Positions 1 to 64,000 of a DNA stretch of 64,000 nucleotides are shown here, piece after piece; position 1 is the first letter of the stretch; each line of letters begins with the position of its first letter. The stretch comes from Podarcis pityusensis (taxonomy: Eukaryota). The translations under genes were made by a program, and so were the position numbers. The stretch lies in NCBI GenBank assembly GCA_964106645.2, contig OZ067048.1; one strand, given 5' to 3'. The notes under the pieces are model-generated. The model was not told the origin of the DNA and made no database searches. It saw only the letters and a list, made by a program, of their open reading frames with translations.

Positions 1-213
1 GTTCTGGAGGTCCATACTTAACCTGAAACTGTTCTTAACCTGAAGCACCACTTTAGCTAATGGGGGCCTCCTGCTGCTGCTGCGCTGCCGGAGCACAATT
101 TCTGTTCTCATCCTGAAGCAAAGTTCTTAACCTGAAGCACTATTTCTGGGTTAGTGGAGTCTGTAACCTGAAGCGTATGTAACCTGAAGCGTATGTAACC
201 CGAAGTACCACTG
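1..213 (+). mobile_element. Tc1/mariner-pogo(Tigger)-like MITE, left end cut by window edge
   Basis: Ends in GAAGTACCACTG followed by TA (214-215). Body with repeated TAACCTGAAG matches the intact copy at 51135-51360. Confidence 0.85.
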
Positions 214-1367
214 TACTGGCTTATTTTCAGCAAATTTGATTGCCGGCTTCCTCTGTCATCTCCAGTTAGTTATATAAGCCACACAGGTGTAAAGTTGAAA
301 TTCTTAAAGCCTTTTTCACCCATCTGTAATAAAAACACTTTGATATCTCCTATGAGTTTTACTTGACAAGAATGTTTTATAGTACGGCAGGTATTTATGT
401 ATAAGTGTGTGTAAAGTAGGGAAGTACTTTGTTTGAACTTTGTTGCTGTTGTAAAAATGTTTCATTAACCTTTACAATTAATGCCAATATGGTTTTACAA
501 CATTCTGCAAATCCCCCTGATACCAAGTGAAAAGTTCTTAAGACTGTTTTACAGCATGATGAACACAGCAGTCTTTTCGCTCACTATACACTCCATATTT
601 TTAAATGAACAGCCATTATTATCAACTGTTCTCTGACAGAAGTAGCATTCTAAACCCACGGTCTGATCTTATTGATCTGCTGTTCCACTATAAAAATACA
701 GTGGATTTTAAGGGGCAACTAGGTGCTCCTGAATTGCAAGGTATAGAAAACTACAATCCCAAGGAAGGAGAAACCTGGAATACCTCTTTTAGTTCAGCGG
801 CTGGTTCCCCTACCCAGTGCCAGCATATAACTGTATTTTTCACCCTACATAGGTGAATTCTGAGTCCTTGGCCTCCTCTTCACATAACACTCTGCACCTT
901 ATTCTCTCTGTTGGTCCTTCCCCCCTCCCCCACCCATGTTGGGAAGGATTTTGAATTTTGCTGCCCTTCTCCTTTTGCTGTCCCCCAAATTTTGTGTCCC
1001 CCCCCAAAAAACCCTTCTTTTTCTAGTGGTTATCTGAAAGAACACCTTCCCCTCCTTGAGGAATATTTTTTTATTTGTTGCTTAGCTTACTAAAATTTTA
1101 TTTTTTTGTCCCAAAGTGACTTACGTTTTTTTAAAAATGGACAATAACAAATTAAAATACATCAAAAGAAGTCATGGGAAGAAACCAATTTACTTCTTGT
1201 GGTGTACCCTACAGACAATGGAAATTTATCTTATGACAACTTGGAAGGTTGCCTTTCTTCATGTGGCACCCACATTGCGGACTGGTCATCCTCTGGAAAT
1301 CGGGCAGGCAGCAATAGTATCATGTCAGTAAAATTATCAGTTTATTTAGGCCTCCCTAGACCTCTGA

Positions 1368-1520
1368 TCATAGAATCATAGCATTGTAGAGCTGGAAGGG
1401 ACCCTGAGGGTCCTCTAAGTTAACCCCCGGCAATGCAGGAATATGCAGCTGTCCCATACAGGGATCAAACCTGCAACCTTGGCATGATCAGCACCAGGTT
1501 CTAACCAACTGAGCTGTCCA
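1368..1520 (-). mobile_element. tRNA-Ile-derived SINE with CR1-type 3' tail
   Basis: Minus strand reads AGCTCAGTTGGTTAGAACCTGGTGCTGATCATGCCAAGGTTGCAGGTTTGATCCC (tRNA-Ile-like A/B boxes), then ATTCCTGCATTGC...TTCCAGCTCTACAATGCTATGATTCT (CR1-like tail). Confidence 0.8.
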
Positions 1521-1632
1521 GGCTGTTCTAATGCCAGTTCCTACTGATGCTTAGATATGACCTATAAAAAGTTTAGATATTCATGTATTGTTTCTGTTAT
1601 GCTGTACATTGCCTTGGTAATAAGGGTGGTAT

Positions 1633-1983
1633 AAAGGTAAATAGACCCCTGACCATTAGGTCCAGTCGTGGCCGACTCTGGGGTTGTGGCGCTCATCTCT
1701 CTTTATTGGCCGAGGGAGCCGCCGTACAGCTTCCGGGTCATGTGGCCAGCATGACTAAGCCGCTTCTGGCGAACCAGAGCAGCGCACGGAAACGCAGTTT
1801 ACCTTCCCGCCAGAGCAGTACCTATTTATCTACTTTCACTTTGATGTGCTTTCGAAATGCTAGGTTGGCAGGAGCAGGGACCGAGCAACGGGAGCTCACC
1901 CCATTGCGGGGATTCGAACTGCCGACCTTCTGATAGGCAAGTCCTAGGCTCTGTGGTTTAACCCACAGCGCCACCCGCGTCCC
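1633..1983 (-). mobile_element. Sauria SINE (POM/Squam1-type), full length
   Basis: Minus strand starts GGGACGCGGGTGGCGCTGTGGGTTAAACCACAGAGCC, has a GGCAGTTCGAATCCC B box and ends ...GGTCAGGGGTCTATTTACCTTT. Confidence 0.9.
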
Positions 1984-1995
1984 TACAAATATGTA

Positions 1996-2030
1996 TAATA
2001 ATAATAATAATAATAATAATTAATAATAAT
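1996..2030. repeat. (TAA)n microsatellite
   Basis: Direct reading of the sequence. Confidence 0.9.
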
Positions 2031-4874
2031 TCTCAACTCTCATCACACTTTTCCAGACCAGAATTGGGTCCACTGGTTCCCAAGTCCCTCTTGCAGCCAG
2101 CACTGCATGCCAAGCATAGGAGGGGACAAGTCTGTCTTAATCCTCATGAGTTTACTGAACACAATGTCCTCATGGTGAACAGGCCTTTTTGTGAAAACTA
2201 CAAAAGCAAGACCCTGTGCAAGCACTTTACACTGTGCACATATGTGCACATGAACACCTTCTTGGATCATGCATGCAGCCGAACAATAAGCAAGGTATTT
2301 TGTCAGTGTCTTTCTCATGCAGTATAAACATGATGGTTTGAAGTAACTCTTGCTTCAGAACAATTGGTTATCTAGCAATATAACTGCCATTTCCTATCAC
2401 CCTCTCTCATTGTCGTATAGCTGGCTGCCATGATTTGTGCTATTGCATAGGCTATGGCTTATATCAATGGCTTTTATGGTTGAGCATTATCCAGTTGTAT
2501 GCTTGTTGTTGTCCCATGCACTCTGGAGGGAGTTCCTGTAAATTTGAATTAGCACACTGACATCTTTTTTTGTTTCAATTTTACATTTTGAAATTCATGA
2601 AGTTTTTTTTTAAAGTAAACTGTTGCTTTTGTTATGCCTTCCAGTGTTTTGTAAAGCTGTACACAAAGAACTCCAAAGGCAGAATTCACTTGTAGAAATA
2701 ATTCCATTGCTGAAATAACTAAGTGACTGAATATTTTGACCTTTTGGTCATATGCCTCTAATCAATATCATTAATGCTTACAAGAGTCAGTACGGACAAA
2801 AAGAGTAGTCTGATAAATATATTGTTGTTGCTATAGGGTATCTTTTAAATGTCTAAATACTAATCAATATCTAGAAATTAGATATTGACTAAAATAGTTT
2901 CATAATAGGTAATTATTGGTTTGGTCTTTTAGAAATTAGACTTTTTCACTTCGGGAATAAAGAGTAAATAGACTGTCATGCAATTAAAGTGTGTTGTGAC
3001 CTTTTGATACAAGTTCTCTCTTTCTAAGAAGTTATTAGATTTAAATATGATTGCACAGCCCTATTAGGCTCAAAGCATCAATTTTTAATTATTTTAAGGT
3101 CAGCGTTGGAATTTATGTGATTAGTGCAATATTTTGGTACACTATTTATTTTCATTTCATCGGCTGATAGTTGTTTCAGATTTCCCTTTAGAGACCCGGT
3201 GCTCCCATGGAAAGTTGAGGCAGGTTTACCCAAAGAGTCTCAGTGGTTACACTGTTTGAAAAAGCAAGTAGTAATAATGCACTGGGCAGCATGCAAGTAA
3301 GTGCACTTAATATAATTTTCTTTCAGTGAGTCGTTAGGACTAGTTGGACAAAGATATGGCTTTGCTGATGTGATCAGTCGTGTAGGGCTGGTCCCTGTTG
3401 TTCACAGCTCTCCCTGAGAGCCCCCAAGGACCCATCTCAGATGACCTGAGATCTCTGTGTATATGGCAGCTATTTCTTAGCGATGACTTCCGCAGCTGTG
3501 GTGGCATGCTGCAGTGTCTTGCAACATCCATATTTGTTTGCAGTTTCAACTCACTTTGGCATTATAAGCCTTGTGACTAGCTGAGCAGCATCATATCAGG
3601 GAACCTTTTGATGTATCACTATGGAGTTATGAAATACAAAAACGGTTGCCTGGCAAACCTCAGAACATCGGTGCTTAAAACTGCAGTAGAGTAATATAGT
3701 TTTATAGCTGTTTCTTTCATTAGACAAATAACTTTCTGCCTTGTAGCAAATAGAAGTTCCTAGCTTGTGCTAAAGTGGGGAGGGGGGCTATGATTTATTT
3801 TTTTTGACAGCTGATGATTGAGATGTATTTAACCTTTCTGCGGATATAACTTTATTCTGCCAGAGAATCATTTAATTTTTATCTTCTATTTGAAATGTGT
3901 CCATAGTTGACACAGTTAACATTTGACAACTCAGAAGGCCAGCACGTATTTTTCCAGCCTGTCTTGGAATCTTTCATTAAGCCCTATAGGCAAGAAAGAA
4001 GATCAAATTTTTGTTTAATAAAATATGACTTTCAGGTGGCTATTGTAGAAGGAGCAGCAAAGAGTGAAAAATACAACCTCTGCAACTAGTTTGGACACTT
4101 TTAGTCCTATGTAAAGCACACTGGGGTTTTTTAAACTGTCTACAGCAGTTCAATTTTATCAAGAAAGGATGCATTGAAAACCAATAAACTGTCATGGTTA
4201 TCAAGCTGATCTTGACTAAGTAGGTGAAACTTTCTTTGTGCTTCTGGATTTGTGTGAGCTCAAGTACTTTACATGGGAAATTTGTTTTTCAGTTGGGGCC
4301 AATTTTGTTTGGGCCTCAGCAATTCTGCGAGCTATTGCTGAATGATCAGTCCTACTGAAGGTGACGCCTTTGTGATGCTTATCTTGACCTTAACAGATTT
4401 GTCTCCTAAACTGTAAAGCAAAATACATCAGGGAAGTGGTCCTATTTCCAACTGCTCTGTAGTTTAATTGTATAACCTTCAGCTGGGTGCTCGTCTCTGT
4501 TGTATTTTGGGGTTGGTTTATACATTATTTGCCGTAAAAGACCTGCGTTATTATTAGTTTATGCGAGGACTGTAATCCATGGTTAGATTGCACATGTGGG
4601 CAGAACCACAGAATATGACCGAAGCACAGAGGCAAAAGCTGCAGGATCAACATGGACAATAACTACAGTATTCTAAAAAAGTTGAGTGGTATCTGCTGAA
4701 CCCCCAAAGTAATATAAATAGCTTGAGTGCAGGGAGGTTGCAATCAGAAGAGTCTCTCAGCATCTTGCTTCTGACAGGGGACACCAGATACTTTCAGGAA
4801 GTTTACAAGCAGGGATTAAAGACAACAGCCCTCTTTCAGGAAGGAGCTGAAACTTTGAGCTATGAAGAATATTG

Positions 4875-5570
4875 GTAATTTTGGCATTAGTATGCTTGAA
4901 ATCGGATTACCTCTATGTGGGGCTTCCTTTGGGCTTAACTCAGAAGTTGCAACCAGCAGCTAGGTCAGGGGTCAGCAAACTTTTTCAGCAGGGGGCCAGT
5001 CCACTGCCCCTGAGACCTTGTAGGGGGCTGGACTATTTTTTTTTGGGGGGGGGGGGCGGAAGAATGAATTCCTATGCCCCACAAATAACCCAGAGATTCA
5101 TTTTAAATAAAAGAACACATTCTACTCATGTAAAAACACACTGATTCCCGGACCATCCACGGGCCAGATTTAGAAGGCAATTGGGCCGGATCCAGCCCCT
5201 GGGCCTTAGTTTGCCTACCCATGAGCTAGGTTGTTGACTGGGGTTATCCCATCATCAGCATATGACATCTCTTCCGAGGGATCTGCTGTGGCTGCAGCTA
5301 TGCTACCAGGCACAGTTCAAGGATTTGCTTTGGGGGCCAGATTACTTAAGTATATGTCCCCTGCCTGGAAACTGCTCTCCTCAGATGAAGCACTGCCCCA
5401 GAGGCACACTTAGTTTCTACTAGAAACTGAACTTTTAGTGTTGCAGTAGCTCAGCCCTCTGGAATCAATTGTCAGCTGAAATTAAGCAGGTGCCAAGCAT
5501 CCTGATGTTTAGATGGCTGCTGAAATGCTTTCACTTTAAGGAGGCTTTCCTTGAAGAATGATTAGTAATA
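4875..5570 (+). mobile_element. Decayed L2-clade LINE 3' fragment, interrupted by a hAT MITE
   Basis: Translates DYLYVGLPLGLTQKLQ..AAR/LLTG, resembling the L2 ORF2 motif LDYCN..YVGLP....KLQ.VQNAAARLLTG. The sequence resumes after the 8-bp TSD. Confidence 0.6.
4966..5223 (+). mobile_element. Non-autonomous hAT (Charlie-like) MITE
   Basis: Imperfect TIRs CAGGGGTCAGCAAACT / AGTTTGCCTACCCATG. Perfect 8-bp TSD AGCTAGGT (4958-4965, 5224-5231). Confidence 0.9.
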
Positions 5571-5689
5571 TTATGGAACATTAATTGAACATGTGTATAA
5601 ATTGTTTTACTGTGTTGCAGTCTGTATGTTTTTTGTTTTTGTTTTTAAATCTTACTTTATATCTTGTACACCACTTCAGTAGCTCTTTA

Positions 5690-6038
5690 GGAAGTTTCAT
5701 CTATTGTTTAGCCTAATCTTGTTTCCTGAAACTTCCACCTGTTGGTTCTTGGTCTGCCCTCTGCAGAAACAAGCAGTAAGTCCGCTCCTTCTTTCTGCAT
5801 GACAGCCCCTCACCACCATAATGATGCCCCATATCCACCTTACCTTCTCCAGACTAATCATACCCAACTATTTCAACTGTTTGCTACATGACTTGGCTTC
5901 CAGATCCCACACCATCTTTGTTCCACCCTTTCGATGTGCTTCGTTTTGTCAATAACTTATTTAAAATATGTCACTCTTAATTGGATGCTGTATGTGGTCT
6001 GACCAGCAGGGAACAGAGCAAAACTATTTCCTCTTATG
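5690..6038 (-). mobile_element. Old CR1 LINE fragment that hosts the 6039-7725 insertion and continues at 7726-~7800
   Basis: Antisense CR1-like text (…TTAAAATATGTCACTC…TGTGGTCTGACCAGCAGGGAACAGAGC…ATTTCCTCTTATG|ATCTGGAC) is continuous across the TSD. Confidence 0.55.
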
Positions 6039-7725
6039 TTTTTTTTTTAAATGATATTTATTAAGATTTTCAAAGATACAGAAAGTAAAGATTAAAATAC
6101 ATTCAAAGCCTTATTTTCATAGATCCACTTTCCGGGACTCCCCCCTTCCCCCACCCCTACCATATTCCCCTTTCATATTGTTGGCTCCACAAGCTCTCAG
6201 TTCTAATTAAAACTTAATTTGTTTAAACCATTATTCGAATTTAAAATTTATACACTCCTCATCAATACCCTTAATAAAAAACAAAAGTTCTCTCCCCAGG
6301 GCCCACCCCATTTTCATTCCACAATTTCCCTTTTTTTTAAAAAATAAGGACACCCCACACAATAGAAATATAAGAAATAAGAAATAAAAAGTATAATAGG
6401 TGAAAAAGAGCCAGTTCAGAAAAAAAAAAAAGTTGACAAGCCTTTGGATTTTAGTTCTCCCCCCCCTGTCCCCGGTTTAATTTCCCCCTGACCACCAAAC
6501 CATGTTATCTGCCTGGAATTCTTAAAGTCCATAAATCACCTATTTCCCCCAACTCCTTGCTGGCTTTTTCTTTTTATAGTTATTTTTTAAGACATTTAAC
6601 TTCAAATCTTTAATAAAACTCCCCCCATTGTTCTTTCCAAGTTGTAGTCCAATTTCCTCTTGTTCCGCTGCTGAAACGTTCTAATTCAGAAGTTTAGTAA
6701 CTCTGCAGGGATTATTGTTATTCAGGAACAAAAACTTGCGTTCAGTCCCTTCCTTTCTTCAATAGAAAATTCTATTGTCTCCTTTAGCTGAACACCCTGT
6801 AGACAAAATATTATTTCCGTTTTGCAGCTTTCCCAGAAGATAACCAGTCCTGTAAAATTCCAATGGTATTTTTCCACTTACGACCATCTTTGTAATGTCC
6901 CGAAACTCCTCTAGGGGGATTGTTGTAACTTTGTTTTCTCTAGTCCAAAAGTCCGATTGTTATCCATGTTTTCGCCATTTTGTATCCAAGTTTTAACGGG
7001 TTATAGCAAATTGTAACAAATTTAACCAGCAAAGTTCTCATAATAAGATCCTCTCTGCTTTCCGACTTTGACAGCTACTTTGACAGCTGTCAAAATCTCC
7101 GACTCTTTTCACCAGGCTCTCTCTTCAATCACCCCGGTTCCCAGGGGGGGGGGTCACGTTTCCCTTCTCCCTCAATTCTTCCTCCAGCACAGTTCTTGTA
7201 GTTCCCCATCGTGGAATTCTTAGTTTTTATCAGCAATACAAATCTTTTTGGACCTTGGTTTCCACCATCCTTGTTTTGGAAGATTTACAGTAGGGAGGGG
7301 GACTGACTTCCTTTTTGGATCCCCCCCCCGCTCGTGTCCAATCCGAAAAAAAAATTTTTTTTTTTCCTCCTTTTGAACCCGGTTTCCAAATTACTCACGG
7401 GTTGTTGTTAAGAAGTCCGAATTTTCAATAGAAGAAGTCAGCGCTCTCCGCCAAATGGCATGCGGCTTCGCTCGGCAGGGATAGCAGAGGACTCAAAGCA
7501 CCACGCTTCTCCCCGGCACCCGATCCGTAGCCTTTAAAAAGGCTCCTTCACGAGTCGGGAGGGCGCTAGCGGTGCCAGCCGAGTCTCCATGTCCACGGCC
7601 TCCGTGGCCGTGGTTTTTAAGGGTCCCCGCATCGCCGGTGCGGTAGGACCCAGCCCCTGCCGAGCAGGCTCCCTCCGGAGCTCGGAGGGAGTCCGCCATT
7701 CGGCGATGGCGCCAACCCGGAAGTC
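6039..7725 (-). mobile_element. Full-length non-autonomous L1-derived retroposon, copy A (~1.69 kb)
   Basis: 20-bp TSD CAAAACTATTTCCTCTTATG (6019-6038, 7726-7745). CpG-rich 5' end GACTTCCGGGTTGGCGCC. 3' end AATAAATATCATTT+poly(A). No long ORF. Same termini as 30807-33505. Confidence 0.85.
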
Positions 7726-10093
7726 CAAAACTATTTCCTCTTATGATCTGGACTCTGTGCTTATGTTAACACAGCCTTACAAGTTCATCACGTTTTTTAT
7801 CAGCCACGTCAAGCTGCTTGACCTTCAACTGAGGCACTTAGCGCAACTTTGAATTCTTCCCTATTTTGAATGATTTGTCAGTGCAAGCTCTCCAGCTTGC
7901 CAAACCGGCAAAAGGGGGGGGGGGATATATAACAGCTCAGCTCAGGTGATCTAGGAGCTTGAACAAAGAGAAAAGAACAACCCAGCAAAGAGAAAATGAG
8001 TTCAAGCCATGAACTCATCCCAATAGCCACAGATCCATCCATCTTTGCCATTTACAACACACTCCTGTTGGCTCACTCTGGTCACTAATTTCCTGTAAAT
8101 GGACAGTGGTTTTTTTTTTTTTTTTACAGAGATGACCTGCCTCAGCTGTGGGCTTTTGGAAGAGATCCTATGCATACTGACTTTGAAGTAACTCCTTTTT
8201 AATTTCCATGGAAGATACTCCCAAGTAAATATTATTAGGACAGGTTTTATACTGAGCTAGTGGCCATTCATACAGCATAAAACCTACCTGATGGATTCTT
8301 TTCTGCCTTCACTTGCATTCTTTTCTCCCCCTCCCTGTAGTTTCTGGTTACACCCCCCCTTCAATTAACTTTTGCAATAATTATGTTGTTTTTTTAAAGT
8401 GCTTCAAGTGATACTCGTTTTCTAACTCTGAAGGTTTCTGAAGGAGGCAAGAATGGCCTTCTGAGCTGTTAAGACTCTGGAATAAAACAGTAAATCAAGT
8501 CACTGATATGACTTATATATCACATTAAACACAGGGAATCCACCACAAAATCATTACACTAAAAAGCGACACTTTTGATTGATTAAAATGGTTTGGGCTG
8601 GATAGTGTTAAATCACTGTGAGTGATGTGACATTACAGTTTTACATATCATATTTCTGTCAAGACAATGAAGGTAAAAGGCATTGTCATCAGACGATAAC
8701 GGACAATGAGAGGAACCCTTGTGTTAGATTTATGGCTTGGTTTAGATTTAGAAAGAAGTAATTCTTACCTTGTGCCACTTATCAAATGACTGTAAATTCA
8801 ATGATGATGTAAAATTCTAAGGCAGAGCCACTTAGAGTTTTGACAAAGTGCCAGCTATAAAGTATTTACTGTTCTCAATGGTTCTGCCTTGCACACTTAA
8901 ATATTTATCAGAATCATGGACCTTTCTGATAAATGTTCCTGATCTTTGCTGCTGTTTTTTTAAACTTGGATGGTTATTATTTTTAAACGGAAGTTGGCCT
9001 GGCATTTCTGTAACAATTCTAGCTATCTTAATTAAAATATTAAAAATACAGAAAAAGCTGGAGTTTTGCTTGCCAAGTAAATCTTCATAGTTTGTATAGC
9101 TGGCTGCCCTTGTAGTATCGGACTGCCCTAACTACACGAACTGGTCAGCATTGTGGGCATGGAGCATGGCTAAAGCCAGAGGTGTATCAGACTTCCCAGT
9201 TGTGATTTATGACTCTGCTGATAATTTCCCTGGCTTTTAATTTCAAAGACGTACCCATTCTCTGTGGTTGCGTTCAACAACATTGTTACTAACAATACAC
9301 ATTTTAATGATGGCATTTGCTAAAGTAAGATATGCTTAGCAGAACGCATATTTCAGAATGCATTATATCTCAGGGTGGTTTTCTGTATTCTCCTTAAGAA
9401 TATGGAAGTATATATTTCCATGTCTTATGAGGGCATGGAAATGTAGCATTGGAAGGATTGCATGTTCATCACACACAGAACTCTTAGAAACTTTTGGATA
9501 GCAATGTGACTTTTGGAACACATGCTTGTTGTCTTTTCCATCTTGAGATAGACGCCTGTTTCTTAGGTTTTGTGAATGCATCTGCTGAAGCCTGATCCAA
9601 GCAGAGTATTCTCTTTTGCTGCCTAGACTGATAGCTAACTGTGGTTAAACACAAATGAAATTTCATTCTCTTTATTGTATCTAAAGCCCAGTTGGTAGAC
9701 TCCTGACTTGGTGGAGTAAACTGGGTGGATGGCAACATGCTGCTCCAGCACCAAACCAGTAGGGTAGTCTAGAGCAATGGGTGACCCATCATCTCTCTTT
9801 CCCTCTCCTCCCCACCAGCTTATTAGTTACTTAGGGCAAGGGATGCAGTAGCCACACTGCCATCCATTCAGTATCTTCCTTGGCATTTTTAGCCTGTTTC
9901 CTCATCTAATCTCCCAGGCTTTTAAAGACTCAGGAGCATAGCATAAGTAGGGAAACAGTCACCCCTTGAGTGTATCCAGAAACCAGTACAGTTCACAAAT
10001 CCAACTAAGCTGTCTGTTTAAGGGACGTATAGCACAATGGGGTGTGTGTGTGGATTGAGTATGCACAAAGAAAAGGAAAGTAAAACACTAAAC

Positions 10094-10325
10094 CGTGGGT
10101 AGGCAAATTAAAGCCTGGGGGCTGGATCTGGCCCAATTGCCTTCTAAATCCGGCCCACGGGAATCAGTGTGCTTTTACATGAGCAGAATGTGTACTTTTA
10201 TTTAAAGTGCATCTCTGGGTTATTGTGGGGCATAGGAATTTGTTCAATTCCCCCCTCAAAATATAGTCTGGCCCCCACAAGGTCAGAGGGACCAGCCCCC
10301 TGCTGAAAAAGTTTGCTGACCCCTG
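10094..10325 (-). mobile_element. hAT MITE, same family as 4966-5223
   Basis: Reverse complement of the 4966-5223 body. Ends CGTGGGTAGGCAAA / TTTGCTGACCCCTG, flanked on both sides by ACTAAAC. Confidence 0.85.
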
Positions 10326-10349
10326 TGACTAAACCATATGTGATAAACA

Positions 10350-12900
10350 CATACAAAGTCAAACTTTTGGATTTTGTTGTAGAACAGGGCGGGGACTAAT
10401 GAGGGACAAGTTCTTAGGGCTCTTGACTGTAGTACGTTCTGATTGACAGGTGGGCATAATGCCAAATTGAATACATGGCACATAGCCAGAAGAAGGTGTT
10501 GCTACCACCTTTGGAAGCTGGGGCTGTCGGCTACTGTTGGAGTTGCCCAATCTCCCTGCCACACAGCCAGCGTTTGCATTGGGGATTTGTCAGGAACATC
10601 ATGGGCATGCTCACAATGGACTTCAGGTTTCTGGAGTTTACGGTGGGTGGGGAAGTTCTCATTGAGGGGAGGAGACAACAGCACATGGCACAAATACATC
10701 CCATCAAGCACTTTCCACTAGTGTGCATGAAAAACATTGAGAGAGGTTTTGGAGGCATGAAACTGAAAACACTCCTGCATGGACAAAGGTGCGCAAACGA
10801 GACACATAGAGGGGGACAACAGTGGATATTTATTGGGGGAGGGTGTGTGGCTGTTGTCATAATACTGAACTTAACTGATTTAAATGAAATACTTGGGCTC
10901 TGGGGGATAAAACAAATGAGCGGCTCAAAAGGCAATGCTGGAACACATGGCCTGGCTGAAATAGAGGAAGGTGTTTCTGGACGTGTGTAGAGCACATTTC
11001 CCCTTCACTATCTTGGCAGCATTTAGGCATCTGAGGTAAATATCCCAGGAACACCTTGGACAGCAGCAACCTGTATTTTCCTATCAATAGCAAAAGTCAT
11101 TTTGAAGAAACTAAGTGGCACAGCTGGTTAAATAAAACCAAGAGGAAAACAAGTTTTAAAGAGAAGCTTTGGGTTGATACTTTCTGCTAAAAAGTTCCCC
11201 ACCCGTGACAGATTTCTTTTTGAATTTTCCCAGATGACCTGAGAATGTGAAGAAAGTGACCCCCCCCCCCCGAGAAGCCTGAGAATGGGGCTGAGAAAGT
11301 GCAAAGGCATTGACTGAGCCCTGGACTAGGCTGCAGGTTGCAGGGATTATTTTGATAGCTCCATGCAGAAAAAAAGGACACCAGTAGGCAGCCCTGGAAG
11401 TACCAGGTTGTTAGATATGAGAGAGGACATCTAGGCAGGCTAACATTATGAAATACAAATTCTTCCTCTGGGCAGGACCAAACACTTACCAGAGACTAAA
11501 ACATCTAAGAGGGTAAGGGGAATTTTTTTGTCTTCCAGTATGGAGCAAGATTTGCACAAGCCAGGAGCAAGCTGCCTCTCTAACACAGAATTATTCAGGT
11601 ACATTTTTTTGGCTCATCCAGTAGGAAGTATTTTGAGATGACAGAATTACAGGAAAAAGACAAGAGCAACATGCGAGTAAAAAGATTATAATCCTATATT
11701 AATGTATCCAAAGGTTATACTTATGCCACAACATCTGCTGCTTTTAAAACGTAAGCCCTCCAGTACAGTATTTGCAAATGTCACAAGGTTAGCGCACATC
11801 TGTACCCAGTTACCACCATTTTACTTCGCTCTATGCAGTTGAAACAATTCTGGGACATCTGAGGTGCATTTGTACCATGAGATGCAAAATATCATTTTGT
11901 GGAAAACTGCAACCACAAAATTACTAATGGGGGTGGGGGAATTCAGCTACCAGAAATAAATAACGGGCGATGTCTCTAGAATGTTACATTGTTTTGTTAC
12001 GAGATCCAGAAGCTACTTTCTTAAAGAGCTTGCAGCTGAGCAAAATACAACATTGCTAATAAAAAATAATTAGGGTCTGCATTAAAATATTTTAGTGTGG
12101 AACATGCCTTGTTCAGGATACTGCAAGCCCATTTCCCCTCCCTCCTGGTTTTCCATCCCTCCTCCTGACAGTCAGTTAGCATTTCTGTGGTCACTGAAAA
12201 GGGTCAGTCATTAGGTTGTTATGGGGGGAACAGGTCCCCCTTAAAACTCCCTCCCTAAAGTTTATTGTACTTGCGGTTTTGCTGGGCTTGCTGATACCTC
12301 CCTTTTGTATATGATTGGAACTCTTTTGGTTACTTAAGCAACAACGTACATTTTTCAACAATGGAAACTGAGCAATGATAGGAGTCAAGGAAATATGCTT
12401 TCTTAGGCAGAAAAAGAGTTCTATTCTGACCTGTTTTTAATGCAGCTTTTACTTTAAGAAAAAAATTAAAAGATAAGAAGGCAATCGTGGGTTTTGACAG
12501 AAGGTTTAGCTGGAACAGGACAGGGCCCAGAAGTGGTTTGTGGGAGAAATTGGCAAGCAAACTATCAAGTAAATGTTCTGGTGTGAAGGTGGGTGATAAG
12601 AAGGAATATGTTGAAATGTTGACAGACTCTTGGTGTTGACGGAGATGCGTCTATTTTTTAAAAATTTTTTAGGACATCATGAATAATGGTGCAAGGTGAA
12701 CACTGCTAAAATGCGTAGCAGTACTTCCGATGCCATAAAAAATATAGGAAAGGTTAAACAAGATCTAGTTGTGTCTCGTGAGCTATGGTGCATTGTGCAG
12801 TATGAGTTAATCAGGAAGCTTTCAGGAGAAGTGCAGGAAATACTTGGGGGCATTAAGAAAAGATGCAAAGGGCAAGTATTTCCATCACGGCAATAGATGG
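10350..12900 (-). pseudogene. Highly decayed L1/Tx1-clade ORF2 (RT to C-terminus) relic
   Basis: Minus-strand peptides fall in L1 ORF2 order: LPKKAYFLDS (~DxEKAFD), REGVLRGTCSPHNNLMTDPF (~RGVRQGCPLSP.LFNL..EPL), IPLTLLDVLVSGKCLVLPR (~LPLSL.GRI..IK..VLPR), ASKTSLNVFHAH*WKVLDGMYL (~S.N......YKI.H.WYL). Many stops and frameshifts. Confidence 0.5.
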
Positions 12901-15031
12901 AAAAGTTTGCTCTAATTCAACAGCGTTATATTGCTTTGAACACAAGTAGGATTTTTATGCTGAATAATAGCTTTATGTAGAATTTCTGCAGCCATAATTC
13001 TTTCTCCAGGCCTTTCAGTAGCTGCACTGGAGGACTACAGGTTGTTTTTTAAATTACATTTTCCATGCCATTTAGTGCTCCAAGGCCCATGTGCTGAAAA
13101 TGAAAATTTAAGAAAGTTCCCATGGCCTGGATGAATTTCTGATGAATAGAAAAGGGTGAGTTGCATCTCCCTGACCCTCGGCTGCATTTCTACCCCTCTG
13201 CAGCTTCAGTGACATCAAAGGTTACAGATTGTTTTGAATGAATAGAGGCCTTTATGAACTATGCCTGTTCAGCACAGGAGAACCTGGTGGCAGTCATTTC
13301 ATATCAGGAGAACTGGCAGTATTTGGGATTTTCTTTTTAAAATAACGTGATATTCAAAGCAAAAAATCAGTCCCTTGGGAATATTTCTTTGGGGAAATAC
13401 TCCCGAGTGTCAAATTTATTCTGACTTTCTTACTGCTCTAAATGGAAGTGAGTTGAAAATTGTCCTGTTAAAAAAACTTGGGAGCTTTCAGAAAACCTCC
13501 CACAAATGGAACTTTTCATTTCCTCCTCCTTTTAGTTCTAAGCCCTTTTGTTTCACCCCTCTGCTGCTGTTTTGGCACCTTATTCTTCTCACTGCTTGAT
13601 TTCAATCAGTTTGTAGATTACATAGTCAGCAAGACGATGCCTGCACCCACCCACCAAATCAGATAACCTGTTCAATACCACTGAGGGCATGCAAAGAATG
13701 GCTGGCTCCAGCTCCGACGTGATGTATCTCCATTGCATGCAGAAGACTCCCAGGTTCAATCCCAGACATGTCCAGCTTAGGGATGGGGAAGATTCCTGGA
13801 GAGCCATTGCCAATCAGTGTTTCATTTCCATTGGTTCATCCCAAAAAGGCAGTTTCCTATGTTCCTAAATGAAGCAGCACTGGGCTTTGGAGAAGAGGGG
13901 AATTTGCCTCAGAATTGCTGAGGCAACTGTGTGACAGTCCCTGCTCTTTTCCACTATGGTGGCAGAATCATTGGAGCATTGCTGAGTGCCTCCACAATGC
14001 AAAGATGCACTCCATTTTCCTGTCACAGCCCAACACATGGGCATTTCTGCTCTGATTGTGTTACCCCCCCCCCAAATGATCACCCAAATGGATGCTATTT
14101 TTCCCCCTCACAGGACCTGAAAGTTTTATTAAAAAGGAAAGAAAGAAGCTTTCCTCTCTGGGCAGCTTTTAATACATCGAAAGTTAGATAAGGTGGATCT
14201 TGTTATAGAGGTTTATAGCGTAAGATGCAATTTGTTTGTCATTTTGAGATGGAAGGGAGAAAATGTGAGTTGTCATCAAACATATGGCTACTCATCATAA
14301 GCAAGGTACTTAGATGGATAAATAGATTTATGAAGGGAAACTGTGCTCAGAGAGCTGTTTGACCCTGAAGTGGTAACTTTTGATCAAAATATATCTATCT
14401 TTTTCTTTTACTTATTGAGATATCCTCTTCCCTGAAATGCTAAAATCTGTTGTTGTCCTGTTTCCCACTGCCTTAATCAGCAACAATGAGCATTAAACCC
14501 TTCAAATTGTGGTTTTACACTGAAGAAACACAAATGTTTAGAAGGTATATAAAGCCATATGGTGACATCCCCTCTCTAACGCTAGGTGTCACTGCAGGAC
14601 TGAGAGAGCACTTAACTGGAGACGTTAATAATAATACCTCTTATTTCCTGGTCTGGTCCTCTTAGGTTTCTCCCTCAAAGAAGAGAGCAGAGTAGCAGAG
14701 ACTGTAGACATAGCAGTCACAGTACTTTCAAAATGAGAATATTAAAAAGAAGGTTGTTTGTAGTAGTTGTCCCACCCCCAATGTCAAGCTATAAGAGTAC
14801 CTTATTCAACAAAATCATTTAAAAGATGCTGCTGTTCTGAAGTTACTAATAGATTTATCTAGTGAAAAACAGAGTGTCATTTCTCGAACAAGGAAATTCT
14901 AAAATCTCACTTCCCATGTATGTGTGTGTGTACATGTGTGTACACGTGTGTGTGTGTTTGTGTTGTGTCTGCAAGCTGAGATGTGCTTTCAGTGGTTCTG
15001 CATCCCTGTAGCATGTATGCTCAATGCAAAT

Positions 15032-15627
15032 CATAGCTGTCAATTTACAGATTTGAAAATAAGGGACCAGCAGCCTTGAAAATACGGGACCAACAGCCAA
15101 AATAAGGGACCTGCAGCCTCACCTGTTCCAGGCACTCCAGTCTTCCTGTCCTCCTGCAGTCTGGTCAAACTCATGCTGGGTAGCTTCAAGAACATTGTCC
15201 AACCAACTTTGTAACCAGAGGTTCAACTGAATAGAATCTGAATCACATGCACCACAAGGCCTATGCAGCCTCAACTTAAGATGGCTCCTCGGCCTGGCTT
15301 TGCACTGCAAAGTTTGCAGCAGCATGTGCAACAAAATGGCATCCAGAATTCAAAAAACCCCTCAGCTTGCATTAACTAGCCACACACAAGGCATGCAAGC
15401 TCCACCCCCCAGTCGTTCTTAGACTTCTTATTGGGTGAGCAACACAGCCAAGCAACACAGTTGGAGCCTCCCTCCTCCCTGGCCGGCAGGGAGGGAGGGA
15501 GAGGAGCTGCTTCCTTTGAAATTTAAGGGACATCATTTAAGGGACATCCATCAATAAGGGACAGCAGCGGGACATGGCGCTGGAATAAGGGACTGTCCCT
15601 TCAAATAAGGGACACTTGACAGCTTTG
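15032..15627. mobile_element. Non-autonomous hAT element carrying a BovB fragment
   Basis: TIRs CATAGCTGTCAA / TTGACAGCTTTG. Perfect 8-bp TSD ATGCAAAT (15024-15031, 15628-15635). Clustered AATAAGGGAC-type subterminal repeats at both ends. Confidence 0.9.
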
Positions 15628-18600
15628 ATGCAAATGCAGTAAAAAAAATAATCCTACGTATTGCTCTCGCATATTGCAGGATAGTTGAAGTTGCATCTGT
15701 AATATGTCTCTGGTCAAACTGTGTTGTGTGAAACGGCATATGTGTGTGTGTGTGTGTGTATACTTATTGTGACAGAATCTCACAATAAGTAAAGCAAGAA
15801 TATTATCCAGCTAGATTCAAGCCACCTCTGCTCCTATGTCCTTCAGAGGAATTTGCTGCTCTGATAAATTGAAAGTGCGATGTGATGGATTAGTTAAGAA
15901 TTGGCCATGACTTTCCTTCATATAACTTTAACAGCAGGGTGTGCAGCATAATCCTATGCACACTTACTTGAAAGCAAGCCTTATTTAACTCAGTTGGGTT
16001 TACACCCGGTTAGGTGTTGTATAGAACTGCAGCCTCCACCTGTTGGGAATATTTCCTGCTCAGACCCCACAGAAATGAATGAGAAAGTGTACATGTATAT
16101 GGATGTGCTTCTGAATATAGTCTGTTAATATTTTGTCTCTTTGCTTTGTTTACCATTTATGACTTTGATTCCACGTGTTTAATGTTAGTATGTATTTCAT
16201 TTTCCTACTTTTTAAACTCATAATTTTTTTTTTTTACATTGCTCTTTGTTTGTTACCATCCCTTTACAATACTGTTGCTCAGTATTTTAGCCTCATTGTT
16301 GTGTTTCTTAATAAAGTTGCAATCCTGTATCCTGAAGTTAATCTGCATTTATCTCAATGGAACTTACTTCTGAGTAGACATGTATCAGAGTACAGTGTCA
16401 AAGTCAAGTTACTTGAGCTTTATTCCTTTATCTGAGTTGTGTTGTTGCTTCTTTTGGTAATTGCATTTGATTTGTTCTCTTCTTTTCTATGATTCATGTA
16501 GGTTTATCTGCAAACTTATTATTTTTCTGCTTTCTTAAACTAGGTTTTTTTTTGCATTCTTTCTGTATTCACATTTTCTTTTAGTACCATTTTATGTCCT
16601 CACTACCTTTCTCTTACATTCTGTCTTCTATTGTCCCAGTTTCAATATTTTTACTGGCGAAGATTCATCCTCTTCAGTCTGTCTGTGGTTAACAGAACCA
16701 TACAGTATTTTATGCATCTTAAGTTTGGGAAATTGTTTTGACTAATGCTGGGTGCACTAATATTGTGTATTATGAATTCATGAACTGACCATTTCTCCCA
16801 ATGTTCAAATCCATGGTCCTACCTCAACCTACAAAATTATTGAAAATTTGTTTAATTATGGATTTCTGTCTACAAGGTAATCAGCAAGGTGGCATTTGGA
16901 ATGGATGAACATTCAGAATGTGTTGAACAGAATAATTAAGATTTCCTTTGGAAACGAACACTGTAATAAATTGGACTTGATGGAGTAAGATGATAGTACA
17001 GATGAATTAGTTGCTTTGTATGCCACTAGGCACATTACACTCTGGGAAAAATCCTCTGTGTTTTTAATATGTAGTTTGTAGGTAGGCAGGAAATCTACAA
17101 AATGACTGCAAAGTACCCAGTGGTATAAGCACTGATCTCCTATTCGCTCAACTCATACTTTCATTATGGGGTGCAAGGAGGGTGATACCCTTACCAGAGC
17201 ACAATTAATGCTAATGAATATCAAATATTATTTAACTCTGCAAACTATACTACTACAATATCCATGAATCAACTCAAAGCAGTTGCTTGGGGCAGGAGAT
17301 TTGGGGCTGAAAGCAGGAACAAGTGCAATGTGGGTAGGTTTGAGGTACCAATCCATTGCTGCCTGATACATAAACCATTTATCTGATTTACAAAAGGCTC
17401 CATCAAGTTTGTTCTGTTGCCTCAGGCTTTTGTCATGGTTCAGACTGAACGGGAAAGCCCAGCACAAGAACTTCCATCTCCTTCTCATCAGTGGAGGACA
17501 GTAGCCTTGCATTCGTTGGTCTTTAAAGCTGGTCTTCCAAGCACGATTTATGCAAGTTCCATTAAGATGAATGGGCATGGCAGCTCCCATTCACTTCAGT
17601 GGTACTCGTGCAGGTGGTGAATATGCTGCCCAAACATTGGCCCTGGGAGTGGAGTGAGGCAGCTGCTCCGCAGATGAGCCATAATCCGTATTCTCCCAGC
17701 TTTCATTTTCATTTTTATTTTAACCTTTGGGGAGAGAGATGAGGGAAAATGTGCAGGTATATATACTCCTCTAGCCTTTCAGTGCTTTTAGAAAATGAAC
17801 TAGGGCTGCATATACACCATACATTTAAAGCACATGCATTTCCCCAACGTGACCTATTATCTGTAGTTTACCCCTGAGAGCTACAATTCTCAGCACCCTT
17901 AACAAACTGCAGTTCCCATGATTATTTTAGGGAACTTTTAATTTATGGCATATGACTAACATTTTAAAGTGTAGATTTATTTATTTATTTATTTATTTAT
18001 TTATTTTCATTAGGAAAAAAGATGACAAATCTCTAGACTCCAGAAAAGAAATGCCTCAGTTGTTGTTTTTAAGTCTCTTATTTTGGTTTTTGCAAGTTCA
18101 GAAATAATGCAGCAGTGAATCAGCAGTAGTGTGTCAACCCCAAACAAAAAGCAGCAGCTTAGACAGCAAATACGCAATCTTTCTAAACTTAGGTTTTATT
18201 TCTTACAAAAATATGTTGGCTTACCATAGTTGGTAAGCACTTTAAAAACTGCTCTGCTGTTGCACAATAAAGTCCATTGTTATTGTACTTCAGGGAGCAG
18301 GGCTAGGGATACGAGAGTGTGGGTTACACCAGCCCTTCAAAGTAGTCCAGTACTGTGTGCTATTGGGGGGAGGGGGGAGTTAGATCAGAAGATGTTTATT
18401 ACGGTGTGTTGCATTTTGGGAGGAAACGCAGTAGCGGTGTGGCTGTGGGTCTGATTGTAGCAGCAGTGCAGTTAATCAAAAGCATGAAGAGCGCCAGGGA
18501 AAGAACTGACAGCTTCAAGGTGGCTAGACGGATCTGGATATCAAGTCTCCCCACTGATCAGGGTGGGGGAAGCTATGCACCTTGAGATGTGCTAGCACTC

Positions 18601-18654
18601 AATGCTTGCTGGGGCTGGTGGGAACTGAAGATGGAGCAAGCTTGTTTTCTCCTG

Positions 18655-18870
18655 CTCTGGAGGGTAGGACTCAAACCAATGGCTTCAAGTTACAAGAAAG
18701 GAGATTCCAACTAAACTTCAGGAAGAACTTTCTGATAGTAAGAGCTGTTCGACAGTGAAACAAACTCCCTCGGAAGGTGGTGGAGTCTCCTTCCTTGGGA
18801 GTTTTTAAACTGGGGTTGGATGGCCACCTGTGATTCCTGCATTGCAGAGGGCTGAAAGAGAGAATCCTTG
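18655..18870 (+). mobile_element. CR1 LINE 3' fragment
   Basis: Encodes GRTQTNGFKLQERRFQLNFRKNFLIVRAVRQ*NKLPRKVVESPSL, a typical CR1 ORF2 end, followed by ATTCCTGCATTGCAG. Confidence 0.85.
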
Positions 18871-19270
18871 TCTGATCTGGATGCCCCTGGGCCTGTAGTT
18901 TTATTTAATCAAAATCTAATTGTAGGGTAATGGGGATTTTCTGCAGAGGCTGCTTTCCCAGTTTGCAGCAGAGGCATGCTTCCCAGTCCTTGGGTGTAAT
19001 GGCTTATGCAGGAGCAGAAGAATCAATATGTGAGGTTCTCCTCCAAAGCCTGCATTCTTATGCCCCCTAACCTGGGAGTAAATCAATTGAACAGAGTGGG
19101 GCTTGCTTCTACCCCAATACAATCCTTTCTTTCAAAGCAATGTTTATCTGGCACCTGTGGTAGAAGATTTGCCACCCTGTTGCTTGCAGAGAAAAAGAGA
19201 GCAGGAAATTAAGTAGGATAAAATACACCACTGCAAAGCTCTTGCCTTTCGGCTGCAATCCTTTGAGCAC

Positions 19271-20040
19271 TTACAGACATTGATAGAATGCTTTCAATAT
19301 ATTTCTTCTAATTGGTGCTCTTTGGATGAACTCATTAACTATAACATTAAACAGATCTCTTGGGAGACGGATCTTATGCCCATGCAGAAGAGCCAGATGA
19401 CTCAGTCTAGCCTGCCCCACGCTTGACCGCAGAAAGGCCTTTATTCTACGAAGGCATGAGAATGACCTTTCTGGTGAAACAGGTACAGTGAAGTCTATTC
19501 TAATCAGCTCTGTCAGTTCTGGTAGTATCTGTTGCATATATTTCCAATGTTTCTCACTCAGAAGATCTAACATCCTGAAGAACTGAAAGTTTAGCTTTCT
19601 GTACTCTGGGATTTTGTGTTTCAGGATGAAGCTGTACTATGGAAACATTACAGTCAGTTTTGTAAAAGCCTAAATTGTATAGCTGATATCCAGTATTCTG
19701 TGAGCAGAAATGTGCTTGTGCTTCTCCTTCCTCTCCCTGCCCCCTGCTGTCCCCCCTGCATCCCTCAGATATGCTCTGGAGGGTCCCTAGCTAGACATAG
19801 TTGGATATTCCTCTATCTTCTTTTCAACTTCTCCTATGGCTCATGTTTCAGATTTGCTCACGTATTGCCACACATCTGAGTAAAAGTGAGTGTAACTCCT
19901 AGTTATATTATCACCTGCTGTCTCATAGAATGCCTTTGATTGAAACTGATAAGGATCACATTCAGCATCAATATGCCACGGAGGTGTTATGAGACTGGAA
20001 AGAGCGGGACTCTCTAAATATAGGTCTTTTGCTGTCATAG
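19271..20040 (-). pseudogene. Decayed hAT transposase C-terminus (hATC dimerisation domain, ZMYM1/PRKRIR-like)
   Basis: ORF 19271-19573 contains LPELTELIRIDFTVPVSPERSFSCLRRIKAFLRSSVGQARLSHLALL, the hAT dimerisation signature ERSFS.L..IK..LRS.M.Q.RL..LALL. The upstream frameshifted segment (PPWHIDAECDPYQF..FYE) fits the preceding region. Confidence 0.8.
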
Positions 20041-20194
20041 TGATATTTTTGTAGGTTCACAGTTCTCATCCCAGCATATGATTTGAGGCTACCAGCTTTC
20101 TGAAGTTCAGCAGATGTGGGTTTGGTCGGGGCCTGGGTAGGTGATCACCAGGGAATCACATGAAAGAGCATCTCCACTCCTGGACACTGAAGGC

Positions 20195-20479
20195 CAGCTC
20201 TAAGGGCCTTGTGGTGGTTCCCTCATTGCGAGAAGTGAAGTTACAGGGAGCCAGGCAGAGGACCTTCTTGGCAGTGGTACCCATCTTGTGAAATGCCCTC
20301 CTGTCAGATGTCAAGGACATAAGTAACTATACAGTCTGTAGAGGACATCTGAAGGCAGCCCTGTATAGGGAAGTTTATTTTAATGTTTTATTATGTTTTT
20401 TTATGTTGGGAGCTGCCCAGAGTGGCTGGGGCAACCCAGTCAGATGGGCAGGGTACAAATAATAAAAGTATTATTATTG
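20195..20479 (+). mobile_element. L2 LINE 3' end
   Basis: …GCAGAGGACCTTCTTGGCAGTGGTACCCATCTTGTGAAATGCCCTCC…CATCTGAAGGCAGCCCTGTATAGGGAAG…GCCCAGAGTGGCTGGGGCAACCCAGTCAGATGGGC…(TAT)n tail. Confidence 0.75.
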
Positions 20480-23400
20480 TATGTACCACCTTGACTTTTG
20501 TGGCAGAAGGAAGGTGGGATATAAATGCAAGACAAATAAAGTTGTTCTTCAGTTGTTTTGCTTTGCAGAAGCAAAAATGAGTTCTGTTTGCTAGAACTTA
20601 AGTTACTTTTTTGAAGAGTTATATGTCGGTGCAGCGTGTGATGAAATCCATTTGTCGATTTCCATGTGTTTTATTTTTCTCAAACACAGTTATCACCCAC
20701 AGGGCACATTCACTTCCTAGCAAGCATCCCGTTACTGCAAGGGACCTGGCAGGGAATGAGCTGCTTTCCCCCCTGCCCCAAGTTTTGTGCAGCTGCTGTC
20801 CTTGGTGCTTAATCTACCTGCTCTACGTTGAACAGCGTAGATGGGACCATTCTATTGCGAGAAGGATGTGCAGGTAGCTACCATGGCAGTCACAAGAATT
20901 CCCCCACGATCAGAACAGTACCTCTCTACGTGCATGCACACACCTGATAAGTGAAGGTTTTGGAGGAAACAACTTTCAAATTAAGCACAGTTGTGAGAAG
21001 CTGCTGAGGGATTGAGGAGAATCTATTTAGAAGTGGGCATACCACTGCCTCCTTCAAGGTGGCCCTCATGAAATGATGTGTTGGTTACTTTCTGGACCCA
21101 CCAGGTCACTCTCAATTGGATGGCCTTTTTGGATTATGACAGGCAGGTATGAGGGAACATGCAGTTGGTCTCACCACACCAAGCATCTTGTCCACATCAT
21201 CAGGCCTCACACATAGTTGAAGATTAAGACACCTTACCCTTTTCTCTCTCTCATCTCTGTGCTCCCCCCCCCCCCTCGCTATTTATAATACTGGAAAATG
21301 TGATTTGCCCCCTGGAGCTGTGATGAGAAGGTTATTGTTCTTGTGAAAAATGTTGAAGGTTCAGTTTATATTGAGTGAAGGAAGCTCTAGACCTATCCCA
21401 TTCTGTCTGTATGGCCCTGCAGTCTGTTGGGCCTAGTTTACACCTTGTCTCAGTCAGTCTCTCCCCCTGTTGTCCCTTAAATAGAGAGTTCAGCAGCCCA
21501 AGTCCCTACTTCAAAACACAAGGTTCTAAGTTTAAGCCCCGGGGTCCCTGGCACATGCCTCTGACTGAGTCAGAGCTGAGCACTCCTTCCAAATTGCTGT
21601 AAATTCTGGCTGTACCTAGCAATTATCAGGAAGGGGTTCAATCCAATCACCCTTTTTCCTGTCCAGTGAGTAATCAGCCCTGTCTGAACTGACAGGATCT
21701 ACTGTTTTGGTGGGCCAATAATTTTGTGCAACACTCAATTGCTGTAAACAAGGATCTCTGGATTGGGACGATGGGCGTTAAACTAGGTTTTTGTGTGTAT
21801 GGAATGGTGTTGTGAAATAACTCAGTGCTTTTACGCATTACATTAATTCAGTTACTCACCTTTGGTGCAATGCATAAAAACCAAGGCTTGTTGGAATATT
21901 CTTAAGAGTAATACCAAAAATCAGAGAGAGAAGGTTGCAGTCCTGTGTAGTCCTGAGAGTGAGTTCCATTTATTTCAGAGGAACTTGCCTCTAAGTAAAC
22001 ATATACAGAATTAGGCTTGGAAAGTGTGTTGTGGGATCTCGCTTTCTAATTGGGTAGTGACTCCTGTGTATCCTTTAGTTGAGAAACTGCCTGTCCTCTC
22101 AACCTTCTCTCTCACTCTTTTCCTGTCATTTTTCTTCTCCCCCCCCCCCTGCAGCTGGTTATAGTTTATGGAGCATGTTGCTGTGTTAATACCTTGTTAA
22201 GCCTGTTTCAGCTGCTGGGTCTTTGAGAGGTCAGTGTCAGGACTATTTTATCCTGAACCCTTGATGTGCAGGGTAAAACTGGGGACAGGTAGACCGTCTA
22301 CCGTCTTTCACTGCAGGGAGCCTAGTGCTCCAGGCATCGCCTCCCATAATGCAGTGCTGCTGGCAGTATAAGCAATAAAAAATAATATGTTTCTGGTCAA
22401 AAGTAATTAGGCCAACGTAAAGAAGCATTTATATTAATGGACTAGACATAACATCACCGGCATTGCTTGAGATTTCTCCATTCAGTTTGGTAAGGGCTGC
22501 AGGTGTTTAAGATCTGTTGAATGTTATTGTCTGTACTTTTCTGGCAGGTAGTGCAGGGGGGAAAAAGGCCTGCAGCTTGTAAACCATAAGTAAAAATAGA
22601 AGCATGGATTCAAAAATATAAAAGTTTAATATCATTGCACTTTGTGGCATTGAATCATGTGTGTCTGGTAGCTGGCATCTTGGAAAAATCAAGCTTCTCA
22701 TCTGAGGAGAATATATATATAAACTGTGAAATTATTTCCTGCTTTTTCCTCATACAGATGTAGGTGAGCAACATACATCACCATAAAATGAAAAACATAT
22801 TTTATGGGGACAAATGTGTATGAATCAGGTCTCAAATTTCAGTCTTGGTCAACAGAGCCAGGAAAGGTGACTGCAGACACATTTCTGTCTTTTCTTTTTC
22901 TGCTTAATTTCAACATGTAAGCTGAGTGGTCAATTTTCTGCACTCAGTTGGTTGTGAGGTTAATCGTAGGCCAAGAGTGTTTATGTTTCTGTAATGCCAG
23001 CTTAACTTTCTGGCTGCCACTACATTTTCAAAAGGTCTGCTTCTTTTATGCTGCAAAACTTAAAAAAATATCAACACTAATTAGACATTAATAAGGCATT
23101 CATATAATGAGAACCAAATGTTACATTTGTGTCATGTTCAATGTAGGCTCATGTAGGAGCCTAACCATTATTCAAAGTTAAGGAGAGGAGTGAAATAATT
23201 TCTACCAAATGTGTTGTGAAATGAATAACTGTTCCAGTGCCTGAACAATGTGTAGCAAGTTGTGAAATGTGAGTTTTTGATTGTTTTTATAATCCTTATT
23301 TATTTAACCGCCACCTGGGTTATCTTCTTTGATCCTTCAATCATACATAAGAGAAAATACTAATGAGTTGTATTTCTTTAGAATCTTCTGTTTAAATTTC

Positions 23401-23850
23401 TGTATTAACTTTGGGGCTGTTGAAGCTTGCTGGATAAAGAGTCACTCTCTAGTGCTGTTTTCTTAAACATGTGGAAAGATCACTCCTGTACTTAGCCAAA
23501 ATGAACAGATACAGCTAGGCTTAGTCTTCGGGGATCTCTCTGTAGAAATATGCAGAGCCTGTCCTTGGCTGTCTTCTTGCTAGGTATTCCTTGCAGATTC
23601 TCTGAAAAGCATAAGCTTATATGCAATATCATGAAAGCATGCACTGTTTCTAGCCAAAGACAAATAAAAGAATTTAAGCATGGATGCAGGCAGCACTTAC
23701 TCTCTCTGTGTAGACTGTCTGTTCCTCCTCCTGCTTAGAAATATTATTCAATACAACTAAATTATTGACTCTGCACTGGCCTCTTTCGAAACCACATGAA
23801 GGTGCTAGCAGGGACAGAGGCAGATTTAGGGTTCAGTCACACTGGGTGCA

Positions 23851-23991
23851 GGGATGTGGGTGGTGCTGTGGGTTAAACCACAGAGCCTAGGACTTGCCAA
23901 TCAGAAGGTCGGCAGCTCCCGTTGCCTGGTCCCTGCTCCTGCCAATTTAGCAGTTCGAAAGCACGTCAAAAGTGCAAGTAGATAAATAGGT
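23851..23991 (+). mobile_element. Sauria SINE, internally deleted and 3'-truncated
   Basis: Matches the 5' part of the 1633-1983 copy but lacks the B-box segment. Confidence 0.85.
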
Positions 23992-24651
23992 TTCTTATCA
24001 AGTCTGAAAAGTTATCAAGCTTTACTTACTTACTTACTTACTTACCATACTTACAAGGGTTCTTTGAGTTGTACAACAAAGCCAATAAAAATATTTGGAG
24101 GGTGATGTGTTTCCCCCTTCTATATTTCATATTTTGAACAATTCTTATCCACGGATACCTTTGTCAAGAGTTTTATCTGCAGTGTTTCTCAAATGCACGG
24201 TCCTTTGTGAGGTTGCCTCCAGAGGATTGCTAGTTTACTCATTCAACCAAAGCTGTGGCAGAGATACTGTATCAGGCTAGGTCAATACTGTCTTTTCAGA
24301 TTTGCAAGCTGGTCACTTTGAGTTCATTGCACACATAGCAAACTTGACATCCAGTCTGGGTGTCTCCATAAAGGCTTTCTGAATACTTGCTTTTCCTTTC
24401 TGGCTTTGTATATGTCTAATAGATACAATTAAGATATGAATTCTATTTTAAGTTTGCCTTTGAAATGTCCCAGTGTTGCTTGATCATAGAAAAATACATG
24501 CCTCATATCTTTCTTCTTCACTTTTCTGAGCATTTTGAAGTTGCAGGGCAATGGTAAAGGTTTGTTGTAAGGAGTGCTTGTGCTTTTCTTGGTTTATTTA
24601 AAAATATACAAGCGGAGCAGATGGGAAGCAAGTAGGCACATAAGTGGATAT

Positions 24652-24851
24652 TATTATTATTTATGCGTTCCATTTATACGCCACCATATCCTCAAGGTGT
24701 TGTACTTCCCCTCCTCATTCCTAGAACAGCCATGTGAGGAAGGTTAGGCTGGGAGGCAGTAACTGGCTCAAGGTCACCCAGCAAGCTTCATGGCACCCTG
24801 GTCTCCCAAGTCCTAGACCAGTACACTAACCACTATACAACACTGCCTCTC
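24652..24851 (-). mobile_element. MIR/CORE-like tRNA SINE, decayed
   Basis: Minus strand GAGAGGCAGTGTTGTATAGTGGTTAGTGTACTGGTCTAGGAC…TGGGTGACCTTGAGCCAGT is a MIR-like head and core. Confidence 0.6.
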
Positions 24852-25518
24852 GAAAGCGCATAGGAATAAATATGGTAGAGATAGGAAATCAAACTATTGG
24901 TCAGCAAACTAAAAAAATAACAATAAAAATCTTCTAAACTGAAATAGACTGCTCTCCCATTTCCTCCTCCAGTATGTCAAAGCTGCTTTATGCAGCTATC
25001 ATTCTCCTGTTATGCAAACTGGCTACTAGCTACTTTTTGCAGGCCAAGATGAAGGTAGATAAGAGAGATCAGCTGGCATACATGATAAGGGAGGGCCAAA
25101 ATTGCTGCTGTTGACACTGGGGAGGGGAGGGTTAAGATTGCATGTTGAAACCCTTGTGGGGAATGATCCAGGGAGCACAGCCAATGTCTGAACTCTTTCT
25201 GGTCCCTAAATAGTTTAGCAGCAAACCTATCTCCAAATATAACCCTTATCTATCGCTGCCGAACAGCCACATCCAAAGCACTAAAGGATCCATCTTTATG
25301 TCATGTGACCTCAGGGTGGAGTCATAAAAATAGGTGACCAAGAGACCTGATTATTTAATTTCTATACTGCTTAATATATTGAAAATATCTAAGTGGTATA
25401 CGGAAAACTGAAGCAACAGCAGACAACTTAAAAATATTACAGAAATACACAATTACATATAAATATGTTACATTAATTTGTTGTTGTTTAGTCGTTACAT
25501 TAATATGTTACATTAATT

Positions 25519-25997
25519 CTTTGTTGTTTAGTCGTTTAGTCGTGTCCTACTCTTCGTGACCCCATGGACCAGAACACGCCAGGCACTCCTGTCTTCCACT
25601 GCCTCCCGCAGTTTGGTCAAACTCATGTTGGTAGCTTCAAGAACACTGTCCAACCATCTCATCCTCTTTCGTCCCCTTCTCCTTGGGGACCAAGGAGGAT
25701 CTTTCCCAACATCAGGGTCTTTTATAGGGAGTCTTCTCTTCTCATGAGGTGGCCAAAGTATTGGAGCCTCAGATTCAGGATCTGTCCTTCCAGTGAGCAC
25801 TCAGGGCTGATTTCCTTAAGAATAGATCGGTTTGATCTTCTTGCAGTCCATGGGACTCTCAAGAGTCTCCTCCAGCACCATAATTCAAAAGCATCAATTC
25901 TTCGGCGATCAGCCTTCTTTATGGTCCAGCTCTCACTTCCATACATCACTACTAGGAAAACCATAGCTGTAACTATATGGACCTTTGTCGGCAAGGT
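25519..25997 (-). mobile_element. BovB (RTE) LINE 3' fragment
   Basis: Encodes YGSESWTIKKADRRRIDAFELWCWRRLLRVPWTARRSN…LQYFGHLMRR…WRVLVHGVTKSRTRLND, with a (CAA)n-type tail. Confidence 0.95.
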
Positions 25998-28900
25998 TAC
26001 TAATATCCATCTGTTTGTCTGTCTGTCTGTCTATCTATCTCAATATCAGTTTATTTTCCTTCTGGCACAGCCACCCTTTCACCCTCCAGGTTCTCACCTG
26101 GGTCCAAAAAAATTCTCAGCTCACCCACTAAGTCTCCCAATAAGAGTTCCTGGAAACAGCGCTTGTCGCTTTAGTCTCTCTAGACTTGCTTTTTATGGGC
26201 AGGTCCAAGGTGGATAGTATCTTCCGCAGGCTGCCCACAGCTCTGTGCCAATCACCTGCACTCTCCAAACCCAGTTCCAAGTACAGCTGGTTTGGTGAGT
26301 TTCCCAGGGAGTCCGGAGGATGGGAAACTATTGTTTATGTCATATACTTCTGTAGGCCAGGTGATCTCATGAATACATCACAATTCAGAGTGTTTGTCTG
26401 GTCCCACAGATCCATAGAAACTGAACCACAGAAGCCATACATTTACCAATGCCTCCTTTCAACCTTTAAGATCAGTGGTGAGTGTCCCATGTGCTGAGTA
26501 CATATGTCAAGGGTAAGCATTTGGGAGATAGGTCTATGTGAACCTTTATCAAATGGAATTTTGCCCAAGCACAGTTTTAGTTTAGAAAAGCCAGGAAATT
26601 GATCTAATCCGGGCTGTATTTTGATGTATGATACTAATGGTATGTATGTATGATGGCTAAAACTTTTGGGTATTTTAAAGTAAAGTATTGGTAAATGCTC
26701 TGAGCCTTTGGTGAGATAGATGGGGAGAGGTTAAAATTTAAATAAATGGGTAATGAGTGGAGCTTGGTGGTCTTTAATAGAAGCACAGTGTCTTGCATGC
26801 CATCTAGATCTATGCTAATTTGCCATGCTGCAGCTCTAATGGAAGAAATAGAAATGGCACATCTATTGACTGGTACCATCTGTTCCCTGCCAATTCTACT
26901 TTCCTACAGATAGCAAGCTGTGCATTTGGCAGCAGCGAATCTCAAACAGTTAACATGTGCCCCAGGGAGGGCAACTGCTTACCCTAAACCCATCAAAAAG
27001 CGCAGCTACGTTCTGCAAGATTCATGTTATACTCATCACATCTGTTTCATTTTTTATTTTTTTTGGTATTCATGACTGATGGAACAGTTGAGATGCAAAG
27101 TCACAGTTTTTAATATAAAACAAAAGCAAGCACGAAACACAGACAGAATATACATCTCAGTGAATAATTTCATAATGAGACTTCTAGCCTGGGAAACATG
27201 AAATGTACTCTGTTATTTTTAGATAGAAAAGACAAAATAGAATCCAATCATATGTCAAGCCACAATAACATCAGTGTTCCTAGTTAAGGCACTGCAACAG
27301 GAACTGCCTGATGTATTGAAAAAGAGCAAGATCCACCAAATTGCAGAGCACTTTCAATTTTAGGTTCAGTTGCAGGACCTCTAGTAGGATTCAGTTTAGC
27401 AGCTCATGCTGTAGAACAGTAGTACTGGATAACTAATGTGTTCAGTTTCCCCCAGTTAATCTATTTAGACCCCAACATCCTTTAACCCTCCTCTGTGCAA
27501 AAAGGGGCTTGGTGTACCCCTTTCAGCTAGCATGCTAGGAAGTGTTCGGCACGGCAGGAGAATTTGTAGAAGTCAAGCCTTTTGTAAAAGAGCTATCACC
27601 AGAAGGTTACAATCCAAAGTGCTTTAGAATAGTGGAAGAAAAATTTGAATAAATGCAAGTTTCTGCACTTGCCAGACCTGGTGGTTTGGACTCTTACAGG
27701 GTACTGTTTCTCAGACAAAGAATGTGGGCCAGACCAGACCTGCTGGGTCTCTCCAACAGATGTGGAAATCTCCCTCCCTTATTCCTCCCCACGCTGCATC
27801 ATATTGCTTTCTCTGTTCTTGCTTCTCCCTGCTTCTCCCTGCTTCTCCCTTTGAATATCTACTAGTAATGGCATTGGGCAGTTAAGACTGGGGCATCAGC
27901 AGCCCTCACATGGCCTGATGTTTTACAAGAAGGCAATATGTAAATACCTTAATTGTTTACTTATTTATTAGATTTATTAGTCTCTAAGCTACTTACATTG
28001 AAAAAAACATATATGCATAAATACATTATATGATAGAAAAGGAGGGGGAATAATATAATACATTAATATTCCATATTGAGAAGACAAAAATCCATCAGCC
28101 CCTCATAACAGTAATAATAAACATTATCAATACACAAACAATACACAAAGTAATAATCTACCAGCTGGCAGATAAACAGGACAACACCAACACCCCATCC
28201 CTAGCCCCAAACCATTCACATCAACATGGCAATTTCCCCTCCTTAGAAGTTCTCCACTCTGCCCAGAAGTCCAGCATCAAGGCTAGCAGCTGTAAATCAA
28301 TGTCTGGTGGGCTCAGGGTCCTCCAGAGATGTTCCAATGTCTCTCCTCCTTTCAGGGAGAGCAGCAGCAAAAGCAGAGCAGGAAGAGGGTCAGCTCTGCA
28401 GTTGTCCTGGCTGATGATCTGCTGCTTCTGCTGCTGTTGGGTGTCCCTGCTTTTGGTGCATGAAGGACAGGTGTGAGTTGGCATTGTACAATGTAATACA
28501 GTGATGCCATTTTAGTGCTTTAAAGTGTGCAGTTGTTTAGCTCTGAAGTCCTTTCCTATAGGCAGTGGACCTCTTAGAGACACCTGGACATCATATCCCT
28601 TGAAAGCTAAAAGGAATTTATGGAAATCTTTTTTATAACTGATTCAGAGTGACAAGGATTTTGTGTACTTCTCCAGTTGCTGACCTCCAGCACTCATGGT
28701 TGTGCCTTGAGCAAGGAGGGATCAATTACCCTGCTACCATCTACTGTCATTTTAAATCTGCAAAGGAATTGTGCAGTGTGCATAGTAAAAGCTCGAAAGA
28801 CTGCTATTCTATTGTTAACATATGCTTTCATTTATTTATTCATTCATTCACTTTTCTTTCCACATAAACATGCATCTGAGATTAAAACAAGGGATTGCCC

Positions 28901-29828
28901 AGTATAAGTATTTCTGGGTTGTTGTTGTTGTTTTTTTGTTCTGCGAGAAACCAATGAAACAGCATTGTACCAGGATTTGAAAACGTATTTGTTAATTACA
29001 GTGATCATATAGTCTTTCAAATGCTAATAGTCTGACTGCAATTTCATTTTGTTTGGTACTGATAGAACTTATGATTAAAGAATGGTATAGCTTTATAGTG
29101 ATTTTACTGCCATCTGTGTGCACCAGGCAATAACTATGTACAGATGGTTGTGATTCAGAGACAGGTTGCCACATGCAAAAAAAGTATGTTTCAGTTATTT
29201 CAGTAAGATTTATTGCAGCAGTCACAGTTAAATGCTTGAACCTTAATGATAATTGCTACTAATCCTTCAAGAAAAATGATTAGAGTTTAATAAACCGCAA
29301 GGAGCAGCTTTTGTCATAAACTTCAGAAACATATCACAAAGGTATATTTTATTTTTCCCCTCCCTTGTCTAATCATTTATTTCAGCATACGTGTGCTGCA
29401 GAGCTTTGTAATGTAAAAGTTGGGAATATTGTGCAAAATGCGGCACACTGTCTTTCTAAGTTATCTTTCAAAGAAAGACTAAAATAGCAAATTACATTAT
29501 TTTAAGTCGAGTTGTTTTGAAATTTCTACATAAAATAGGGTACAAAACCCTGAGGTAAAATGTGGACTACACTGAAGAAGGCTCAATATCTGCTGTATTT
29601 TCATGGTGGGATACACACACCTCAAAGCCCACCTGTGATAATCAGATACGTAGTCCTACAACTGTTAAAACTAAAGGAGAGACCAAGTAGAGTTCTATTT
29701 TATGGTCTCTGAGACAACTACAATAATGTTGTTTTTCTAGTCGTAATATCCTGTATATTCTTCTCCCTTGCCCTGTTTTTCAGGTTGTGTATTTTATTTT
29801 TTTGGAATGAATAATTACTTTTTAATAT

Positions 29829-30039
29829 TCAGGTAGGTAGCCATGTTGGTCTGATGCAGTTGAAATATATATAAAAATAATAAAATTGTCCAGTAGCACC
29901 TTAGAGACCAACTAAGTTTGTTCTTGGTATAAGCTTTCATGTGCATGCACACTTCTTCAGATACTTCTTCTGAAGAAGTGTGCATGTAGACGAAATCTTA
30001 TACCAAGAACAAACTTAGTTGGTCTCTAAGGTGCTACTG

Positions 30040-30041
<2 letters not shown>
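29829..30041. mobile_element. Penelope-like element terminal fragment forming a ~72-bp-arm inverted repeat
   Basis: Arm TCCAGTAGCACCTTAGAGACCAACTAAGTTTGTTCTTGGTATAAGCTTTC…CTTCTTCAGA (29889-29961) and its reverse complement (29969-30041). This is the typical Penelope inverted pseudo-LTR arrangement. Confidence 0.8.
29927..29964 (-). ncRNA. Minimal type-I hammerhead ribozyme motif (Penelope-type)
   Basis: Minus strand: GTAT-CTGAAGA-A-GTGTG CATG CACAT-GAAA-GC-T-T-ATAC = stem I, CUGANGA core, stem II, GAAA, palindromic stub of stem III, stem I'. Confidence 0.6.

Positions 30042-30070
<29 letters not shown>
30042..30070. repeat. (AT)n microsatellite
   Basis: Direct reading of the sequence. Confidence 0.9.
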
Positions 30071-30137
30071 CTTTTTAATATATACAACATACTTGAGATA
30101 GGGCAACTATTGCTATTATTTCTTTATTCTCCTTATT

Positions 30138-30271
30138 GGTGAGGAACCTGTGGTCCTTCAGATGTTTCAGAACTATAGCTCCCATCATTCCTGACTATTG
30201 AGCATGCTGGCTAGGGATGATGGGAGTTGAAGTCCAACATCATCTGGAGGTCCAAAAGTTCCCCACACCTG
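30138..30271. mobile_element. Palindromic MER3-like hAT-Charlie MITE
   Basis: GGAACCTGTGGTCCTTCAGATGTT…CTCCCATCAT / ATGATGGGAG…CATCTGGAGGTCCAAAAGTTCC form an imperfect inverted repeat. Confidence 0.65.
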
Positions 30272-30539
30272 CTCTAAAGGCTCTTTCACAAAAATTTTTG
30301 CAGGAGAATGTGTCATATATTCAGCTCTTGGGGTAAGATTTACATTTCTTGGGCCATGAGTAACTAGGAATATTGGCAAGAGTATGACTATGTGTAGGGA
30401 ACTAGTTTATATTGTGCACACGGTTGCACGTCTAGTACCATCTCAAAACCAGAGAAGATGGCTTCTTCACCAAACTGGAAGTTCAAGAGAGGCTTTTCTC
30501 TCTATAAATTATAGGATGGTGGAAAACCTACATCCTACC

Positions 30540-30806
30540 TTTGGTTTTCCCAGTAGTGATGTATGGAAGTGAGAGCTGGACCATAAAGAAGGCTGATCAC
30601 CGGAGAATTGATGCTTTTGAATTATGGTGCTGGAGGAGACTCTTGAGAGCCCCATGGACTGCAAGAAGATCAAACCTATCCATTCTTAAGGAATCAGCCC
30701 TGAGTGCTCACTGGAAGGACAGATCCTGAAGCTGAGGCTCCAATACTTTGGCCACCTCATGAGAAGAGAAGACTCCCTGGAAAGACCCTGATGTTGGGAA
30801 AGATGG
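30540..30806 (+). mobile_element. BovB (RTE) 3' fragment, left part, split by insertion
   Basis: Encodes VFPVVMYGSESWTIKKADHRRIDAFELWCWRRLLR and resumes at 33506. Outer TSD-like CCTTTGGTT at 30538-30546 and 33691-33699. Confidence 0.95.
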
Positions 30807-33505
30807 GACTTCTGGGTTGGCGCCTCTGGCAATGGCGGATTTCCTCCGATCGGGAGGAATCCGCTCCGTGGAAAAAAGGGTCTGAACCGCCATGGCGAGG
30901 CGGAGACCCATCAAAAACCACAGGCGGGAGAAGCGTGTGGACGTGGGATTCGGCTGGCACCTTTGCGCCCCCCCTACTCGCGGGGAACCCCGGTTTCGGG
31001 GATCCGGAGCGACGTGGGGTGAGTGGCGCGGTGCCTTGAATCGACTGCTTCTTTCACGGAGTGAAGCCGCATTGCTGTTGCCGGAGAGCGCTGACTTTTT
31101 CCTGTGGACAATTGGATCTTAAATAACTGTCCGTGAGTAGAACGGAAAATTGGATTAAGAAATTTCTTTTAATTTGACACTGAAGTGGGAAGGTGTAAAC
31201 AGGAAGACCGCCTTCCGCTTTTTGTAGATAGATTAAAGCAAAGACACGGCAAGCTAGAGTTTAGAAAGTCGTCCGTAAAGGATCAATTTTCATCATTTAA
31301 AATTACTGAACCCCCCTTGGAAGCAGGAGAAGAGGGGGGAACTTTTTCTGGACTGTTTAAACCTGCAGAAGAGAGTATAAAGAAAAGCAATTTTCCACCG
31401 TCTTGAACCTGGGAGCGGGGTGTCAGGACAGACATCTTTGGGAAGTTCATTGACTATAGACAAACATTTTTGACAGATAGTTAAAAGAAGAGAGACATAG
31501 TGATTCCATTGTTCCCCTTCGCATCTAAAAGGAACAAAATATTGACAAAATATCTGAAAAAGGAAACTTTGTTGTTAGATCTGCTTTAAAAAAAAAAAAA
31601 AGAGATGGATACAAATAGAAGCTTTTTCCCCTAGAGGGAGCATGAGAAACTGTTATTAAATCTGAACTGGGGAGCTTTGCAGCTGCAATAGATTAAGATC
31701 GTGGGATCAGACTCTGACCTTGCACAAGAATGTACTCGGAGGCTCTGGTGCTTGCCTTCTGCAAGACAAGTGCTTTATTGGAACAGTTACATGAAAAGAC
31801 GGATTTGATGACTGTTGCGATTGGAAATTTTGGACAAGCAGTGGGTATCTATATAGAACCCACTCAGGAATTAATCCAGGAGTGTGCTCTGACCAGATGA
31901 GGGAGGAGGTTGTTGCTGGACCTCGGGAGGCAGAGATGGAGGGAACTGTGGCCCAGCAGGAACATGAGTTGTTGGATCTGACGAATGAACCTGGAAAAAG
32001 CCAGATTTGGAGAGATAGAGTCTTGTTTGGCTTGGAGATGGGGGGCTGGATAGACCCCCCTATGCAGGGATGTTTTGACTTTTCAAGTCTGGCTTTGGGC
32101 CGGGAGGAGTTCGGAGTTGTGGGGGCCCTTAACTTTGGAGGGTCCACAGATTTTCCAAGGGTTTGGTGTCTCCGCTATGCGTGTGTGACGGGAAAACTGT
32201 TGATTCTCTCCCACATATAATGTTCAACTGTCCCCTACATAGCATAGCCAGGACTAAATTCCTGGGTCCTGCTTTACTGCGCTTGGTTGGCAGGCCTGCT
32301 GAGTCACATGCCGCACTACTTTTGCAGGATACAGATCCTTCTGTAACTCTGCAGGTGGCGAGATTCCTGAATGCGGTTATCTCACACACAAAAACCACCA
32401 AAAACAACAACATCAAAAACTAATCGGACAGTTTTGAAGAGAGTGCATGTCGGATCTCGTCTTCAGTTTTCCTTTTTCTGGGATCCGTCCCTTGGAGCTC
32501 TCCGGGCCCCAAGCTGTTATCTGGCTCTGCTCAATGACCCACCCCTGCATCATGGTGTTCACCTTCTGGTGCCGAATATATCGGTCCTTATGCCTCTGTG
32601 CTTTTATGTTTGTACATACTTTATGGGCTAATAGCCGTAAATAAATAAATAAACAAATAAATAAATAAATAAATAACTTTGGAAGGACCTTGAAACATGC
32701 TTTTAAATACCACATGGAGTTCATTGTTGACTATGGAAAAGGGGCTGATCTGTTGAGAAGGGACAAAAATATCGTCAAGCTGGAGTCTCCACGAATGAAA
32801 GGAGCAGAAGACAAAGTAAAATACAGGTATAAACATGAAGAAGACCTGCGGAAGGGACATGGAAGAGATTTAAGGGCCTCGGACATAAGGTCACCGGGTT
32901 GATGAGCTAGATGGATGGGATAGAAAGGACTGACAAAACCCGAGACCAGGAGGAAGAGACGTTGGATGAAGATTGGAAGAAAGTTTTTAAAAAATTTATT
33001 TAGGAAAGTTTTGTAAAATTAATGAGTATTAGAAAAATGTTGGAACGAAACTATTTGTCTTTAGCAGAAATGTTAAAAAGAATTATGTAAGAATATGTTA
33101 TGGTTATGAGAAATTGGTATAAATAAGATTTAAGTTTTAAGTTTTAGGGTTTTTTATGGTAAGATAAGGTTAAAATAGATTAAGGTAATTTAATGACAGA
33201 ATATTATGAAAGATGAAAAGGATTTGCTGAGATAATTAACAACTAGAATACAAAAAAGGGAGGTGTGAGGAGGTCGATGAAATAAGGCAATGACAGTTAA
33301 GGATTTGAGAATACTGGATCTGTTTTTAAATTTTTTTGTTTATTTCTGCTTTTTGATTTTGATGTATGATGTGTTTTGCTTTTGCTTTTTGATTTTGCTT
33401 TTTATCGATTTGTATTGTTTAATTGTTATCTGTTTTTTTCTTCTTTTCTTCTTTGTTTTTTTTGTAATCTTAAAATTCTCAATAAATATCATTTAAAAAA
33501 AAAAA
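30807..33505 (+). mobile_element. Full-length non-autonomous L1-derived retroposon, copy B (~2.7 kb including nested insert)
   Basis: 14-bp TSD GTTGGGAAAGATGG (30793-30806, 33506-33519). 5' end GACTTCTGGGTTGGCGCC. 3' end AATAAATATCATTT+poly(A). Only short ORF1-like and ORF2-C-terminal-like remnants (…RDQEEETLDEDWKK…). Confidence 0.85.
32146..32673 (+). mobile_element. RTE-X-like LINE 3' fragment nested in copy B
   Basis: Encodes RFSKGLVSPLCVCDGKTVDSLPHIMFNCPLHSIARTKFL…LLLQDTDPSVTLQVARFL (CxC..H..CP zinc knuckle). 3' GGCTAATAGCC hairpin, then (TAAA)n tail. Flanks TAACTTTGGAGGGTCC / TAACTTTGGAAGGACC are a putative TSD. Confidence 0.7.
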
Positions 33506-33691
33506 GTTGGGAAAGATGGAGGGCACAAGGAGAAGGGGACGACAGAGGACAAGATGGTTGTGTAGTGTTCTCGAAGCTATGAACATGAGTTTGACCAAAC
33601 TGCGGGAGGCAGTGGAAGACAGGAGTGCCTGGCGTGCTCTGGTCCATGGGGTCACGAAGAGTCGGACACGACTAAACAACTAAACAACAAC
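33506..33691 (+). mobile_element. BovB (RTE) 3' fragment, right part
   Basis: Continues the 30540-30806 copy through GTCACGAAGAGTCGGACACGACTAAAC and a (CAA) tail. Confidence 0.95.
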
Positions 33692-35672
33692 CTTTGGTTA
33701 TGTAGACCTGCTTACCCCCATTGTGATGCCTGCTCATAGGTTCAGTGGTGGAGAGGACCAGCTTGATTGTACAAGAAAGCTAAGAAGTTGGTTTGATTTT
33801 CAGTCACGGAAGCTTGCAATCTAAAAGTTGCTTCCCAGCACCCTCTTCATATCTCCCAGTGACTTTCAGTTCATGCACTGCTGTATGTTAGAGTAACCAA
33901 ATGCCCAGGTTTGTTCATCGACTATCTTCACATTCTCTGATGAAGTCTTTTTTGCTTTCTTTTTCCTGTTGTTTTGCCTCATTCAAAAGATGGGGCTTGG
34001 GGGAAAAAATTCTTTTCTACTTAGGGCTTGACAACTTTACAGTTTGACTTGATAAGCTTCACTTACCGCTGTTTTATTGTTTATTTAATCAACTTATAGC
34101 ATGCACTTATTCCAAAAAATCCTGGATGGCAATGATAGGAATTTCCCACCTCTAATGGTGAAAATAGTATGGAAGTTGTAAAACATACATATTTAAAAGT
34201 AAGATATGTATGTACAATTGTGCGAAGCTTATTATAAGTGATTATATTTAACTGGGAATTGAATGCAGAGGAGAATAGCTCAGACTGTCCTAGGAGTATG
34301 AATTTCTGGAAGGAAAGAAAGGAAAGCATGTTAAAATGTGCTTGCAGTCTTGGCCATCAGAAACTGGGCTATACTACACATAAGTGTGAGTGGAGATAAC
34401 GTCTTGCATGTGGTTTCTCTAAAATAGCCAACAGATGAACTATCAGAACAGTTTATTTGCTATTTGAGCTTGTACATGATGTGCTTCAGCTCAACCATTT
34501 TCTATGCAGTATTTAACAGGAAGCCTTCTGGTATAATCTTCTATGGCTTTTCAACTCTGCAACTTCCTTCCCCAAGTGTCTTGAGTTCTCTGTCACATTA
34601 TTAAGTGGCATTTTATGCAGAGGAAACATCAAGACAACTTATTACTTGGCTGTAGTGAATTAATATATTCATGTTTATTAATTTAGAATCTTGTTTGCTA
34701 TAAGCAGCATTATCACTTAGCTACAGTGATTTTCCACCTCATTTGGTATCATACTAAATTTAGCTGCATTAGTATCCCTGGTAGCTTGTCAACAAATCCT
34801 TTGAAATGTTATGTTATCTTTTGGAAGTGTAGCAAAAGTCGAAATGAGATAGATGTCAAAGGTTTTGCTTGTCTTGTGGTCATCTTGCTTTTCGTAGGCC
34901 AATCCCAAAGTCCTCTGTATTCGCACACTGTAACTGACAAAGCCCCCGAAGTCCCTCAGCGCTGCTGTTTGCAGTCTTGCTTATATGGTATGAAATTGAT
35001 TATTACTCCTATCCCTCTGGCTCCAACTTTGAAACTGCATGAATAGCATTGGATTTCATGTTCATTTTCCTATTTCAGAGAGGGCCTCTCAGACGCCAGA
35101 TGCTTCCCGATAACAACCAAATCAGTGATACATCCCTTAAGCTATAGTTGTGTAACTAGCCCTTTCAGGACTTATTTCATCTAACACCCATGCAATGTAT
35201 AGCTTTTGGAGGGGGATAAATAAACCCAAAGTCTCCAGTTTACAGCGGTGCTTTGTAGCTGTTGAAATATATGCATTGTCCATTAGAAGAAAGAAGAACC
35301 AGCACGGACTCACGTTGCTGTGTTTTTCCTTTCCTGAGACTATGGGCTGTATCAAATGCCCATGCACAGCAGAACTTCCTCTTCCTCTCCTGTCCCCACC
35401 AGCCCCCTGTGCACCTCCAAACTCAGCTCTGCAGTGTTGGGGGAGTCCTCTGTGGCGGATCTTGTGAGTGCATGGAGGGAACAGAGGTAGCAGAAGTCCC
35501 GCTTTGCTGGTGGAACCCTGCTGGTGCAGCACTGAATACAATCCCATAGGTTATCAGGTTTCCCCCTGCTGAATTTTTAAATTCAGAATAAAACAATTGA
35601 GCCTGCCTAGGGCTGCAGTCCTTACACATTGGGGCAAGTCTTTGAGAGGAGTTACTTATGAGTAAGCATGCA

Positions 35673-36042
35673 TATGGTGTTGGAGGAGACTCTTGAGAGT
35701 CCCATGGACTGCAAGAAGACCAAACCTATCCATTCTTAAGAAAATCAGCCCTGAGTGCTCACTGGAAGGACAGATCCTGAAGCTGAGGCTCCAATACTTT
35801 GGCCACCTCATGAGAAGAGAAGACTGCCTGGAAAAGACCCTGATGTTGGGAAAGATGGAGGGCACAAGGAGAAGGGGATGACAGAGGATGAGATGGTTGG
35901 ACAGTGTTCTTGAAGCTACCAGCATGAGTTTGACCAAACTGCGGGAGGCAGTGGAAGACAGGAGTGCCTGGCGTGCTCTGGTCCATGGAGTCACGAAGTG
36001 TCAGACACGACTAAATGACTAAACAACAACAACAAGAACAAC
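35673..36042 (+). mobile_element. BovB (RTE) 3' fragment
   Basis: Encodes RVPWTARRPNLSILKKISPECSLEGQILKLRLQYFGHLMRREDCLEKTLMLGKMEG. (CAA)n tail. Near-TSD AAGCATGCATA / AAGCATGGATA. Confidence 0.95.
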
Positions 36043-39000
36043 AAGCATGGATAGGATTCCCTTGTGAATTAAATGAAGGACTGGCATTTGTGTTAGCAAG
36101 AAAGAGGTGAATCCTGGATTTCTTCATCTGTCTAGGACAGCTGCTTTCAAATAAGAGGCAGGGAACAGATGCATACAGACATATTGAAAATCCATGTATG
36201 AAGGAACCAAAGAATACCCCAAAGAATCCATGGTGGGAGGGGTGTGGAATGACTGCTCCTCTGCCCTCCTTTCCTCTATCCTTTTCTGTGCTTGTCCCTT
36301 CTCTTCAAGAAGTGCCAGGCAATCGTTTCTGACCTACTATCACCTCATAGTGACTACATGCTCTCGGTATGGGAAACATTGCTTGAGATCATACATGGTT
36401 TTAGGATTTTCTTTCTAGTCCTGAGGGCTGGAAATGTTGCAAATAAAAACTGCCCACAGAAAGTTGTTAGTTAAAGTGACACAGGCTAGGTATTTGTAAA
36501 CAGGATTGGTAGAAGGGAAGGATGTTATCTTACTATTGGGCTGCATGAGAGAAAGAAATGACAAGAAAATGCTCACAGGAGAAATATATGCCATGCTAAA
36601 TGCTAGAATAAAATGAAGTGTTGAATTCTGGAGAGTCTCTGTAACTTATGGGGAACACAGACTCCTCCCTATGTAGCTGAGACTTTAAAGAAAAAGAATA
36701 GATGATATTTTCCCTAGTAATCCAGAGTTATTGTTGTTTGCAGACAGAGTCTATGGAAATTGAGTTGTGTAGGAGGCAGCAATAGATTATGAAATATCTA
36801 TCAAAAGATTCAGCATGTGGGTGATAGTTTCTCTTTGATTGATGTTGCCTGCTCAGGGGGTAGAATCTCCCAAGATGGATGGATGTAATTATTCATGCAC
36901 AGGCATGCACTTTGCTGCATGCATGTTAGCAAATCAGGTAATTATAAGTAGGCAGGATTAGAGGAGCGCTTTGCTAGGTAAGTGTGTGCAATGTCCAGTG
37001 TAGAACTACTTACCCATTTAATATTTTAGCATTTGTAGTCAGAGGTCAAGCCTATAAAATGTGGTCCTCAGAGCCAGGTGATACAAGTAGTACTGCCACT
37101 CAACTCCCAGTCTGTTTCTTTATTAATAATAATAATAATTAAAGAAGCACTTTCTTATCCCATAAGCCTGCTTGATCTTTCAGATGATCTGGAGAGGTCC
37201 TGTTGAGTGAACCACCCAGCTTAGTAGCTGGGATCTCAATATAAGGCACTCTCGATTGCAGCAGTCAGGACACAATCCAATACTTGAGGTATGCCAGCTA
37301 TAAGGGGCTTAGGATTTGACACCTGTCCCATTGTATTGACAGAATGCCAAATATCTTGCTGGCTATGACAGATATGCTGTTGGAATGCCCTCATTATTCC
37401 AGTGGAACACTCAGTCAGAAAGCTGGTGGGGACACAACAGCAGGAAGGGTGCAAGAGGGTGCTCTTCTTTCTTCCAACCACAAACAAAGCATGCTACTGC
37501 TTCACATGGTCGCTTGGCAGCAGCCTCCAAGTGTATTCCTCCAGGAACAGAATGCCCCTGACAAGGATGGAATACCTGAAGCTGCAGCAAGACTTTTTTT
37601 CTATTAAAAGGTGGTGGGAGGACACACATGACCTTTAGCTACCATGCAAAAGTCAACAATTCTTAACATCCCTACCCCCAAAATAAATATTAATACAGTT
37701 CAAGGGATTAACACATTTGGTCAGGGCCAGCTGCTTCAGACTATCACTAATTACAGCTCATTTGGTTTAACAAGCTCCTTGAATTTTGTTTCAAAAGTCT
37801 TGACTCCGGCAAATTTTCCCCATACCCTGGTGATTTCTAAAAGTTCTGCTGCATACCAGGTTGGTGAACTGTAAGACCTCTGCCATCCAAGACATTATCC
37901 TTGATGAGCATGCTGACCTGTTGTACGTTACAAGAGATCTGACTGGACAAGCTGAGAGGAGGTTTATTGTCTCAGTTGTGCCCACCAGGATTTCAAGTCC
38001 CCAAGCAGACTGACTTGGGGAGTTTGAGTTGCAGTAATCTTTCATGAATCCATTGCTCTGTCCAGTTGGTCATGTTTAGCGGTTTCCAAGTGCACCTCTT
38101 GAAACAAATTCGGGATTCTCTTGCTGTATTGCTCACCCTACTGTCCAACTCTTTCTACTTTTGAGCTGGCAGAGGTGGTTTCAACTTTGATGTTGGGACT
38201 CTCCTGGGCTACTTGTTGGGATGGTTTCAATGTTTGTGCCAAGACCCTCTCATATGGGGCAGATCAAGAGTGCATGGTTTTCATGATCGCAATTGTCCTG
38301 TTGCAACTGGCGCATGACCTCACCTCTGTTGTGAAGCACACTCTTAGACTTCACAGGTGATGATTTGGGGGTGGAGGAGTTGAGAATAACTGATGGATAT
38401 AATCTGACTCATAGTTTTGATTCCTACTACCTTGCCTATGTACTTGTAACTGAATTTTATTTTCAGTATATTTTGAGATATTCCTTAAATGTATTTTGTT
38501 GGAAGCCACTGTGAGTGTCACATTTGTGGCACATAAATAATGCTGTAAATAAAGTTGCAGCATAAATGTGCATTCAAATTAGAGAAGCTTAGTACTTTCT
38601 TTGTTGTTTAATTGGTTTTACTTGGTGAGTAAGAGCGATTCAGCCAAAACTGAGTGCACATAGGTTCAGCTGGTATCACTAGGAGAGAATCAATTGGCTG
38701 CTCAATATTTTTTTTTACCTTAACTGGATAATGCCACAATCTTGTAACACAGTTATCTGCTCAAGTCTACACTGCACCTAGTTTTATACTTCTTTCCAGC
38801 ACGTCTGTCATTATTTCCGATGAGTAAGAAATGAATTCACACTTGTAGAAGTCCTATCAGTACCACTAGTTCACTAGCCTCTCACCTTCGAGGTTCAATT
38901 TCAAGAAGAGGTTACAATTAAAAATAACTTGGATTGCATGCAGTTCTCCATCTGTGTGCACCATGATAACGACTGTCGTGTGTGTCACAATTGTCAGTGT

Positions 39001-39528
39001 CTCCTTAGTGCAGTTATAGGAAAGGAATAACAGGGGTTCTTTCGCAGGTCAGAGAAAAGGTATATTACGCGAGCTTTGGAGCAAATCTTCCACTCTGATT
39101 TATTTCAGGTCAGAGCTGTTAAGATCTTTCACATTTATGAGTTCTTACATTCACTTGCCCACTGAAAAGGAGGTGCGGCTGGGAACTCATTGACTCCAGG
39201 TGCAAGAGTGTTCCCTTTGCTTGTGTGGAACTTTCACTAGCTTTTAGTTATTATGGCTTGCAGTAGTTTCCTCTCCACTCCCCTAAAAAGCAAAATGAGG
39301 ACTGAGCATGTGAGCGTTCTGGCTGACAGCATCAGCAAGCATGGAAGCATTGCACTCTTTTTGTATCTCCCTATAGGTCTCTTAATTTAACGTGTTCATA
39401 AGAGTTGTGATTATGGAGATTATAAACATCAGGTTCCTTGAAAGTACGTACCACTTATTTTAATAGGACTTGCTCACAAGTATATAAAGGATTAAAGATG
39501 TTCCGTGCAATTCTAGACATGGTTACTT

Positions 39529-40320
39529 GCCCAGGCAGGCGCATTATATGACCCATGAGAGCAGCAAAATAACCAGACTGTACAATGGTGATGGAATAAA
39601 ATCAGGCCAATTTTTTATTGACAGCAGCAGGAAGGGCAAGGGTTGGCATTGGGTCCCAGGACCAGTTCTTCATTCCACAAGCCCCATGTTGATGGAATGG
39701 ACCCACTAGGGTTGGGTTGCTCTAAACCTGTACGACGGGATTGGCCAGTGTTGAACCTTGCCATGGTGCAAGACAAGCAAGCAAGGTCTCACTGGGGGAC
39801 CAGGATGCAGATTCTAACTAGGCAGATACCGAACCCATGCTTTGGTTTGCCATGGTCAATCCTCCCCTCAGGCCCCTTATGGGGGCTCTCCATACTATGT
39901 CGATCCTGACCAATCCTGTTTACGCCCTCTTACAAACATGTTCTTCCGTCTAACAAAGGAAAGCCATAATTTCACTGAGGGAAAGGTGAAAAAAGACTCC
40001 AACCAAGTGCCAGTCAGGTTGGGGGGGGGACCATTTCTGGCCCTGTCAACCAATGATCCAAAATTGCTCAGTGAAGGCTCTAACCCAAAGGTGGGTGGGT
40101 GGGAAGCTCTCAAAGCAAAATGGCTGTGAGCTCCAGGGGAGGCAGCCTTATATAGGCTTTCCCCTCCCTTCTTCTGCAAGGGCTCATGGGACAGTTTTTC
40201 CCATGAGCCCATCACACAGAGAAGATACTGGGCAAAACATTGCCCAGTATTTTGCTGCAATCTATGCACCACAGCGCCGCAGGACAAAGGCGTCCCATGT
40301 TTATTGGGCACAGAACGAGG
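39529..40320 (-). mobile_element. LTR-like insertion (probable solo LTR) splitting a short palindromic repeat
   Basis: Minus strand has a TATA box (CCTATATAAG, ~40147-40156) and a downstream AATAAA (~39613-39618). The flanks rejoin into the GCAATyCTA…ATAGGATTGC palindromic repeat. Termini and TSD not resolved. Confidence 0.4.
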
Positions 40321-40828
40321 CTTAGAAGGACTTCCAATTAAGTTCAATCCAATTTATTCCTAAGTAAATGTGGATAGGATTGCAGTTATTTTTTTCCCAT
40401 GGTTATGTTGAACAGCTGCAGGCAACAGCAGTATGTAACACTAGTTTAAGGGAAATGGGTTATCAGTTAATGCATCATTAACTGATTGTAATGCAGTTAA
40501 TGCTCACTATAACTTGGATTCTGCCGTTTGTGAAAATATAAGCAACATATCCAACTAAATATGCAAATCACCAGCAATCCTCCAATTTGTGTTATAATTC
40601 CAATGTGGCTCTCAGAACAACATTCTTAAACCCCAATCAATTGAAAACTTGGCATTATTTAATTGACTGATGAATAGATTGGATTAAATGTTAAGGTAAA
40701 CTATGCATTATGTTAGAGCACCCAAGATCATATTCGACCAGGGTCATAGTGGAAGTGGCAGGACTCTTACCCCTTTCCCTGAATGTTGCATGAGCCCATT
40801 ATCCAGGTCAACCTCCTAGAGCTGCTGT

Positions 40829-40970
40829 TAGAATCAGAGAACTGCAGACTTGGAAGGGACCACAAGGGTCATCTAGTCCAACCCCCTGCAATGCAGGAAT
40901 CTTTTGTCCAACGTGGGGCTCGAACCCACAACCCTGAGATTAAGAGTTTCCTGCTTTATTGACTGAGCTA
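40829..40970 (-). mobile_element. tRNA-Lys(CTT)-derived SINE with CR1 3' tail
   Basis: Minus strand TAGCTCAGTC…ACTCTTAATCTCAGGGTTGTGGGTTCGAGCCCCACGTTGG closely follows vertebrate tRNA-Lys-CTT, then ATTCCTGCATTGCAGGGGGTTGGACTAGATGACCC. Confidence 0.85.
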
Positions 40971-41049
40971 TTTCAGAGTGGATGGTGGTGGGGATATGAG
41001 CTTAACAACTGAAGCTCACAAGTTTGCTTCTTTGTGACTAATGGTAGTT

Positions 41050-41097
<48 letters not shown>
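41050..41097. repeat. Compound (GT)n(GA)n microsatellite
   Basis: Direct reading of the sequence. Confidence 0.9.
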
Positions 41098-41649
41098 GTT
41101 ATGGTGTGTGGGACGAAGGGGTTAGGCCTCCTCCCTTGTGCTGGCCACAGTCCAAGTCTCTCATATAGATGATTTCATAAATGGGAAATTATGTTGGGGC
41201 CTCCAAAGAAGAAGCTCCAACATAACATAGCAATTTAATTTGGCCCTTAGTAGATCTTGGTTTTTTTCTGAGACAGCTAACAAGTCATAGAGTTGGGTTC
41301 AAACCCTTCTGTGAACTTAAATAGGTGTTACTCATATAGGTGTGTATATTTATGAACTGCCAGTTTTTTTAATAAGGAAAAGGAGTTTTGGGACACATAG
41401 TTTTGGTGGAAAAAGCCAGGGGAGGGGGGAGGAATGTTCAGCATTTCCCCTACATGTTGTTTCCCCATTGCAAATTGCCCTCCTGAATATGCTGTTCCCC
41501 CTGTTGCATTGCAGACATGTGTTCAAACATGAATCTTGAATCCTCCTGTGAACATTCAGCTGGGAGAAAGCTTTGGAATGGAGAACTAGTGATACTTGCT
41601 TCTGCTAAAAAAAGCTGCAGTATCCCAAAACTGCTTGAAATATGCAGAT

Positions 41650-42008
41650 AGGTAAAGGACCCCTGGATGGTTAAGTCCAGTCAAAGGCGACTATGCGGTT
41701 GTGGCGCTCATCTTGCTTTCAGGCCAAGGGAGCCGGCATTTGTCCACAGACAGCTTTCTGGGTCATGTGGCCAGCATGACTAAACCACTTCTGGCACAAC
41801 GGAACACCATGACAGAAGCCAGAGCACACAGAAACGCTGTTTACCTTCCCGCCGCAGCAGTACCATTTTAACTACTTGCATTGGCATGCTTTCGAACTTC
41901 TAGGTTGGCAGAAGCTGGGACAGAGCAACAGGAGCTCACCCTGTTGCAGGGATTCAAACCACCGACCTTCTGATTGGCAAGCCCAAAAGGCTCAGTGGTT
42001 TGGACCAC
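41650..42008 (-). mobile_element. Sauria SINE, different subfamily from 1633-1983
   Basis: Shares GGTCATGTGGCCAGCATGACTAA, TTTACCTTCCCGCC and CTAGGTTGGCAG blocks with the 1633-1983 copy. Confidence 0.85.
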
Positions 42009-43094
42009 TTATGCAAAGCCCTGAATTGACCGGTTTTTTCCTGTTGCCTCTGGACTTTGGGTGACGTATATGCTATGCATGTATATCTGCAGATGCAGTA
42101 CCTGCTTGAGGTAGCTGCCTAGAGAAGATTTCCAAGGCCTTGAAACACTGCAGTCACTCCAAGTTACTGAGACTTCAGTACTTCCAGGTCAAATGGACTA
42201 ATGGTCTCAATAGAAAACCTTGCCTCAAATCATGAGATCTAGTTCACTGTTTATGATTTTCTACTCTGCTATTTAGAATGCTTTAATACTCTTTTAAAAA
42301 CAAAAACAAAAAAACCTTCTACCTTTAGTTAAGGCTCTGTGCCAATTGTACAGAGCTACATTTCTTTAAAGGTCTTGTGGGTGCTAGATGGATAAGCAGA
42401 TTGGCAGGTGCAGTATTATACAGAGCCCCATTAAAGTAGGTGGTTATATTATTAGTATTAGTACTTTCTGAAATTGCATGCCTTTTAAAAATAAAATGGA
42501 TTATACTATTACTTGTCCTCTTTTAGCAGATGTATTTAATGTTTTAGTTATGAAATATTTGATGGGGGAAAACTCACCAGGGAGATTCTTGGCACTTGAA
42601 ATTAAGTTCACTTGCAAGGTGGAGAAAGAATTTTAATAATTGCAGCAAAGGTAATTTGATACATTCCTAGCAATAAGTATGCCTGTGACACCATGCTCAC
42701 TGCCACAAATCAGACTAAGGACTCTATTCATGAATGAGTCATGTCCCGCTTATCCTCCATTTTTATGTGGTGTAAATTTAATGGAAAGATCAGGTAGTGT
42801 GTCTTTTCTGTACTAGAACATAGCTCTCTTGACTTCTGTTGATAACAATAACCTTTTTATTAAAAGCGTGTCTCTGTTAAAGAGATCATTTGTACAAATT
42901 CAGTGTTGGTTGTAGTAGTAGTAGTAGTAATAATAGTTGTTGTTAAAAAACACTTTTATATTTATTTACAACAAGCTCTCATAGGTAAGAACGTTAGTTT
43001 ATAAACTGGGATTTGCACATAATCTATAACCATGAAGGTGTCCTGACGTCTGCTTATAAAAGCTCTTTCACTTTCCCCTGCTTTCTTCTGTTCC

Positions 43095-43860
43095 TTCAGA
43101 ACTTAACAAGAGCTTACAAATCCTCCCAAAGGCCTATTTAGGTTATCCCCCTATATCCCACAGCTGCCAGGCAGATGCCTGTGGGAGACCAACAAGCAAT
43201 AGCCCTCTCCTGCGGTTGTTTTCCAGCTACGGGTATTGAGAGACTTTCAGCCTCTGATCTTGAGGTGGCATATAGCCATCATAATTGGTAGCTGCTGATA
43301 GCTTCACCCTCCATGAATTTGTGTAATCTCTTCTAAAAGCCATCTAAGTTGGTTTCTATCACTGCATCTCCTGGTAGGAAAAGTCAACAATTTCACTATG
43401 TCTGCCCTGAATCTTCCAGCATTTAGTCTCTTTGGATGACCTTCGGGTTCTAGCATTAAGGGAGGAAGAAAAACTTAACGCTATCTACTTTCTCCACATC
43501 ATGCTTCCCCCCCTCCATTCACCAAACATAACACTTCTTTTCATACAGTACTTTCTCCAGATAATTTTGGGTGCCTTTTTCTGCATTTTTTCCAGCTCTA
43601 CAGTATGTGGTTGTTGTTCTTTTTTGAGATGCAGGAAGCAGAACTGTCCACAGGATTACAAGTGTGATCGCACCATAGGTTTGCATGAAGACATTACAAT
43701 ATTGGCAGTTTCATTTTCAGTCCCTTTTCTAACTCTTCTCTAGCATGGAATTTTCTAACATTTTCATAGCTGCCTCACACAAGGCCCGTGATTTCCACCA
43801 GAACACCACAGTTTCTTTCCTGATTAGGCACTGCCAGTTCAGACACCATCCATGTATACT
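43095..43860 (-). mobile_element. Old CR1 LINE 3' fragment
   Basis: Antisense CR1 hallmarks: CCTCCATGAATTTGTGTAATCTCTTCTAAAAGCCATCTAAG and TTTTTGAGATGCAGG..CAGAACTGTCCACAGGATTACAAGTGTGATCGCACC. Confidence 0.65.
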
Positions 43861-44020
43861 TTAGGATTTAAAAGTGGTGCGATGTATTAACTATTTGTAA
43901 CCCACTGTGGAAATCATTATTCTGAAGATGTAGGCTCTAACGTATTTGTGAGTTTTTGGATATTTGGGATTGTGGCTGTTGTATAACAAAATTATGTGGA
44001 TGCAAGGAACTAAATTGTTA

Positions 44021-44416
44021 CGTACCCTCCAATATTTCTCCAAGGAAAATAGGGATGTCCTATTCCATGTTAATAATAATAATAACAACAAAAATTTTAT
44101 TATTTATAACCCACACATCTGGCTGGGTTGCCCCAGCCACTCTGAGCAGTTTCCAACATGCAGAAAAACATAATAAAACATCAAACATTAAAAAACTTCC
44201 CTAAACAGGGCTGCCTTCAGGTGTCTTCTAAAGGTTGTATAATTACTTATCTCCTTGGCTCTGGCGTCACATAACTCCATACCCTCCAACACTTCTCTGA
44301 TGAAAATAGGGACGTCCTAAGGAAAAAAGGGACAATTCCAGAATCAAATCAGAAACTGGGATGGCTTCTGTAAATCTGGGACTGCCCCTGGAAAATAGGG
44401 ACGCTTGGAGGGTCTG
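44021..44416. mobile_element. Composite hAT-like MITE with a duplicated terminus and a captured L2 3' end
   Basis: Two left ends, CGTACCCTCCAA (44021) and CATACCCTCCAA (44278), and one right end TTGGAGGGTCTG. AAATAGGGAC subterminal repeats. 44070-44258 is antisense to the L2 tail at 20310-20479. No TSD found. Confidence 0.7.
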
Positions 44417-45692
44417 CTGTCCAGAGATCCATATGTGCTCAGATGAGCACATGAGTCTTCTGTCATTCAGTACTGAATATTATGTAGGCCCTCTTCTGCA
44501 TGAAAATCTTTCTCCTCAATGGAATTGAATGGAAAACCAGGGTGGACAACATAGCATCTATCACAGAAACCATTTTGTTACTCTGTCAGCATACTTTGTC
44601 GCTATGGCTTCTTCAGTCACTGGAGACACTCTTTTGCTCCGGTATTGTAACTTTTATTTTATTTATTTGAGGCATTTATAGGCTGCCTTTCATAATATCT
44701 ATCCCAGGGTGGTTAAAGAGCAATCATTTACACATGCCGAAGAGCCAACAGGTACGCACCGAGTTCTTGTTTTTGTTTCGCTGGCTCTCTGCAACAAATC
44801 ACTAAGCCCTCCTGAGCTGAGAAAGTAGTTGGCAGATGAGATGGGGGTGGTGCTGGAAATGAACAAAAAATAAAATCCCAACAGCATATGTAGATCTGGT
44901 GAGTGTGTCGTTTTGGCAAACCCTGCTTGTGAGTATTTCAAGACAGCTTGACAGACTATAGGGGATTAGTTCACGCATACCTTTGAGTCTGCATACCGAA
45001 AGCCTTTTAGTAGAGAATTTTTATTATAGCTGTAAACCCTTGGAAAAGTTGCCAATTAGCTGAAAAGCATTATCTGGCTTTGTCCATCTTCTTTTCCTTC
45101 AGTTTACAGAAATATAGTAATAAGATAATATATATGTTGTACTCTTTACTGCAAGATACCCACAGAGGTGCCTGGTACTAAATTGTGCTGAAAAGTTGCT
45201 GAATAGTTATCTGGGTGTTCACAATGCCTCTTTTATGTGCATTGATTAATTTTATATTCTTTGCTCCATAAATCAAGGTAATAAGGAACATTTCCAAATG
45301 TGCCACTGAAAGTACCTTTTGCATTACCTTTGTTCTATTTAGAACCTTGTTTGTATTATATACTGCAGAACAAGCTGATATACAGTTGTAGGTCTAGGGA
45401 TGTGCAAGTCTCTCTTAGCACTCTTAACATGGTCAGATTATTACTGTGTTCTCTGATTCGACTTGATGTGTTCAAGGATCTTCTCTGATCTGAAAGGTCA
45501 GCTGCTTTTAGATGTGCACCAGCAGAATACTAATACTGTCCTTATTCAAATTACCTGGTACAGTACTTATTAAATTGATGGCCTTGTGCTCTAATTTAAT
45601 ACTGCCGTTGTTCAGAGACGGGTCGCAGCTGCACTCTGTGCTGAATTAGGTGGATCTGAGGCAAAGTTCAAGCAGAAACCATGGTTTTGGGC

Positions 45693-45872
45693 NNNNNNNN
45701 NNNNNNNNNNNNNNNNNNNNNNNNNNNNNNNNNNNNNNNNNNNNNNNNNNNNNNNNNNNNNNNNNNNNNNNNNNNNNNNNNNNNNNNNNNNNNNNNNNNN
45801 NNNNNNNNNNNNNNNNNNNNNNNNNNNNNNNNNNNNNNNNNNNNNNNNNNNNNNNNNNNNNNNNNNNNNNNN
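45693..45872. other. Assembly gap (180 N)
   Basis: Run of N. Confidence 1.
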
Positions 45873-46726
45873 TCTACTTACATACATACATTCAGTTTTC
45901 AAGAGCTCCTCACAGATTGCTCAGCGATTGCTGAGATTTTAAGTCATGTTCTACAAATCAATACCGTCTTATGAACATAGTTGGCTCAGACAGAAAGATC
46001 TAAAATGTTAGGCGTTGCTTGGTTTGAAAACATTATGTCTGAAAGATGGTCCTGATATACTGTTTTTGTCTTTTTAAAAAAAATCTGTTTACTATTATTG
46101 AATATAGTGTTCATTAATTATTAAACTTTGAGAACCATTCAAGTCATGAAAAGAGCACAGAGAATTATCCGTGTTTATGTTACAGAAGAGGTGAGGCAGG
46201 TGAACAGCTTAGAAATTGCCCATAATTCTAAAACGATCCTAAAATGATTACCTCCATTGGCTGCAATCCAGAAGGGAACACGAGCACCACCTGCACATTT
46301 TCGGAGTGTTATACTCTCACCATCTGCCCTTAGAATATTCCAAAGATTCTTTTAAAGTGTCACTGCATTTCAAAAGCAGTTTGGTCGGGGTGAGGGGGCA
46401 GTCAGCATGAGAGGGATGTTCTGGTGCAGAAGTAGTTTGGCCTCTTGGCTTCTTTCCTAAGCTGATGAATGTTAATTTTAGCTTTATATTGAAACATATC
46501 CTCCAATTTCTCCCCTGGCAAAAGAGGCTTCTGTTTTTCTCCCACATTCTCAGGGTGCTTTGGATTTTGATGGGTTCAGGGTTGAGCTTTCTTTAACACT
46601 GTGAGGTGAGACCCGCAGGTATAGGGTGGTATATAAATTAAATAAAATTCTGTGTTTTTCTTTCCATGAAACATTTATTGTCTACTTTGCACCCAACCAT
46701 GGCTGAAAACCCTCATGGGAGGAGTT

Positions 46727-46871
46727 CATAGAAATCATAAAACTGGAAGGGAGCTGGAAGGGACCACAAGGGTCATAGAGCCCAACCCCCAGCAATGCAG
46801 GAATCTTTTGCCCAATGTGGGGCTTGAACCCCCAACTCTGAGATTAAGTGTCTCATGCTCTACCAACTGAT
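46727..46871 (-). mobile_element. tRNA-Lys-derived SINE with CR1 tail
   Basis: Same family as 40829-40970 (TCAGTTGGTAGAGCATGAGACACTTAATCTCAGAG…GGTTCAAGCCCCACATTGGGC). Confidence 0.85.
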
Positions 46872-47555
46872 GACGTGTACCCCTGGACTTTAATTGAAGC
46901 AACATGATAAGTTAGGGGAAGCTGGTTACTATATACACCAGATTGGTGGTGGTAGCAGGGTGGGGTACAAGTACACATTACTTGTCTAGAGAGCTATATG
47001 GCAAAATTTGGAGAAGTGCAAATATTAAAGATAGCTGGTTCATGTGTTGTTTCAGGAAGTACAAATGGAGTAGGTTTGCCATCAAATGTGAACTGAGATG
47101 AACTGAATTTCTCCTCCATCGATAATAGATGGGCACACTGATTTTGTTTTTAAGGAAAGTTCTTCCTTTTGCCCCCCCCCTTAATTTTGCACTGATTTCT
47201 AGGTGCACAGTATACAGCCTCTCTGCAATCCCATACTTACATGAAAGGTCACCTGAGGACAGGATGCTTAGGAACCCAGGAAGGCGGTAGAAGTAGACCA
47301 CTGGAGATACGACTGGCAGAATGAAAGACTCTCAGAGGTCTTGGCCATCTTGAAAGCAAGGTAAACACAACAGAAACACTATACCACCATGAAAATTTCA
47401 TCAACATTTTCTCTCTGCTTTGCTAATTTTTAATACAATTTCTTTTCTCATCAGTTGTTGGAGAATGGTTAAGAAAGCACATAATATTTTTTTTCAGACA
47501 CAGCTCTCATATATTTATTCACTGATGCCACAAATACTGCCATGCTACATCAGAC

Positions 47556-48118
47556 CAGTGCTTTTTTTCTTTAAAAAAATGTTTAAGGGTACTCTCATTT
47601 TCACTCAAGAAAATCACCATTTTATAGTTCAAATCAGGAAAAATAAATACAGTAAATGGACAAAAGTGCAAAGAACATGCATTACCTCATGATGATGAAA
47701 AATTTTCCTACTCATATTGAAATACTGCCCCTCAGTGAGGCCAAATTTTCATCAGTAAAGCCCTGCACATCCACATTCCAAACTGCTTCACACATTAAAT
47801 GCTTGCTTCTGTCTGAGACTCAGGAAACACCGGGAATGGAAATGAAGCCGACATCGGAGGTGGTAACAATGAAACTGACCAATCACTGTGCTAGATTCCA
47901 ACTCCTACTTCACACATTAAATGCTCACTTCCGTTTGAGACTCAGGAAACACCGTGACAGGAAATGAAGCTGCCATCGGGGATAGCAACAGAACTGATGA
48001 TTCACCGTGCTAGAGAAGAAACTTTTTTATTATTTTTTAATTAGTTTCTTCTCCCGTTAGATTCACAAAATGTTTAGGGGTATGCGTACCCCTGCATCCC
48101 TCCAGGAAAAAAGCACTG
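47556..48118. mobile_element. Non-autonomous hAT element with an internal ~120-bp tandem duplication
   Basis: TIRs CAGTGCTTTTTT / AAAAAAGCACTG. Degenerate 8-bp TSD CATCAGAC / CATCAAGC. Confidence 0.75.
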
Positions 48119-48423
48119 CATCAAGCTGATAATCACCTCCAGTAACCTCAGGTAAGGGGTGTTTCCTTAGGCAAAGCATGATGGTGTGTATTTGTATTTG
48201 CCATCTTTGGCTGAGACTCAGTACTTGGTAATCAGAACATTTGGTCATCATAGCTAATGACTACTAATAGGATTCATTTTATTTGGGTCTTTTTAGAGGA
48301 ATGCAAAAACCTAACCCAACAGCCTGTAGCATATTAGCATTCTTATTAACCTAGGATTCAAATACCCCACTCAGCCATGAATCACACTAGGTGACTTGGG
48401 ACCTGTCGCTCACTCGCAACCAC

Positions 48424-48918
48424 TGAGGCTTTTGCCCTCCTATGTGTGTGACATCATACCGGGTTCATAGGGAAAGGGCTAACTAATTGTAAAATGACTA
48501 ACCAATGGGAACCCAGGGGGCAGAGTTAACTGTGTATAAGGTTTATGCACAGAGGGGTTTTTTAGGGAGTTAGAGTTGTTGAGAAGCCAGTCTGGAGTTA
48601 GAAGAGAGAAATAAGAAAAGTCTGTGGGTTGGGCTAGTCTGGTGGGAGAGAGTGAGAGAATTTGTTAAGATGAGTCAGTCAAACAGTTGAGATAATCAGT
48701 CAGAAGGTATTAGAAAGGTATAGGCCGGTAAAGAAACTAAATTTAAGATACTGACAGGAATATTATCTGAGAAACCATAAACTTGTTAATGTTTGTAAAA
48801 TAAACTTGTTTTTTTGGTTCACTTTTAACGACTGACTGGACTCAGTGTTTTACCAGAGAGTAACTGGTTGGTGGCAGCAGGGAAGTGAGCACAGTGGTGG
48901 CACAGGGATCAATAGACA
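48424..48918 (+). mobile_element. LTR-like sequence (Gypsy/ERV solo LTR candidate)
   Basis: Starts TG, then CCAAT (~48502), TATA-like GTATAAG (~48534) and AATAAA (~48799) in LTR order. The 3' end is cut by an L1 insertion. Confidence 0.45.
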
Positions 48919-49830
48919 GTTGTTGTTGTTTTTTTAAAAAATAATTTTTATTAAGTACAAATTAGAAAACATACATATTCACAACAAAAGAAAAAACAAA
49001 AGAAAAAGAAAATACATCTAACCAAGGAAAAAGAATTAGAGAATATTTTGTCTCTTTTCATATTTACAATTATTTATACCTCTATAAAATGCTATTCACA
49101 ATAAAGCAGTGAAATGAAAGATAAGATATCAGAAAAAAGAAAAAAAGAACAAAGAAAGAATAAAAAAGTAAAAGAAAAAGATCATAAGTGAAAACTTTTA
49201 AAAGTAGATAAGTACTCACAATACATAGCCGTTTCCCATCTATATTTATATTCAATTGTATAGTTTCATCTTGTCCTTATCTACCTTAAATAAATTGTTT
49301 GTTTGTTTGTTTAAAAAGACTTCCACCGTTTACCTCACGCGTTTTTATTAATCTGTTCGTCAGAACCTCTGTTCTTCATATTTTCCCTTTGGATTACCTT
49401 AATGTCTCACTTTGTATTTTTTATATTACACACAAGATTATTCTAAACACAACCAGATTTTTGTGGTTGAGCCCTGGTTTTGTAAATAATCATTTAAGCA
49501 CTCCCATTGCTTCATAACCATAGTTTTGGATTTTCTCCTTATTATATCCGTCAATTTTGCTAATTCCAGGTACTCGCAAAGTTTCCCCAACCATTCTCTT
49601 TTTGTTGGGATGCTGTCTTCTTTCAAATAGCTAGCAATCAAAATTATTGCCACTGTTGTCGCATATAGAAATAAGTTAGTTTTATCTTTTGAGATATCTT
49701 TATCTAGAATTCCTAATAGATATGCCTCTGCCTTTTTTTGTGTGAGATCCTTATCAATTTTTTTATTTCGTCATGGATCATGTCCCAAAAGGTTTTAATC
49801 TTTGGGCAGGTCCACCACATGTGGTATGGG
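48919..49830 (-). mobile_element. 5'-truncated L1 (ORF2 C-terminus, 3'UTR, poly(A))
   Basis: Encodes YHMWWTCPKIKTFWDMIHDEIKK (L1 zinc-knuckle end) and …IPTKREWLGKLCEYLELAKLT…KQWECLNDYL. AATAAAAATTATTTTTTAAAAAAA tail. Confidence 0.9.
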
Positions 49831-51134
49831 GACTAAAAATTTGGATTTCATATTCCACTTCCAACTTTGCCATCATGACTACAAGTAAAGTTATGGAAAG
49901 CAAAAATAATAATAAAATTACATCTTGGGTTGTGCTGAATTGTTAATTTGTTTGAACACAAATAGTAATTGCACTCTGATGTGCAGAATGATAACTTGAT
50001 TTTTGACAAATGGTGATACATTTATGCAATAGTTGTTTAAAAGTTATTTAGGCAAACTTTCTTTGAAAAATGTGTTGCAGAGTGGCACATGTTCAGAAAT
50101 ATCTCACAAAAGGCAAACAATTTAAAAATATTCTATAATCCTTTCACTGCTATTAAGAATTGTCAGAAGATTTAGCATCAAGTAGTCTGACTGAATTGAC
50201 CTTAAAGTTGATGTGAGCAGTACTGAGGAAGATTATGAAGTGATTTTGGGGGCATGTCTTCTGTAAACACCTTTTGTTCTTCTGTCAATACAAGGTTCAA
50301 AGAGCATCTGATGCTACGATAGCAGGGAACGTCATCATTCTTAGGTTGAAGCCAAGGTTTATGGAAAGCTGCGTTGGGATGAGTGACAGGTTAAGAAGAA
50401 AGACCTTAAGTCCTTTTCCCACAACCCCTTTAGTGTAAAAGCAGAAAGGATTTTTTCTTTCTTTGACTCTCTTAGATTAGTGATGCTGCTCTGCAACTCT
50501 CGTGGCTCCTCAAAAATCACAATGAGGACTTTGGTTTAGTTTCAGGGTCCCTGATTTGGATAGTTTAGAAAGTTAAAGAAATGTGGCATGGAGAACTTGT
50601 ATAAGATACTGGCACTTACATGGAACATTTGGTACCATTGTGGGTATATAAACTTGATGGCCATTGGCAAACATCTGCAAAGTAAACTAGAGCTGGAGTA
50701 CAAAAGAGTATAAAGTAGGAATTAAACATATTGTTGCAAAATAACACAGCACAGTTCTATGTATGTTTACTTGGAATTAAGTCCCACTGGGTTCAGTGAG
50801 GTTTACTTCCAGCGAAGTGTGTATAGCAAACATTGTATCCTTAAACAATTTTGGATTATTAGCTTGCAGTTCTACTAACTGCAAAAGTATCAAAGTAAAT
50901 ACTATCAATGTACAAGCATATGCAGAGTGATAAGTATGTGTACAGACTCATTCCCCCGCCACCACCACACACATATAAAGCTTCTTTGCTGGGCATTTTA
51001 CAACTCACTAGTGGTCTTTTGTATCAGAAAATTAGAAATATGAAATCAATCCAAACAGAGCAAATCCTGAATCTTCTATTAATATTTTCTGGCCACTTTT
51101 CATCATTTTGGAGCACACGTTTAAATAATCTGTA

Positions 51135-51360
51135 CAGTGGTACCTCAGGTTAAGTACTTAATTCGTTCCGGAGGTCCGTACTTAACCTGAAACTGTTCTT
51201 TACCTGAAGCACCACTTTAGCCAATAGGGCCTCCTGCTGCCACTGTGCCACCGGAGCACAATTTCTGTTCTCATCCTGAAGCAAAGTTCTTAACCCGAGG
51301 TACTATTTCTGGGTTAGCGGAGTCTGTAACCTGAAGCGTATGTAACTTGAGGTACCACTG
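51135..51360 (+). mobile_element. Intact Tc1/pogo(Tigger)-like MITE (226 bp)
   Basis: TIRs CAGTGGTACCTCA / TGAGGTACCACTG with TA TSD on both sides. Confidence 0.95.
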
Positions 51361-51720
51361 TATAAGATATGGCAATAGGAGCAGTAGATCAATGACTGTG
51401 CCTCATATCGGGCATCGATTGGAAATACGGCTCTATTTGTGCACATATTCAGGTTGGATTTGCACAGCCAATTCCTTTCCCACATAAGGTGACTTTTGTG
51501 GTCTTTTGTTGCAGGAAGATCTACCTAGAGCCTGGTAGAATATAAAATGTGTTGCATCTATTCCTATGATCTCATATGAATCACATGAATGGTGATGATT
51601 ACAAAAAAGAAAGAAAAATAGGAAAGCTTCAACTGTAGGTAAACAAAGTGATGAAGCTTGTAAGAATAAGACCATAGTACTGAAAAGCCCTTGGTGGAGT
51701 AAAATAATTTTTCATATTTC

Positions 51721-52400
51721 TGTAGTAGCATTTGTATACAAATTAGAAGGTGGAGGAAGAGCAGGAAGAGGATCCTAGCAAGGGGTGTGGCCAGGACTGG
51801 GACAAGCAGGGGATGGGGAAGGAAGTACTCACAGGGTGACAGAGGACAGCTAGGGGAAGGGGGTCAATGCACAGGAACCAGAGCAGCAGGACCCATCACC
51901 AGACCCAGAGGGGCCCCTGTCTCCATGAACACAGTGGGTTCTGGGGAATAGGGAGCAGAGGGAGGGACACTCTAGGAGGCTGAGGCAGACAAGGGCCCAC
52001 AGCCCAGCTCCCTAGCTGGCCAGGTGGAGCTTGCTAACTCTGGGAGGAGGGGTGTGATTCCTCAGCTGGAGAAGGCTTGGAACAGGTGAGGGTCACCTGC
52101 CTCATCAAGCCCAGATGCTGCAATCAGCATGCAAAACACAGAAAGGAAGCAGAGCAAAGGGGCTGTGTCAGCTCAACTGCCTATGTTGGTGGATGTTGAC
52201 TTGGATGTTTCTGGACCTCTACGGGACTATGCTTTTGGTTTGCCTCTGGACTGTGTCCTGACTGCTGGACTTCAGACTTGGGTTGACCCTGGATTGTGTT
52301 TCCTGACCTTTGCACTTTGCTTGTGTGGCTTGAACTTTGGACTTGACGTACTGAATTGCTGCCAGGTAGGCCAGGGATTCAGTACCAGTGGTTGAGGTAA
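51721..52400 (+). mobile_element. Possible Gypsy-type solo LTR
   Basis: Purine-rich 5' half followed by degenerate repeats of (CC)TGGAC/TTG…TGAC, as seen in squamate Gypsy-like LTRs. Boundaries uncertain. Confidence 0.35.
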
Positions 52401-54103
52401 GAAATTTTAGGGGTCCGGATTCTGAAGGAGCTACAGTTCTTGATTTCTGTTTGCTTGGGTGCTCTCTTATCCCTTCGGCTGACAAATGAAAAAACAATGT
52501 GAGATGATAACATAAGGTACATAGTTCTTGTATGTTCTCAGAGGATGGGTTTTGTGTGAATGTGTGCGTATATAATCATTGTTACATTGCCCATACCTTG
52601 CTTTTCTAAGTCTCAAAAGCAGCAGGACCTTAATGTACACTTGTACAGTTAGGTGCATAAAGCAAGTGCCCTTTGGTGGTAGTTATTCTGGGTCTCTCTG
52701 TGGGTTCAGTAAGGATGTCTGTCTTGTTTAGCACAATAGCATTAACGGTGTTGTTCTTCTAGGTCAATGCTACTCAACCTTTACCAGCTGGAAAGCCACT
52801 TCAAATTGAATTTTTAAGAAGATATGAGATGCACATGTGCACACTTCAGCAGTTTCCACTGGTAGTCTTTAAGTGTATAAAATCCATTGCATACCGCAGT
52901 GAAAATTTAAAAAGAAGTGGAAAGATGTGCAGGGAAGAATTGTTCCTAACATAGTTAGAAACTTTAAAGCTTACGTGAAAAGGTTAGCAAATGTTTTTAG
53001 AGAAGATCCTAAAGTGGAAGTGGGAAAGTAGAGAAGAGTGATAAGCAGAGGAAAGAAGAGTTGCTGGAAATGTATCCCAAATATTGCATTGTTGGTCTTC
53101 TTGAGGAAAATTGAAACATCTTTAGCCAAAGGTGGAAATACATGTCAGCAAAGAAGCAAAATGAAGTGGTTATGAGTGACTTGGAGGAGGAAGAGCAGCC
53201 CGTAGAGCAGGGGTGGCTAGCTAGTGGACAGGATCCACTTTGCCAATCCATAGGCAAGAGCCTTCCAGCCCTGCTGCTTTCTCATCTGATCTGATTGGTA
53301 GATAAGGCACTCTGGCTGATCTTTTGATCTCAGGGGATAAAATCCTTCTGACTGCTCTTTAGAAGTCCTCTCTAAAGAGCAGTTGGAAGGATATTTTATC
53401 TCCCGTCTTAGCAATATGCACATCACAGTGCTGAGAACTGAGATAAGCGCTCTGCCCGCCGCTTAAGAGTAAAGGGCACCGTTTTCCGTATCACCTCAGC
53501 TGGAGTGGAAATGTTGACTTTGTTTGCACAGTGCTCAAGTTGGGAGCGCCGAAAATGCTGGGGGTTTCTTTTGTGTGTGAGTGTGTGTATGATGGCACAT
53601 GTGTGAGAAAGAGCATGTTTGACTGCATTCATGTCTGCATGTGAAAGGGATAGATACACTGCATGTCTGGTGAGTTTGTGTACTGTATATATGGCAAAGG
53701 TGCATGTGTGTGAATGTATGTGTTTGCGTGGCCAGACGCACCAGCTTGCGTGGGCAATTGGAGGAGAGGGCAATGTTGCATCTCCTTCCCTAAGCTGGGC
53801 AGAAGCTTCCCAGACTTTGGGAAGGAGGAGCCAGGTCTCTGACAGGATGCTGGAGTTCTGCTGTCGCCTTCTCAAAGCTGTGTGGGCTTTGGGAAGGTGG
53901 TGGAAGGGCTCTTTGACCCCATTGAAGCATGGCTCCGCCCTCCTTAATACAAAGAGAAATGTCATGCCTTGCAGAAAAGGATGTTGAGAGAGGATATTAT
54001 AATTTATTGGGTAAATACATTTTGTTTACATCTAAGAATGCTGAATCTGCTTAACACATCTTCTCCCTTTATCCTATATGTTAAAGTAGAATGAAAATGT
54101 ATA

Positions 54104-54738
54104 CAGTGGTACCTTCGTTCTCAAACTTAATCCGTTCCGGAACTCTGTTCCAAAACCAAGGCATGCTTTCCCGTAGAAAGTAATGCAAAACTGATTAATC
54201 CGTTCCAGACTTTCAAAAACAGCCCCTAAAACAGCAATTTAACATGAATTTTACTAACCAATGATGCCATTGATCCAAAAAATGAAAGCAATAATCAATG
54301 TGCTGCACTGTACTATAAAATAAGACAGTATTGTATATGATAAAAATTAAAATTAAATATTTTTCATACCCGCACTGATGATAGTCATTATTTGAATGGA
54401 GGGATTTTATCCATTTCCGCAGTCACACAATCAATCAGTAGCTGAACTGGGTTCTACACAGTCACAAAAACAAATTAACCGAAAAAGCCTCAGCAACAAA
54501 AACACAAAATAAATAGCGAAAACAAAAGTGCCAAACTTAATCCATTCCGGGAGTCTGTTTGACTTCCGAAATGTTTGAAAACCGAGGCGCAGCTTCTGAT
54601 GGGTGCAGGCACCCCAGAAACAATAGCCAACAACTGCATCGGACGTTCAGCTTCTGAAAAACATTTGAAAACCGGAACACTTACTTCTGGGTTTTCAGCG
54701 TTTGGGAACCAAGGTGTTTGAGTACCAAGGTACCACTG
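54104..54738. mobile_element. Longer non-autonomous Tc1/pogo(Tigger)-like element (635 bp)
   Basis: TIRs CAGTGGTACCTT / AAGGTACCACTG with TA TSD. Subterminal CTTAATCCGTTCCGG nearly identical to the MITE family. Confidence 0.9.
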
Positions 54739-56210
54739 TATTAGTATGAAAAAAGAGAGCCAGTGTGGTGTAGAAAGTTGGATTTGGACTATAGGGAGGT
54801 AATATCCCAGATCATTGGGTGGGGGGTGACGTTTATTGGTCTCTTCAGCATATCTCACAAGTTTGTTGCGTGCCTTAAGTAGAGAAATAACATGTGTTTA
54901 GAGGAACTCCTCAGGGAAAGGGTGGATACAGCTTTAACTTTAAAAAAAAATCCAATGTGAGAAGCCAATTAATGTTAATACACAATGGCAACTTGATCGA
55001 ACGTCCTTGCATCATCCATATTCTATTACTGGCTACATGGTCTCCTTAGTGTATTTCACATCTCTCCATTCTTCTGTGTCCTTTTTGAAATGCTCCTACA
55101 CAGAAAAGCATCTACATTTATTTTAGAATAGTTTGTCATTTTTATGTAATTGTAACTCAAGCTGCAATTTGGAAAATTTGTCTTATTTCCACTACTGAAA
55201 AATCATATTTTCTCAGTTACAGCATGTCAGAAATATAATTCATGTTAATTCAAAATACCTTAAGATATTTCTAAGTATTCTTCATTGTAGCAAACTGAAT
55301 ATTCCTTGAAAGGATTTTTGCACATTCAAAAGAAAAGAAGGGGGGAAAGGAGTAATTAACTGCTCTAAATACGCTCCCTCTTATAATAATAGGATGTCTT
55401 CAGTCAGATTTGCAGAATTTATTTTATTTCACTAATTGATTGGTATATTCATCATTCAAGGATATATTAGGTAGAGCTGGATTCTAAATGACTTTCCTCT
55501 GATAAGCCTTCCAATTAATTCTTCTCACACTGTTTTCCCAGTGACATTTGAACTTCTTTCATTATATAAAACACATCTTGAATAAGACATTGCTGAATAA
55601 TAATCAGGGATGCTAACATGTTAAGAATTAGACCCTGACAAAGTCAAATGTATTCTGATTTAGACAATGAGCTCAACTAATGTCATTTTCACTGTATCAT
55701 ACTGAAAGAGAATATATTCTTTCCCTCACTGCACATGTGTTGTTAATTTACAAATGTTTCAAGAAAAATATCTGGAGCATATTATAAATAGGGAGGAGGG
55801 ATAGACTCTTTTTTAATACTTAAGGCATACCATTTTGAGTTTTCCTTACATTTTTTTATTCCATGTTGTCAGGTGTTTGTTGTCTCCTTTTTGAAAAGGG
55901 ATGTCTTCATTTGGGCAAGCAGCCATCAAATAAGTTATTCTTTAAAACCCGTGTTAAATCATGTGCTAGGTTACATTTGCTTGCCAATTTGCATTTTCCC
56001 TAATACAGTCAGCAGATTTCCCTCACATAGACAGAGAGCACGGATAATATCGGATTTAACTGGCTGGCTAATACAAGGAGCAGCTCATTTTAAATGGTCC
56101 CTACATCTTTATAGGAAGTTAGAAATGAAGACATTACTTCAAAATGTAGGTAATTATTGCCTCCTCTTTTATCAGTTCTATTTTCTGAGGTATTATCATA
56201 AGATAGCACT

Positions 56211-56382
56211 NNNNNNNNNNNNNNNNNNNNNNNNNNNNNNNNNNNNNNNNNNNNNNNNNNNNNNNNNNNNNNNNNNNNNNNNNNNNNNNNNNNNNNNNNN
56301 NNNNNNNNNNNNNNNNNNNNNNNNNNNNNNNNNNNNNNNNNNNNNNNNNNNNNNNNNNNNNNNNNNNNNNNNNNNNNNNNNN
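56211..56382. other. Assembly gap (172 N)
   Basis: Run of N. Confidence 1.
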
Positions 56383-57705
56383 AAAAGCAGAATAGTATTG
56401 ATTAAACACCACATTCACTTGATATTAAATACTGGCTGAACTCACTCCTTGCTTTTCAGTTCCAGAGGGAGAAACCCAGAGAGTTGCTGAGTCTCAGGAG
56501 ATTGCATGTTTGTAATTCAGAGCAGTATTTTTCCTACAAAAGTCCCCCCCCCCCCTTGGATCAATAGCTGGCAGCCATGATCAGCCATGAGTATGTATTG
56601 TCAATTCTGACCTGTGTACTTTATCACTCAAGGTGAGAGGTCATGACGCTGTGACTAATAAGGTGGCCCTACCAGGCATGAATTGTTTCCTGATCTTAAT
56701 TCAACATATATCTTTTTTTAAAAAAACCCTCCATTCTTTTCTAAAACTGTTAGTTGTTTTCTTTGAACAGCTGATTAAGCTGCTCTGTGACAACACTTAT
56801 TTACTAAACCCCTCTGAGAGTTCTGCTAAATGGTTTTGCTCTTGGTGAGGATTGTAGTTCCCCAAGAACCTAGAAGTAACAAGTTGAAGGCTTGGGACTT
56901 TGTTCTTTGGGACACCTTTGGATGAAAACGTTTGCTTGATTTGTTTTGAACAGAGGTAAGAAGACGACTAAAGGGAAATGAATGGAAAGGATGAATATGT
57001 GAAGTTACAATATATTAAGCTGAGAACTGAGAAGCAGCAATCCTAACAGCAACAACACTGAGCCTTGTTCAGCTCTCAGCCAGACAGGAAAAATTAAATT
57101 CAAAGCAAATGGAGGGTACAATCCTGTGAAACTTAGTTCCTTTCAGAGCACAGGGACTTCTGCCTTTAACTATACACTTTAATTCCATTACTTTCAGAGG
57201 GACTTATGCTGACCTTTACTGGATTGCTCCTAGACTGTGCTCCTAAGAGCTGATGATATTTTATGCAAAATGGCATGTAGAATTTCAGACTGTCCTACTA
57301 CAGCCATCAGGTGGTCATGTTTTTGAATGCTTTCCCATATAATATACATTCTCTCCGTGTATTAAACTAGCACACTGGAGAAAAAAATGGATTTGTATAG
57401 CCCTGTTCCAGATTTGCTTATTTATATGGTCAGAAATACCTCCTATCACGTTCGTCCACCATCTTATTTATTTTAATAGTCCTTATGTTTTTTAGCAGCT
57501 TTTCAGTGTGATGTTGTGAATGCAGTAAATTTGTATGATTACCAGCTTTTTCTATGAAGTAATTTTTGCAGCCATCATCTGCCGAGATCTTTGTGGAGGG
57601 CCTTCTTCAATGGCTCAAATACTGAGTTTCCTTGCCAGGTGCCATTGTAGGGAATTGAGTCTTAATTCAGAAACATCTGCATTTATTGGTGCTCTCCAAT
57701 GAAGT

Positions 57706-57786
57706 TTTACTCAGAGTAGACTCATTGAAATCAATTAACATGACCCAGTTAGGTCCATTAATTTCAATAGATCTACTCTGAGTAAA
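57706..57786. repeat. Short palindromic MITE-like repeat
   Basis: Arms TTTACTCAGAGTAGACTCATTGAAATCAAT / ATTAATTTCAATAGATCTACTCTGAGTAAA. Confidence 0.7.
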
Positions 57787-59448
57787 CCTTAGTTGAATAC
57801 CATGCATTGCAGACTTAGGATGTTTGATAATATTAGCATCACCATTGTCTTCCTCTGCTGAGCACAAACAGCTGTTAATGTTTGTGTGCTGTGATGAGCA
57901 AAAGCAGACATTCCTTCAGTGTATGGTTTAATACTTGGACTGTCTGTTCTGGAAATAGATGGCTGAAGAAAGGTGATAAAATGTATCCTGCTCTTTAACT
58001 TAGCAGTCCTGCCTTTTTATTGGAGCCGATCTATTTTAGAAGCATCTTGTATCCCATCTCCTCAATCTATCTCTGCACAACAGTGATACTGAAAAGCATT
58101 TTATGGAGACAAATACGGTTCCAGATGACTTTACAGAGTGCTGTGTGCAGGAGAAGGATCCTAATAAGCTTAGCGATATCTTTCAAAGGGCAGGATAGCT
58201 TACAAATTGAGCTTTGGTCAGAATGCCTCAGCATTTTCTAATGGTAGCAGGTTGAAATCCTGTGCTCACTTGCCTGGGAGTAAGACCCATTGAACACACT
58301 GTACTGGGGCTAGTTTACATGGTTACATATAACTCTTCAGTATTTCTGGAACAGTTTTGCAACCAGACTTCCAATAGATTAGAAAAACAGTAATGGTTCA
58401 TCTAAACAACAGCTTGATTGGGCTCCAAGCAGCAGTAAACTTTTATTGTATGGTTTTAGCTTATTTTTATTTTTGTGAACAGCTTTGATACATTTTTGTG
58501 ATATAGTGGTATATAAATATTTTTTATAAATACATAAACATACAAAATCCACTCATTTTTGCTCTTAGTTTGAACCTGACAGAAATTGGATGTAGTGCTA
58601 TTTTGCATATGTAGGCCTTTCAGCAGCTGTATATGGTAGATCAGCATCCTTGTACTTAGGCTGTGAGTGAGAGGGCTAAGAAGGCCAGCTATTGAGGTCA
58701 TGGTTGATTTAAGATTTGAAACGGATGCTTTCTGGCCCCGAGTCCACCCTTTTGCCCACGACATCAGCTCTCACTCTCTAAGAGAGTTTATCATCTTTAA
58801 AGTCTCCACATCAACCATTCCTGCTTTTAAGAAAATGTCATGCACTGTAGACTGAGTGTTTAAAATGTTGATATGCTGAACTTGATAAATAGCACTGGAT
58901 AAATAGAAGAAAAACAAAGGGGAAAATATAGTTGTTGCATGTATATATGCCAGAACTTCTTGTATTATATCATTACTTGGCTGTTGAAGCAACATGGAAG
59001 AGCAGAACAGAGCCCTTTTGCTTCTAAAGTGTGGTTCCAAAAGCGATCACTGGAGATTTGTCCTACAAAGTATCAGGTGCATGATTGCAAATTAACAAGT
59101 GTTCCTTGCAGTGCATGTTGAGAGATGTAACATTGACTTTGGAATAAGAATCAATATTCTTTGATCTTGGAATCCTTTGTCTTGTTTCATGTGCAAAGTT
59201 GCTTAAGGAGAGCATTTTTTTCTGCACCAGAGAAGACAAAACATTAGGAGACAGCAAACAATTGATTCCTAATAAATCAGTTTTGCCTGTGTAGGTGGGA
59301 AGCTTAAGCAAAAGGCAAAATAGATATCTTCCAGTTAAATAATTGCATGGGCATATATTGCCACTGGATTATATGTAGCTCACTATCATTTAATGTATTT
59401 TGATCTTCTTTTTTGACTAGGCTCTTTTACATGTTAGAAGAAAACTAG

Positions 59449-59627
59449 CATAGGAGCCACCTCCTAGGGACTATGGGGGCTTTGGCCCCCACAAAATACT
59501 TTAGGGCCCCCCCAAGTTGATGGGCATTCTCATTCAAATGGTGTGTGTGCACTTTGTCATGTGATCAGTTATGTGGTGTGGGGCTTACCTGGGCCCCCAC
59601 AATACTTTATTTAAGTTGGCACCCCTG
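59449..59627. mobile_element. Short hAT MITE
   Basis: Ends CATAGGAGCCA / TGGCACCCCTG. 8-bp TSD AAAACTAG / TAAACTAG (7/8 match). Confidence 0.75.
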
Positions 59628-61920
59628 TAAACTAGCAAAACTAATCCATAGGTGTTTTTCTTTTTCTTTGAAAGACAATACATGCAGTATCCATTCACTG
59701 AACACTGTTGTTTACTCACAACATATTGCATAAGAAAGCAGTATGAAGCAAAGAAAAGCTGTAAGGGCTCAACTTTGTCTAACGTAACAGACCCTGTAGT
59801 CTAATGGAAATAAGATAGCACAACTTAGGAGCTGTTCCCATCTGATATAAACTCTTTCCAGGCATTCAATTTCTGTGTGAAGTAATCAAAGAAAGGGTTC
59901 AGGAACAAATGCACTAGCTTCACTCCTTCTATGAGTGCATGAAGATAGTTGTAATGTCACTTAAGCTCACTCTCTTTGACTGCTAAATCTAACCCAGAAG
60001 CATTGGACTGCAGGGGTTGAGGAAGGAGTCTTTACCCCTTCCATCCCCACCTCACAATAGCCTTGGGAAGAAATCCAAGTAGGGAAGCCTGTTTATACTT
60101 CTCCACAACTATTTACATTTATAAAACATGTTCATTAATTGCATATACACAATAGGCAGCGGCTACATTGCCATCATTTCTTCAACACTATCTCGAGATG
60201 AATCGGAGCTCAGTTGCAAGTTTCATCAGACTTACAGCCAGAAATCAATTAAGTATTGTTTGATGGTGCCTCTGCCATCCAGCTTGAATGTTAAGATCAC
60301 TGGGGGAAGCTCTTCAAGGTGTCCCATTGCCTGGCAAATTGTGTGGTGTGATGAAGCGACCAAAGGTCATTTCCATGGGGATTGGATACCCTTCCTTTTG
60401 AGGTGTGGCTGGTGCTGATGTTGTTTCCCTTTTGGTGCTGGTATAAGATGCATTTTTTTTGGTCTAGGTATATGAGTGTTCTAGATGGTCATGTGGCTAA
60501 TTGTGACCTGAGTCCTATCACCTGCTGTGAATTGCTTTGAATTTTTTATCTGATCTCTGATTGTGTGCCGTGGTAGCGATTCACATGATTGCATTAGCTT
60601 GCTTTGTTTTATGTTGCCGATGTTGTATTCAGCCCTGGGATCACTAGGATGAAGGGTGGGCTTATAAACCTAGGAAATAAAATATAAATAGATTATTTCA
60701 AGAAAGTTTGTAATGAAATAAATTGCTTTGGTGTATCTGGGAATGTCTTGTGGTGTTCTGGTGTTCTCCCAGCCCCATTGAAGTTCTGTAGAAGTTTAAG
60801 GATGAAAGTGGCAATTTGGTAATCGTATGCGTCTTTTTGGTTTTGTTGCTTTGGCAGTTGTCTGCTAGGATTTTACATGGTTGTGCTTTACTCTTTTATT
60901 TAATTTTAATGAACATACTGAAAAAAGGCTGCAGAAATAGATCTGGGATGAAGAATATGCTATGGAATGGCAACTCTACACTGAAGCTCAGTACATTCTG
61001 GTGTATTCTTCTCCCCACACCCCCCCAGAAAGATTTCTCATTCTTCTTACTGCTAACTCTGTTCGACACTATAAGCCACAGCAACTGTGTGTTCAGAAGC
61101 ACAAGGAAGGCTCTGGAAGCTGATGATATTATAAAGGTTTGTGCTTCATAGATGTACTCTAGTGGCCACTTGGCCTTTGATTATGCAAATGCCATAATAG
61201 ATAATAGAGCCTTTGGATCTGGCAGATGTTGCCATTACAATTCTAAGCAAGGGGCTGACTCAGATACATTAAACCTCAGGGGGGCCCCCTGCCTCAATAC
61301 CCTTTAGTATCCATCTTGCATGCCTCTCCAAATGCCTACTGTATTGGATTGTAAGTATTTCATAGCTAGAATTGTTTACCTTTCTGTGAATAGCAACCCC
61401 ACTTGCTAGTGCCCTGCAATATACCGGTAATTGCAAAACAAGGTACTAATGATGGCAATGTGACTCATACGTTTACTTGCATGTATTAAATGATTGTGCT
61501 GATTAGGATTGTAAAATCCCAACTTGAGCTAGCCTCAAGAAGAATTGTACCAATGCTTGGGGCAACAGAAGCTGGTGAGGTAATGCAACAAGCAGGAAGA
61601 GACTGCCCCCACGAAGAAGCAACCTTAGGGGAAGGGTGGCCTCATATTGGCAAGAGACGTGGAGGCAGTGGGCAGATGAAATCATTGCCAGGAGGGTGTA
61701 TAGCTGTGGCAGGGCTAGCGGCAGCTAGTGTAGGCATTGTTGCAGAAAACCATTGGTGCTCATGTCTGGGTGCTCATGGCCTCTCAGCAGCCGCACACCT
61801 GCATTGTGCTGACATTAGATGTGTCTCCCATTAGTAAAGACATGAGGGCTTTTCTCGCTCTTAGTTGCCACAAGTGTGGCAAACTATTCTTACTTATCAC
61901 ATTGAAATGAATTCAAAGTA

Positions 61921-62491
61921 CAGTGGTACCTCGGGTTAAGAACTTAATTTGTTCCGGAGGTCCATTCTCCCCCCCCCCTTTTTAAATTTTTATTACATAA
62001 CAATTTCAACATAACAGTCCACTTAATTGATTACAATATCTTCCCCCTTTCCCCCCATCCCTCCTGCTCCCTCCCCCCAAAGACTTCCCTCAGCTCCCCT
62101 CTGATTTCTTTACACATATCATTCTCTGCATATTATAAAATTGTACATATCTTTATTTTGTCTATCATATGTTCACCTAATAAATTTGTGGATGTTTATT
62201 CAAAACCTGCCTAGGAGTCCAGTTCATTTTGTTGTCTTTTTAGATAATTTGTAAAAAGCTCCAATTTTTCCTTAAAGTCACAGTTGTCCTTGTCTGTTCT
62301 TAACCTGAAACTGTTCTTAACGTGAGGTACCACTTTAGCTAATGGGGCCTCCTGCTGCTGTGCTGCCAGAGCACGATTTCTGTTTTCATCCTGAAGCAAA
62401 GTTCTTAACCTGAGGTACTATTTCTGGTTTAGCAGAGTCTGTAACCTGAAGCGTCTGTAACCTGAAGTGTCTATAACCCAAGGTACCACTG
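61921..62491 (+). mobile_element. Tc1/pogo-like MITE interrupted by an L1 3' fragment
   Basis: TA|CAGTGGTACCTC…AGGTACCACTG|TA. The body matches 51135-51360 once 61969-62291 is removed. Confidence 0.9.
61969..62291 (-). mobile_element. Short 5'-truncated L1 3' end
   Basis: Encodes KDNCDFKEKLELFTNYLKRQQNELDS* (L1 ORF2 terminus-like), a G-rich 3'UTR and AATAAAAATTTAAAAA. TSD GTCCATTCT / GTCTGTTCT. Confidence 0.8.
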
Positions 62492-62514
62492 TAGTGCATT
62501 TGCAGTCATCCTTA

Positions 62515-62655
62515 ATCATCGAATCATAGAGTTGGAAGGGATCCTGAGAATCATTTAGTCCAGCCCCCTGCAGTGCAGGAATATGCAGTTGTCCCATATA
62601 GTGATCAAATCTGCAACCTTGGCATTATCAGCATCACGCTCTACCCAACTGAGGT
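62515..62655 (-). mobile_element. tRNA-Ile-derived SINE with CR1 tail
   Basis: Minus strand CTCAGTTGGGTAGAGCGTGATGCTGATAATGCCAAGGTTGCAG plus CR1 tail. Same family as 1368-1520. Confidence 0.8.
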
Positions 62656-64000
62656 ATTCTGCTCCATCTTGCCAAATGGGATTATTATCCCTCTCCCACA
62701 CCCCGTACCCTGTTCCCCCACCTGAGGGCTAGTTTTGGGTGACAGGCATGTTCTTTTTAAAAAATGAAGCATAACGCATACAGTTGATTTACTTCACATC
62801 TCTCTATAAAGATTTGAGTCTGCTGTTAGTAACAACACGAGGGTGATGTTCAAGAAGAAAGAAATGTGTTGGGAAATGTTTTGGAAAATTTGATGGCCAA
62901 GATATAAAGTATAAGTGTATGCAAATTTGAGCAATGAAAAACAATTTTGAAAAATGCTTCTTCTAATTGCTGTGCTCCAGTTTAATTCTGCTATTGTTAC
63001 TGTGATGTTATTTCCTTGGGAAATATATGTTACTGTATGATATGCCCGGAACCTTGTAAGTCTTAATGCTTTTTTCTTTTTTTTACTTCTAAGGTAAACA
63101 TATCTTTAACTACTTTTTATCTTACCATTAAGACAAAGACAGCCTACTTAGTTTCTGCAGTATGCTTATAAAAACATTATTAAGCTATACTTTATAATGG
63201 GGCACCTGGCATTTCCTAAACACGGTGAGAATAGCAAAATATGGTGCTGTGCTATGAAATCTCTGTTGTGCAGTGAAATAGTGTGTCTGTAGAACTTATA
63301 AACTGATGATAATCTTCTTGCATCTTTCCCCCATCTCTATTTTTTCCTCCCTTATCACTCTGAGATGAAAAGTCTGTGGATTTATCTTGTGCCTGACATG
63401 GTTCTTCACATGACTTAAAAATAATGAATTGCAGTACTCACTGATGATTTATGATTCTCACTGACGTAATTAATGATACACATCAGTTTTTCCTCTTAAT
63501 TGAAGGAGGCACAACAATAAACTCATTCCCCAACATACATTAAAGGAGGACACAAGGCAAGGGGACATATTAGAAATGTTTATAGTTTTATATTTTTGAA
63601 TGTGAAATATGGTTAGAAATTAGATTTACATATGCTAGCTAAGCCAAAGGTTTTTTGTCTAGTTTTTTGTTTTAGGAAAATGAATACTGCTGATGTAAAC
63701 ATAAATTGAATACTGCAATGTGTTGGGCCTTTTCCCAAATCTCCAAATAAAACAGTGTTCAGAGGTGTGTATGTGTATATGCATCTGTGAGTCAGGAGGT
63801 GGAACAGTTTTATTTTTTATTTTTTAAAATTCTCTCCTTTTTAAAATGTAAAACTCGAAGCCAAAAACATCGTATTTCCACCTAATAGGCTTTAGATTAC
63901 AGACTACATCTTGCTTTGCTTATTCAAACTCAGTCAGATATAATAGAAATGACAATTTATTCGAGAGGTCTGACAACTGCAGACCTTCGTTGTATTGCAA

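What the first reader, a model, noticed from the sequence alone, without database searches (positions are those of the whole stretch)
6039..7725. Family of full-length, non-coding L1-derived retroposons (copy A here, copy B at 30807-33505)
Seen: two independent insertions with long perfect TSDs (20 and 14 bp). Their starts match at 17 of 18 nt (GACTTCYGGGTTGGCGCC) and their ends are the same (AATAAATATCATTT-polyA). Lengths are ~1.7 kb and ~2.2 kb (B without its nested insert), interiors are diverged, and neither has a long ORF. Copy B keeps a short piece like the L1 ORF2 terminus (RDQEEETLDEDWKK, compare the L1 ends at 49438 and 62211). The 5' end has ETS-like ACTTCCGG (copy A) and YY1-like AATGGCGG motifs, as in internal Pol II promoters. 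The perfect TSDs and CpG-rich leaders suggest young insertions, so coding decay probably happened in the master elements. Inference: at least two subfamilies of Pol II-driven, L1-mobilised non-autonomous elements (HAL1-like but without an intact ORF1). I cannot tell whether they are already catalogued.
Basis: partly seen in the sequence, partly recalled or inferred. Interest (0 to 1): 0.75.

Follow-up and report, generated by a model that had tools for sequence, protein, structure and literature searches.

The report
Shortened, parasitic LINE-1 elements in lizards
These are two young insertions of shrunken LINE-1 jumping genes in a lizard genome that have lost their own copying enzyme; one still carries a short, drifting reading frame also found in a wall lizard, so they look like a lizard version of the mammalian 'half-L1' parasites rather than purely non-coding elements.

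Summary
Both insertions are real: perfect 20- and 14-bp TSDs, poly(A) tails, a shared CpG-island leader and shared last 46 nt. The 5' end resembles the published start of lizard clade-1 L1s, and the 5' regions align weakly for ~800 nt. Copy B keeps only the last ~45 ORF2 codons (12 of 12 named Podarcis ORF2s match); endonuclease and RT are gone.

'Non-coding' fails for B. Without its nested insert, B has an ATG-to-stop frame of ~210 codons with one frameshift, where ORF1 would lie. A 201-aa Podarcis lilfordi protein matches it end to end (~75%), so B's shortened structure exists in a second copy. The frame shows no amino-acid constraint, no ORF1 motif or Pfam match and no confident fold, yet has fewer breaks than expected (P 0.001, or ~0.06 after ascertainment). 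Copy A has no ORF, and no second copy was found.

Best reading: Pol II-driven, L1-mobilised, HAL1-type non-autonomous elements at two stages of decay. Dfam/Repbase and lizard genomes could not be searched. New variant of a known kind; interest 0.5.

The parts
6019..6038 (.). Copy A target-site duplication, 3' side (20 bp, perfect)
   Evidence: sequence
6039..7725 (-). Copy A, 1687-nt internally deleted L1 derivative with no long ORF
   Evidence: longest sense stop-free run 81 codons; 540 of 1000 shuffles as long
6039..6084 (-). Copy A terminal 46 nt shared with B: AATAAA signal (6057-6062) and 10-nt poly(A)
6420..6690 (-). Copy A region with two competing, unproven ORF2-tail-like stretches (6613-6690; 6420-6604)
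   Evidence: post hoc tests 0 of 60 and 2 of 1000 shuffles; not significant when the whole element is scanned (6-43 of 60)
6906..7391 (-). Copy A distal 5'UTR, weakly homologous to B 31140 to ~31680
   Evidence: z 5.7-5.9; 277 of 417 aligned sites identical
7392..7725 (-). Copy A CpG-island leader (internal Pol II promoter inferred): GACTTCCGG start, AATGGCGG at 7693-7700, ending at a GTGAGT donor-like site (7393-7398)
   Evidence: CpG o/e 0.97 vs window 0.24; 5' consensus in PMC5381506 section 9
7726..7745 (.). Copy A target-site duplication, 5' side
30793..30806 (.). Copy B target-site duplication, 5' side (14 bp), inside an older repeat
30807..33505 (+). Copy B, 2699 nt (2155 nt without the nested insert)
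30807..31139 (+). Copy B CpG-island leader: AATGGCGG at 30831-30838, GTGAGT donor-like site at 31133
   Evidence: CpG o/e 1.0
31730..32902 (+). Copy B ORF at the ORF1 position, ~210 codons from ATG to TGA, broken by one frameshift (~31888) and the nested insert; matches the 201-aa P. lilfordi protein P0093
   Evidence: (E 5e-31)
32140..32683 (+). Nested 5'-truncated LINE fragment (534 nt plus second copy of a 10-bp TSD; Cys/His-motif C-terminal ORF; (TAAA)n tail)
   Evidence: TSD 32130-32139 / 32674-32683; no Pfam match; RTE-X-like class is recalled, not tested
32893..33029 (+). Decayed last ~45 codons of L1 ORF2 (one stop, one frameshift); the ORF's stop codon overlaps its first matching codons
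   Evidence: (12 of 12 named Podarcis ORF2s, E 1.8e-6 to 2e-3; 0 of 200 shuffles)
33030..33505 (+). Copy B 3'UTR with T-rich tract, AATAAA (33481-33486) and 11-nt poly(A)
33506..33519 (.). Copy B target-site duplication, 3' side

Best explanation
A and B are recent insertions of non-autonomous derivatives of lizard clade-1 L1, probably in a lacertid. A source element lost almost all of ORF2 but kept the long 5'UTR with its internal Pol II promoter, the extreme 3' end of ORF2, the 3'UTR and the poly(A) signal.

Such elements are transcribed by Pol II from the leader and polyadenylated at the terminal AATAAA. They are then copied by target-primed reverse transcription using ORF2p from an autonomous L1, which gives the TSDs and A-tails. 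(Shown: the anatomy. Inferred: transcription and trans-mobilisation.)

Lineage B is HAL1-type: it carries a shortened frame of ~200 codons at the ORF1 position, most likely a degenerate ORF1 relic that is open but not constrained in amino-acid sequence. Lineage A is a sister or parallel lineage in which no frame survives. Most divergence arose in the source elements, not after insertion.
For: - Retroposition hallmarks are perfect.
- The 5' end resembles the lizard clade-1 consensus GACTTCCGGTG-N8-ATGGCG, with a longer spacer (PMC5381506 section 9). B's ATG is at nt 924, inside the published clade-1 5'UTR range of 792-1465 nt.
- B's tail matches 12 of 12 named Podarcis ORF2s; no EN or RT remnant is found in A or B.
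- A second copy of B's frame exists with the same start and stop: P0093, 49 differences in 200 aligned codons, ~13-14% nucleotide distance if neutral.
- Insertions are young. Leader CpG o/e is ~1.0 against 0.24 for the window. 68 TSD sites are unchanged (pooled upper bound 4.3% per site). B sits in a repeat copy 92-94% identical to two others in the window. Yet the A and B leaders differ by ~23% substitutions, with 34 transitions and 39 transversions.
- Residues 14-44 of P0093 show heptad periodicity (11 of 300 shuffles) and the N-terminus is modelled as one long helix at pLDDT ~60, as an ORF1 coiled coil would be.
Against: - ORF1 ancestry is not shown: no Pfam family for the three sense frames of A or B or for P0093, none of 4 RRM motifs in P0093 within 2 mismatches, no PDB or Atlas relative, and no lacertid ORF1 was available as a positive control.
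- Only two copies are known for B and one for A.
- P0093 has no DNA context and is a gene model, so tiny introns could hide breaks and its internal deletion is inferred, not seen. An anchored test failed to extend ORF2 homology back into the shared frame.
- Neither target site has the mammalian TT/AAAA form.
- The autonomous partner was not identified: the window's two L1 3' fragments end differently.
Confidence: 0.68

Rival explanations
1. Plain functional HAL1: B's source encodes a working, fast-evolving ORF1p variant that co-assembles with L1 ORF1p, and A is a decayed copy of a similar element.
For: The frame is at the ORF1 position with the same start and stop in two copies. One frame break is seen against ~9 expected. 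There is a heptad signal. HAL1 is the known ORF1-only L1 derivative (PMC5753468, PMC5786205, passages).
Against: It is 201-210 codons against 342-367 for lizard clade-1 ORF1 (1026-1101 nt in the supplement table). RRM motifs are absent. Amino-acid changes are no more conservative than neutral (mean BLOSUM -0.67 vs -0.47 to -0.54). Models are low-confidence with no strands (pLDDT 40; 0.45). A is young yet has no frame.
Confidence: 0.15
2. One reading: both families are strictly non-coding, and B's open frame is a chance or lingering relic with no role.
For: The substitution pattern is neutral. Copy B itself is frameshifted. After allowing that P0093 was picked for being intact, the deficit of breaks is borderline (P ~0.06 for half the distance, ~0.2 for a third). 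A has no ORF.
Against: A stop-free run this long arises in 1 of 1000 and 5 of 5000 shuffles. It starts with ATG right after the 5'UTR, while the adjoining ORF2 tail has decayed to ~50% identity with a stop and a frameshift within 45 codons.
Confidence: 0.2
3. One-off products: each copy is a single L1 that lost its middle during integration, by splicing (SpIRE-like) or by later deletion, and was never a source element.
For: L1 copies accumulate internal deletions (PMC5872511, passages) and spliced L1 RNAs integrate (PMC5860796, abstract). A has no known second copy. Both leaders carry a donor-like site.
Against: Both copies retain the donor and the sequence behind it, so they were not spliced there. 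B's shortened frame recurs in P. lilfordi. The coding remnants are far more decayed than the age bounds allow. The only two L1-type leaders in the window both belong to short elements.
Confidence: 0.1
4. P0093 is the orthologue of copy B, or a domesticated host gene, so it does not show a family.
For: There was a single hit among 40 candidates, with one member sequence, and its locus could not be seen.
Against: The ~13-14% estimated distance exceeds the age bound from B's host repeat (6-8% between copies) and from the TSDs. No purifying selection is seen, as a host gene would show.
Confidence: 0.05

Closest known systems
HAL1 (half-L1) of mammals
   Same: L1-derived, keeps the 5'UTR and 3' end, lacks functional ORF2, and has one ORF at the ORF1 position (copy B).
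   Different: HAL1 encodes a recognisable ORF1p (HAL1 rows in the PMC12129022 supplement carry the RRM motifs). Here the frame is ~40% shorter, motif-less and drifting (B) or absent (A). The passages read place HAL1 in mammals; this is a squamate.
Lizard clade-1 L1 (Anolis L1_AC families; Podarcis ORF2 proteins P0082-P0092)
   Same: GACTTCCGG...ATGGCG start, long 5'UTR, ORF2 C-terminus, T-rich 3'UTR, AATAAA plus poly(A).
   Different: 1.7-2.2 kb instead of 6.2-6.7 kb; no endonuclease or reverse transcriptase.
ORF-less bipartite non-autonomous LINEs / SIDEs (Bov-A, RIME, RTESINE, R2 SIDE, Persaeus)
   Same: 5' and 3' parts of a LINE joined by internal deletion, Pol II-type head, mobilised in trans. 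Copy A fits this description.
   Different: PMC5786205 lists only RTE, Ingi, Vingi and R2 as sources of ORF-absent forms (CR1 added by PMC6740152; NARTc from trypanosome L1Tc is also named). Persaeus lengths seen are ~270-320 nt, against 1.7 kb here.
SpIREs (spliced L1 copies, human)
   Same: Internally deleted L1 with TSDs and poly(A); donor-like site in the 5'UTR.
   Different: SpIREs lose promoter sequence and are dead ends (abstract). A and B keep the whole leader and the unspliced donor.

Membership tests
L1 clade derivative | Homology to L1 ORF2 | tested here: met
   B: 12 of 12 named Podarcis ORF2s match 32893-33029
L1 clade derivative | Homology to L1 ORF2 in copy A | tested here: inconclusive
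   best E 0.17; whole-element scans 6-43 of 60 shuffles; post hoc windows suggestive
L1 clade derivative | Clade-1 lizard 5' terminus and long CpG-rich 5'UTR | tested here: met
   compared by eye with PMC5381506 section 9 and supplement; spacer 6-7 nt longer; CpG
L1 clade derivative | TSD, AATAAA and poly(A) tail | tested here: met
Autonomous L1 | ORF2 with endonuclease and RT | tested here: not met
   a 961-position ORF2 profile and tblastn with full-length ORF2s find only the tail
HAL1 | ORF2 lost, 5'UTR and 3' end kept | tested here: met
HAL1 | Single ORF at the ORF1 position | tested here: met
   B only; absent in A
HAL1 | That ORF is a recognisable ORF1p (coiled coil, RRM, CTD) | tested here: not met
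   no Pfam, motif, PDB or Atlas match; weak heptad signal only; no lacertid ORF1 positive control, so distant ancestry is not excluded
HAL1 | ORF under purifying selection | tested here: inconclusive
   amino-acid changes neutral-like; frame breaks fewer than expected, P 0.001 to 0.2 depending on ascertainment
ORF-less bipartite LINE (SIDE) | No ORF | tested here: inconclusive
   met for copy A, not met for copy B
ORF-less bipartite LINE (SIDE) | Many copies sharing one junction | not testable with these tools
   no eukaryotic genome collection; one extra B-type copy seen only as a protein
tRNA/7SL/5S SINE | Small-RNA-derived Pol III head | tested here: not met
   no Rfam match, no tRNA
Catalogued Repbase/Dfam family | Match to a library consensus | not testable with these tools
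   libraries not available

The most novel reading that the evidence does not exclude
Lacertid genomes host abundant long L1 parasites that span a gradient from HAL1 to fully ORF-less. In lineage B, selection keeps a reading frame open regardless of the protein it encodes, because being translated helps the RNA (ribosome contact to capture ORF2p in trans, or escape from nonsense-mediated decay). Lineage A would be an ORF-less bipartite element of the vertebrate L1 clade, a combination not listed in the reviews read.
Probability: 0.2. Interest if true: 0.75.

Novelty: new variant of a known kind. Interest (0 to 1): 0.5.

Why it matters
HAL1 is described from mammals, and ORF-less bipartite LINEs are described from clades other than vertebrate L1 (PMC5786205, passages). 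Lizard elements that sit between the two would show how an L1 parasite sheds ORF1, and whether ORF1p, mere translation, or neither is needed in cis. That bears on the question of how long Pol II RNAs overcome L1's cis preference (background knowledge). If abundant, they also scatter CpG-island promoters with a splice donor through lizard genomes, create spurious 'hypothetical proteins' such as P0093, and may be part of the ~12% of Podarcis DNA left unclassified (PMC10214862, table in the passages read).

Tried and rejected
Searches that found nothing:
- Pfam on the three sense frames of A and of B and on P0093: no relevant family.
- PDB sequence searches with two A frames, P0093 and alignment A2: no hit below E 0.45.
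- ESM Atlas: no usable hit.
- First homologue search with the window's own ORF2 end: none of 478 candidates scored.
- Scan of bacterial and archaeal genomes for a leader motif: 0, as expected.
- Rfam and tRNA scans: none.

Structure work: the AlphaFold model had pLDDT 40, so its Foldseek result (best E 4) is meaningless. The trimer prediction of P0093 residues 1-90 returned no verdict.

Ideas tested and dropped:
- That ORF2-tail homology reaches back into the last codons of B's frame, which would have proved a shared junction: no gain (156-300 of 300 shuffles as good).
- A-versus-B homology in the ORF region: z 0.7-0.9; tblastx found only T-rich UTR matches.
- The window's L1 fragments as partners: B vs the 62-kb fragment z -0.1; B vs the 49-kb fragment only through T-rich UTR (1 or more of 100 shuffles higher).

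Left open: cluster membership and names of the unnamed hits could not be queried; a six-frame Pfam scan of the whole window was not obtained; viral and metagenome contigs stayed unchecked; supplement FASTA lines are cut at 400 nt, so Anolis ORF1s and 3' ends could not be compared.

Full report
OBSERVATION. Copy A (6039-7725, minus strand, 1687 nt) lies between perfect 20-bp repeats, and copy B (30807-33505, plus strand) between perfect 14-bp repeats. The 18-nt start and the 18-nt end each occur exactly twice in the window, against 0.05 and 0.04 expected. BLASTN finds two shared blocks: nt 1-334 (70.6%, E 2e-25) and the last 46 nt (84.8%, E 1e-9). B holds a 534-nt nested insert with a 10-bp TSD and a (TAAA)n tail; without it B is 2155 nt. 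A profile of the two leaders finds no third leader in the window.

ORIGIN. The stop-free L1 end at 49441-49770 retrieved 75 unnamed proteins. An alignment of 40 of them with the query retrieved 12 named proteins, all from Podarcis muralis or P. lilfordi, three of them near full length with endonuclease and RT domains. A lacertid host is therefore likely but not shown. All 12 match copy B at 32893-33029, the last ~45 ORF2 codons, with one stop and one frameshift (E 1.8e-6 to 2e-3; 0 of 200 shuffles reach the profile score). Nothing else of ORF2 is found in B. In A the best hit is E 0.17. Two candidate tail-like stretches in A pass only in windows chosen afterwards and fail whole-element scans, so I leave them unproven.

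The published 5' consensus of lizard clade-1 L1 is GACTTCCGGTG-N8-ATGGCG, with 5'UTRs of 792-1465 nt (PMC5381506, sections 7 and 9). A and B begin the same way with a spacer 6-7 nt longer.

5' REGION. The strong A/B similarity ends at a shared GTGAGT donor-like site at nt 327-328. The Anolis leaders shown in the supplement have GTAAG motifs at roughly nt 290-365 (read by eye). A gap-tolerant alignment extends weak colinear homology to about nt 820 (z 5.7-5.9, 0 of 200 shuffles; whole interior z 3.8-5.0, 0 of 60), although a stricter test earlier saw none (z 0.4). A's downstream half does not align significantly with B's ORF (z 0.7-0.9) or 3' part (z below 0).

THE MISSED ORF. With the nested insert removed, B has a 187-codon stop-free sense stretch (1 of 1000 shuffles), whereas A's longest is 81 (540 of 1000). 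A search with the part before the insert gave one hit among 40 candidates: P0093, a 201-aa 'hypothetical predicted protein' of P. lilfordi, E 5e-31. It aligns with B from ATG 31730 to the stop at 32900-32902, at 76% and 71% identity on either side of one frameshift near 31888, with one in-frame 9-codon gap. The frame starts at nt 924 and its stop overlaps the first matching ORF2-tail codons, so it occupies the place of ORF1.

It is not a recognisable ORF1. It is 201-210 codons against 342-367, has no Pfam, PDB or Atlas relative, lacks the four RRM motifs tested, and is modelled at pLDDT 40 without strands. The only positive signs are its position, a heptad repeat at residues 14-44 (11 of 300 shuffles) and a long N-terminal helix. 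No lacertid ORF1 could be fetched, so ancestry remains an inference.

SELECTION. The 49 differences in 200 codons are no more conservative than neutral change from B's codons (mean BLOSUM -0.67 vs -0.47 to -0.54) and imply ~0.13-0.14 substitutions per site. Using 13 repeat pairs in the window as a yardstick (241 mismatches, 21 indels, 17 frameshifting), about 9 frame breaks are expected and 1 is seen (P ~0.001). P0093 was visible only because it is intact, and as a gene model it may hide breaks. Counting half or a third of the distance gives P ~0.06 or ~0.2. So the frame is open and perhaps kept open, but its sequence drifts.

AGE. Leader CpG o/e is 0.97 and 1.0 against 0.24 for the window. 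The unchanged TSDs bound divergence at 4.3% per site pooled (7% and 10% singly). B interrupts a repeat that is 92-94% identical to two other copies in the window (Bov-B/RTE label recalled). Against this, the A and B leaders differ at 73 of 318 aligned sites, B differs from P0093 by ~13%, and B's ORF2 tail is only ~45-58% identical to Podarcis ORF2s.

MECHANISM. Shown: full-length 5' ends, loss of EN and RT, signatures of target-primed reverse transcription, and a second copy of B's frame. Inferred from established L1 biology: Pol II initiation within the leader, polyadenylation at the terminal AATAAA, and integration by ORF2p supplied in trans. Open: the partner family, whether the shared last 46 nt are a recognition signal or only common descent, and whether B's frame matters. 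Neither target site is TT/AAAA; both have GAT just 5' of the TSD, which may be chance.

COMPARISON. The elements work like HAL1 (B) and like ORF-less bipartite LINEs (A). B fails the HAL1 feature of a recognisable ORF1p, so I do not file it as a plain member. PMC5786205 (passages) states that ORF-absent bipartite LINEs were reported only from RTE, Ingi, Vingi and R2, with HAL1 as the ORF1-bearing form from L1; PMC6740152 (passages) calls such elements rare. Ten literature searches listed no description of such a lizard family. The library lacks most subscription papers, including the original HAL1 paper (not seen; known through citations), and Repbase and Dfam were not searchable, so it may already be catalogued.

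Papers seen: PMC5381506 (abstract, sections 7, 9, 10, 13; supplement parts 1, 2, 5 and one search, FASTA cut at 400 nt); PMC5786205, PMC6740152, PMC5753468, PMC5203782, PMC5872511, PMC13295347, PMC10214862 (passages); PMC5860796 (abstract and outline); PMC12129022 (supplement list, two searches, part 2; main text not read); PMC7140322 (supplement list only).

VERDICT. Real, young, L1-derived non-autonomous elements. New variant of a known kind, interest 0.5. The boldest reading that is not excluded, an open frame kept for the act of translation alongside an ORF-less L1 parasite, has probability ~0.2 and would merit 0.75.

Noticed in passing
window 7393-7398 (-) and 31133-31138 (+): A GTGAGT donor-like site closes the CpG-rich leader in both copies. 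Anolis clade-1 L1 leaders show GTAAG motifs at a similar distance (by eye), which suggests a conserved 5'UTR splice donor in lizard L1s.
   Followed up: partly
window 32140-32683: Young 5'-truncated LINE fragment nested in B's frame, with a Cys/His-motif C-terminal ORF, a (TAAA)n tail and a 10-bp TSD; no Pfam match; RTE-X-like by recall only.
   Followed up: partly
window 30539-30806 + 33520-33691; 25521-25966; 35673-36030: Three copies of a repeat 92-96% alike (Bov-B/RTE 3' end by recall); B inserted into one of them.
   Followed up: yes
window 48925-49840 (-) and ~61970-62294 (-): 5'-truncated L1 3' ends (ORF2 C-terminal profile iE 1e-38 and 7e-4) whose termini differ from A and B; no TSD found.
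   Followed up: partly
window 19274-19636 (-): 121-codon frame with a weak match to the hAT C-terminal dimerisation domain (PF05699, E 6e-4, below the curated cut-off).
   Followed up: no
window 7746-7748 and 30790-30792: Both target sites have GAT immediately 5' of the TSD in element orientation, and neither is TT/AAAA; may be chance or a lizard L1 endonuclease preference.
   Followed up: no
window 1635-1987, 23847-23970, 41650-41984: Three related dispersed repeats 74-92% alike; Sauria SINE by recall.
   Followed up: no
window 1-218, 51132-51381, 54101-54740, 61918-62496, 29858-30072: Short elements with inverted ends (MITE-like), plus a 104-nt near-palindrome at 29858-30072; the L1 fragment near 62 kb lies inside one of them.
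   Followed up: no
window 7079-7110 (-): Copy A carries a palindromic TTTGACAGCTGTCAAA whose left arm recurs at the colinear place in B (31469-31476).
   Followed up: no
window ~45700-45870 and ~56200-56380: Two runs of N (assembly gaps).
   Followed up: no

What the first reader, a model, noticed from the sequence alone, without database searches (positions are those of the whole stretch)
7391..7725. Covarying multi-hairpin RNA structure in the 5' leader of the L1-derived elements
Seen when aligning copy A (minus, 7725-7391) with copy B (30807-31140). H1: CTCCCTCCG/CGGAGGGAG vs GCGGATT(T)CCTCC/GGAGGAATCCGC. H2: GGGTCC-CCGCA-[CCGGCGA]-TGCGG-GGACCC vs GGGTCT-CCGCC-[ATGGCGA]-GGCGG-AGACCC, two compensatory pair changes and a conserved GGCGA loop. 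H3: CCACGGCC/GGCCGTGG vs CCACA..GC/GC..TGTGG after a shared AAAAA linker. H4: long stem closed by GACTC/GAGTC vs GATTC/GAATC (compensatory) and GGCACC/GGTGC(T/C), capped by an inner hairpin whose sequence is fully replaced (AGCCTTT/AAAGGCT vs CCCCG/CGGGG). Inference: selection acts on the RNA fold. It could be an undescribed cis-element that recruits ribosomes or L1 ORF2p (as the Alu domain does), an IRES, or a 5' ribozyme (HDV-like ribozymes are known at 5' ends of R2, L1Tc and some RTE elements).
Basis: partly seen in the sequence, partly recalled or inferred. Interest (0 to 1): 0.82.

Follow-up and report, generated by a model that had tools for sequence, protein, structure and literature searches.

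The report
Folded 5' leader of lizard retroposons
Two diverged copies of a lizard L1-type retroposon start with the same ~330-nt CpG-rich promoter/leader, and its RNA is predicted to fold into the same closed multi-helix domain despite about 30% sequence change; this points to selection on the fold, but its function is untested.

Summary
Copy A (minus strand, 7725-7392) and copy B (30807-31139) are the first ~334 nt of two complete retroposed units. Each unit has target-site duplications and an AATAAA signal followed by a poly(A) tail. The units share only this leader (about 70% identity) and their last ~60 nt.

Each leader folds far better than dinucleotide shuffles (z -6.6 and -6.5). Keeping the changed columns but re-dealing the replacement letters loses about 32 kcal/mol (0 of 400 reach the real value, in either direction). 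P3 alone has 5 double compensations in 12 bp (0 of 400 nulls reach even 4).

The raw count of compensatory pairs is not significant on its own (12 against a null of 8.8±2.4). Only three sequences could be gathered, so no R-scape-grade test was possible.

The leader starts with GACTTCCGG…ATGGCG, the published 5' terminus of Anolis clade-1 L1 5'UTRs. It is a CpG island, so it is also an internal promoter. Rfam gives no ribozyme, SRP or other match. An IRES is unlikely because A-type copies have no ORF.

The scan has noted related element families elsewhere in this genome, but not the fold.

The parts
6039..7725 (-). Element A: a complete 1.69-kb retroposed unit with no ORF, ending in AATAAA and an A10 tail
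   Evidence: Read directly. No ORF of 100 aa or more. A second copy at another locus, L001, aligns along the whole unit.
7726..7745 (-). Upstream target-site duplication of A (20 bp); its twin is at 6019-6038
   Evidence: Identical 20-mers flank the unit.
7392..7725 (-). Leader A (334 nt): a CpG island that starts with GACTTCCGG
   Evidence: GC 0.54-0.70 and CpG o/e 0.88-1.05. MFE -171.8 kcal/mol, z -6.65. 95-97% identical to L001 over the first 280 nt, against roughly 67-91% (mostly ~80%) in the body.
7437..7716 (-). Conserved folded core of A: P2 (7712-7695 with 7459-7441), H1 (7694-7667), P3 (7666-7654 with 7481-7469), H2 (7651-7621), H3 (7613-7593), H4 (7588-7486)
   Evidence: Helix lists and base-pair probabilities; consensus fold.
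7392..7400 (-). Invariant CCGTGAGTA at the 3' edge of the leader. It looks like a 5' splice site or U1 site. It pairs with the 5' end only in A-type copies.
   Evidence: Identical in A, B and L001. The P1 pairing probability is 0.9 in A but 0.03 in B.
30807..33505 (+). Element B: a complete 2.70-kb composite retroposed unit inserted in a BovB-like repeat, ending in AATAAA and an A11 tail
   Evidence: Read directly. The interrupted repeat was rebuilt from the intact copy at 35673-36030.
30793..30806 (+). Upstream target-site duplication of B (14 bp); its twin is at 33506-33519
30807..31139 (+). Leader B (333 nt): a CpG island that starts with GACTTCTGG
   Evidence: About 70% identical to leader A, depending on how gaps are counted: blastn 70.7%; 224 of 329 aligned columns, or 68%. 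MFE -167.1 kcal/mol, z -6.51. CpG o/e 0.88-1.14.
30814..31097 (+). Conserved folded core of B: P2 (30814-30836 with 31074-31097), H1 (30837-30862), P3 (30863-30873 with 31052-31062), H2 (30878-30909), H3 (30918-30940), H4 (30943-31048)
31131..31139 (+). Invariant CCGTGAGTA at the 3' edge of leader B
33444..33504 (+). The 3'-terminal module shared with A (A: 6097-6039). It is the only other homology between the two units.
   Evidence: blastn 79% over 61 nt; 85% over 46 nt.
32133..32420 (+). Decayed C-terminal (CxC…H…C) piece of a LINE ORF2 inside B
   Evidence: 50-52% identical to the C-termini of Podarcis RT-domain proteins and of a 218-aa orphan ORF.

Best explanation
The 334-nt leader is the 5'-terminal module of a lizard L1-type 5'UTR, carried here by two non-autonomous retroposon lineages. 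It works at two levels.

As DNA it is an internal Pol II promoter. It is a CpG island with an ETS-type ACTTCCGG at the first bases, a YY1-like ATGGCGG core at about +27 and a RUNX-like AACCAC(A/G) at about +110. This lets every new full-length copy be transcribed from its own first base.

As RNA, nt ~9-292 fold into one closed domain. Two long-range helices (P2, P3) enclose four hairpins (H1-H4). The base pairs have been kept by compensatory change while the two lineages diverged by about 30%.

I think the fold most likely acts after transcription, as a compact handle on the 5' end. It would hold the first AUG inside helices, stabilise the RNA, and display a few invariant unpaired motifs to a protein partner. 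Those motifs are the GGCGA loop, the A-rich linker and the GAAGCCGCAU junction. That would help an ORF-less RNA to persist and to be taken up by a LINE machinery in trans. It is not a self-cleaving ribozyme.

Shown here: the element boundaries, the shared architecture, the excess stability, the compensation, the CpG island and the 5' motif. Inferred: promoter activity, Pol II transcription from +1, and any post-transcriptional role.
For: - TSDs and poly(A) tails define two complete units that begin at the same base. L001, a third copy elsewhere, begins at that point minus its first G.
- The units share only the leader and the last ~60 nt.
- Between A and L001 the first 280 nt of the leader are 95-97% identical, against roughly 67-91% (mostly ~80%) in the body.
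- Fold z is -6.65 and -6.51. The rest of both elements shows no comparable signal.
- The same helices are predicted independently in each copy, with probabilities above 0.9.
- Substitutions re-dealt over all columns: pseudo-B folds at -131.9±6.1 against the real -167.1, and shares 5.6±5.9 bp with A's fold against the real 40.
- Same changed columns, letters re-dealt: -134.8±6.0, 0 of 400; the reciprocal test is also 0 of 400.
- RNAalifold energy z is -5.0 and -7.7 against the two nulls.
- P3 has 5 doubles in one 12-bp stack, against a null maximum of 3 in 400.
- With the structure taken from A alone and the alignment from sequence alone: 10 doubles against 4.8 (P=0.013), and 25 broken pairs against 35 (P=0.004).
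- The sense consensus is better than the antisense one: -108 kcal/mol and 96 bp against -85 and 74 bp.
- CpG o/e is 0.9-1.1.
- The published Anolis clade-1 L1 5' end is GACTTCCGGTGN8ATGGCG, with 5'UTRs conserved across families and a CpG island at the start (PMC5381506).
- YY1 and RUNX3 sites are known in the human L1 5'UTR (PMC3286893).
Against: - There are only two diverged sequences plus one near-duplicate.
- The total count of double changes is not above the null.
- A versus L001 carries no signal.
- With structures taken from single sequences, paired and unpaired positions differ equally often.
- The sense/antisense difference is largely compositional: shuffles differ by 21 kcal/mol in B, against 28 for the real sequence.
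- Local hairpins whose sequence was replaced wholesale (the H4 tip) could arise in one mutational step and inflate the permutation z.
- Promoter need alone would explain why non-autonomous elements keep the leader.
- No autonomous L1 with this leader was found in about 101 kb of five lizard loci.
Confidence: 0.6

Rival explanations
1. Promoter only. The leader is conserved as DNA (a CpG island with ETS, YY1-like and RUNX-like boxes), and the predicted RNA fold is a by-product of GC-rich, partly palindromic binding sites.
For: CpG o/e is about 1. Motifs sit at the first bases, as in the published L1 5' ends. The two arms of P2a are invariant, so they give no covariation. Paired and unpaired positions diverge equally when the structure is taken from one sequence.
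Against: Dinucleotide shuffles control for composition, yet z is about -6.5. With the changed positions held fixed, the actual replacement letters still save about 32 kcal/mol (0 of 400). The two arms of P3 lie about 185 nt apart and changed together at 5 of 12 pairs, which binding sites do not predict.
Confidence: 0.2
2. Mutational origin. Template switching or hairpin-templated repair within inverted repeats produced paired changes in single events, without selection on an RNA.
For: The H4 tip and parts of H3 were replaced wholesale by new short palindromes. That is the footprint such events leave (established knowledge of template-switch mutations).
Against: It does not explain scattered double changes in the long-range P3, or the register-shifted but still paired P2b. 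Both lineages stayed mobile: they have intact TSDs and tails, and their CpGs are undecayed.
Confidence: 0.07
3. Translation element. The domain is an IRES or shunt structure that lets ribosomes reach a downstream ORF despite a cap-proximal fold of about -170 kcal/mol.
For: A stable structure that starts at nt 3-9 should block cap-dependent scanning (established knowledge). B-type relatives carry a ~218-aa ORF.
Against: A-type units keep the first 280 nt of the leader at 95-97% but have no ORF. In B the ORF remnant starts about 650-1000 nt after the leader. The uORF from the first AUG is 68 aa in A and 17 aa in B.
Confidence: 0.06
4. Exon-like head. The leader is a captured first exon, and the invariant CCGTGAGTA is a working U1 site or 5' splice site. 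It would be used for splicing, or to suppress premature polyadenylation in the A-rich body. The fold would be secondary.
For: The 9-mer is identical in A, B and L001 although the 35 nt before it vary. It is paired in A-type copies only, so pairing does not explain its invariance.
Against: Position -1 is C, not G. Weak homology continues about 100 nt past it. No RNA data could be obtained.
Confidence: 0.05
5. 5' self-cleaving ribozyme (HDV-like, as in R2, L1Tc and RTE elements) that defines the 5' end of the RNA.
For: All copies begin at the same base.
Against: No ribozyme family matches at E up to 10 in either copy. No complement to the first 7 nt exists for a P1 helix (read). An ETS/YY1-type start in a CpG island explains the fixed 5' end.
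Confidence: 0.02

Closest known systems
5'UTR of Anolis carolinensis clade-1 L1 families (Boissinot & Sookdeo 2016, PMC5381506)
   Same: The first bases are GACTTCCGG, followed by an ATGGCG box. There is a CpG island at the 5' extremity. The 5'UTR is conserved across otherwise very diverged families.
   Different: The spacing to ATGGCG is longer here (+27 rather than about +20). The carriers here are short non-autonomous units. That paper reads the conservation as transcription signals and reports no RNA fold for the 5'UTR.
Human L1 5'UTR internal promoter (YY1 box at the start, RUNX3 site; Athanikar 2004 as cited in PMC3286893)
   Same: An internal Pol II promoter inside the transcript, with a YY1-type core near +1 and a RUNX-type motif about 100 nt in.
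   Different: There is no sequence homology. No conserved closed multi-helix domain is described for the human 5'UTR.
HDV-like ribozymes at the 5' ends of R2, L1Tc and RTE elements
   Same: A structured RNA at the very 5' end of a non-LTR element, and a fixed 5' terminus.
   Different: No covariance-model match, no P1 partner for the first bases, and promoter motifs are present instead.
Alu/7SL Alu-domain and other SINE heads
   Same: The possible logic is shared: a folded 5' module that lets a non-coding RNA use LINE proteins in trans.
   Different: No similarity to SRP RNA (Rfam). The architecture is Pol II type, with a TTTTT run inside A's H4 tip. The module is about 285 nt and appears to come from the LINE's own 5'UTR rather than from a small RNA gene.
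HAL1 ('half-L1') and similar internally deleted L1 derivatives
   Same: Non-autonomous units that keep the ends of a LINE and retropose with TSDs and poly(A).
   Different: A-type units have no ORF1. B is a composite that holds a piece of a different LINE's ORF2 C-terminus and 3'UTR.

Membership tests
L1 (LINE-1) 5'UTR, lizard clade-1 type | 5' terminus GACTTCCGG followed by ATGGCG | tested here: met
   A starts GACTTCCGG and B starts GACTTCTGG. ATGGCG lies at +27 to +32 in both. The consensus comes from PMC5381506. The spacing differs from the published N8.
L1 (LINE-1) 5'UTR, lizard clade-1 type | CpG island at the 5' extremity | tested here: met
   GC 0.54-0.70 and CpG o/e 0.88-1.14 over nt 1-334, falling to generally lower but variable values further along the elements.
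L1 (LINE-1) 5'UTR, lizard clade-1 type | L1-type integration: TSD and a poly(A) tail after AATAAA | tested here: met
   20-bp and 14-bp TSDs; A10 and A11 tails.
L1 (LINE-1) 5'UTR, lizard clade-1 type | The same leader heads an autonomous element with L1 ORF1 (Transposase_22) and ORF2 | tested here: inconclusive
   No such ORFs in the window. Pfam finds nothing in the bodies of A and B. None of five lizard loci (about 101 kb) holds the leader. The Podarcis LINE related to B's ORF2 piece has a different 5' end and an ORF1 with no Pfam match.
HDV-like self-cleaving ribozyme | Match to the HDV / CPEB3 / drz covariance models (nested double pseudoknot) | tested here: not met
   No hit at gathering score or at E up to 10 on either leader.
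HDV-like self-cleaving ribozyme | P1 helix formed by the first ~7 nt downstream of the cleavage site | tested here: not met
   No GAAGU(C/U) complement to GGACUUC or GACUUCC in either leader (sequences).
SINE head derived from tRNA, 7SL or 5S (Pol III) | Similarity to the parent small RNA | tested here: not met
   No Rfam match.
SINE head derived from tRNA, 7SL or 5S (Pol III) | No internal Pol III terminator | tested here: not met
   There is a TTTTT run inside A's H4 tip.
IRES | Placed just upstream of the ORF it serves, with internal initiation activity | tested here: not met
   No ORF follows in A or L001. In B the ORF remnant is at least 650 nt downstream. Initiation activity itself cannot be tested with these tools.
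Evolutionarily conserved structured RNA (general criteria) | Stability beyond composition, and the same architecture in diverged homologues | tested here: met
   z -6.65 and -6.51. Same helices with probability above 0.9. Permutation nulls give 0 of 300-400.
Evolutionarily conserved structured RNA (general criteria) | Statistically significant covariation in a deep alignment (R-scape type) | not testable with these tools
   Only three sequences could be gathered. The total number of double changes is not above the null. Only P3 stands out by itself.

The most novel reading that the evidence does not exclude
The ~285-nt closed domain is an autonomous RNA 'entry ticket', a functional analogue of the Alu domain but born from the LINE's own 5'UTR. 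It would dock ORF-less transcripts onto the ribosome or the LINE ORF2 protein, and so create whole families of Pol II-transcribed, kilobase-long non-autonomous retroposons in lizards.
Probability: 0.12. Interest if true: 0.8.

Novelty: new variant of a known kind. Interest (0 to 1): 0.55.

Why it matters
L1 5'UTRs are usually treated as fast-evolving promoters. In lizards they are unusually conserved across old families, and so far this has been read only as shared transcription signals. A base-paired domain kept by compensatory change would add an RNA-level constraint that could explain that conservation. It would also give a concrete, mutable element (P3, P2b) for testing how non-mammalian LINE RNAs, and the ORF-less elements that parasitise them, are stabilised, translated or packaged. 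If the fold proves incidental, the finding reduces to two copies of a known type of promoter head.

Tried and rejected
- More leader copies from pseudo-proteins: word searches with translations of the leader gave one extra A-type copy (P0001/L001) and nothing for B. B's ORF2 piece also gave nothing.
- More leader copies from the exhaustive search: it led to Podarcis, Phrynocephalus and Elgaria loci. None holds the leader. Two look-ups had no record, and one place was returned without DNA (withheld).
- DNA pattern scans: two metagenome scans found nothing. The bacterial-genome scan gave more than 120 exact 18-mer hits, but none has extended similarity, so they are chance or a conserved bacterial gene.
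- Rfam: nothing at gathering score, and only noise at E up to 10.
- Pfam: nothing on body pieces of A and B.
- Coding reading of the leader: rejected, because the uORF is 68 aa in A and L001 but 17 aa in B.
- Tests that gave no signal: the total count of double changes; A versus L001 substitutions; divergence of paired versus unpaired positions with single-sequence structures.
- The apparent 80% versus 52% identity on the RNAalifold consensus is a selection artefact.
- Strand test: only weakly informative.
- P1 pairing of the first bases with CCGUGAGU: rejected as a conserved feature, because it is absent from B's ensemble.
- The count of structure pairs was not used, because it needs a long typed structure string. 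Equivalent counts and controls were run in scripts.
- Published Anolis L1 consensus sequences are not held as text, so they could not be compared.
Full report
**What is at the coordinates**

Reading both strands shows that the two "copies" are the heads of two complete retroposed units.

- Unit A lies on the minus strand from 7725 to 6039. It ends in AATAAA plus ten A's and is flanked by a perfect 20-bp duplication (7745-7726 and 6038-6019).
- Unit B lies on the plus strand from 30807 to 33505. It ends in AATAAA plus eleven A's and is flanked by a 14-bp duplication (30793-30806 and 33506-33519). It splits a BovB-like repeat whose intact relative is at 35673-36030.
- Both units start with GACTTC(C/T)GG.
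- A self-comparison finds only two shared segments: the first ~334 nt (about 70% identical) and the last ~60 nt (79-85%).
- No further copy exists in the window.
- A third copy came from a Logan contig (L001). It is an A-type unit at a different locus and lacks only the first G of the shared 5' end. Against A, the first 280 nt of its leader are 95-97% identical, while its body ranges from roughly 67 to 91% (mostly ~80%).

**Is the fold real?**

- Each leader was folded alone. A gives -171.8 kcal/mol (z -6.65) and B gives -167.1 (z -6.51) against dinucleotide shuffles, and no shuffle does as well.
- Sliding windows show no comparable signal in the rest of either unit, where most windows lie within about 2 sd of their shuffles.
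- The two minimum-energy structures were predicted independently and have the same plan.
P3 is A 61-73 with 246-258, and B 58-68 with 247-257. P2 is A 15-32 with 268-286, and B 9-31 with 269-292.
- All of these helices have pairing probabilities above 0.9 in both ensembles, except the outer half of B's H1 (0.67).
- The conserved core is therefore nt ~9-292 (window 7716-7437 and 30814-31097).
- A terminal pairing of the first bases with the invariant CCGUGAGU is predicted for A-type copies (0.9) but not for B (0.03). I do not count it as conserved.

**Is it more than chance or shared ancestry?**

With two sequences, counting compensatory pairs is treacherous, and I found exactly that. The RNAalifold consensus has 96 pairs with 12 double changes. 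Alignments in which B's substitutions were re-dealt give 8.8±2.4 doubles, so the raw count means little.

Other measures do discriminate.

1. B's observed substitutions were re-dealt over all columns, keeping the substitution matrix. The result folds at -131.9±6.1 (minimum -156.8) against the real -167.1. It shares 5.6±5.9 pairs with A's fold, against 40 observed.
2. The stricter control keeps the same 105 changed columns and permutes only which replacement letter goes where. It gives -134.8±6.0 (0 of 400). The reciprocal test on A also gives 0 of 400.
3. The consensus energy z is -5.0 against that null and -7.7 against column shuffling.
4. A's fold alone was scored on B through a sequence-only alignment. 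It keeps 10 doubles against 4.8 expected (P=0.013) and breaks 25 pairs against 35 expected (P=0.004).
5. P3 is an uninterrupted 12-bp helix whose arms lie about 185 nt apart. Eight of its pairs differ between A and B, five of them on both sides. No null alignment reached even four doubles in one stack (0 of 400).

Honest negatives:

- A versus L001 adds nothing: 13 substitutions, permutation P=0.5.
- With structures taken from single sequences, paired and unpaired positions diverge equally (69% versus 65% identity). The 80% versus 52% contrast seen on the consensus is a selection artefact.
- The sense strand gives a better consensus than the antisense (-108 versus -85 kcal/mol; 96 versus 74 pairs). 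Much of that follows from G/U content.

**What the leader is**

- It is a CpG island: GC 0.54-0.70 and CpG o/e about 0.9-1.1. CpG o/e is generally lower, though variable, further along both units.
- Its start, GACTTCCGG followed by ATGGCG, is the 5' terminus published for Anolis clade-1 L1 families. Their long 5'UTRs are unusually conserved across families and begin with a CpG island. Zebrafish L1s start with GGACTTCCGGTT (PMC5381506).
- That paper reads the conservation as transcription signals. It reports RNA folding only for the inter-ORF spacer.
- The ATGGCGG core resembles a YY1 box, and the conserved unpaired AACCAC(A/G) resembles a RUNX site. Both factor types act on the human L1 5'UTR (PMC3286893). 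These motif readings are resemblance only.
- So the leader is best read as an L1-type internal promoter that is also transcribed.
- The link to L1 proper is incomplete. The bodies of A and B match no Pfam family, and the window has no LINE ORFs.
- B contains a decayed ORF2 C-terminal piece (32133-32420). It is 50-52% identical to RT-domain proteins of Podarcis and to a 218-aa orphan ORF.
- The corresponding Podarcis element has an APE endonuclease and an RT. Its best solved relatives are human L1 ORF2p, only slightly ahead of R2.
- That Podarcis element has a different, short 5' end and a microsatellite tail. B is therefore a composite.
- About 101 kb from five lizard loci contains no homologue of the leader.

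**Function**

- Ribozyme: Rfam has no match at gathering score or at E up to 10 on either leader. No segment can pair with the first seven bases as an HDV-type P1 requires. The fixed 5' end is explained by a promoter that starts transcription at its own first base.
- SRP or Alu-domain relationship: no match.
- Coding: the first AUG lies in the ATGGCGG box and opens 68 codons in A and L001 but only 17 in B, so the leader is not coding.
- IRES: A-type units have no ORF, yet keep the leader better than anything else. That argues against an IRES as the reason for retention.
- What remains is a dual-use module. The DNA is a promoter, which every non-autonomous Pol II retroposon must carry. The RNA is a compact closed domain that buries the first AUG and displays a few invariant unpaired motifs.
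- I favour a post-transcriptional role in RNA stability and entry into the LINE ribonucleoprotein. This step is inference.
- The invariant CCGTGAGTA at the 3' edge (7400-7392; 31131-31139) is not explained by conserved pairing. It looks like a U1 site or 5' splice site, and I could not test it.

**Rivals**

- A promoter-only reading fails to explain the fixed-position permutation result and P3.
- Template-switch mutation could have produced the wholesale replacement of the H4 tip. That may inflate the energy statistics, but it does not explain scattered long-range compensation.

**Limits**

- Only three sequences could be gathered.
- No read-level data are available.
- The two N runs (45693-45872, 56211-56382) were left untouched.

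**Verdict**

Selection on the fold is probable but not proven. The suggested ribozyme is disfavoured and the IRES unlikely, while ORF2p or ribosome recruitment remains open. I class it as a new variant of a known kind: a structured cis-element inside a known type of LINE 5'UTR. Interest is moderate.

Noticed in passing
window 30539-30806 + 33506-33691; also 35673-36030 and 25521-25966: BovB-like repeat copies, 92-96% alike. One of them is split by the insertion of unit B, which gives a clean empty-site comparison for B's 14-bp TSD.
   Followed up: partly
window 32133-32677: Inside B: an ORF2 C-terminal CxC…H…C piece, followed by a 3'UTR that ends in an (AAATA)n run (32640-32677). Its last bases resemble the 3' end of a Podarcis LINE (L125 about 12920-12966). 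After that, B continues for 830 AT-rich nt to the A-type tail. B looks like a fusion of at least two retroposon parts that moved as one unit.
   Followed up: partly
L125 7886-12966 (Podarcis muralis): A full-length LINE (515-aa ORF1 with no Pfam match; 1118-aa ORF2 with APE endonuclease and RT) that ends in a (TTCTT)n tail. It is flanked by a direct repeat of about 160 bp (7725-7885 and 12967-13127), which is very long for a target-site duplication.
   Followed up: partly
window 7699-7493 (minus); 30833-30886 (plus): The first AUG of the transcript sits in the YY1-like box. It opens a 68-codon uORF in A and L001 but a 17-codon one in B. In every copy it is buried in helix P2b.
   Followed up: yes
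window 6039-6097 and 33444-33504: A and B share their last ~60 nt (…AATAAATATCATTT plus poly(A)) although their bodies are unrelated. This may be a 3' recognition or polyadenylation module needed for mobilisation.
   Followed up: no
L005-L124 (bacterial genomes): The 18-mer GACTTCCGGGTTGGCGCC occurs exactly in more than 120 bacterial assemblies, mostly Pseudomonas and Xanthomonadales/Lysobacterales. The similarity does not extend further, so it is presumably a conserved bacterial gene segment and is unrelated.
   Followed up: partly
L002 336-992 (Logan contig); P0002: An intact 218-aa ORF whose C-terminal 80 residues are the LINE ORF2 zinc-knuckle-like domain. It matches the '218-aa ORF' that first readers noted in non-autonomous elements elsewhere in this genome.
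   Followed up: no
window 45693-45872 and 56211-56382: Two runs of N (180 and 172 bases). They were left as they are.
   Followed up: no
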